Below are positions 1 through 36,592 of a stretch of 36,592 nt of DNA, piece after piece (position 1 is the stretch's first letter; the number at the start of each line of letters is the position of its first letter). The position numbers and the translations under genes are program-made. The notes below the pieces were generated by a model, which made no database searches, was not told the origin of the DNA, and saw only the letters and a program-made list of their open reading frames with translations. Source of the DNA: an uncultured Verrucomicrobiota bacterium (lineage in GTDB: Bacteria > Verrucomicrobiota > Verrucomicrobiia > Limisphaerales > UBA9464); NCBI GenBank assembly GCA_903925515.1, contig CAIYFP010000024.1, positions 1 through 36,592 on the forward strand. The letters run 5' to 3'.

Positions 1-253
1 CTTGGTCGCGGGCGAGTCGGGCGTGGTCTCGGTGACATTGCCCCCCGGTGCCAGCACCAACCAGACGCTCGTGGTGGAGGCGGCGAACTTCGGCCGAAAG
101 GTGCCGGTGACCGTCGCCTTGATCCCCGACTCCGGCGCCCGAGTCACGGTGCCGGCGGAAATCGACAACGCAGCCGGGGGCGTCTCGCGCGCGGTGGTGC
201 CGGTGGGGTTTCCCGTCAACGTGACGACTCGCGTCGCGGTCTGGACTCGGTGA
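1..253 (+). CDS. C-terminal fragment of a hypothetical protein (5' end outside window), beta-rich, possibly Ig-like
   Basis: Open frame from window edge to TGA at 251-253; Val/Pro/Thr-rich beta-strand pattern; host-like codon usage. Confidence 0.6.
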   Translation, partial: LVAGESGVVSVTLPPGASTNQTLVVEAANFGRKVPVTVALIPDSGARVTVPAEIDNAAGGVSRAVVPVGFPVNVTTRVAVWTR

Positions 254-431
254 GCGCGGCGAGGCTTGCGGCGTCCGCATGGGCGTCCGGGGTGCCGGGT
301 TTTCGCGGCGGATGGGGTCCCATCCTGGTCATGGCACAGGGCCTTGGGTCTTGAGCCTCATGAGGCCATGTCATGGCGCGGCAAAACCGGGTTGCGTTTT
401 GGTCGAAGGGGGGCCTTTGATACGCACGCGT

Positions 432-2147
432 ATGAACTCCCCCGCAGGCTCCACCGCCACGCTCCCGCGCCATGTCCTCTGGCTCGTCTGCATCATCGCC
501 TCCATTGGCTTCGCCTTCGACACTTACGAGCTCCTCATGCTCCCGCTCGTCGCGGGACCCGCCCTCGCCGAAATCCTCCAGGTCCCGCCCAGCAACCCCC
601 TCGTCACCCAATGGGTCGGCAACCTCCTCTGGATCACCGCCCTCTGCGGCGGCGTCTTCGGCCTCCTCGGCGGCTGGCTCACCGATCGCCTCGGACGCAA
701 GACCGTCCTCGCCGGCAGCATCTTCCTCTACTCCTTCTCCCCAGTCCTCGCCGCCTTCAGCACCTCCCTCCCGTGGTTCCTCGTCTTCCGCTGCGCCACC
801 TTCGTCGGCGTCTGCGTCGAGTTCGTCGCCGCCATCACGTGGCTCGCCGAGTTGTTCCCCGACAAGGGCGCCCGCGAGAAGGCCCTCGGCTGGACCCAGG
901 CCTTTGCATCCGTCGGCGGCATCATGGTCACCGGCGTCAACGCATGGACCCTTGCCCATGCCGCCGATCTCCCCGCCCTCCCCGTCCCCGAGCCCTTCAA
1001 CGCCCATGCCAACTGGCGTTACACGCTCATCTCCGGCCTGCTCCCCGCCATCCCCATCGCCCTCATGCTCCCCTTCGTGCCGGAGTCGCCCGTGTGGCGC
1101 GAACGGCGTCGTTCCGGGAAGCTCACGCGCCCCAGCTTCGGCGAGTTGTTCAGCCCCGCCTTGCGTCGCACGACCCTCGTGACCGCCGCCCTCTCCGCCT
1201 GCGCCTATGGCGTGGCCTTCGGCGCCCTCCAGCTCACCCCCACGCGCATCGTGCCCGGGCTCGCCGACCTCGCCGAGCCGCGCAAGGTCCTCAAGCCGTT
1301 GCAGGACGAGGCCAAGACGCTCAACGCCGGGCTCGACGCCGTCATGCCCGCGTACCGCGACGCCATTGGTTCCACCGCCGGACTTGCCGAGGTCGCGGGC
1401 CAACGCGCCCGCCTGCGCGTCGCCATGCGCTCCCTTCGACGCTCGGCGGACGCCGCGCCCGCCGACGCCAAGGCCGCCCTGACGTCCAAGCTCGCGGGCA
1501 TGACCAACGAGCTGGCGCGCCTCGACGCCGAGCTGGCGAAGGCCACCGAGGGCAAGCCCGACGCCAAGAGGGCGGTCGTCGAACGTGAGAAGGCCATGGG
1601 CCAGATCGCGGCGAACCGCGACAAGCAGGAGGCCGCAGACACCCAGATCAAGGCCCGGGGCAACGCGGTGCAGCTCAAGCAGGAGCTCGGCGGCCTTGCC
1701 GGGCGCATCGCCCTTGCGCTCCTCGTCGTCGCCGCCGTCTCCCGCGGCAAGTTGCTCCGCCTGTTCCAGCTCCCGGGCGTCGTCGTCCTGCCCTTCACCT
1801 ACTACTTCCTCTTCAGGAACAACCCCGACGGGTTCGGCTGGGGCGTCGCGCTTGCCGGGTTCCTCACCGTCGCCCAGTTCAGCTACTTCGGCGAATACCT
1901 CCCCAAGGTCTTCCCGCTGCACCTGCGCGGCACGGGCGGCAGCTTCGCCACCAACGTCGGCGGACGCATGCTCGGCACCTCCGCCGCCTACCTCACGTCC
2001 AACATCCTCGCCCCGATGTTCACAGGGACCACGTTCGAGCAGGTGGCCACGGCGGCGGCGATCACGGGCGGCGTGGCGATGGCATTGGGCGTCGCGCTCA
2101 GCTTCCTGTTGCCTGAACCCAAGGCCGGTGGCATGGACTCCCACTGA
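432..2147 (+). CDS. MFS transporter with a large soluble helical insertion
   Basis: Motif A GWLTDRLGRK, AELFP and EYLPKVFPLHLRGTGGSF motifs, about 12 hydrophobic segments; start moved to ATG 432 (MNSPAG). Confidence 0.9.
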   Translation: MNSPAGSTATLPRHVLWLVCIIASIGFAFDTYELLMLPLVAGPALAEILQVPPSNPLVTQWVGNLLWITALCGGVFGLLGGWLTDRLGRKTVLAGSIFLYSFSPVLAAFSTSLPWFLVFRCATFVGVCVEFVAAITWLAELFPDKGAREKALGWTQAFASVGGIMVTGVNAWTLAHAADLPALPVPEPFNAHANWRYTLISGLLPAIPIALMLPFVPESPVWRERRRSGKLTRPSFGELFSPALRRTTLVTAALSACAYGVAFGALQLTPTRIVPGLADLAEPRKVLKPLQDEAKTLNAGLDAVMPAYRDAIGSTAGLAEVAGQRARLRVAMRSLRRSADAAPADAKAALTSKLAGMTNELARLDAELAKATEGKPDAKRAVVEREKAMGQIAANRDKQEAADTQIKARGNAVQLKQELGGLAGRIALALLVVAAVSRGKLLRLFQLPGVVVLPFTYYFLFRNNPDGFGWGVALAGFLTVAQFSYFGEYLPKVFPLHLRGTGGSFATNVGGRMLGTSAAYLTSNILAPMFTGTTFEQVATAAAITGGVAMALGVALSFLLPEPKAGGMDSH

Positions 2148-2161
2148 CGGAGAGCGCGCGC

Positions 2162-4513
2162 ATGGGACGGATTTGGGCATGGCTGGGATGGCTCGCATGG
2201 GCGGGCTGGATGCACCTGATGGCATCCAGCCCCGCCCCGGCCGACCTCGCCCGCGGCAGCAAGGTCTATCGGGCCGAATGCGCGCGCTGCCATGGCAAGG
2301 ACGGGCAAGGCGTCGCCCGCAAGCGCGCCGAGCCGCTCGCGGGCGACCTCAACCCGGTCGCGCTCGCGGACTACGTCCAACGCACCATGCCCGAGGACGA
2401 ACCCGGCTCGTTGTCCGCCCCGGACGCCCGCGACGTCGCCGCCTACATCCACGCCGAGTTCTATTCCCCGGAGGCAAGGGCCCGCAGGAACCCCGGGCGT
2501 CGCGAGCTTCAGCGCCTCACTCATCTCCAGCACCAAGCCAGCGTCGCGGACATTCTCGCCAGCTTTGGCCCGGTGAAGCAGGCGACCCGGCGGGGCGGCC
2601 TTGCGGCCGAGTACTTCCAGTCCAAGGGCATGAACAAGAAGGAGCGCAGCGCACTCAAGCGCGAGGATCCCGTCATCCGGATGGACTGGGGTACGAACAG
2701 CCCCGTGGCCGACATCACGGCCGACGCCTTCTCGATTGCATGGTCCGGCTCGTTGCTCGCCCAAGAGACGGGCACGTACGACTTCCGCGTCCGCACCCCC
2801 AATGGCGCCCGATTGTACGTCAACGCCGAGATGGCGCCCGGCGACCAGAACCGGCGCGACGACAGCGACGCGCGCCGTTCGCAGGCGTTGATCGACCTTT
2901 GGGTCAGCTCCGGCGGCATGGTCCGCGAGGCCACGGCCTCCATCGCCTTGATCGGCGGCCGCGCCTATCCCCTGCGCTTCGACTTCTTCAAGTTCAAGGA
3001 ACCCCGCGCGTCCGTGCAGCTCGAATGGCGCCCGCCCGGCGGCGCATGGACCGTCGTCCCCTCCCATGTCCTGTCGCCCGAACCGTCCACCGGCTGGGTC
3101 GTGCTCGCCACGCCGTTCCCGGCCGACGACGCGAGCCGGGGATACGAGCGCGGGTCGGCGGTGTCCAAGGCATGGCTGGACGCGGTGACGAAGGCCGCAT
3201 TCGAGACAGCCGACATCGTCGGCGCGCGGCTCGACGCATTCGCGGGGGTTGGCCGCAGCAATCGCATCGAGAAGGTCCGCGTGGAAAGGGTCCGGGCCTT
3301 CTGCTCGACCCTCGGCTCGCGCGCGTTCCGCGGCTCATGGTCCCCCGCGAAGGAGGCGGAGATCGTGGGCGCGGCCTTCAGCAAGGGCGATCCCGTCGAG
3401 TCGGCGGCACGGCGCGCGTTGGTCCGCATCTTCACGGCGCCGGAGTTCCTCTACCCGGGCCTTGATGCCGGGGACGCGGGCCGTCTCCGCGCCTCGGGGC
3501 TCGCGATGGCCTTGTGGGATTCCGTGCCGGACGAGGCGCTCGCGCGGGCGGCGCGCGACGGAGTATTGAAGGACGAGGCCGCCGTCCGGGCACAGGCGAC
3601 GCGGATGCTGGGCGACCCGCGGGCGCGCGCGAAGCTCGCCGGGTTCTTCCGGCATTGGCTCAAGCTCGAGGAGGCGTCGGACCTGTCGAAGGACCCGAAG
3701 GCCTACCCGGGCTTCGACGCCGACCTCGCCTCCGACCTCCACTGGTCCCTCGAAACGTTCGTGGAGGACGTCGCATGGGGTGATCAACCCGACTTCCGCC
3801 GGCTGCTGTTGTCGGAGCATGTGTACGTCAACGAACGGCTCGCGCGGTTCTATGGGGTGGAGGCGCCGGCGACGCCCGGATTCACGCCGGTCCGGCTCGA
3901 CCCCGGGCAACGCGCCGGCGTCCTCACCCACCCGTTGGTCCTCGCCACGTTCTCCTATCACCGCAGCTCCTCCCCCATCCACCGCGGCGTGTTCCTCACC
4001 CGGAACGTGCTCGGCCGGACGTTGCGTCCGCCGCCCATGGCGATCGAGTTCATGGACGACCGGTTCGACCCGTCGCTGACGATGCGGGAGAAGGTGACGG
4101 AGCTGACGGGCAAGGCGGCGTGCATGGGATGCCATGGGACGATCAACCCGCTGGGGTTCAGCCTTGAGCGCTTCGACGCCGTCGGCCGCCTTCGCACGCA
4201 CGACAACCAGAAGCCCGTCGATCCCGTGTCCGAGTACACCGGGCCGGACGGTCGAACCCTCCGCCTCACGGGCGCGCGGGACGTCGCCCGGCTGGCGGCC
4301 GCGAGCCCGGAGGCGCGCCGGGGCTTCGTGCGTCAGTTGTTCCAGCACACATGGAAGCACGGCCCCGAGGCGTTCGACCCCGCGTTGGCATCCCGCCTTG
4401 AGGCGTCGTTCGCGGCGGACCAATGCCACATCCGCAACCTTTGGATCGAGATCGTGACGCAGGGGGTGGCGGCCGTTTCAAGACCGGTGGAAACATCCAA
4501 GGAAAAACGATGA
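2162..4513 (+). CDS. Planctomycete-type cytochrome c / PA14 / DUF1592-DUF1588-DUF1585 domain protein
   Basis: Signal-like N-terminus, CARCH and CMGCH heme motifs, PA14 signature (FSIAWSGSL...GTYDFRVRTPNGARLYVN), LWDSVPDEAL, RAGVLTHP, SSPIHRGVF, LGFSLERFDAVGRLR. Confidence 0.9.
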   Translation: MGRIWAWLGWLAWAGWMHLMASSPAPADLARGSKVYRAECARCHGKDGQGVARKRAEPLAGDLNPVALADYVQRTMPEDEPGSLSAPDARDVAAYIHAEFYSPEARARRNPGRRELQRLTHLQHQASVADILASFGPVKQATRRGGLAAEYFQSKGMNKKERSALKREDPVIRMDWGTNSPVADITADAFSIAWSGSLLAQETGTYDFRVRTPNGARLYVNAEMAPGDQNRRDDSDARRSQALIDLWVSSGGMVREATASIALIGGRAYPLRFDFFKFKEPRASVQLEWRPPGGAWTVVPSHVLSPEPSTGWVVLATPFPADDASRGYERGSAVSKAWLDAVTKAAFETADIVGARLDAFAGVGRSNRIEKVRVERVRAFCSTLGSRAFRGSWSPAKEAEIVGAAFSKGDPVESAARRALVRIFTAPEFLYPGLDAGDAGRLRASGLAMALWDSVPDEALARAARDGVLKDEAAVRAQATRMLGDPRARAKLAGFFRHWLKLEEASDLSKDPKAYPGFDADLASDLHWSLETFVEDVAWGDQPDFRRLLLSEHVYVNERLARFYGVEAPATPGFTPVRLDPGQRAGVLTHPLVLATFSYHRSSSPIHRGVFLTRNVLGRTLRPPPMAIEFMDDRFDPSLTMREKVTELTGKAACMGCHGTINPLGFSLERFDAVGRLRTHDNQKPVDPVSEYTGPDGRTLRLTGARDVARLAAASPEARRGFVRQLFQHTWKHGPEAFDPALASRLEASFAADQCHIRNLWIEIVTQGVAAVSRPVETSKEKR

Positions 4514-5826
4514 AGCGCAGGGAGTTCATGGCACGGCTGGGACGCGGGCTCGCAGTGGGCGCGGCCACCATGCCGTTCTTGTCCGGGTTGCCGTCCATGG
4601 CGGCCAAGGCCTCGCGGGCCCCACGCCAGCGCATCGTCTTCATCTTCTCCCCCAACGGCATCGTGCCGCCGCATTTCTGGCCGGACAACGAGGGCGCGCA
4701 CGGCCCGTTGAAGCGCATCCTCGCGCCCTTGGAGCCCTTCAAGGACCGCCTCATCACGATCCATGGCCTCGCCAACAAGGTGCGCGGCGACGGCGACGGC
4801 CACATGCGCGGCATGAGCTGCCTGCTGACGGGGATCGAGTTGTTCCCGGGCAACATCCAAGGCGGGTCGGACACCCCGGCCGGATGGGCCAGCGGTCCGT
4901 CCATCGACCAAGAAATCGCCCGCTTCCTTTCAAGCAAGGCCGCCACGCGCACCCGGTTCGCGTCCCTTGAGCTCGGCGTCGCCGTCCCCAACCGCGCCGA
5001 CCCATGGACCCGCTGGACCTACGCCGGAGCCAACCAGCCCGTCGCCCCCGTCTCGGACCCGTATCAGGTGTTCGAGCGCTTGTATGGCGGCGCCAAGGAC
5101 CGCGAGGCCATGGCCTCCGTGCTCGACGGCGTGCGCGAGGACCTGCGCCGGGCTTCAAAACGGATGGCACGAGAAGACCGCGAGTTGCTCGAACGTCACG
5201 CCACCGAGGTGCGCGCGCTGGAAAAGGACCTCAAGGAGGCCGCCAAGCAACAGCTGGCCGTGCCGCCGCCCTCGCTGGAACCCGGCGTGGGCACCGACAA
5301 CGACGACATGCCCCGGGCCTCCGCGTTGCAACGTCGCCTGCTCGTCAATGCCCTCGCCAACGACATGACACGCGTCGCGTCGTTGCAGTACACCAACTCC
5401 GTCGGGCAGGCCCGCATGCGATGGCTCGGGGTCGAGGAGGGACACCACTCCCTCTCGCACGATCCCGACCTCAACGAGGGCTCGCAGGAGAAGCTGGTGA
5501 AGATCAACACATGGTTCGCAGCGGAGATCGCGGCCCTAGCCATGGCCCTCGACGCAGTCCCCGAGCCCGGCGGCCATGGCTCGCTCCTCGACCACACCAC
5601 CCTTCTCTGGACCAACGAGCTCGGGAAGGGCAACACCCACGCCCTCGAAAACATCCCCTTCGTGCTCGTCGGCGGCGGCCTCGGGTTCGGCAAGGGCCGC
5701 GCCGTGAAGCTCAAGTCCACCCCGCACAACCGGCTCTGGCTCGCCATGGCCCATGCCGTCGGTCATGAGCTCAAGACCTTCGGCAACCCAAGGTTCTGCG
5801 AGGCCGGCCCCCTTTCCCTCGCCTGA
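4510..5826 (+). CDS. DUF1552 (HXXSHH family) Tat-exported protein
   Basis: MKRREFM twin-arginine signal, FSPNG, SIDQEIA, FASLELGV, HHSLSHD; ATGA overlap with the upstream DUF1592 gene, its usual partner. Confidence 0.9.
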   Translation: MKRREFMARLGRGLAVGAATMPFLSGLPSMAAKASRAPRQRIVFIFSPNGIVPPHFWPDNEGAHGPLKRILAPLEPFKDRLITIHGLANKVRGDGDGHMRGMSCLLTGIELFPGNIQGGSDTPAGWASGPSIDQEIARFLSSKAATRTRFASLELGVAVPNRADPWTRWTYAGANQPVAPVSDPYQVFERLYGGAKDREAMASVLDGVREDLRRASKRMAREDRELLERHATEVRALEKDLKEAAKQQLAVPPPSLEPGVGTDNDDMPRASALQRRLLVNALANDMTRVASLQYTNSVGQARMRWLGVEEGHHSLSHDPDLNEGSQEKLVKINTWFAAEIAALAMALDAVPEPGGHGSLLDHTTLLWTNELGKGNTHALENIPFVLVGGGLGFGKGRAVKLKSTPHNRLWLAMAHAVGHELKTFGNPRFCEAGPLSLA

Positions 5827-5898
5827 CTCGCTCGCCTGCCCCGTTGCCCAGCCGCGCCTCCCGGACCCTCAAGGCATCCCAACACCTCAGAGCCCAAC

Positions 5899-6264
5899 CT
5901 ATCGAATCCGGCCCGCCCCGCCCGAGGCCCCGTTCGTCCCCCTCGGCGCCCGCGCCGTGATCCACACCACCATCTCGTCGGGACGCGCCAACCCCAGTTG
6001 CGCCCGGGCCTCCCGCTCCACCACGCGCGGGTTCTCGCGCAATTGCCGGATGCGATGCGCAAGGCGGGCGGAATGGGCCTTCTTGGCGGCGACGCTGTCC
6101 TTCAGCTCCTGCTCGCGCTGCGCAAGACGCACGTTCGTCCGGATGAGGGGCACGTACTTGAGCGCCGCCACGGCGCCCATCGCGGCCACGATCAGCATCA
6201 CGAGGATCCGGTTGAGCCAACCGAACACCCCAAGGTCCACACGCGCTGATTCATCGCCCGCCAT
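5899..6264 (-). CDS. ftsB: Septum formation initiator FtsB/DivIC family protein
   Basis: Single TM helix, coiled coil, then ENPRVVEREARAQLGLARPDE signature; start placed at ATG 6264. Confidence 0.75.
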   Translation of the reverse strand: MAGDESARVDLGVFGWLNRILVMLIVAAMGAVAALKYVPLIRTNVRLAQREQELKDSVAAKKAHSARLAHRIRQLRENPRVVEREARAQLGLARPDEMVVWITARAPRGTNGASGGAGRIR

Positions 6265-6266
6265 CG

Positions 6267-6644
6267 TTACCGAACGATGTCCTTCCACGTTTGAAGGCGC
6301 TTGTCAGGCCCAAAGTACAGCCGCAATGCCCGTTCCGGCGTCGAATGGATGTCCGTCCCCGCCCAACCCCATCGCCCGCGCCACCCCCATCCCGCCCCCC
6401 ACCCCACCGACGGCCAGCCATAGACCTGCGACCGCTGCACCACCCACTCCGCCACCGTCACGCCGTCCGACGTCGTCTCCTTCTTGTCCGGCGGCCCCAT
6501 CTCCTTCACCGCCTCGTCATAGGAGTACCCGCCCACCCGCTGGTTCCAACGCTTCGTCGTGCCCGTCATGCACCCGCCCGCCATCCAGCAAGCCAGCACC
6601 AACACCACAACCCGGCTCCACTTCAACCATGCTCCCGCGCTCAT
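6267..6644 (-). CDS. Hypothetical lipoprotein (possible SmpA/BamE-like fold)
   Basis: Hydrophobic signal ending in lipobox-like AGGC; MGPPD motif; C-terminal LRLYFGPDKRLQTW. Confidence 0.7.
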   Translation of the reverse strand: MSAGAWLKWSRVVVLVLACWMAGGCMTGTTKRWNQRVGGYSYDEAVKEMGPPDKKETTSDGVTVAEWVVQRSQVYGWPSVGWGAGWGWRGRWGWAGTDIHSTPERALRLYFGPDKRLQTWKDIVR

Positions 6645-6841
6645 GCCCCAACGCTATCGCCGCCTTCCCCCGTCCGCAACGCGCCCGTCCCTCACGCGCC
6701 GCGACCGCGCGCTTCCTCGGGCGCACCCCCATGCCCTCCCTCGCGCCTCGGCGTCCCGCATGGGTCCGACGCGCTCGCGCGCGCACCCGGGCCCAACTTC
6801 CCCGCTTCCACTTCAACCCTTGCTTGCACAGGCTTCCCCCC

Positions 6842-8224
6842 ATGCCGTTGCCCTCAGAAATCATCGCCAGCCTCCGCTCCATCGTGGGCGCCGAGAACGT
6901 CCTCACCTCCCCCGAGGACCTCGTGGTCTATTCCTTCGACGGCACCGCCGCCATCAGCCAATTGCCCGGCTGCGTCGCCTTCGTTGCCTCCACCGACCAT
7001 GTCTCCCGCTGCATGGCCATGGCCCATGCCCGCCGCATCCCCGTCGTCACCCGCGGCTCCGGCACCGGCCTCTCCGGCGGCTCCGTCCCCGCACCCGGCT
7101 GCATCGTCCTCTGCACCGCCAAGATGAGCCGCATCCTCGAGCTCGACGCCGCCAACCTCACCCTCTCCGTCGAGCCGGGCGTCACCACCTTGCAGGTCGC
7201 CGACGCCGCCATCGCCGCCGGGCTCTTCTACCCGCCCGACCCCGGCTCCATGAAGATCTCCACCATCGGCGGCAACGTCGCCGAAAACTCCGGGGGCCTT
7301 CGCGGGCTCAAGTACGGCATCACCCGCAACTACGTCATGGGCCTCACCGTCGTCCTTGCAGACGGCGAGGTCCTCCGGACCGGCAACAAGTGCGTCAAGG
7401 ACGTCGCCGGCTATTCCCTCAAGGACCTCTTTGTCGGCTCCGAGGGCACCCTCGGCATCATCACCGAGGTCCTCCTCAAGCTCATTCCCAAGCCCGCCTC
7501 CAAGAAGACCATGGTCGCCACCTTTGACGCCATGGACGCCGCCGCCCAGACCGTCTCCGACATCATCGCCGCCAAGATCATCCCCTGCACCCTCGAGTTT
7601 CTCGACCGCACCACCATCCGCTGCGTCGAGGACTTCGCGCGCGTCGGCCTTCCCACAGACTGCGAAGCCCTCCTTCTCATGGAGACCGACGGCCACCCCG
7701 CGCAGGTCGCCGAGGAGGCGGACCAGATGGTCGCCATCGCGCGCAGGAACGGCTGCCGCGAGGTCCGCGTCGCCAAGGACGACCACGAGGCCAACCAGCT
7801 CGCCGCCGCGCGCCGCTCCGCGTTCTCCGCCCTCGCCCGCATGTCCCCCACCACCATTCTCGAAGACGCCACCGTCCCACGCAGCGAGCTCGCCCGCATG
7901 GTCCGCTTCGTCGATGACGTCGCCCGGCGCCACAACCTCCGCATCGGCACCTTCGGCCACATGGGCGACGGCAACCTCCACCCCACCTTCCTCACGGACG
8001 AACGCAACCACGCCGAGATGCACCGCATCGAGGAGGCCTTCCGCGAGATCTTCGAGGAGGCCATCCGCCTCGGCGGCACCATCACCGGCGAGCATGGCGT
8101 CGGGCTTGCCAAGAAGTCTTTCCTCCCCCGCTTCGCCGGCGACGCCCAGATGCGCGTCATGCGCGAGCTCAGGAAGGCCCTCGACCCGCACGGCATCCTC
8201 AATCCCGGCAAGATGTTCGACTGA
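6842..8224 (+). CDS. glcD: FAD-linked oxidase, glycolate oxidase subunit GlcD / D-2-hydroxyacid dehydrogenase family
   Basis: RGSGTGLSGG, YPPDPGS, TIGGNVAENSGG, GSEGTLGIIT, GHMGDGNLHP, GTITGEHGVG, DPHGILNPGK; start ATG 6842. Confidence 0.9.
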   Translation: MPLPSEIIASLRSIVGAENVLTSPEDLVVYSFDGTAAISQLPGCVAFVASTDHVSRCMAMAHARRIPVVTRGSGTGLSGGSVPAPGCIVLCTAKMSRILELDAANLTLSVEPGVTTLQVADAAIAAGLFYPPDPGSMKISTIGGNVAENSGGLRGLKYGITRNYVMGLTVVLADGEVLRTGNKCVKDVAGYSLKDLFVGSEGTLGIITEVLLKLIPKPASKKTMVATFDAMDAAAQTVSDIIAAKIIPCTLEFLDRTTIRCVEDFARVGLPTDCEALLLMETDGHPAQVAEEADQMVAIARRNGCREVRVAKDDHEANQLAAARRSAFSALARMSPTTILEDATVPRSELARMVRFVDDVARRHNLRIGTFGHMGDGNLHPTFLTDERNHAEMHRIEEAFREIFEEAIRLGGTITGEHGVGLAKKSFLPRFAGDAQMRVMRELRKALDPHGILNPGKMFD

Positions 8225-8240
8225 ACGCAACCCTCCCGGC

Positions 8241-8678
8241 GTGAACACGGCCCCAAAACCGTCCCCCCCCGCGCTGCCGCATCCGCACGTCCTCCTCTTC
8301 GACGGCACCTGCAACCTCTGCAACGCGACCGTCGCGTTCGTCCTCCCGCGCGACCGCGCCGCGCGTTTCCGCTTCCTGCCCATCCAGTCCGGACGCGGCC
8401 AAGCCCTGTATCGCGCGGCCGGCCTCGACCCCGACGAACCCGACTCCCTCCTGCTCGTCACCGGCGGCCGCATGCTCCTGCGCTCCGACGCCGCCCTTGA
8501 AATCGCGCGGCACCTGGGCTGGCCATGGACGCTCGCCTCGATCTTCCGAGTCGTGCCGCGTTTCCTGAGGGACGCCGCCTACAACCTCGTCGCACGCAAC
8601 CGCCATCGCTGGTTCGGCTCCCGCGACGCCTGCCTCGTCCCCAACCCCGCCTCGCAGGACAGGTTCATCAAGGGGTGA
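8241..8678 (+). CDS. DCC family thiol-disulfide oxidoreductase (DUF393/YuxK-like)
   Basis: VLLFDGTCNLCN (DxxCxxC) and YNLVARNRHRWFG motifs; GTG start at 8241 inferred. Confidence 0.88.
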   Translation: MNTAPKPSPPALPHPHVLLFDGTCNLCNATVAFVLPRDRAARFRFLPIQSGRGQALYRAAGLDPDEPDSLLLVTGGRMLLRSDAALEIARHLGWPWTLASIFRVVPRFLRDAAYNLVARNRHRWFGSRDACLVPNPASQDRFIKG

Positions 8679-8764
8679 CCGCACGCGGCACCCCCACCTT
8701 TTGCCTTGGTTCCACCCCGCGCCATCCACACGCTGGCGCGCAAGGTGCTTCCCAAGGAAAACAC

Positions 8765-9919
8765 ATGAACTGGTACTACGCCGACGGCGGCCAACAACGA
8801 GGCCCCGTGACCGAGGCAGAACTCGCCGGGTTAATCCAATCTGGGGTGGTCAGGCCCGAGACCTTGGTCTGGAGAGACGGCATGGCCGAATGGCGCCCCC
8901 TCGCCGAGGCCCGCCCTGCTGCCCTTGCTTCAACCTCGCCGCAGCCTGCCGTCCCCGCCGTGCCGCCCATGGCACCCGCCCCCACGGCAGGAACCGCCGA
9001 CGGCACCGCCTGCGCGGGCTGCGGCCGCCGGTTTATCCCCGAGGACCTCGTCGATGTCGCGGGGAGCCCCGTCTGCGCGGCGTGCAAGCCCATGATGTTG
9101 CAACGCCTCAGCGAGGGCGCCGCAGGGACGCCCCACGGCGCGGGGACGTCATGGGACGAGGGCACGCTCGGCGAGGAGGATGTCCTTGCGCGCGACTACG
9201 AGGTCCCCGCAGGCGAGGCCGTCCAGGCGGGCGCGCGCGAGCTGTTCGGCCATGCAGGCACGCTCCTGCTCGGCGGTGCGCTGGTCACCTTGGTCATGTT
9301 CGCCATCCAGGCCGTGCCCTACCTCGGCCCCATCGCCGCGCTCATCCTGCAAGGTCCCTTGATGGGCGGGCTGATCCTCGCCTGCCTCAAGCACCTTCGC
9401 ACCGGCCGGATGGAGGTGGGCGACGCGTTCCAAGGCTTCGGCCCCCGCTTTTGGCCCCTGTGCCGGGCACACGTAATCCCGACGCTCTTCGCGTCCCTCG
9501 CCTACATCCCGGTGGTCATCATGGTCGTCGCCGCAGCCGTGGTCGGGATCGCCAGCGGGGCCGGCATGCCGTCGATCACGGGAGTCTCGGTCCTGGTGCT
9601 CGCCATGGCCGGCGTGCTCCTCGTCGGCGGCGTCCTCGTGGGCACGTACCTGACCGTCTCATGGATCTACACGTTGCCGCTGGTCGCCGACCGAGGCTAC
9701 CGCGTGCTTCCCGCGATGAAGCTCAGCAGGCGCTTCGTGGGGCGGCACTTCTGGCAGCATTTGTTCCTGATGATCCTGCTCGGGTTGGTCGGGCTGCTTG
9801 GATTCATCGCCTGCATCGTGGGCATCTTCGTCGCGTTCCCCATCATCATGTTTGCCCAGGCATTCGTGTACAACCGGCTCTTCAAGGGACTGCGCCCCGC
9901 GCAACAAACCTCGTTCTAG
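8765..9919 (+). CDS. GYF_2 (DUF4339) domain membrane protein with a CxxC...CxxC zinc knuckle
   Basis: MNWYYADGGQQRGPV...TLVWRDGMAEWRPL; CAGC...CAAC; multi-TM C-terminal half. Confidence 0.85.
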   Translation: MNWYYADGGQQRGPVTEAELAGLIQSGVVRPETLVWRDGMAEWRPLAEARPAALASTSPQPAVPAVPPMAPAPTAGTADGTACAGCGRRFIPEDLVDVAGSPVCAACKPMMLQRLSEGAAGTPHGAGTSWDEGTLGEEDVLARDYEVPAGEAVQAGARELFGHAGTLLLGGALVTLVMFAIQAVPYLGPIAALILQGPLMGGLILACLKHLRTGRMEVGDAFQGFGPRFWPLCRAHVIPTLFASLAYIPVVIMVVAAAVVGIASGAGMPSITGVSVLVLAMAGVLLVGGVLVGTYLTVSWIYTLPLVADRGYRVLPAMKLSRRFVGRHFWQHLFLMILLGLVGLLGFIACIVGIFVAFPIIMFAQAFVYNRLFKGLRPAQQTSF

Positions 9920-9929
9920 CCACGCCGAC

Positions 9930-10517
9930 ATGCAGGCGCCCGACATCCCCTGCCCCGCCTGCCGTGCTCCGCTGCCCGCGGATGCCACGGCGCTGGCGTC
10001 CATGGACTCCTGCCCCGCATGCCGCAAGCCGCTCGAAGTCATCCCCTTCCCCGCGCTCGGGCGCCTGCCCGTCGGGGGCCCCGCCCCCGAGGCCGCCGTC
10101 TCCCCCGACGATGCCACCTGCTTCTTCCACGCCAGCAAGAAGGCCGTCGTCCCGTGTGACGCCTGCGGGCGGTTTCTCTGCACCCTGTGCGACCTTCACA
10201 TCCATGGCGTCCACCTGTGCCCGCCCTGCCTCGAAGCCGGGCGCCAGAAGCGAACCGTGACGGCGCTCGAGCGTTCCCGGACGCGTTGGGACCTCATCGC
10301 CAGTTCGCTCGCCGTCCTTTGCCTGATCTGCGGCGTCCTCTCCCCCGTCGCCGCCCTCGCCAACGTCGCCATCACCGTCGCCACATGGCGCAAGCCCCAG
10401 AGCCGCGTTGCCTCCTCACGCACCACGATGCTCGTCGCGACGGCGTTCTCGCTCCTCGTCGCCGTCGGCCTCGCGGTGGTCTTGTGGCTCGAGTGGAACT
10501 CGGACGGCACCACGTGA
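9930..10517 (+). CDS. Zinc ribbon + B-box-like zinc finger membrane protein
   Basis: CPAC...CPAC, then CFFH-x7-CDAC-x4-CTLC-x9-CPPC, followed by hydrophobic helices. Confidence 0.8.
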   Translation: MQAPDIPCPACRAPLPADATALASMDSCPACRKPLEVIPFPALGRLPVGGPAPEAAVSPDDATCFFHASKKAVVPCDACGRFLCTLCDLHIHGVHLCPPCLEAGRQKRTVTALERSRTRWDLIASSLAVLCLICGVLSPVAALANVAITVATWRKPQSRVASSRTTMLVATAFSLLVAVGLAVVLWLEWNSDGTT

Positions 10518-10518
10518 C

Positions 10519-11055
10519 ATGCACGACCGCCTCTCCATGGACCCCGCGTATCGCCGCCTCAAGACCGGGCGCCGAAGCGTCTTCCGGCCCCACCTGTCCT
10601 GCTGGTTGGCCGCCGACCACCTCGTCGTCGTGGAGGTCGTCGGGTACTCGGAACGTTACTCCCGGTTTGACCTCCGCGACATCCAGGCCCTCGTCCTCCA
10701 GCCATCCCGCATGCGTGCCACGGCCGCATGGATCGGCACGATCGGCCTGGTGCCGGCCCTCGCGCTCCTCGTCGCCATCCTCGCCTCCGTCACGGTGGCG
10801 GGCATGGAATCCCTCGTGGTCGTCGCCTTCCTTGCGTTCCCCCCCATCGCGGCGCTCGCATGGGCCGCATGGGCCGGCCCGCTCTGCTCCATCCGCATCT
10901 CCACCGCCGTCCAGGTCGCCCGTCTCCCCGCCCTCCACAACCTCCCCCTCGCGCGCGCCTTCGCACGCGAAGTCCTCGACGCCGCCCTCGCCCGAGAAGC
11001 CAGCCCGGCCGACCCCGCCACCCCCGCCGTCTCCCCAAGCCCATCGCCGTCGTGA
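10519..11055 (+). CDS. Hypothetical membrane protein (two TM helices)
   Basis: Fills the operon slot with a 1-nt gap and GTGA overlap; YSERYSRFDLRDIQAL motif; TM hairpin. Confidence 0.75.
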   Translation: MHDRLSMDPAYRRLKTGRRSVFRPHLSCWLAADHLVVVEVVGYSERYSRFDLRDIQALVLQPSRMRATAAWIGTIGLVPALALLVAILASVTVAGMESLVVVAFLAFPPIAALAWAAWAGPLCSIRISTAVQVARLPALHNLPLARAFAREVLDAALAREASPADPATPAVSPSPSPS

Positions 11056-11387
11056 ACGGACTGGTCCATCAACGCTGCTCGGCCCACCCCGCGCGGGAGG
11101 CCGCGGCGCGTTGCCCGTCCTGCCGCCAGTTCTACTGCCGCGAATGCGTCACCGAGCATGACGGCCGCGTGCTCTGCGTCGGGTGCCTCCGCAAGGCCGC
11201 AGCCCCGCCCAAAAAATCGGTGCTCCGCCTTGGCCCCGTCCTCGGCCCGTTTCAGGTGGTGCTCGGGCTCGGGCTTGCATGGGCCGCCTTTTACCTGCTC
11301 GGCATGGTGCTCCTCCAAACCCCCTCCGAATGGCACGAGGGCAAGGCCTTCGAGTCATGGCTCATGAACCTGCCCTCCACCCCGTGA
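11052..11387 (+). CDS. Small B-box-like zinc finger membrane protein
   Basis: CSAH-x7-CPSC-x4-CREC-x9-CVGC plus one TM helix; GTG start overlaps upstream TGA. Confidence 0.8.
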   Translation: MNGLVHQRCSAHPAREAAARCPSCRQFYCRECVTEHDGRVLCVGCLRKAAAPPKKSVLRLGPVLGPFQVVLGLGLAWAAFYLLGMVLLQTPSEWHEGKAFESWLMNLPSTP

Positions 11388-13117
11388 GCCCATCCCGCCC
11401 CAACGCCCATCCCCAGTCCGCCCTCGAACTCGTCGAGGACGCCATCCAGTTGCTCCGCAACGCCCCCGCATGGCTCCATGTCGTCCACCTCCTCCCCTCC
11501 GGCCTCTTCGTCCTCGCCTTCCTCTGGTTTTGGTCCGACATGACCCGCGGCGTGCTTGCCGACCAACGCCTCGCCTCCGGCGCCGCCATCATGGCCCTCC
11601 TCCACCTCGTCATGAAGACGGCCCACGGCGTCCACGCCGCCGAGCTTCACGCGCGTTGTGCCGACCTTCCCCGCACGCCATGGACCGCCGGACGCGTCGC
11701 GCGCCTCCTCAAGACGCAGGCCCTCCTCCAGCCCCTCGTCTTCATCCTCCTCCCGCTCTCCGTCTTCCCGCTGCTCCTCGTCCCGTTCCCGTGGCTCCTT
11801 GCATGGTTCCATGCCGTCTCCCTCTGCGGCGACCCCGCCGAGGGCTCCGCCTCCACCTGCGCACGCCACGCATGGCGTCATGCCGTCGCATGGCCCGCCC
11901 AAAACCATGGGGTCGTCGGCATCCTCCTCGTCGTCGGCACCGTCGTCCTCCTCGACGTCGCCATAGCCGTCGCCAGCGCCCCATACCTCGCCCACCTCCT
12001 GCTCGGCATCGAGTCCGACTTCAACCTCGGCCTCGCCGCCTACTTCAACTCCACCTTCCTCCTTTCCCTCCCCGCGCTCGCCTACCTCGTGCTCGACCCC
12101 GTCGTCAGGGCCATCTACGTGCTGCGCGGGTTCAGGACCGACTCCATCCACACCGGCGCGGACATCCTCGCCCGCCTGCGCTTGCATGCGAGGTCACGGC
12201 CGCCCACGGACGGCCGGGCCCTGACCCTCGCCTGCCTGCTCGCCCTCGGCGGGCTCCTCGCGGGCCCAACACCCGTCCACGCCCAAGTCACTGCTCCCAA
12301 TCCCACCACCCCGCCCCTGCCAGCCGACACTCCCCCCGTCCCGTCCATCGACCCCGAACGCCTCGGCCGTGACCTCCGAAACGTCCTCGACCAAGCCGAG
12401 TACCAATGGCGCGCCCCGCGGGAGCTCGCTCCCGACGATCCCGAACCCCCTGCGGGCCATGGCCCCATCCGACGCTGGCTCCGTTCCGTCCTCAAGGACT
12501 TCGGAGGCTTCGCCAACCGCAACCTCGACGCCTTCTTCTCCGTCGTCGGCCGCGTCCTCCAGTTCATCTTCGGCGGCTTCAAAACCCCAAGCCTCCCCTC
12601 GGGCAACACGGCCGTGGACTGGATGTCCGGCCTCAAGCTCCTCGCCTACGTCCTCCTTGCCGCCGCCGTCGCGGGCCTCGCGTGGATCATTCTCCGCCTC
12701 CGCACGTCACGCCCCACGGCCCGCGCCGCCGCCGACCTCCCCGCGCCCTCCGCCATCCCCGACCTCGAGGCCGAGTCCGTGTCTGCCGAACTTCTCCCCG
12801 AGGACGGCTGGCTCGCCATGGCCTCCGAGAAGGCCGCCCTCGGCGAATGGCGCCTCGCGCTCCGCGCCGTCTATCTCGGCGCCCTCGCGCACCTTGCGCG
12901 CCGCGAGCTCCTTCGCCTCGCGCCGTCCAAGTCCAACCGCGAGTACCACGGCGAACTTCGACGCCGCGCACGCGCCTACCCGTTCATCCCGGAAGGATTC
13001 CAGTCCTGTGCGCTACGCTTCGAGAAGGTCTGGTACGGCCGACATCCGGCCACCCCCGCCCTCCTCGAGGAGGCCCGCGCCGACCTTGAGTCCATGCGCC
13101 GCGCGACGCCCCCATGA
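11384..13117 (+). CDS. Multi-TM membrane protein with C-terminal DUF4129 domain
   Basis: GEWRLALRAVYLGALAHL...KSNREY...FEKVWYG signature; N-terminal polytopic domain; GTG start 11384. Confidence 0.85.
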   Translation: MSPSRPNAHPQSALELVEDAIQLLRNAPAWLHVVHLLPSGLFVLAFLWFWSDMTRGVLADQRLASGAAIMALLHLVMKTAHGVHAAELHARCADLPRTPWTAGRVARLLKTQALLQPLVFILLPLSVFPLLLVPFPWLLAWFHAVSLCGDPAEGSASTCARHAWRHAVAWPAQNHGVVGILLVVGTVVLLDVAIAVASAPYLAHLLLGIESDFNLGLAAYFNSTFLLSLPALAYLVLDPVVRAIYVLRGFRTDSIHTGADILARLRLHARSRPPTDGRALTLACLLALGGLLAGPTPVHAQVTAPNPTTPPLPADTPPVPSIDPERLGRDLRNVLDQAEYQWRAPRELAPDDPEPPAGHGPIRRWLRSVLKDFGGFANRNLDAFFSVVGRVLQFIFGGFKTPSLPSGNTAVDWMSGLKLLAYVLLAAAVAGLAWIILRLRTSRPTARAAADLPAPSAIPDLEAESVSAELLPEDGWLAMASEKAALGEWRLALRAVYLGALAHLARRELLRLAPSKSNREYHGELRRRARAYPFIPEGFQSCALRFEKVWYGRHPATPALLEEARADLESMRRATPP

Positions 13118-14319
13118 ACCGCCGCGCCCTCCATGTCGCCCTGCTCATGGGCACCGCCGTCCTCCTCGCCGCCGGACTGTATCGTCTCTTCGTCCTCCGC
13201 TTCGCCTCCGGCGACATCTTCCCCCCCGCATCCTCCCGTCGCGCCGACCCCCTCGGCTCCCGCGCCCTCCATGATGCCCTCGCGCGCCATCCCCGGCTCC
13301 ACGTCTCCCGCAACCTCCTCCCCCTCGACCGCCTTCGCCCCGCACCCGGGCTCGCCGTCCTCGCCCTCGGCGTTCCCCCCGAGAACCTCGGCTTCCCGGG
13401 TGACTCGCCCGACTTCAACACCAACCTGCTGCGGCTCGCCCATGGTGGCGCCCGCGTCGTCCTAGGCGTCCAGCACGAGTCCCTTGCGCTCGCGACCAAC
13501 GCCATCCGGCAAGGAATCCGTTCCCTTGCCAACGCCATTCAAAACCCAAGCCCGTCACAATCCCTCGCCACCACCCTCGGCTTCGCCATCACGTCCGCCG
13601 CGACCCTGACCAACCCCGCTCCCGCCAACGCCGCCCCCACGAACCTCGCCGTCGCCACCGCCGGCCCCCTGCCCTCGCCCATCCCATGGCCGTCCCCATG
13701 GCGCATCACCCTTTCCCCAACGCCATGGACCTCCCTCTACCATGCCGACGACCAACCCGTCGTCGTCGAGCGCCCATGGGGCGCCGGCTCCGTTGTCCTC
13801 CTGGCCTCCGATTACCTCCTCTCCAACGAGGCCCTTCGTCGCACCCCGCAGCCCGCCTTCATCGCCGCCCTCCTTGGCCCGTCCACCCATGTCCTCTTCG
13901 ACGAAACCCACCTCGGCCTGACCTTCGAGCCCGGCATGGCCAGCCTCATCCGCCGCTACCAGCTCGGCGGCGCCGCGCTCGGCCTCGCCCTCCTCGTCGC
14001 CCTCTACCTGTGGCGCAACTTCGCCCCGTTCAACCCGCCCCTCGACCCCGCGCCTGCGCCTGACGTCATCCCCGGGCGCGGCTCCTCCGACGCCTTCCTT
14101 GCCCTGCTCCGGCGCGCGCTCCAGCCCGAAACCGTCGTCGCCGTCTGCATGGAGCACTGGCGTGCCGCCCATGGGCGCCACCCGCGCATCCCCGCCCGGC
14201 GCGTCGCCGATGCCCAAGATGTCCTCGACATCGAGATGGAACGTCCGCCCAAGGACCGCAACCCCGTCGCCACCTACCGCCGCATCGCCGCCCTTCTCCA
14301 CGAACGCAAACCCCGCTAG
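13114..14319 (+). CDS. DUF4350 domain-containing protein
   Basis: SSRRADPLGSRAL, GAGSVVLLAS...LLSNEAL, VLFDETHLG motifs; N- and C-terminal TM; lies before MoxR. Confidence 0.8.
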   Translation: MNRRALHVALLMGTAVLLAAGLYRLFVLRFASGDIFPPASSRRADPLGSRALHDALARHPRLHVSRNLLPLDRLRPAPGLAVLALGVPPENLGFPGDSPDFNTNLLRLAHGGARVVLGVQHESLALATNAIRQGIRSLANAIQNPSPSQSLATTLGFAITSAATLTNPAPANAAPTNLAVATAGPLPSPIPWPSPWRITLSPTPWTSLYHADDQPVVVERPWGAGSVVLLASDYLLSNEALRRTPQPAFIAALLGPSTHVLFDETHLGLTFEPGMASLIRRYQLGGAALGLALLVALYLWRNFAPFNPPLDPAPAPDVIPGRGSSDAFLALLRRALQPETVVAVCMEHWRAAHGRHPRIPARRVADAQDVLDIEMERPPKDRNPVATYRRIAALLHERKPR

Positions 14320-14323
14320 CCCC

Positions 14324-15289
14324 ATGGAACCCCACGTCGAAACCCTCCACCACGTCCTCGCCAATGCCCGCGCCGAGATCAGCAAGGTCATCATCGGCCA
14401 GCACGACGTCATCGACCTCGCCCTCGTCTGCGTCCTCACCAACCACCATGCCCTCGTCGAGGGCGTCCCCGGCGTCGCCAAGACCCTTCTCGTCCGGACC
14501 CTCGGCAAGGTTCTCGGCTGCGACTTCGGGCGCATCCAGTTCACCCCGGACCTCATGCCCTCCGACATCACCGGCACCCACGTCCTCAACCTTCAGCGCA
14601 ACGAGTTCGCCCTCGTTCGCGGCCCCATCTTCACCACGTTCCTGCTCGCCGACGAAATCAACCGCGCGCCCGCCAAGACGCAGGCCGCCCTCCTCCAGGC
14701 GATGCAGGAACGCACCGTCTCCATCGACCGCGAAACCCTCGCCCTCCCGCCCAACTTCACCGTCTTCGCCACCCAGAACCCCGTCGAGAGCGAGGGCACC
14801 TACCCCCTCGCCGAGGCCCAGAAGGACCGATTCATGCTCAAGATCCGCATGCAGGCCCCCGAACGCCCCGACGAGCTCATCCTCGCACGCCGCTCCCTCG
14901 GCGACGACGCCCCCGAGTCCATCCTCTCCCGCGGCGACGTCCGGCCCGTCATCTCCTCCGACGCCCTCCTCGCCATCCGCCGCCAACTCCTCCACGTCAC
15001 CGTCCGCGACGAGCTCGTCGCCTACGCCGTGGACCTCGTCCGCGCCACCCGCGCCTCCGAGTCCGTCCTCGTCGGCGCCGGCCCACGGGCCACCCAGGCC
15101 CTCCTCCTCGCCAGTCGCGCCGCCGCCGCCATCCATGGGCGCGACTTCGTCACGCCCGACGACATCAAGTCCCTCGCCGTCCCGGTCATGGAGCATCGCC
15201 TCATCCTCCGGCCCGAGTTCGAGCTCGAAGGGGCCTCCGTGGGCGAGGTCGTCGAGCGCATCCTCCAGGAGGTTGCCGTCCCTCGCTGA
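14324..15289 (+). CDS. moxR: MoxR family AAA+ ATPase
   Basis: Walker A GVPGVAKT, RIQFTPDLMPSDITG, Walker B LLADEINR, ATQNPVESEGTYPL. Confidence 0.95.
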   Translation: MEPHVETLHHVLANARAEISKVIIGQHDVIDLALVCVLTNHHALVEGVPGVAKTLLVRTLGKVLGCDFGRIQFTPDLMPSDITGTHVLNLQRNEFALVRGPIFTTFLLADEINRAPAKTQAALLQAMQERTVSIDRETLALPPNFTVFATQNPVESEGTYPLAEAQKDRFMLKIRMQAPERPDELILARRSLGDDAPESILSRGDVRPVISSDALLAIRRQLLHVTVRDELVAYAVDLVRATRASESVLVGAGPRATQALLLASRAAAAIHGRDFVTPDDIKSLAVPVMEHRLILRPEFELEGASVGEVVERILQEVAVPR

Positions 15290-15294
15290 CCCGC

Positions 15295-16614
15295 ATGCTC
15301 GTGCCGTCCCCAAGGTTGCTCGCCATGGCGGGGCTCGTCGTCCTGCCCGCGCTGGCCATGGCCGGGCTCGTTCCCGAGGCCGCCCACGCATGGACCGCGC
15401 TCGCGCTCGCCGCCGTCTTCGCGTCCGCCATCGACGCCCTCCTCGGCTGGCCTCGCATCGCCGCCCTCGACGCGTCCGCCCCGCCCGTCCTCCGCGTCGC
15501 CAAGAATCGCGCCGCCCACTTTCGAGTCCGCCTTCTCCACCCGGCCCGTCGCCCGCCCGTCCTCCGCATGGCCCTCGCCCTGCCCGACTCCATCCATGCC
15601 GAGCCCGCCGAGCACGTGCTCGCCCTGCCCGACGCCCCCGCAAGCCTCGTCGATTGGAACCTCACCCCGTCCGCCCGGGGACGGTTCCCGGTCCCCTTCC
15701 TGCATCTCGAGGCCTCGTCGCCCGCCGGGCTTTGGGCATGGCGTCGTTCCATCCCGCTCCGGTCTGAGGTGCGCGCCCAGCCCGCCCTTGGCGCCGCGCT
15801 CCGCGCCAACGCCGCCTTCCTTTCCAAGGCCCTCTCCGGCCAACGCCTCGTGCGCAACATCGGCAAGGGCCGCGAGTTCGAGAAGCTGCGCGACTACGTT
15901 GCCGGCGACCCCGTCGATGACATCCACTGGCGCGCCACCGCCAAGCGCGGCCATCCCGTCACCAAGGTTTTCCAAGTCGAGCGAACCCAGGAGGTCTATG
16001 TCGTCCTCGACCACTCCCGCCTCTCCGGCCGCGTCCTCGCCCCGCCCGAGCCGCTCCTCGAGCACTTCATCGAGGCCGCGCTCCTCCTCGGCGCCGTCGC
16101 CGAGCGTCACGGCGACCTCTTCGGCCTTGCCACGTTCGACTCCCGCGTCACCGGGATCGTCCGGGCCGACAACGGCCATGCCCATTTCAACGCCTGCCGC
16201 GAACGCCTCGTCACGCTCCAGCACCGGGCCGTCACCCCGGACTTCGACGAGCTCGCCTCCTTCCTCCGGACCCGCCTCCGGCGGCGCGCGCTGCTCCTGT
16301 TCCTCGTCAACCTCGACGACCCCGTCGCCTCCGAGTCCTTCCTCCGCGCCATCGAGGTGCTCCGACGCCAACACCTCTGCGTCGTCGTCCAGCCCCATGC
16401 CCCCGACGTCGAGCCCCTCTTCTCCCATGGCCGCGTCCACAACCTCGACGACATCCAGCGCGCCATGGCCGGGCACCTCCAGTGGCATGGCCTCCGCCAG
16501 CTCGCCTCCGTCCTCCACGCCCGCGGCGTCCCCATGGCCTCGGCCCCGCCCGAGTCCCTCGCCTCCGTCCTCGTCACCCGCTACCTCGACGCCAAGCGGC
16601 GCCAATCCATCTGA
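15295..16614 (+). CDS. DUF58 domain (vWA-like) protein, MoxR partner
   Basis: GREFEKLRDYVAGDPVDDIHWRATAK motif; N-terminal TM segments. Confidence 0.92.
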   Translation: MLVPSPRLLAMAGLVVLPALAMAGLVPEAAHAWTALALAAVFASAIDALLGWPRIAALDASAPPVLRVAKNRAAHFRVRLLHPARRPPVLRMALALPDSIHAEPAEHVLALPDAPASLVDWNLTPSARGRFPVPFLHLEASSPAGLWAWRRSIPLRSEVRAQPALGAALRANAAFLSKALSGQRLVRNIGKGREFEKLRDYVAGDPVDDIHWRATAKRGHPVTKVFQVERTQEVYVVLDHSRLSGRVLAPPEPLLEHFIEAALLLGAVAERHGDLFGLATFDSRVTGIVRADNGHAHFNACRERLVTLQHRAVTPDFDELASFLRTRLRRRALLLFLVNLDDPVASESFLRAIEVLRRQHLCVVVQPHAPDVEPLFSHGRVHNLDDIQRAMAGHLQWHGLRQLASVLHARGVPMASAPPESLASVLVTRYLDAKRRQSI

Positions 16615-16617
16615 ATC

Positions 16618-17640
16618 ATGATCCTCGACCTCGAACGATTCCTCGCGCAGGAACGCCCCCACTGGCAGGCCCTGGACCAACTCCTCCTCCACCTCGCCAA
16701 CGGCGGCTCCCTCGACCTCGCAAGCGCCCAACGCCTCCACCACCTCCACGAACGCGCCGCCGCCGACCTCGCCAAGCTTTCCACCTTCGCCGCCGAGCCC
16801 GAGTCCCGGCGCGCCCTCGAAAACCTCGTCGCCCGCTCCTACGCCGAGATTCATTCCCGCCCGCCCAACCAAGCCATCAAGGCCCGCTTCCACCCGTGGC
16901 GTTGGTTCACCCAATCCTTTCCCCGGGCCTTCCGCCGACGCCATGCCGCCTTCCTTGTCTCCCTCGCCGCCAGCCTCGTGGGCGTCCTCTTCGGCGCCGT
17001 CGCCACCGTCTCCGACCCCACCTCACGCCATGTCACCATGCCCTTCGGCCATGCCGACATGCGCCCCTCCGAGCGCGTCCGCAGCGACGAGGCCACCGGC
17101 GCCAAGGCCGCCGTCCACGGCCACCACGCCTCCTTCTCCGGCATGCTCATGACCCACAACACCCGCGTCTCCATCCTCGCCACCTCCCTCGGCATGACAT
17201 GGGGCATCGGCACCCTCGTCCTCCTCTTCTACAACGGCGTGGGCCTCGGCGCGATCGGCGCGGACTACATCCTCGACGGGCAAGGCCGGTTCCTCGCTGG
17301 ATGGATCCTCCCGCACGGCTCCGTCGAGCTCCCCGCCATCCTCATCGCCGGCCAAGCAGGACTCGTCCTCGCCCATGCCCTCCTCGGCCGCGGCTCCCGC
17401 TCCCCCCTTCCCCTGCGCCTCCGACACGCCGCCCCCGACGTCGTCGCCCTCCTGTCCGGCGTCGCCCTCCTCCTCGTCCATGCCGGCATCGTCGAGGCCT
17501 TCCTCTCCCAATACCACGAGCCCGTCCTGCCCTACTCGTTCAAGATCGCCTTCGGCATCCTCCAATCCATCGCCCTTGCCGCCTTCCTCCTCCTCGCCGG
17601 AAGGCAGTCGTCCCACGGCAACCCGCCCCACGCCCCATGA
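16618..17640 (+). CDS. Stage II sporulation protein M (SpoIIM/DUF95) family membrane protein
   Basis: THNTRVS, LFYNG, ILPHGSVELPAILIAG, AGIVEAFLS motifs. Confidence 0.92.
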   Translation: MILDLERFLAQERPHWQALDQLLLHLANGGSLDLASAQRLHHLHERAAADLAKLSTFAAEPESRRALENLVARSYAEIHSRPPNQAIKARFHPWRWFTQSFPRAFRRRHAAFLVSLAASLVGVLFGAVATVSDPTSRHVTMPFGHADMRPSERVRSDEATGAKAAVHGHHASFSGMLMTHNTRVSILATSLGMTWGIGTLVLLFYNGVGLGAIGADYILDGQGRFLAGWILPHGSVELPAILIAGQAGLVLAHALLGRGSRSPLPLRLRHAAPDVVALLSGVALLLVHAGIVEAFLSQYHEPVLPYSFKIAFGILQSIALAAFLLLAGRQSSHGNPPHAP

Positions 17641-18446
17641 CCCACCTTCGCATCCGCACCCCGGAGGGCGTCGAGTTCTCCCTGCCCCTCGCCGGCCCCG
17701 TCATCCGCGCCTCCGCCTACCTCATCGACGTCGCCCTCGCCCTCGCCGCCAGCAACGTCCTCGCCCTCCTCCTCTCCCTCGTCTCCCTCGTCTCCGCCGA
17801 CCTCGCCCAAGGCCTCGTCACGGTCGGCTTCTTCGTCGTCCCGGTCCTCCAAGGCATCCTCCTCGAATGGCTCTGGAACGGCCAAACCCTCGGGAAACGC
17901 ACCCTCGGCATCCGCGTCGTCGATGCCGAGGGCCTGCGCCTCCGCCCCCATCAGGTCGTCATCCGCAACCTCCTTCGCGCCATCGACTTCCTCCCCGCCT
18001 TCTACCTCGTCGGCGGCGTCGCCTCCCTCGTCACCCGCGCCGGGCAACGTCTCGGCGACGTCGCCGCCCGCACCGTCGTCGTCCGCGTCCCCCGCGACTC
18101 CGCCCCCGACCTCGCGCCCCTCCTCGGCAACCGCTTCAACTCCCTCCGCCCCCACCCCCACCTCGTCGCCCGCATCCGCAAGGCCATCGACGCCACCGAG
18201 GCCGCCCTCGCCCTCGCTGCCCTCGCCCGACGCGACCAACTTGCCCCCATGGACCGGGTCCGCCTCTTCGCCCAGCTCGCCGCCGACATCCGCTCCCGCG
18301 TGCCGCTGCCGCCGGACCTCGACGACGCCCTCCCCGACGAGGCCCTCGTGCGCAACGTCGTGGACATCCTCTACACGCCCGGCGCTGCCCCTTCCCGCGC
18401 GGATGGCGAGACGCAATCGGGTCAGATCCATCCATGGGACCCATGA
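17637..18446 (+). CDS. RDD family protein
   Basis: IRTPEGV, RASAYLID, GQTLGKRTLGIRVV, IRNLLRAID, QRLGDVAARTVVV; ATGA overlap. Confidence 0.92.
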   Translation: MTHLRIRTPEGVEFSLPLAGPVIRASAYLIDVALALAASNVLALLLSLVSLVSADLAQGLVTVGFFVVPVLQGILLEWLWNGQTLGKRTLGIRVVDAEGLRLRPHQVVIRNLLRAIDFLPAFYLVGGVASLVTRAGQRLGDVAARTVVVRVPRDSAPDLAPLLGNRFNSLRPHPHLVARIRKAIDATEAALALAALARRDQLAPMDRVRLFAQLAADIRSRVPLPPDLDDALPDEALVRNVVDILYTPGAAPSRADGETQSGQIHPWDP

Positions 18447-18740
18447 ATGAAGACCACGCCCGGAAGTCCGTCGCGAGGCGGGAACCGGGGCCCCATGGCG
18501 GCCTCCCGCGTGCATCCGGGACCATCCCAAATCTCGGCGCAACGAGGAGGGAATCCCTCGATCCCCATGCGGACGGGTTGCCGCAGGCTGCGTGCCAACA
18601 CGGCATCGTGGCAAATGGGCATGAACCCATGCATGGGCATCCCTGAGCCTGCATGCCTTGCGTCATGGCGCCATGGCGTCAGCCATTCCCCGCTGCATGC
18701 ATCTCGGAATCCGTGCAGGAGGCGGCATGGGTTTTTCAGG

Positions 18741-18763
18741 CCAAGACACCAAGACACCAAGAC
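18741..18763. repeat. Short tandem repeat (CCAAGACA) x ~3
   Basis: ccaagaca ccaagaca ccaagac read directly. Confidence 0.85.
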
Positions 18764-18793
18764 GCCCAGCGGACCTCTCTTTACTCCCTAAAA

Positions 18794-19418
18794 ACGGCAG
18801 TCAACGAGGCCTGCAAAGCAAGGAAATGGCCGTCCCATCAAGGCAAAGTCCCCGTGGCATCCATCCGAGACCTCACCCCGCAGGTGAGCTTGGAATGGGC
18901 CGGTCCGGGTTGTAGGCCGGGTCCCCCATGGGCGTTAACCTTGGAACGTCCGCACACGAAACGCCCGATGCGGCATCCCTTGCCTTGCCCTGGTGGCCCC
19001 GGGTTTTCGTGTATTTCGTGTATTTCGTGGTTCCACAAACACTGGGCCGTTGACCCACTGCATGCGGGGTCGCGGTGGTGGCGTGCTGCCTCGGGTAGGT
19101 GAAGGGGAGCCATGCGAGGTGCTTGAACGCGGCGAAGGGTTGGAACCACGAAATACACGAAATACACGAAAAGAGGCCCTTCTTGTGCCCGCGGATCGTG
19201 TCCGTGGACCCGAGTCCTCGCAGGCCGTCCATGATGCTCGGTTCCCCTGAGGGAAATGAAGCAGATCAAGGTCAACGCTTATCGGGCAACCGGCCTACAG
19301 CCCTAACCGGACCATTCCAACCTCACCCGCCGGGTGAGGTCTCGGATGAACCCTACAGGGCCTCTTTGCCTTGATGGGACGGCCGTTTCCTTGCCTTGAA
19401 GCCCACTTCAACTGCCGT
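18794..19418. repeat. Long imperfect inverted repeat pair (arms ~18794-18943 and ~19267-19418), REPIN/MITE-like
   Basis: Hand alignment of the left arm to the reverse complement of the right arm gives ~150 nt at roughly 80% identity, including identical blocks ggccgtcccatcaaggcaaag and catccgagacctcaccc. Confidence 0.85.
19004..19172. repeat. Perfect 32-bp inverted repeat built from a 9-mer tandem unit, nested inside the longer IR
   Basis: 19004-19035 ttttcgtgtatttcgtgtatttcgtggttcca is the exact reverse complement of 19141-19172; 105-nt spacer. Confidence 0.95.
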
Positions 19419-19426
19419 GCCTCCAT

Positions 19427-20329
19427 TCACTCCATCAACCGCATGAAGTTGCGGGCGAACCAAGCGCCCAGGACGCCGACCGCCCCCAGGCCAAGCCCGG
19501 CGGTGATCCACGCCGTCCACCAACCCGGCGGCATCCGCAAGGAACCGCCATCCACCGCCGCCTCCTTGCGGCGGTACAACCCCAGGCCCAGCCCTAGTGC
19601 CGTGAACGTCAGGCCCAGCAGGCCCGGCACCGCAAACCAACCGTTCAACCGCCCAAACCGAAGCTCCTCCAGCCAGAACATCCCCCGCAGCACGGCCAGC
19701 GCCGCCAAGGCTCCCCACAGCCACGCCTGCAACGCCTGGACCCGGGTCCGGGACAGCGCCGCACCCACGAATCCGCAGCCAAACACCGCCAAGGGCACCG
19801 ACCAAACCAGCGCGTTCAACGTCAAGGAGGGCTCCAACTCAAGCGAGGCCGGGGCGCTCCTCACGAAGACCCGAATCAAGACGTCCGACAACTTTCCGGC
19901 CAACGCCACCACGCTCATCGCCGTGAAGGCCAGCACCGTGGCGCCCCCCAGCAACAACCGCGCCACGTACCGCTGGCCTCGCGTAACCGGCCCCGCGAAG
20001 GCAAACTCCTCGCACCCGCGAATGACGTCGGATCCACCCAACGCCGGCCCAGCAACGACCGCATAGGCCAACCCATGCGCGAGAATCCACAACGGATGCG
20101 CCACCAAGGGCAGGAACCACACCACCGCCAGCCATCCCACCAGGAATCCCAGGAGCAACCGGCCGTGCGCCCTCCACTCGGCGCACGCCCAACGCCACGT
20201 CGTCCGCCAACCGGACCAGACCGGTCCGGTCCCTCGCGCGCGCGCAGCTGGGGACGGGGATTCCTCGCCGCAACACGCCGGCCCTCGACGAGGCACGTCG
20301 CTAGCGGACGACGGGGGGGTGGTCGGCAT
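19427..20329 (-). CDS. ABC-2 type transporter permease-like membrane protein
   Basis: About 6-7 TM segments; DVIRGCEEFAFAGPVTRGQRYVARLLLG resembles the ABC-2 permease cytoplasmic loop; last gene of the GntR/ABC operon; start uncertain. Confidence 0.65.
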   Translation of the reverse strand: MPTTPPSSASDVPRRGPACCGEESPSPAARARGTGPVWSGWRTTWRWACAEWRAHGRLLLGFLVGWLAVVWFLPLVAHPLWILAHGLAYAVVAGPALGGSDVIRGCEEFAFAGPVTRGQRYVARLLLGGATVLAFTAMSVVALAGKLSDVLIRVFVRSAPASLELEPSLTLNALVWSVPLAVFGCGFVGAALSRTRVQALQAWLWGALAALAVLRGMFWLEELRFGRLNGWFAVPGLLGLTFTALGLGLGLYRRKEAAVDGGSLRMPPGWWTAWITAGLGLGAVGVLGAWFARNFMRLME

Positions 20330-21098
20330 AGAACTCCCACGGGTAATCGTGGTCGTTGATCGGCACCGTGAGCGCCCCCGACACCGGCGCCGCGAACGCT
20401 CGCGCCGGCAACCCGGGTGCGGCGAACCCTGGGCTCACCGGCTCCACCCGGAAGATCTTCCGGCCCACGACGGCCCCGTCACGCTGCGCCCGCAGGGTCT
20501 GGCCCTCGTACTCGTTGAACGGACGGTGCCCCGGGGCGGGCGACCGCATCCCGTGCAACTGGCAAGCAAGCGTCCCCACCTGGCTCCCCTTGCCTTGCAA
20601 CAACCGTTGCCAGGCCTCGCGTCGCCACGCCAAGGGGTGCAGGTACGAGAACGTCACGCGCTCCGAAACCTCCCGGACCTCGGCTTCCCATGAACCCTCC
20701 TCGGGCTGGCCCACGCGCCCGACATGGGGTTCCTGCGTGCCGCTCACCCGATTGCCCCAACCGGAGGCTTCCTCCGTCGGATGGCCACCGCCCGCGCCCG
20801 GATCCGACGGGCAGACCAGTATCTTCGGCCCGGGCAACAACGACGGCCGCGTCGTCAGGCGCGTCAGGCTGCGCGGCCGCCGCGCGGTCTCGTCCTGGTT
20901 CAACTCGATGGCCAACGCCACCTGACGAAGGTTGTTCCGGCACAGGACCTCGTTGGATCGCCGACGCGCCCCCGCCGTCGCCGAGGCCAGCAACGTCGCG
21001 ATGACGGCCACGATGGCCACCACGGTCAGCAACTCCACGACCGTGAAGGCACGCGGACGAACCGATGCCGACCGTGGGTCCTGGGAGCGCGGCGTCAT
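20301..21098 (-). CDS. Prepilin-type N-terminal cleavage/methylation domain protein (type II secretion pseudopilin-like)
   Basis: RAFTVVELLTVVAIVAVIATLL, CRNNLRQV, LVCPSD; ATG 21098 overlaps upstream TGA. Confidence 0.88.
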   Translation of the reverse strand: MTPRSQDPRSASVRPRAFTVVELLTVVAIVAVIATLLASATAGARRRSNEVLCRNNLRQVALAIELNQDETARRPRSLTRLTTRPSLLPGPKILVCPSDPGAGGGHPTEEASGWGNRVSGTQEPHVGRVGQPEEGSWEAEVREVSERVTFSYLHPLAWRREAWQRLLQGKGSQVGTLACQLHGMRSPAPGHRPFNEYEGQTLRAQRDGAVVGRKIFRVEPVSPGFAAPGLPARAFAAPVSGALTVPINDHDYPWEFYADHPPVVR

Positions 21099-24000
21099 CG
21101 TCCCACGCCCGTCGCCATCGGGGCGAGCCGCACCAAGCCCGAGTCGCCTCGAGGCAACCACGCCACGGCATCCGCGCCCGCGTCGCCGGCCGCCCAATCC
21201 CCCCAGAACCCGCACGGCCTCGGGCCTTCGCCCAAGGCGACCACGCCGTCGGCCGTGGACCGGAAGAATGACATGCCGACGTCGGTGTCCGCCAGCAACA
21301 GCGGCCCAAGCCGGCGAAGCGTGGCCCACGAGCCACGCAACGGCAGGGATTCCTGCCGGACCCACCGGGCATCCGAGCCCAGCGCCCACGACACCAGTTG
21401 GGCCTTCGTTCCCTCCTTCAAGGCCGGCTCCACCGTCAGGATGCGCCCGCCTTCGAGAACCACGGCACCCGAGCCATCGCCCACGGACGCCTCGGCCACG
21501 GGGGCCACCACAAGCCCATCGTAGGCCAACGCCGTCAACTGGGTCGTCCCCGGCGCCGAGTTCGTCGTCGCTCCCGTCGTGTACAACAACGCGCCCCGAT
21601 GCGACACGCCCGCCAGCTCGGCGGGCAGGCCCAGGGGCTTTCGCAACAACGGCTCCGACGGGTTCGTGACGTCCACGACGTCGAGGACATGCCGCGTCTC
21701 CGTCGTCCACCAGCGCGTCGGGTTTCCGTCCCGGTCCTTCGGGCCCTCCTCCTCGCGCACGACCCATTCACGGTGCGACACGTGGACCTTGCCCTCCGCG
21801 ACATGGGCCCCGGAGAAACCGGACACGCCCTCCTTGCCGCCCAAGACCAGGGTGGCAGCAAGCCTCGGCCGACCCGGCGACGAGGCGTTCTCGGTGACCA
21901 GGGCGAGGGTGTTGCGCCAACCCCACCACCCGCCGCCGCGACCAGGGAGGATGGCGGGTCCGTCCCAAAGCATGCCTCCGCCGGGCCGCACCCACGGCAG
22001 GATGCCGCCCGCGTCGGACTCCACCCAAACGATCGACCCCACTCCGACCAGCAAGCCCTTCATGGAGCCCCCGTAATAGCCTTCCGGGCGCTCGATGCTG
22101 GACGCGCCCAGCTTGAGGGGTTGGTCGCCGTCGAACCCGACCTCCGTGACATGCAGGCGGCCGGGGATCACGACTTGATACCAGTTGGTGAAGACAATGT
22201 GGTTGGTGATCCAGCCGCCGGCGTCGCCCTTGCCCCCGACCACGACGTTGGTCATCACGCGGGGTTCCTGCCGGTACGTGTCCGGCTCGAATTGCAGGAG
22301 GTGCAAGGTGGCCCCGAACCGCTCCATGCCCACCACCGTGAACGGCGGCAAATCGAGGGAACCGATGGGTGCGTCCGGGGCGGAGGCCTTCACCCGGGAC
22401 AACCGGGGGCCCTTCCCCGAGGACGAGCCCACCACGTCCAGGCGATCCCCGTCCACACGCACGCGCTCGGCGGGAAACGAAAGGTCCAGGTCGGCCTTCA
22501 CCACGGGTAGGTCACGGTCGGTGGCATCCACGACCAGCAGTTCCTGCCCCGACAACGAGACAAGGCGATCGCCAAGGACCGTCGCGCGGCGGGCCGCCAT
22601 GGAATGCCGGACCAGGCCGCGCTTCACGAGCTTGTCCCCGGCGACGTCCACGATCTGCATGCCCTGGGTCCATGCGTTGCCCTCGGTGCCCTGCCAGGGC
22701 ACCAGCGCCATGCCGAGCGTCGGCAGGTACTTGAAGGCCTTCTCGTCGCTGTTGGCCTCGCTCCATGACCAGCCCGTGCCGAGGTACACCTTCGACAATT
22801 GCATGGGCTTGGCGGGGTCCCGGACGTCAAACAAGGCGACTGTCGCCCGCGATTCCTCGACGCCCACGGCCATGAGGCGGTCGTTGCCAATCGGCTCCAG
22901 GTAGCTGGAGTAGCCCGGGATCTGCAGCTCGCCCTTGATCGCCGGGTTGCGGGGGTCCGAAAGGTCGATCACCCACAGGGGGTCGATCACGCGAAACGTC
23001 ACCACGTACGCCCGGTTCCCCACGTACCGCGTCGCGAACAACGACTCGTCCGCGATCACCTTCAACGAACCCAACGGCTCCGGCTTCTCCGGCACCGCGA
23101 GGCTGAACGTCTCCAGCCATGTCTGCGACGGGGTCACGCGCACGTAGTCGTTGTACACGAATTCCTCGGTCACCGGCGGGTCCAGCCGCTCGCCGTTCGG
23201 GCCCACCGTGCGGACCACGCGGTTCGTCCGCGTGACCAACCGGAACTCCGGGTCGCGCTGGGAGATCGCCGTCAATGTGTCGCCCGAAAGCCCCAGCTTG
23301 AACTTGTCCTGGACCCGCCCACGCACCAATGCGGTCCCTTTCTGGACCACAACGCCCGAGGGATCCGAAATGTCGAAAACCGTCACGCCATGAACGCCGG
23401 GACGCATCCACGGCATCTGCGTGGGATCGTCCTTCCCGCTCGCCGGGCCGGACGTGGCCACGAGGAGGAACCGGTCCGTCGCCTGGATGGCGTCCGTCGC
23501 CGCCGGGATCATGGCCGCGACCCGCGACACGGGCTTCGCGGGGTCAGCAAGGTCGATGGATTGCACGAGGGTCTCGGCGCGCCACGCCCCGTTCGCGGCG
23601 GGATCCGACGCCGGGCCCCATCGTTGGCTGGCGATGTAGAGCACCGAACCCACCAAGCGGCTCTCGCGCAACTGGCCGTCATAGGGGATTCGCGTGACCT
23701 CGACGGGCTGCAAGTCGGCCACCCGCACCATCACCACGCCGCCCGTTTGCCCGTCGCAGGCATCCGACGCCAGCAACGCCAGCCAGCTCTCGCCCTTCTG
23801 GCCACCCGGCAGCAGGTACATCTGCTCGCCTTGGGCCGCCATCGGCAACGTGCCGCGCAGCACCGGCCGGTCGGGCTGGTCCAGGTCGATCACCTGCAAC
23901 CCACGGACGTTGTTGAAGAAGAACAAGGTCGAGCCCGACACCTGCCAGATGTCGGACTCCACGACCGCCCGGCCGCCGCCCGCGCCCTCGGACAACTTGG

Positions 24001-24433
24001 AGTCGTTGGGAACGCCGGGCCCCAACGTGTTGACGGGCAGGTCCGGCGTGGCGATCGCCGGCGGGTTGGTGCTGACGGAGCGCTGGCCGTCAAATCGCGT
24101 GGCGTCGGCAAAGAAACGGGCTGGCAGGGGCAGGTCGCGCTCGGCCTCGCTTCGCACCCGGAGGATTTCAAGGTCGCTGGTCATCGGCACCTCCACGGTC
24201 ACCTCGCCCTCGCGCTCCGCCACCCATCGCGTGGCCCGCGGCAACCAACCGCCCGGACCCAGCCGCGGCCGCCCCTCCACCGTGATGCGTCGAGCCACGT
24301 CATCCACCGCGACCGTCACGACCAGGTTGGTGCCCTTGGGCCGGATGGATCGGATCACGGGCTCCGCCTGCACCAAGGCAGCCACCCAAGCCAAGCCCGC
24401 CAACAGCCCCGTCCATTGTCCTAGTGTCTTCAT
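21095..24433 (-). CDS. Secreted beta-propeller domain protein (Beta_propel/PF09826-like, LVIVD-type repeats)
   Basis: Signal peptide ending VQA; VESDIW; ESLFATRYVGNRAYVVTFRVIDPLWVIDLSDPRNPAIKGELQIPGYSSYL; repeated (I/V)D-x-x-x-P-x-x-P motifs. Confidence 0.85.
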   Translation of the reverse strand: MKTLGQWTGLLAGLAWVAALVQAEPVIRSIRPKGTNLVVTVAVDDVARRITVEGRPRLGPGGWLPRATRWVAEREGEVTVEVPMTSDLEILRVRSEAERDLPLPARFFADATRFDGQRSVSTNPPAIATPDLPVNTLGPGVPNDSKLSEGAGGGRAVVESDIWQVSGSTLFFFNNVRGLQVIDLDQPDRPVLRGTLPMAAQGEQMYLLPGGQKGESWLALLASDACDGQTGGVVMVRVADLQPVEVTRIPYDGQLRESRLVGSVLYIASQRWGPASDPAANGAWRAETLVQSIDLADPAKPVSRVAAMIPAATDAIQATDRFLLVATSGPASGKDDPTQMPWMRPGVHGVTVFDISDPSGVVVQKGTALVRGRVQDKFKLGLSGDTLTAISQRDPEFRLVTRTNRVVRTVGPNGERLDPPVTEEFVYNDYVRVTPSQTWLETFSLAVPEKPEPLGSLKVIADESLFATRYVGNRAYVVTFRVIDPLWVIDLSDPRNPAIKGELQIPGYSSYLEPIGNDRLMAVGVEESRATVALFDVRDPAKPMQLSKVYLGTGWSWSEANSDEKAFKYLPTLGMALVPWQGTEGNAWTQGMQIVDVAGDKLVKRGLVRHSMAARRATVLGDRLVSLSGQELLVVDATDRDLPVVKADLDLSFPAERVRVDGDRLDVVGSSSGKGPRLSRVKASAPDAPIGSLDLPPFTVVGMERFGATLHLLQFEPDTYRQEPRVMTNVVVGGKGDAGGWITNHIVFTNWYQVVIPGRLHVTEVGFDGDQPLKLGASSIERPEGYYGGSMKGLLVGVGSIVWVESDAGGILPWVRPGGGMLWDGPAILPGRGGGWWGWRNTLALVTENASSPGRPRLAATLVLGGKEGVSGFSGAHVAEGKVHVSHREWVVREEEGPKDRDGNPTRWWTTETRHVLDVVDVTNPSEPLLRKPLGLPAELAGVSHRGALLYTTGATTNSAPGTTQLTALAYDGLVVAPVAEASVGDGSGAVVLEGGRILTVEPALKEGTKAQLVSWALGSDARWVRQESLPLRGSWATLRRLGPLLLADTDVGMSFFRSTADGVVALGEGPRPCGFWGDWAAGDAGADAVAWLPRGDSGLVRLAPMATGVGR

Positions 24434-24474
24434 GCGCTCTCCCCTGTCTCCCAACGCCCGCCAAACTTGTCACG

Positions 24475-25395
24475 TCACAATTCCAACACCCGGTCGCCGT
24501 CGGCGGCACCGGACTCCATCCACGCGACGAACCACTCCTCCATGCTGAGGGGGAACACGTTCACCCGGACGCCCGGCAAGGCGCGCACGGGGTCGAGCTG
24601 GGCGTCGTCCGTCACGCGCGCCAAGGCCGTGAGCACGGGGCCCATCCGGTGCGCCCGGAGCGTTCCCGGCACCTCGAGGCCCGGCGGCACCTCATGGCCC
24701 GGGACCACCACCTGGACGCGGCGCATCGTCCGTTGCCAGTCCTCGACGGCGCCCGTCGCCACCACGCGGCCCTGCTGCATCACCGACACGTGGGTCGCGA
24801 GCCGTTCCACGTCCGCCAACCCGTGCGTGCTCAGCAGCACCGTGCACCCGTCCGTCCGGACCAAGGCATCCACCAAACCCCGGAGGACGTCGCGTCGCGA
24901 CACCGGGTCCAGGCCCGCCGCCGGCTCGTCGAGCACCAGCACCTCCGCCCGCGTCGCCAACGCCAGGATCAATGCGGCGAGGCGCTGGTGGCCCCCGGAA
25001 AGCCGTCCCAACGGCCTGTTCCAAGGAACCTCCCAGCGCCCCGCCAGTTCGCGCGCCAGCCCGCTATCCCAACGCGCGAAAAACCTCGCCGACATGCGGC
25101 CCGTCTCCTCCAGCGTCATCCAAACCGGCGGGTGCCCTTGCTGCGACACATACGCCACCCGTTGCCGGTCCTCCGAGGTCGCCTCCCACCAATCCTTGCC
25201 CAGGAGCCGCGCGACGCCCGAGTCCGCCCTCAGCAAGCCCATCAGCAACCGGAGCGTCGTCGTCTTGCCCGCGCCGTTGCGACCCACCAACGCCATCACC
25301 TGCCCGCGCGCGACGTCCAGGTTGAGGCCGTTCACCGCCACCACGCCCCCGAACGACTTGCCCAGCCCGCGTGCATGGATCGCCGGAATTTCCAT
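24475..25395 (-). CDS. ABC transporter ATP-binding protein (YtrB/CcmA-like)
   Basis: Walker A GRNGAGKTT, signature LSGGH, Walker B VLVLDEP, H-loop STH. Confidence 0.95.
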   Translation of the reverse strand: MEIPAIHARGLGKSFGGVVAVNGLNLDVARGQVMALVGRNGAGKTTTLRLLMGLLRADSGVARLLGKDWWEATSEDRQRVAYVSQQGHPPVWMTLEETGRMSARFFARWDSGLARELAGRWEVPWNRPLGRLSGGHQRLAALILALATRAEVLVLDEPAAGLDPVSRRDVLRGLVDALVRTDGCTVLLSTHGLADVERLATHVSVMQQGRVVATGAVEDWQRTMRRVQVVVPGHEVPPGLEVPGTLRAHRMGPVLTALARVTDDAQLDPVRALPGVRVNVFPLSMEEWFVAWMESGAADGDRVLEL

Positions 25396-25398
25396 GGC

Positions 25399-25857
25399 TC
25401 AGGCCCTGCCCCCCGCCACCACCCGGAAGCGCACCGGCTCCGCCTCGTGCACGTCACGGTTCGGTTGCAAACGTTCCATCTCCTCGGAGACCAGCCCCGC
25501 GACGCGGCGGGCATCGACGCCGGCCTGGACGGCCTCGACCGCCAACTGCCGGGCCGCGCGGCGCAGGTCCTCAACCCGCCCGGCCTCGTCGGTCGGCCTC
25601 GAAGTCCCCGCGTTGGCGACGAACGCCCCCTTTCCATGGCGCATCTCCAGGGTGCCCTCGCGTTCCAGCTCGTTGTACACGCGAACAATGGTCGTGGGAT
25701 TCACCGCGATGGCCGAGGCCAGCTCGCGGATGGAAGGAAGCTGGTCGCCGGGCCGGAGGGTGCCGGAGGCGATGTAGTGGCGCACCTGGTCCATGAGCTG
25801 GCGATACGCCGGAATCCCAGACCGTGAATCCAACTGAAGATGAAGCGTCGCCGTCAT
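25399..25857 (-). CDS. GntR family transcriptional regulator, YtrA subfamily
   Basis: SGIPAYRQL, LRPGDQLPSIRELA, VNPTTIVRVYNELEREG, GKGAFV; short C-terminus; precedes an ABC ATPase. Confidence 0.93.
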   Translation of the reverse strand: MTATLHLQLDSRSGIPAYRQLMDQVRHYIASGTLRPGDQLPSIRELASAIAVNPTTIVRVYNELEREGTLEMRHGKGAFVANAGTSRPTDEAGRVEDLRRAARQLAVEAVQAGVDARRVAGLVSEEMERLQPNRDVHEAEPVRFRVVAGGRA

Positions 25858-25866
25858 CCGCGCCCT

Positions 25867-25909
25867 TGTTTGACTGTTGGAGAACACCCAAACAGCGGGG
25901 CGTTGTCAA
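25867..25909 (-). promoter_or_regulatory. Putative sigma70 promoter with overlapping YtrA-type operator
   Basis: Minus strand TTGACA (25909-25904), 17 nt, weak -10 TGTTCT; overlapped by TGTT-N12-AACA (25867-25886), resembling YtrA-family boxes. Confidence 0.55.
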
Positions 25910-26001
25910 ACCTCGGGACGGCACGGCTCCTGGGACCGCGCCCGTCCCCGGGCGCTGCCCATGCCCCAGCGGCGGGGGACGGCCGCGCTCCCAGGGCTCC
26001 C

Positions 26002-26409
26002 TCAAAACATCCGTTCCATCGGACCCGGTTGGCGCGACGGGGTCCAGTAGGAGGCGAGGCGCGGGTCGATCGGGTCATGCAGCGGACGTCGGCCCGCCCA
26101 GCGCAGGCACCAGCCCATCGGCCACAGGACCAACACGAAAACGACCGTGAGCAAAACCGCCCCGGTCACCCGCCCGAATTGATGCCCCGTCCAGCGCACG
26201 CCCCGGTACCAGCCGCGGAACCACGCCGGACGCGCCCATGCAACGCCAGCCACCAGCAACGCAAGCGAGCCAGCCACCGCCGCCACCGCCCATGGCCAGC
26301 GTCCGCGCCATGCCCCAAGCACGCAGACCAGCGTCAATGCCGCCACCGACGACATCGTGAGGTTGCGCCAGTCCCGGGCGTTCTCGCTGAATCGAAGTCG
26401 CGCGCTCAT
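26002..26409 (-). CDS. SxtJ family membrane protein
   Basis: Three hydrophobic segments, VLLTVVFVLVLWPMG, SYW and terminal MERMF; follows a carbamoyltransferase. Confidence 0.8.
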   Translation of the reverse strand: MSARLRFSENARDWRNLTMSSVAALTLVCVLGAWRGRWPWAVAAVAGSLALLVAGVAWARPAWFRGWYRGVRWTGHQFGRVTGAVLLTVVFVLVLWPMGWCLRWAGRRPLHDPIDPRLASYWTPSRQPGPMERMF

Positions 26410-26430
26410 GGGTGGGTTCGGCTCAAGGGT

Positions 26431-28266
26431 TCAGTCGCGCCCGGGCTCGAACACCTGGGGCACCGGCGCGGGCTGGCGCGATCGTTGCAACACCCGGTTG
26501 CCGATCACGAGCCGGTCCATCGCCGTGTTCACGAAGCAGCGGTAGGCGTCCTCCGGCGTGCACACCACGGGCTCGCCGCGGACGTTGAACGACGTGTTCA
26601 CCAGCGCCGGGCAACCCGTGCGCGCATGCCATGCCTCCAGCAACCGGCGGAAGCGCGGGTTGGTTTCCCGGTCCACCGTCTGGATGCGCGCCGACCAATC
26701 CACATGCGTGATCGCCGGCAACGTGGAGCGAACCCGACGCACCCGCTCCGACAAGTCCTCGCCCCCCTCCGCCCCAGGGGCCGCGCCGGAGGCATCGGGC
26801 CGACGCAACGCCTCGCGCACCGGCGCCACAAGCAGCATGTAGGGCGAATCCCCCTCCAGCTCGAACAACGCCGACGCATGCTCCGCCAGCACGGCGGGCG
26901 CGAATGGCCGGAAGGATTCCCGGAACTTCACCCGCAGGTTCATCCGCGCCTGCATCTCCGCCGAGCGCGGGTCCCCGAGGATCGATCGATTGCCCAACGC
27001 CCGCGGCCCGAACTCCATGCGTCCCTGAAACCATCCCACCACCTCGCCCGCCTCCAGCCATGCCGCCGCGCGGTCAAACAACTCCTCGTCCTCCATCCGC
27101 TCATGGACCGCGCCCATTCGGTCGAGGACGGCGGCAACCTCCGCGTCACCGTGCTCCGGGCCGAGGCAGGAGCCGTGCATGGCGTCGAGTCCACCCGGCG
27201 ATGGACGCGGCTGGCGTGCGTGGAGATGCCATGCCGCGAGGGCGGCCCCGAGCGCGCCGCCGGCGTCACCCGCCGCCGGCTGCACCCAGACCTTTTCAAA
27301 CGGGCCCTCGCGCAGGATGCGACCATTGGCCACGCAATTGAGCGCCACGCCGCCCGCGAGCGCGAGGTGACGTTCACCCGTTCGCTCATGCGCCCTTCGC
27401 GCCAGGCGCAGCATGGCTTCCTCGGTCACCACCTGGATGGAACGCGCCATGTCGGCATGACGCGCCAGGATGCGTTCATCCGGTTGCCGTGGAGGGCCGC
27501 CGAGCAACGCGTCGAACCGCTCGTTCGTCAGCCGTTGCCCTCGCAGGAAGTCGAAGTGCTCAAGGTTCAGCCGGAACGACCCGTCGGCGCGCAGGTCGAT
27601 GAGCCGGTCACGAATCACCTTCTCGAACGCCGGCCGGCCGTAGGGGGCCAGCCCCATGAGCTTGTACTCGCCCGAGTTCACCCGAAACCCGCAATGGGCC
27701 GTGAACGCCGAGTACAGCAACCCCAAGGAATGCGGGAACCGGACTTCCTCCAGCGCCTCGAGCCCATCCCCCGAGCCATGCCACAACGTCGTCGTCGCGT
27801 ACTCGCCCACGCCGTCGATGGCCAGCACCGCCGCCGAGTCGAAGGGCGACGGGTAAAACGCCGACGCCGCGTGGGCCTGGTGATGCTCCGTGAACAGGAC
27901 CGGCACGGATTCCGGCAGGCCGCCCAGGTCGGCCCGGATGCCCCCGCGGGCGTCGAGCTTCTCCGAGAGCCAGCCCGGCGCGAACCGCACGAACGTCCCC
28001 AGCCCGCCCGGCACGAGCCCAAGCACCGTCTCGAGGAAGCGCGCGAACTTGGGGATGGGCTTGTCATAGAAAACCACCACGTCGGGCCACTTCCCGCCAA
28101 GCCCTGCTCGTTCCAGGCAAAACCTTGCGGCATGCACCGGGAACGCGTCGTCGTTCTTCCTTCGCGTGAACCGTTCCTCCTGCGCCGCCGCCACGACCTT
28201 GCCATCCACGACGATGGCCGCCGCCGAGTCGTGGTAGTGGGCCGAGATGCCGAGGATGGATTGCAT
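26431..28266 (-). CDS. Carbamoyltransferase, CmcH/NodU family (SxtI-like)
   Basis: GISAHYHDSAAA, EHHQAHAASAFY, GEYKLMGLAPYG, AGGVALNCVANG, GRMEFGPRALGNRS, KFRESFRPFAP, NTSFNVRGEP. Confidence 0.96.
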   Translation of the reverse strand: MQSILGISAHYHDSAAAIVVDGKVVAAAQEERFTRRKNDDAFPVHAARFCLERAGLGGKWPDVVVFYDKPIPKFARFLETVLGLVPGGLGTFVRFAPGWLSEKLDARGGIRADLGGLPESVPVLFTEHHQAHAASAFYPSPFDSAAVLAIDGVGEYATTTLWHGSGDGLEALEEVRFPHSLGLLYSAFTAHCGFRVNSGEYKLMGLAPYGRPAFEKVIRDRLIDLRADGSFRLNLEHFDFLRGQRLTNERFDALLGGPPRQPDERILARHADMARSIQVVTEEAMLRLARRAHERTGERHLALAGGVALNCVANGRILREGPFEKVWVQPAAGDAGGALGAALAAWHLHARQPRPSPGGLDAMHGSCLGPEHGDAEVAAVLDRMGAVHERMEDEELFDRAAAWLEAGEVVGWFQGRMEFGPRALGNRSILGDPRSAEMQARMNLRVKFRESFRPFAPAVLAEHASALFELEGDSPYMLLVAPVREALRRPDASGAAPGAEGGEDLSERVRRVRSTLPAITHVDWSARIQTVDRETNPRFRRLLEAWHARTGCPALVNTSFNVRGEPVVCTPEDAYRCFVNTAMDRLVIGNRVLQRSRQPAPVPQVFEPGRD

Positions 28267-28290
28267 GGGGCGGCCGGGCGGGGTGCGCCG

Positions 28291-28449
28291 CTACATGAAC
28301 GGGTACATGAACGGCGCGAGGGCCGAGCTGGAGCTGAAGACGATGATCGCGCCCAGCAACAACAGCACGGCCACGACCGGGAGCAGCCACCACTTCTTCT
28401 CCCGCCGCAGGAAGACCATGAACTCCTTGAACGCCTGCCACATGGCCAT
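28291..28449 (-). CDS. DUF5989 (SxtK-like) small membrane protein, 52 aa, absent from the ORF track
   Basis: Manual translation MAMWQAFKEFMVFLRREKKWWLLPVVAVLLLLGAIIVFSSSSALAPFMYPFM*; KKWWLLP and APFxY signatures; GAAGGGGG RBS-like site. Confidence 0.88.
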   Translation of the reverse strand: MAMWQAFKEFMVFLRREKKWWLLPVVAVLLLLGAIIVFSSSSALAPFMYPFM

Positions 28450-28458
28450 GCCCCCTTC

Positions 28459-29211
28459 TCAAGCCCCGCCCACGAGCGAGCGATACCGCGCCACGCGCCC
28501 GGGATCGACCTCGCTCACGAGGAACTCCGGCGCGCGCAGCTCCTTGCCCATGAACACCCGCGTGTTCCGATGCTCCATCCGGCTCTCCACCGTCCGGCTC
28601 CCGCTCACGTGGACCTCCCGCGCGCCGGTCCGCGCGAGGACCTTCTGGACGTTGTGCTCCCGGATCCCGCCGCCCGGCATCACGATGATCCGGTCAGCCG
28701 CCCGTTCCATGAGCGCCGCGATCGCATCCACGCCCTCCCAGACCGTCGCCTCGCCCCCCGACGTCAGCACCCGGTCCACGCCCAGTCGCACCAGCGCCTC
28801 CAGCGCCTCGCCGAGGTCGCGGGTCATGTCGATGGCCCGATGGAACGTGACGGGCAACGGCCGGGCCAAAGCGACCAACCGCGCCGTGCGTTCCTCGTCC
28901 ACCGTGCCGTCCGGCCGAAGCAACCCGAGCACGATCCCGTTCGCGCCGGCGTCCTTGGCCGCCACGACGTCATGCCGCATCACGTCGAGCTCGTCGTCCG
29001 AATAGCAGAAGTCGCCGCCGCGCGGTCGGATCATCACGTTCAGGGGCAGGTCCACGGCCGCCCGCATGGCCTTGAGCAGCCCAAGGCTCGGGGTGGTGCC
29101 CCCCTCGAACAGGTTCTGGCACACCTCCAAACGGTCCGCCCCACCCGCCCGCGCCGCCCGCGCCGACGCCACGGAATCCACCAGCACCTCAATCAAAACG
29201 CCCGTTGCCAT
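28459..29211 (-). CDS. cutC: Copper homeostasis protein CutC family
   Basis: GGADRLEVC, EGGTTPSLG, VMIRPRGGDFCYS, TFHRAID, RVLTSGG, IMPGGG-like and EVHVS motifs. Confidence 0.95.
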   Translation of the reverse strand: MATGVLIEVLVDSVASARAARAGGADRLEVCQNLFEGGTTPSLGLLKAMRAAVDLPLNVMIRPRGGDFCYSDDELDVMRHDVVAAKDAGANGIVLGLLRPDGTVDEERTARLVALARPLPVTFHRAIDMTRDLGEALEALVRLGVDRVLTSGGEATVWEGVDAIAALMERAADRIIVMPGGGIREHNVQKVLARTGAREVHVSGSRTVESRMEHRNTRVFMGKELRAPEFLVSEVDPGRVARYRSLVGGA

Positions 29212-29339
29212 GCGCGCAGCCTATCGCGTTGCACGCGCGGATGGAACCCCGCGCATGCCCCCCTTGCTTTCGGGCAGGCATGGAAAAGTCCGGGCCGCTC
29301 TCTGGCCATCGCCCGCCCATGGCCCATCGTGCCCGCCAC

Positions 29340-30857
29340 ATGCAACGCCAATCCAAGCACCGGTTGTGCCCCGCGCTGGGCACCGACATCACACCCAAGG
29401 AATGCGGCGAACGCCGCAACGCGAGCATCGCCTGCACCGCCGATTGCCCGTTCAACCCATTCACGGTGGCCAATCGCAACCGGCTCCACGCCCTCGAGCG
29501 CAGGGTCAACGCGACGTCCATCCCCGTCGGGCTCGACTTGACGGACAGGATCGCTCGCATCCACCTGCACTGGGCGGTGGATCAAGAGGCGAACCCGGGC
29601 GGGCATGCGGCGTTTCTCCTGCAGCAGGCCCTGCACGTGGAGCGCGACGAGGAAGACCAGACCCGCGCGACCCGTTGGATCGACGCGGGGTTGCCCGGGC
29701 TGGAAACCAACGACGAGAGGGTCTTGTTTCGGTCCATCGCGCGGATGCGGATGGCGGTCATGGAGACCCGCCGCGTCATGGACCATGACTGCGTCGAGGT
29801 GGTGGACCTGCTTCGGCCCGAGCAAGGGCCGTTCATCCTGTTGGACCCGGAGCATTGGCGCTCCGCGGTGCGCTACGGCGTGTCCTTGGCTCGGGTGTAC
29901 GAGCTTCCCCACTTCCACCGATGCGCCGGGATGGCGTTTCCCCTGCTGAGTTTCCACGGGCTGGAGCCCGTCTGGGTCGCCCGGGAAGTCGCACGGCACC
30001 TCGGCTGGGAACCCTCGGGGATGACCCTCGGGGACTGGCTCATGGGCAACCAGATGGACTTCCTGCGCTCATGGCTCGAGACGCTGAGGGCATGCGACTT
30101 CGATGCCGCCCAACTCCACCCGCTCCGGCACTGCTGGGCGGTGTACGCGTTGCACGACTCGGCCGACGAATGCATTGCCGCCATCGAGGCACGGCGCTGG
30201 GTCCGCCGCGGGGAGTTCCCGGCGGGCGCGTCCTCGGGCCCGGCCACGTCATTCTTCGACTGGTTCGACCCGTGCCCCGGCAACCCGACCCGAGCCCGCC
30301 TCATTGCCCGCATCTACGTTGCGGAGCACAGGTGGGTGATCCATGCCGCCGCCGAGTCCATCCTCGCGGAGGCACGCCGCCAGTTTGAGCGGACGCTCGG
30401 GGACCGCGTGGAGCTGGCGGCCGAGAACATCGAGGAGATCAAGGGCCTGCCACGGTCGCCCGCCACACCCGACGCCGCCGCGCTCATCGTGCCGTCCGTG
30501 CGAAACTCCGCGGGCGATGGACTACGGCCGCCTGGATACGTGTTCGCCTTCGATCCCGAGGGTCGTTGGGTCGATGGCGACGACTCCCAGGCCATGATGC
30601 GTCGCATGGCGGAGGACCCCAGCGCGTTGCTGGACGGGAAGTCGCCTCGGGAGGCCGCCCGGGATCCCGCCCTCCGCGCGCGCCTCAACCTGCTGCTCAA
30701 GTCCACGATTCGCGGCCTCGACTCCAAACATCTCGCCAAGGGCGCCGTCTGCGACAGCGACTGGCTCCTTCGCGACCTCGGCTTCGAGGATCTCATCCTC
30801 CCCGCCCCGCCGGTCCGGCCGCCCCCGAAGGCCTTCAACCACGACGCCCCCAATTAA
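29340..30857 (+). CDS. Hypothetical protein with an N-terminal four-Cys motif and a C-terminal LDGKSPREA motif
   Basis: Long ORF with host-like codon usage; CPAL...CGERR...CTADCPFNP; start ATG 29340 inferred. Confidence 0.7.
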   Translation: MQRQSKHRLCPALGTDITPKECGERRNASIACTADCPFNPFTVANRNRLHALERRVNATSIPVGLDLTDRIARIHLHWAVDQEANPGGHAAFLLQQALHVERDEEDQTRATRWIDAGLPGLETNDERVLFRSIARMRMAVMETRRVMDHDCVEVVDLLRPEQGPFILLDPEHWRSAVRYGVSLARVYELPHFHRCAGMAFPLLSFHGLEPVWVAREVARHLGWEPSGMTLGDWLMGNQMDFLRSWLETLRACDFDAAQLHPLRHCWAVYALHDSADECIAAIEARRWVRRGEFPAGASSGPATSFFDWFDPCPGNPTRARLIARIYVAEHRWVIHAAAESILAEARRQFERTLGDRVELAAENIEEIKGLPRSPATPDAAALIVPSVRNSAGDGLRPPGYVFAFDPEGRWVDGDDSQAMMRRMAEDPSALLDGKSPREAARDPALRARLNLLLKSTIRGLDSKHLAKGAVCDSDWLLRDLGFEDLILPAPPVRPPPKAFNHDAPN

Positions 30858-30874
30858 CCCCCGCCCAGGCCATG

Positions 30875-31246
30875 GAGGCAAAGGGGTCACATCTAAACTA
30901 TTGACATTTCGGGCGGCACGGATGGTGGGCGTCTCCTGCCGCTCTTGCGGAGAACCTCCCACGCCGCCGTCACCCGGCTGCTGACGCCAGCCCAGCGGCC
31001 CGGGGCACAAGGGCGGGTGCATGGACCGAGTCGCTCGCCGAGGCGTGGATGCCGAGAGCCGACGGCCCGGCGAGCCATCCCCCGCTGGACGAATCGGGGC
31101 AGTTATCCGGGGGCAGCTGGTGGCCCGACGGCGGGTCCGGACAGGAGACGAGTTGTTGCGCCAAGGACCCGGGATCCTGCATGGGCCCGTTTCACCCAGG
31201 GTCACTCGAACAAATGTCAATAGTTTAGATGTGACCCCATTGCCTC
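30875..31246. mobile_element. Non-coding element bounded by 35-bp inverted repeats (REP-doublet/MITE-like)
   Basis: 30883-30909 ggggtcacatctaaactattgacattt is the exact reverse complement of 31212-31238; extends to 35 bp with one mismatch; ~300-nt interior with no convincing ORF. Confidence 0.75.
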
Positions 31247-31439
31247 ACTCCCGCGTCGCCGAACTCACCCCCACCGCCTGGAAAGCCGCCCGCAAGCCCT
31301 GACATCCCCTCACTCTGCTCTCACCCAGCACCCCCCGCCTAGACGCAGTTCCCCAGACGGATACCCTGCTCACCGCCTCCGACTCCACCAAGGGACGCAT
31401 GTGGAACATCCTGCTCGCGTCGCGCCGGGTGACGCTTAC
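31246..31439 (+). mobile_element. tnpC: IS66-family right-end remnant: last 18 codons of tnpC plus right terminal IR
   Basis: HSRVAELTPTAWKAARKP* (stop 31300-31302) matches the IS66 TnpC C-terminal pattern; terminus CCGGGTGACGCTTAC at 31425-31439 (GTAAGCG end). Confidence 0.75.
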
Positions 31440-31709
31440 CGAGTGGCGGGCTCTGGGTCTCCACGAAGCGCAGCGGGGCGACCGGTTCCCTTTGAGGCCG
31501 CCCGACCGGCATCGGCTTACGACCCGGGCGTCCGAGGTGGTCCCGGCCGGCAAAAGTGAAATATTTGACCCCAACCAGGGCCGCAAAAGCGACGGCGTTC
31601 ATGCCGCTGGCGGCGAACTCCGCAAGAATCCGCTCCCTCTGTTCGGTGGGCATGCGCCCGCGCCCGTGGGTGTCGGCCGCGACCGGCCGGTCTCTTCCAT
31701 AGGTGTCAT
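31440..31709 (-). pseudogene. tnpA: IS66-family tnpA (orf1) pseudogene, frameshifted and truncated
   Basis: MTPMEETG / frameshift / DTHGRGRMPTEQRERILAEFAASGMNAVAFAALVGVKYFTF...LRFVE; cut at 31440 by the other IS66 end. Confidence 0.8.
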
Positions 31710-31753
31710 AGCACAAACGCTATGACAATTATGACGTGCCGAACAAGGTTGCC

Positions 31754-31768
31754 CCTGGTAACGCTTAC
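31754..31768 (-). mobile_element. IS66 left terminal inverted repeat
   Basis: Minus strand GTAAGCGTTACCAGG, 13/15 identical to GTAAGCGTCACCCGG at 31439-31425; lies ~45 nt upstream of tnpA. Confidence 0.75.
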
Positions 31769-31911
31769 CGCTCCCCGACGAAAGCAGACAAAACCTGTCC
31801 AAGGGGATCATCGATACCTCGCATGACCCTCAAACCGCGCAGCCCAAAACCCGGTTTCAGCACAACACCGGGTTTCTCAATAAACCGTTAAAGCAGGCTT
31901 GAATCCACCTG

Positions 31912-32430
31912 TTACTTGGCTTTCCCTGTAGATGGTGAACCATTTCGCCGAAACTCCACCATAGGTTGAGCGCAAATATGAATCTGATGATATCGAACCG
32001 AAGTTCCTGCGCGTGGTGATACTAGAAGCCCACCCGTCTCATCAGCATGCAGGTAGTATTCAAGTGATGCCAAAAGTTTAACCTCTGCCATTTCGCATGC
32101 AATTCTGTGGTGGAAGACGGTTACACCGGCTGCTGAAACAATTGCGTGCCATCCAAGCCGTGGTTGCCGCACTGCGCGATGTGCAGAATACGCAATGTCA
32201 GAATCGCTGGGATGAAAAGCAAGGCGCTTATCAATCAGCGTGCAATCATCTGGGTGGACATGTGCGATACAGTTCTCCTGCACGAGAATAAGTCGCTTAC
32301 CACCTCGGATAATTGCAAGTTGGTTGTAGTCATTAACAACGACCGCTAACTCTCCACCAAACCTACAGGCGTGACTAAATAATTCCCGCGCTAAAATCCT
32401 GCCAGAGTGAGATGAGGAGATCAGACTCAT
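31912..32430 (-). CDS. Hypothetical protein, possible degenerate HIT-like motif
   Basis: ATG 32430 overlaps the AKR stop (ATGA); PRAGTSVRYHQIHI near the C-terminus. Confidence 0.6.
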   Translation of the reverse strand: MSLISSSHSGRILARELFSHACRFGGELAVVVNDYNQLAIIRGGKRLILVQENCIAHVHPDDCTLIDKRLAFHPSDSDIAYSAHRAVRQPRLGWHAIVSAAGVTVFHHRIACEMAEVKLLASLEYYLHADETGGLLVSPRAGTSVRYHQIHICAQPMVEFRRNGSPSTGKAK

Positions 32431-33170
32431 CGGCAATAATCGCATAATTGGCGAATGGTTCGCGGCGCCACCACGATTCTGCAGCCTTTGCCAGAGGGAA
32501 TTCGCTCAATCATGCTGCGGATAAAGTGCGCCTTAAGGCACTTCTGCAATGGCAATCCAGCGATAAGTGTTCCACCTATAAACACTTCCCTCACCACAAT
32601 ATTGTACTTCCTCTCCAGCGCACATCTTCTGGCGGAGTCATTCATCAAGTCGCGAAGAGAAACCATAATGGAATCAATTGGAGAACCCTCGGCGATATGA
32701 TCGCTGTCGCCAATACTACAAAGGGACACTCCGATTCGACACTCGGCACCCAAAATCGTCCGTATGCGACGTGTTAGATCCTCCAGGACAAATCCCTGCA
32801 ATATCCTTGCGGGTGGGTTGTGGAAATACACTCTGGATACGTGCAAACCATTCAGTCGCTTTAAGCTACCCTCTAAGCTACTTTCTATGGCTTTTGGGGA
32901 AAAATCAACCTTTGGAAAAGGCTTATGATTAATATCAACACCAACTTTGGTTTCGACGCAGCAATGCAATCCGTGTAGAGCTTCCCCGAGCAGAACTTCA
33001 GCTCGGCCTAGAGCGTATAGTGGCGCTGTGTCGAAGTAGCGAAATCCAGCCTTATGAGCCGCTTTGAGAACTGCGATAGCCGATCTTGGTTCTCTCGGTC
33101 GCAGAATAGTTCCATCAAAGGAGCCCGCAACCCGCATCGTGCCATAAACTAGGTTGTCTCTGAGGAGCAT
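32427..33170 (-). CDS. Aldo/keto reductase (short, 247 aa)
   Basis: LVYGTM, GFRYFDTAPLYALGRAEVLLGEAL, VETKVG, SLEGSLKRL, YFHNP, IGVS; D-Y-K-H tetrad present. Confidence 0.9.
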   Translation of the reverse strand: MLLRDNLVYGTMRVAGSFDGTILRPREPRSAIAVLKAAHKAGFRYFDTAPLYALGRAEVLLGEALHGLHCCVETKVGVDINHKPFPKVDFSPKAIESSLEGSLKRLNGLHVSRVYFHNPPARILQGFVLEDLTRRIRTILGAECRIGVSLCSIGDSDHIAEGSPIDSIMVSLRDLMNDSARRCALERKYNIVVREVFIGGTLIAGLPLQKCLKAHFIRSMIERIPSGKGCRIVVAPRTIRQLCDYCR

Positions 33171-33179
33171 GTAATAATG

Positions 33180-34049
33180 CTAGGAATCGAAACAGAAGGG
33201 GGCACATGCTTCCGTATGCCCGGGTGGCCCTTTTGTGAACCGATGAATGCCGGCTCTTAGTTCCTCCCGACTCATTGAGATTGCCAACTGGCCGTCGTCG
33301 GCGTATGGACATAGTCTGACAGACCCCGAAGCACTAACGAAGAGCTTTTTAGACTGGCAGCGTGCCCGGTTTTCGCTTCCAGTGAGGAGTCTGAACGCAG
33401 CCATAAGTTCCTGCCCAATCGAAAACCTCCCCTGTAAGAGTGCATAGTCTCGATGAAGTATATCGAAATAAACCTCTTTGCTCAGGCGTTGTTCCAAGAG
33501 AATATCGGCGGACAGATAAAGAAAGCTGAGCGCAAGTTGCGGATGACCGAGCCTGTCAACAATGTCGCAAATCGTGCTCACTTCAATCTCACTAAGTCTG
33601 AATATATTAAGATGAATAGATTTTGATGAGCGTTCTGGAAGCGCACGAAACAAATCTGCTGCAGTCTCAAAATGACGTCTCGTGTTACCCACGAGGGCTG
33701 CACCTGTAGAGTCCGCCGAAAATGTAATGTGAGAAAGTAGTGGCAGAACCGCGCTTAATCGATCCAGTGGATATTCGGGGCGTGACGCTGTTATAATCGA
33801 TACAGAGAAGCCGTAACGCACAAGGAGAGAGACCATTCTTTCAAAGTAAGGATGATCAGTTGGTTCGCCGCCAGAGAGGCAAATGTTCTGAACTCCTACT
33901 TCCCTCAATCGGCTAGCAATCAACCCTAGCCTGTCCATCGTTAACACTGCTTGCCCTTTATCTGCGCGGAAGCAGAATCCGCATGCGACCCTACACGCAT
34001 CGGAGACACTGACTACTGCATCCCTAAATTGCCAATTCTTGGTGTTCAC
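33180..34049 (-). CDS. Radical SAM enzyme with Twitch-type C-terminal extension
   Basis: CRVACGFC, LSGGEP, FSAD; C-x10-G-x4-C and terminal CAPFC; GTG start abuts upstream TAG. Confidence 0.9.
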   Translation of the reverse strand: MNTKNWQFRDAVVSVSDACRVACGFCFRADKGQAVLTMDRLGLIASRLREVGVQNICLSGGEPTDHPYFERMVSLLVRYGFSVSIITASRPEYPLDRLSAVLPLLSHITFSADSTGAALVGNTRRHFETAADLFRALPERSSKSIHLNIFRLSEIEVSTICDIVDRLGHPQLALSFLYLSADILLEQRLSKEVYFDILHRDYALLQGRFSIGQELMAAFRLLTGSENRARCQSKKLFVSASGSVRLCPYADDGQLAISMSREELRAGIHRFTKGPPGHTEACAPFCFDS

Positions 34050-35378
34050 CTATTGAAGCCCCGTCATGTCCCAAATAGCCGATTCGATCGCCCTTCGAAA
34101 AAGACTACAATGCTCTGGGTCTGGAGTTTCACATCCGCTAAAATAAGCGTGTGATAGAGGCGGTCCGCCACAAATTGCAATTGCTGGGCATTCTAAGCAA
34201 TCGTTAACAGGAAGTAGGGTTTTAGTGCCTTTTGAAAGGTCAACTGATTTTGGATTCAACCCAGCGACAGGTTGCCAGAGTCGCCGGTCTGTCCAAAATA
34301 GATCTGAAAGACTAACAACGCCGCCCGGTAACAATGCACCAGTCATTGAACCATCAATTTCTTCTAGCAATCTCGGGGTTCGCGTATCCAAAGCTTGATA
34401 AACTCTATCAAGCAACGAATGAAGAACAGCTCCCCTCGACAATGCGCGCATCCGAGCTTTCGACAATGCATCCGCAAGTTTAATTCCACTAATCTTCTCA
34501 TGTCCCTTTGCAGGGATCGGATCATTGACATAGATGAAATTGATATTCAAATCATCTATCAAATATTCGACAATATCTGGAATGTGTTCGACATTTCTTA
34601 CGGTCGGGGTTAGGTTGGCACCCAAGTAGATGTCGGGAAACTGACGGAGTTGATTTATATTAGCCCTTAATTGTGAGAAGTAGCTGTTTCCGCTGAGCAG
34701 CTTCCGTTCACGGTGGTTCATTTCCTCAGATCCATCAATTGATACACCAACTCCATAATTGAATTTCGCAAAATGCGAGAGCATTTCTTCGGTGAACCGC
34801 ACGGCGTTTGTGACGATTGTCCTGCGGACTCGTCTTACGCGGTAATCCTGACGCAGCGTTTCAATGTACTGATCTCCCTTTGCGATCAGGTCAAATCTAA
34901 GTGTCGGTTCACCCCCAAACCATTGAATTGTCACTTCATCCTGACCTTCGTTATGTTGGAACAGAAACTGTAGTCCACTTTGTAACTCGCTTTCAGATAG
35001 GTCGGGAGCCCCAGAGTTGGTGTTGACGAAACAGTAAGAGCAATTCAAATTGCACTTTGTGGTGACGACTATTCGAAGGCCGGTAATGCGGCGCGGCTTG
35101 GTTGGTAGCGAGAGACTTTCTAATCGTCTTGTGATAGCTTCTAAAGCCAGGTCTCGAGTCGGTATTTCTCGACTACTACAGCCGATGCCTTCTAAATAGC
35201 GAGTCATCTCCCCCTTTTTCTCGTTCTTCATGAAATCGCTATATTCATGAGAATCCAATTGAACACTCTCAAGTGAGATCGGATCGAATACTACAGCCTC
35301 GTTCTCGTGGCTATATACAAACAGACCGTTGCGTTTCGGTGGGGGTGGATAGGGTTTTGATGTTTTCGTCTTTATCAT
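34050..35378 (-). CDS. Radical SAM enzyme, anSME/SPASM-like, with ~90-aa N-terminal extension (possible RRE)
   Basis: CNLNCSYC, WFGGEPTL, IVTNA, VSIDG; CLECPAIAIC...EHC; N-terminal YSHENEAVVFDPISLESVQLD. Confidence 0.93.
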   Translation of the reverse strand: MIKTKTSKPYPPPPKRNGLFVYSHENEAVVFDPISLESVQLDSHEYSDFMKNEKKGEMTRYLEGIGCSSREIPTRDLALEAITRRLESLSLPTKPRRITGLRIVVTTKCNLNCSYCFVNTNSGAPDLSESELQSGLQFLFQHNEGQDEVTIQWFGGEPTLRFDLIAKGDQYIETLRQDYRVRRVRRTIVTNAVRFTEEMLSHFAKFNYGVGVSIDGSEEMNHRERKLLSGNSYFSQLRANINQLRQFPDIYLGANLTPTVRNVEHIPDIVEYLIDDLNINFIYVNDPIPAKGHEKISGIKLADALSKARMRALSRGAVLHSLLDRVYQALDTRTPRLLEEIDGSMTGALLPGGVVSLSDLFWTDRRLWQPVAGLNPKSVDLSKGTKTLLPVNDCLECPAIAICGGPPLSHAYFSGCETPDPEHCSLFRRAIESAIWDMTGLQ

Positions 35379-35398
35379 CTGCTGAAGGATTCGGTTGG

Positions 35399-35801
35399 AT
35401 GTTGGTCAAGGCATTCTGCGCTCCGGCTTAGCCGGGCAACACCCCACGGACGTTGTTCAACGAATAACTTAGCTGAGCCAGCTAACAGAGGAATGACGGG
35501 AGAGCCAAGCTGGGAGCGCCTCACAATTTGTGTTTTGGAACGGCTGGGTAGGTTTGTGCCGGCTAGTTGCTAAGATACATCATCTTGTCGCTGTGATTTT
35601 GAAAACCTCCAATGTTTGACTGTTTGTTGACAGAAGGACGACCCAGGTCTGAGTATTCCGGTCATGTGGCCGCTTCCTAGAACGTAAGGAGCCTCGGCTT
35701 TCTTGCGTCCAAGACGCGCTGCTCGATCCTAGCTGTTAAGATACCATTCTTCGCCTAAGAGACAGTGACCGTCTCCAATGATACTCTTGGGATTGACCGA
35801 A
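35399..35801 (-). repeat. Three degenerate tandem units (~166-nt period), putative structured ncRNA array
   Basis: Cores 35801-35729 and 35635-35563 align ungapped at 42/73 with blocks TTCnGTCAA, CATTGGAG, GTATCTTAnCAnCTAG; weaker third core 35464-35399; compensatory hairpin changes. Confidence 0.6.
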
Positions 35802-35916
35802 CCCTTTTCTATGGCTATACCCTGTGACTAAACTAATCGGGATCTGACTTTTTCAGGGCAATGCAATTACCACTATTTGGCAGCTCCTCGGTGACAATTG
35901 GAGGGCTTCGAGCTTT

Positions 35917-36375
35917 CTAACTAGTCTTTTTCTTCTTTTTGGGCTTTTTTGCCTTGTCAAGCTCACCAATGATGCGCGCGACTTCTTCTTCGTAGGCCAG
36001 TTCTACCTTCTCATCCTCAGCGTTCATTACTTGCGTAGGTATCTCGATAGCTGCCGCAAGATCACGAACTAATTGAACGTGAGTCTCTTGAAGTCGCTGT
36101 GTGTCCTTCTGACCAGCACCGTCCGCAAGGACGATAATCCCAGGCAGGGTGGGGTTTGGCGCGAGGAGCACGATGCCTCTTGGCTCTTCGCGAACGGCAA
36201 TTATCGCGCCCTCAACTGGGATCCAAGCAACTTTGTCCTTGATTGCTTCCATCAGCAGTGTCTGGCGCTTCTTGAATTCTTTGCGGTCGCCAAACCATAC
36301 GCCTGCTTTGGCCTTGGAAGCGGGGGTGGTTACGGGGATCAAATGATCCGTTTTGAGTGGTCGTCTTTTCGGCAT
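35917..36375 (-). CDS. Hypothetical protein with basic N- and C-termini
   Basis: 152-aa ORF in lower-GC DNA, ATG start, plausible alpha/beta composition, KAKKPKKKKKTS tail. Confidence 0.75.
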   Translation of the reverse strand: MPKRRPLKTDHLIPVTTPASKAKAGVWFGDRKEFKKRQTLLMEAIKDKVAWIPVEGAIIAVREEPRGIVLLAPNPTLPGIIVLADGAGQKDTQRLQETHVQLVRDLAAAIEIPTQVMNAEDEKVELAYEEEVARIIGELDKAKKPKKKKKTS

Positions 36376-36455
36376 ACGTTGGACAATTTACTTGCGCTCA
36401 ACTGCGATTGGCAAGTTGATTTTTGGGAACGTGTTACGGATGGGCGCAGGACGAA

Positions 36456-36535
36456 TTGCGCCAGAATGTTTGTTACCGGCGGGGGTACTGGGCGAAGGGG
36501 GTGGAGGGATCGTTGCGCCAGAAGTCCTGTTACCG
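36456..36535. repeat. Direct repeat, 23 nt x2, 57-nt period
   Basis: ttgcgccagaa-tgtt-tgttaccg (36456-36478) and ttgcgccagaa-gtcc-tgttaccg (36513-36535), 19/23 identical. Confidence 0.75.
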
Positions 36536-36592
36536 TGGCCGGCATGGACGATTCAATGAGCACGGGAACACGCGAGGAGGTGTTGGGGAAAC

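Follow-up and report, generated by a model that had tools for sequence, protein, structure and literature searches.

A mobile cassette of a small folded protein and two radical SAM enzymes, recurring near spare tRNA synthetases: a candidate RiPP-type pathway

Gene content and setting of the island

The DNA analysed here, which we call the window, is a stretch of 36,592 nt from an uncultured Verrucomicrobiota bacterium (contig CAIYFP010000024.1 of assembly GCA_903925515.1). Near its right end lie five open reading frames, all on the minus strand and all read off the ORF list of the window: a small folded protein, a long radical SAM enzyme (rSAM1), a shorter one (rSAM2), a short aldo-keto reductase (AKR) and a last frame, ORF5. 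The four enzyme genes are joined by gaps of 0 nt and 9 nt and by an ATGA overlap, and the GC content is 48.5% over 31912-36375 versus 69.5% over 1-30800. Recomputed coordinates and GC values agree with the initial annotation on the strand, the joins and the lower GC content.

The genes belong to a variable island (31216..36481, unstranded), which in sequencing run X1 is a single 5,266-nt unitig at approximately 0.3 of the flanking depth, with a host repeat on either side. In that run, read depth is 10.6 for the island and 34.9 for the flank; runs X2-X4 are similar, and the island stands at approximately 0.3-0.4 of flank depth in all four runs, which come from one study. The left boundary is a MITE-like element (30875..31246, unstranded) with 35-bp terminal inverted repeats, present in multiple copies in the genome. 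The right boundary is the start of a second multi-copy repeat (36452..36592, unstranded), which is marked by a jump in depth, matches six other contigs of the window's genome (G000) and runs to the contig end. Genes past position 36592 lie outside the contig, and island content here means the visible DNA. The foreign, mobile setting proposed at the outset is supported because the small gene, and likewise the cassette, occurs in none of 59 relatives of the window's genome, and because the island is a low-depth unitig between two multi-copy repeats.

The two radical SAM enzymes

rSAM1 (442 aa, 34050..35378, minus strand) carries a CxxxCxxC motif, an N-terminal extension of approximately 100 aa that has no Pfam match, and a reduced SPASM-like tail that has no SPASM Pfam match and keeps four invariant Cys (394, 397, 403, 424). 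It passes the Pfam Radical_SAM cut-off with 49.4 bits. Its best NCBIfam matches are peptide maturases throughout, all below cut-off (HxsB, for example, 92/370 bits); among the best 25 matches listed, no named-family model is above its cut-off, the top one being PapB with 111.8 of 340 bits. The best solved relatives are 5WGG, 9GM3, 4K37 and 8VPO, of which we take 5WGG to be CteB and 8VPO to be TigE. The family is tight, consisting of 43 proteins including the copy in the window.

rSAM2 (289 aa, 33180..34049, minus strand) combines CxxxCxxC with a short C-terminal Cys cluster of the twitch type, and this Cys pattern is conserved across 80 aligned rows. It passes the Pfam Radical_SAM cut-off with 39.1 bits and resembles viperin and MoaA weakly, in the core region only. 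Against the prokaryotic viperin model NF038283 it scores 35.5 of 180 bits, which is below the cut-off, and the PADLOC viperin matches span just the first 40-60% of the profile, with no full-length match.

The small folded protein and the spacer

The protein upstream of the enzymes (152 aa, 35917..36375, minus strand) was initially described as a basic protein; the protein is real and its residues 1-112 are conserved, but the basic tail is not. It has no family match above cut-off among the Pfam, NCBIfam and PADLOC profiles. The AF2 model (pLDDT 76) predicts a TBP-like or KA1-like fold whose N-terminal arm is poorly ordered, residues 16-21 falling below 50. In the fold search, phosphoglucomutase domain 4 came out with a Z of 10.2 (VIA; 77 aligned at rmsd 1.8) and KA1 domains with 8.2-8.8; those of METTL16 and TUT1 are among the matches, as are the RNase H3 N-domain and Pcc1. 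In the alignment, R5, K8, H11, L12, S20 and K23 of the arm are invariant. The Cupriavidus copy of the small protein is 77% identical, versus 37-52% for the remaining four genes. The protein is a candidate either for a scaffold-like precursor or for an adaptor. A reading of K23-x-G-x-W27 as a KxxxW motif, which we take to be streptide-like, was set aside since W27 sits in a strand of the AF2 fold and is lost in distant homologues.

Between the small gene and rSAM1 lies a spacer of 538 nt (35379..35916, minus strand), annotated earlier as a repeat leader. It is neither repetitive nor structured, and is seen only at this locus. Repeated 5-9-mers are fewer than in 200 shuffles (24 repeated 6-mers versus a shuffle mean of 36.6), folding is no better than in shuffles (z +0.9), and the spacer has no significant match across 89 related loci; a repeat or RNA element was rejected on these results. 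It contains a single 16-nt imperfect two-copy repeat, and the short frames inside it have no Pfam match.

Accessory genes

The AKR (247 aa, 32427..33170, minus strand) scores 57.9 bits against the Aldo_ket_red Pfam cut-off of 24 and has a complete D-Y-K-H tetrad (D47, Y52, K75, H117). It is an accessory gene, found in 5 of 86 rSAM1 loci and in 7/7 of the loci that we call type II.

ORF5 (172 aa from the overlapping ATG, 31912..32430, minus strand) occurs in one of the 86 rSAM1 loci; its sole homologue is 38% identical and lies in the same gene order. No homologue was found in viral contigs, the Atlas or PDB sequences, and one further search returned ORF5 alone. The two proteins share E27, H57-x-H59 and S75-x2-D78. 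The JAB/MPN+ motif is E...HxH...SxxD, and at the motif level this layout is probably a JAB/JAMM metal site, making ORF5 a predicted metallopeptidase. The spacing is longer than in RadC-type JABs, hhalign against one of these gives a weak match (E 0.008, probability 5%), and the AF2 model (pLDDT 35) is too poor for fold matching, so that the fold search yielded nothing usable. The frame had been called HIT-like. HIT proteins have the motif HxHxHxx; ORF5 has H57-V-H59-P-D, lacking the third His, and matches no Pfam or NCBIfam model, including Pfam HIT at E 1; this identity was rejected on the motif. The initial annotation had also seen no transporter, protease or obvious precursor gene in the window. 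The protease and precursor parts of that statement are now doubtful, given the JAB-type motif of ORF5 and the small protein, which is the best candidate for a precursor or an adaptor.

Distribution and neighbours of the cassette

The conserved unit consists of the small protein, rSAM1 and rSAM2: the small gene is found in 84 of 86 rSAM1 loci and rSAM2 in 83 of 86. Four of the five misses are contigs that end within rSAM1, and the fifth is a rearranged 3.9-kb contig. Judged by profile comparisons, the cassette matches no named family and the pathway is undescribed; it is absent from the literature searched, subscription papers and supplements aside. The earlier proposal of a compact mobile pathway outside any named family, for which co-occurrence of the homologues elsewhere was to be checked, is supported for the three core genes, whose homologues widely co-occur and reach no named rSAM family cut-off; AKR and ORF5, which had been counted as parts of the system, are swappable, and the leader looks like noise.

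The cassette is present in 24 of 251 Streptomyces genomes (approximately 1 in 10 of the sample) and on three viral contigs. None was found in a further 400 genomes from the class Actinomycetes, with only 11 candidates scored per genome, and there was no match in the plasmids or phages searched. Accessory redox genes swap among the loci (JmjC cupin, AKR, PhyH, P450, YcaO-TfuA and RlmN-like), and the gene after rSAM2 in relatives is a cupin or an AKR; these two are not mutually exclusive, since loci L245 and L248 carry both. A 630-aa gene upstream of type IIb loci shows a His-Gly/Ser-Cys pattern reminiscent of caspase-like proteases, and has no family or structure match. The actinomycete loci are flanked by SARP or XRE-TPR regulators.

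Some of these neighbours could fit an enzyme trio that modifies a nucleotide, an aminoacyl-adenylate or a tRNA; the TBP/KA1-fold protein would then be the subunit that binds RNA, and the synthetases would be partners able to accept the modified tRNA or to withstand an adenylate mimic. Of 89 loci, 10 have RlmN-like genes close by, HAD and NUDIX genes turn up repeatedly in the vicinity, the best weak matches of rSAM2 are viperin and MoaA, and the fold matches listed above include RNA-related domains such as those of METTL16 and TUT1. However, rSAM1 groups with peptide maturases, the YcaO-TfuA and JmjC neighbours belong to mainly peptide-modifying families, and tRNA genes, none of them for Asp, Asn or Gly, are confined to 8 of 60 loci, with one tmRNA in addition. 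We consider this explanation quite improbable.

An anti-phage role would suit a mobile, patchy element that is carried by part of a population and found on viral contigs. The available part of the report on HXS describes an anti-phage system arranged as HxsD-HxsB-HxsC-HxsA (PMC13128918), which the order of our core genes resembles, and the logic could be akin to that of HXS or of prokaryotic viperin. We nevertheless regard this role as very unlikely: the island contains no HxsA-like effector and none is conserved among the neighbours, the PADLOC matches are limited to the rSAM core, and in actinomycetes the loci are bordered by regulators of antibiotic type and by extra synthetases.

tRNA synthetases and residue 19

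Among the 251 Streptomyces genomes, an extra archaeal-type AspRS, on top of the housekeeping AspRS, occurs in 17 of 17 with a type I cassette, in none of seven with type II, and in 6 of 227 cassette-free genomes. This cluster AspRS is under a T-box, with the specifier GAC in all 84 aligned leaders. In a nested subclade it is swapped for a 42%-identical AspRS paralogue at a different position. An alpha-beta GlyRS is present in five of the seven type II genomes (adjacent in four) versus 13 of 244 others, and the GlyRS type is what we call type IIa. SerRS is also found near eight type I loci, and the same AspRS with its T-box is also found on unrelated islands (seven loci).

The synthetase corresponds to residue 19 in the arm of the small protein. 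Asp19 occurs in 83 loci, 77 with AspRS and none with GlyRS, and Gly19 in 14 loci, eight with GlyRS and none with AspRS, although only two or three lineages lie behind these counts and kin are not independent. Residue 19 is the sole Asp/Asn-to-Gly change among 17 fixed differences, and the chance of one such match among these is, as a rough estimate, 1 in 7. The Gly19-type loci L222-L224, L245 and L247 have no GlyRS within 16-20 kb. In the window residue 19 is Ala, with no synthetase visible; a single AlaRS was found in G000 and a single MetRS in the Cupriavidus genome, with no second copy in either, so that Ala19 and Met19 are not accompanied by an additional synthetase.

In six GlyRS (type IIa) loci there is, in addition, a 33-aa double-glycine precursor with the core x-F-x-[IV]-x3-C-V-I, which in locus L078 is accompanied by genes for a C39-ABC transporter and a condensation domain. 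A separate substrate therefore exists there, and GlyRS could be a donor. This bears on an alternative in which the small protein acts as an HxsD-like adaptor to complete a maturase of three subunits; what is modified would be this precursor in type IIa and elsewhere another peptide or protein, or in the window one encoded past the contig end, and the synthetases would supply activated amino acids or confer protection from the finished peptide. The gene order is that of HxsD-HxsB-HxsC, and HxsC and HxsD form a complex according to the available part of PMC13128918. The AF2 model of the small protein suggests a folded, adaptor-like domain, rSAM1 resembles thioether-forming maturases, and the precursor core holds a Cys. 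The alternative leaves the Asp/Gly match at residue 19 unexplained, however, and no such precursor turns up in loci of type I or type IIb, in the window or in G000. The operon with the precursor runs divergently, at a distance of several kb from the cassette and beyond GlyRS, and may therefore be a fused second cluster. We regard this alternative as possible, if doubtful.

Proposed pathway

The trio usually recurs beside a spare aspartyl- or glycyl-tRNA synthetase, and therefore its likely product is an amino-acid-like compound that inhibits protein synthesis. The explanation that we favour, with a probability of roughly 0.4, is an undescribed RiPP-type pathway in which a residue on a folded scaffold is modified to give an amino-acid mimic. 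We infer that the small protein is the substrate and that residue 19 is the modified site: the paired rSAMs would modify this one residue in the flexible arm of their own small protein, the AKR would reduce the modified product, and ORF5, as a putative peptidase, would release it. The released mimic would likely poison the matching aminoacyl-tRNA synthetase, and the cluster synthetase would provide self-resistance.

Several results fit a modified scaffold: the co-occurrence of the three core genes, the peptide maturases that are nearest to rSAM1 in both families and structures, a small protein that is better conserved than the enzymes and has an unstructured arm with invariant residues, and the extra AspRS or GlyRS in actinomycetes, which matches residue 19 and is never crossed. 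In addition, a search of the type I loci found no conserved separate short precursor. The Asp-type T-box over the extra AspRS, the paralogue that takes its place in the nested subclade and the SARP or XRE-TPR regulators at the actinomycete loci also count in favour. Against it stand the few lineages behind the residue-19 match, the AspRS and T-box on unrelated islands, the Gly19 loci lacking GlyRS, the Ala19 and Met19 proteins lacking a second synthetase, and SerRS near type I loci. Most loci show no peptidase in view and the JAB call for ORF5 is at the motif level, the fold of the small protein is common to RNA-binding adaptor domains, and the type IIa loci carry a conventional double-glycine precursor. 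On balance, peptide or amino-acid chemistry directed at tRNA synthetases is better indicated than nucleotide modification or anti-phage defence, which favours the peptide part of the initial suggestion (a nucleotide, RNA or peptide modified, possibly defensively) over its nucleotide and defence parts.

A bolder form of the scaffold explanation, which we hold to be improbable, is a programmable antimetabolite factory: one scaffold and rSAM pair would serve across phyla, the scaffold residue (Asp, Gly, Ala or Met) would set the mimic, and the matching synthetase would be recruited as immunity. If so, a single-codon change would retarget the antibiotic. Two rSAM families that are uncharacterised and a small-protein family that has no name bring hints of their target with them (the extra AspRS or GlyRS and the Asp-type T-box), so that both product and target can be tested directly in strains that grow in culture. 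Should the small protein be the scaffold, the cassette would represent a new way of making amino-acid mimics and a class of tRNA-synthetase antibiotics; should it be an adaptor, a second HXS-like maturase lineage and, in subtype IIa, a new RiPP.

Comparison with known systems

Like HXS, the cassette is mobile and has a small protein, a long rSAM and a shorter rSAM in order, and HxsB is the second-best NCBIfam match of rSAM1. However, the models for HxsB (TIGR03978, 91.7 of 370 bits) and HxsC (TIGR03977, 15.3 of 267.9 bits) stay far below cut-off, the HxsD model TIGR03976 is unmatched by the window protein and six homologues, and the alignment of the small protein shows neither the LYW nor the LLNDYxLRE motif. 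The island ORFs, on a contig ending at 36592, include no HxsA with its signal peptide, peptidoglycan-binding domain and His-x-Ser repeats. Moreover, the cassette is found mainly in Streptomyces and HXS in Gammaproteobacteria, and the cassette is linked to tRNA synthetases and oxygenases.

The ranthipeptide and cyclophane maturases (PapB, SCIFF, YhhB; 5WGG, ChlB 9GM3, 8VPO) form the clade closest in sequence to rSAM1, which also has an N-terminal extension and a C-terminal Cys cluster; the named maturases are characterised by an N-terminal RRE domain and a full SPASM cysteine set. They differ in that their cut-offs are unreached, rSAM1 has just four invariant tail Cys, and the second rSAM and the folded small protein are near-obligate in the cassette. 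A short Cys-containing precursor is absent from the window, which has no Cys-rich precursor, and from type I loci, and is present in the six type IIa loci.

The proposed logic of scaffold and release recalls pearlins such as 3-thiaglutamate, for which the available part of PMC9016710 describes an amino-acid analogue that is assembled on a ribosomal scaffold and then freed by proteolysis. There the residue is appended from aminoacyl-tRNA, whereas the proposed site in the cassette is internal, gene-encoded and subject to radical SAM chemistry; the five island genes include no PEARL (LanB-like) ligase, and the island has no TglHI-type oxidase. Clustered translation-fidelity genes have been used to mark pathways to amino-acid analogues, with AlaX tRNA deacylases being mined (PMC13149037, available part). 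The cassette is not among the clusters given there, extended data figures and supplements aside, and it differs from them in that whole synthetases, rather than AlaX tRNA deacylases, are recruited.

Conserved unit and its proteins

The initial annotation described five minus-strand ORFs with 0-nt, 9-nt and ATGA joins, and this layout stands; Pfam confirms the domains of both radical SAM enzymes, rSAM1 (34050-35378) and rSAM2 (33180-34049), and of the aldo-keto reductase (AKR, 32427-33170). The idea of a five-gene system holds in part. In a neighborhood check of 86 rSAM1 loci (the best 80 of 224 genome matches plus 6 family-level loci from 80 metagenome loci), the small-protein gene (35917-36375) recurs in 84 and rSAM2 in 83, whereas AKR is found in only 5 and ORF5 (172 aa, 31912-32430) in only 1.

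Counting the window protein, 43 proteins make up the tight rSAM1 family; the others are 38-58% identical to it, and similarity then falls sharply to the level of generic radical SAM enzymes. Among families and structures alike, rSAM1 best matches peptide maturases, every one below the cut-off; rSAM2 has a twitch-type tail. The nearest relative of the window rSAM1 with known context (100/100) comes from a Cupriavidus assembly (L001), the sole ORF5-bearing locus of the 86, in which all five genes follow the window order (identity 77% for the small protein, 37-52% for the others). In this locus (4984-7323, 13402-14343, 15037-15666), the cassette is flanked by an RHS-type gene and an integrase, and ORF5 is followed by an additional 313-aa gene that matches no family. 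Elsewhere, an insertion-sequence transposase splits the small gene (L246:9457-11247), and one cassette (L052) is truncated inside rSAM2.

Neither the small protein nor ORF5 matched a family above the cut-off. The small-protein family is itself small: 1.84 billion representatives yielded 16 matches, of which 2 are spurious repeat proteins. The predicted structure of the small protein is a TBP-like/KA1-like domain (pLDDT 76; Z 10.2, rmsd 1.8, 77 aligned), preceded by a poorly ordered arm with invariant R5, K8, H11, L12, S20 and K23. ORF5 had been called HIT-like, an identity ruled out by the missing HIT triad; instead, ORF5 and its only homolog share E27, H57, H59, S75 and D78, which we take to be a JAB-type layout. 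The match to the JAB profile is weak (E 0.008) and the ORF5 structure model is unusable.

Repeated words are rarer in the 538-nt spacer (35379-35916), formerly labeled a repeat leader, than in 200 shuffles of it; the spacer shows no excess of structure and has one 16-nt imperfect pair, so that a repeat or structured leader is rejected. Comparison of the spacer with 89 related loci gave no significant match.

Island and its boundaries

The lower GC content reported earlier is confirmed (48.5% in the cassette vs 69.5% over the first 30.8 kb of the window, an entire contig of a 4.59-Mb, 67.6%-GC assembly), and the foreign, mobile context is supported: none of 59 relatives carries the small gene, and the island is bounded by a MITE-like element with 35-bp inverted repeats (30875-31246), which recurs on over 30 contigs of the assembly, and on the opposite side by a second multi-copy repeat. 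Since both joins run through repeats, the exact chromosomal place is not independently shown; the view of the neighborhood stops at position 36592. Positions 31216-36481 form a single unitig with a depth of 10.6 vs 34.9 for the flank in run X1, from which this DNA may derive. Three further runs from that study give a similar ratio of about 0.3-0.4, and the island is therefore probably carried by only part of the population.

A degraded ORF without a Pfam match (31339-31716) resembles an IS66 TnpA fragment. The host genes to the left (24475-29211), by sequence appearance an ABC ATPase, a GntR-like regulator, and carbamoyltransferase-like and CutC-like genes, are unrelated to the island.

Extra tRNA synthetases and neighboring genes

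A JmjC-like cupin follows in 76 of 89 loci, and an archaeal-type non-discriminating AspRS, additional to the housekeeping AspRS, lies nearby in 72. Among 251 evenly drawn Streptomyces genomes, centre genome included, 24 carry the cassette; this AspRS is present in 17/17 with type I cassettes, 0/7 with type II and 6/227 without a cassette. In the six genomes that have this AspRS but no cassette, its gene is on unrelated islands, as is the second copy that one cassette genome carries. Type I is one clade, in which a nested subclade exchanged the AspRS for a 42%-identical paralog at a different position. T-box leaders precede both paralogs (E 8e-20 to 8e-10, under the gathering score), as at the mobile actinomycete genes of L002:14353-14584, L063:13055-13287 and L055:2016-2250; the specifier position is GAC in all 84 aligned leaders, unrelated islands included.

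Type II cassettes have AKR and two PhyH genes, joined in subtype IIa by a P450, by an adjoining fused alpha-beta GlyRS and often by YcaO-TfuA. This GlyRS type occurs in 18 of the 251 genomes (5/7 type II, 13/244 others). Both the co-occurrence of the core genes and their links to synthetases are observed directly.

At L231:7233-16834, the second AspRS paralog stands beside PLP enzyme, ornithine-cyclodeaminase-like, arginase-family and PhyH genes, an arrangement resembling a diaminopropionate-based Asp/Asn-analog cluster. A different radical SAM pair, one MoaA-like, is near another AspRS copy (L228:16302-19338). Upstream of type IIb cassettes (L222:13081-14979, L223, L224, L247) is a conserved ~630-aa protein of no family, with a His-Gly/Ser-Cys pattern and a Cys-pair ribbon.

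Residue 19 of the small protein

Residue 19, in the arm, was scored in 103 loci and the window: Asp in 83, Gly in 14, Ala in 2, Met in 1, and 4 unscored. AspRS accompanies 77 of the Asp19 loci and GlyRS none (of the six lacking AspRS, 5 are cut short and 1 decayed), and GlyRS accompanies 8 of the Gly19 loci and AspRS none, a pattern whose underlying lineages number only two or three. Seventeen fixed differences separate 75 type I proteins from 6 GlyRS-linked ones, and only the one at residue 19 is an Asp/Asn-to-Gly change. Ten loci added later comprised 4 repeat genomes already counted and 6 new ones, with AspRS at 3/3 Asp19 and GlyRS at 1/3 Gly19 loci. No second AlaRS was found in the window genome (Ala19), nor a second MetRS in the Cupriavidus genome (Met19). 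A single AlaRS gene turned up in the former (G000:C312:12210-14001); it lacks the first ~128 profile positions, being cut off where 30-46%-GC DNA adjoins. This is probably a chimera of the assembly and calls for caution with its low-GC contig ends.

Proposed function

We favor, with a probability of about 0.4, a RiPP-type route to an amino-acid mimic on a small-protein scaffold. The radical SAM pair would modify a residue in the arm, accessory oxidoreductases would then finish it, a peptidase (in the window, putatively ORF5) would free the product, and the matching tRNA synthetase would protect producers. Modification of a nucleotide or tRNA appears unlikely.

A somewhat less probable reading makes the small protein an adaptor. 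Six GlyRS-linked loci (L078, L248, L072, L218, L221, L249) encode a 33-aa double-glycine precursor with the core x-F-x-[IV]-x3-C-V-I, transcribed away from the cassette (in L248 at 1321-1422), and a conventional substrate therefore exists in that subtype, where GlyRS might be a donor. In L078 (668-4540), a C39-ABC transporter and a condensation-domain gene follow the precursor, and the extra GlyRS adjoins; the cluster is possibly an undescribed RiPP/NRPS hybrid. The adaptor role is also favored because the anti-phage system HXS has the same small-long-short gene order as the cassette and an HxsC-HxsD complex (PMC13128918). Against it, type I loci, the window and its assembly yielded no such precursor.

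Comparison with known systems

Apart from gene order, the cassette differs from HXS in that all defining HXS models and the HXS effector fail in it; phage defense is the least probable function considered. The cassette did not turn up in searches of the open literature, including passages of PMC13149037, PMC13118837 and PMC9062424, although a radical SAM/RiPP genome-mining table could list such clusters. Scaffold-derived amino-acid pathways (PMC9016710) follow a similar working logic, but the cassette is not a member. The cassette is real and widespread and apparently undescribed, while its pathway logic is itself known.
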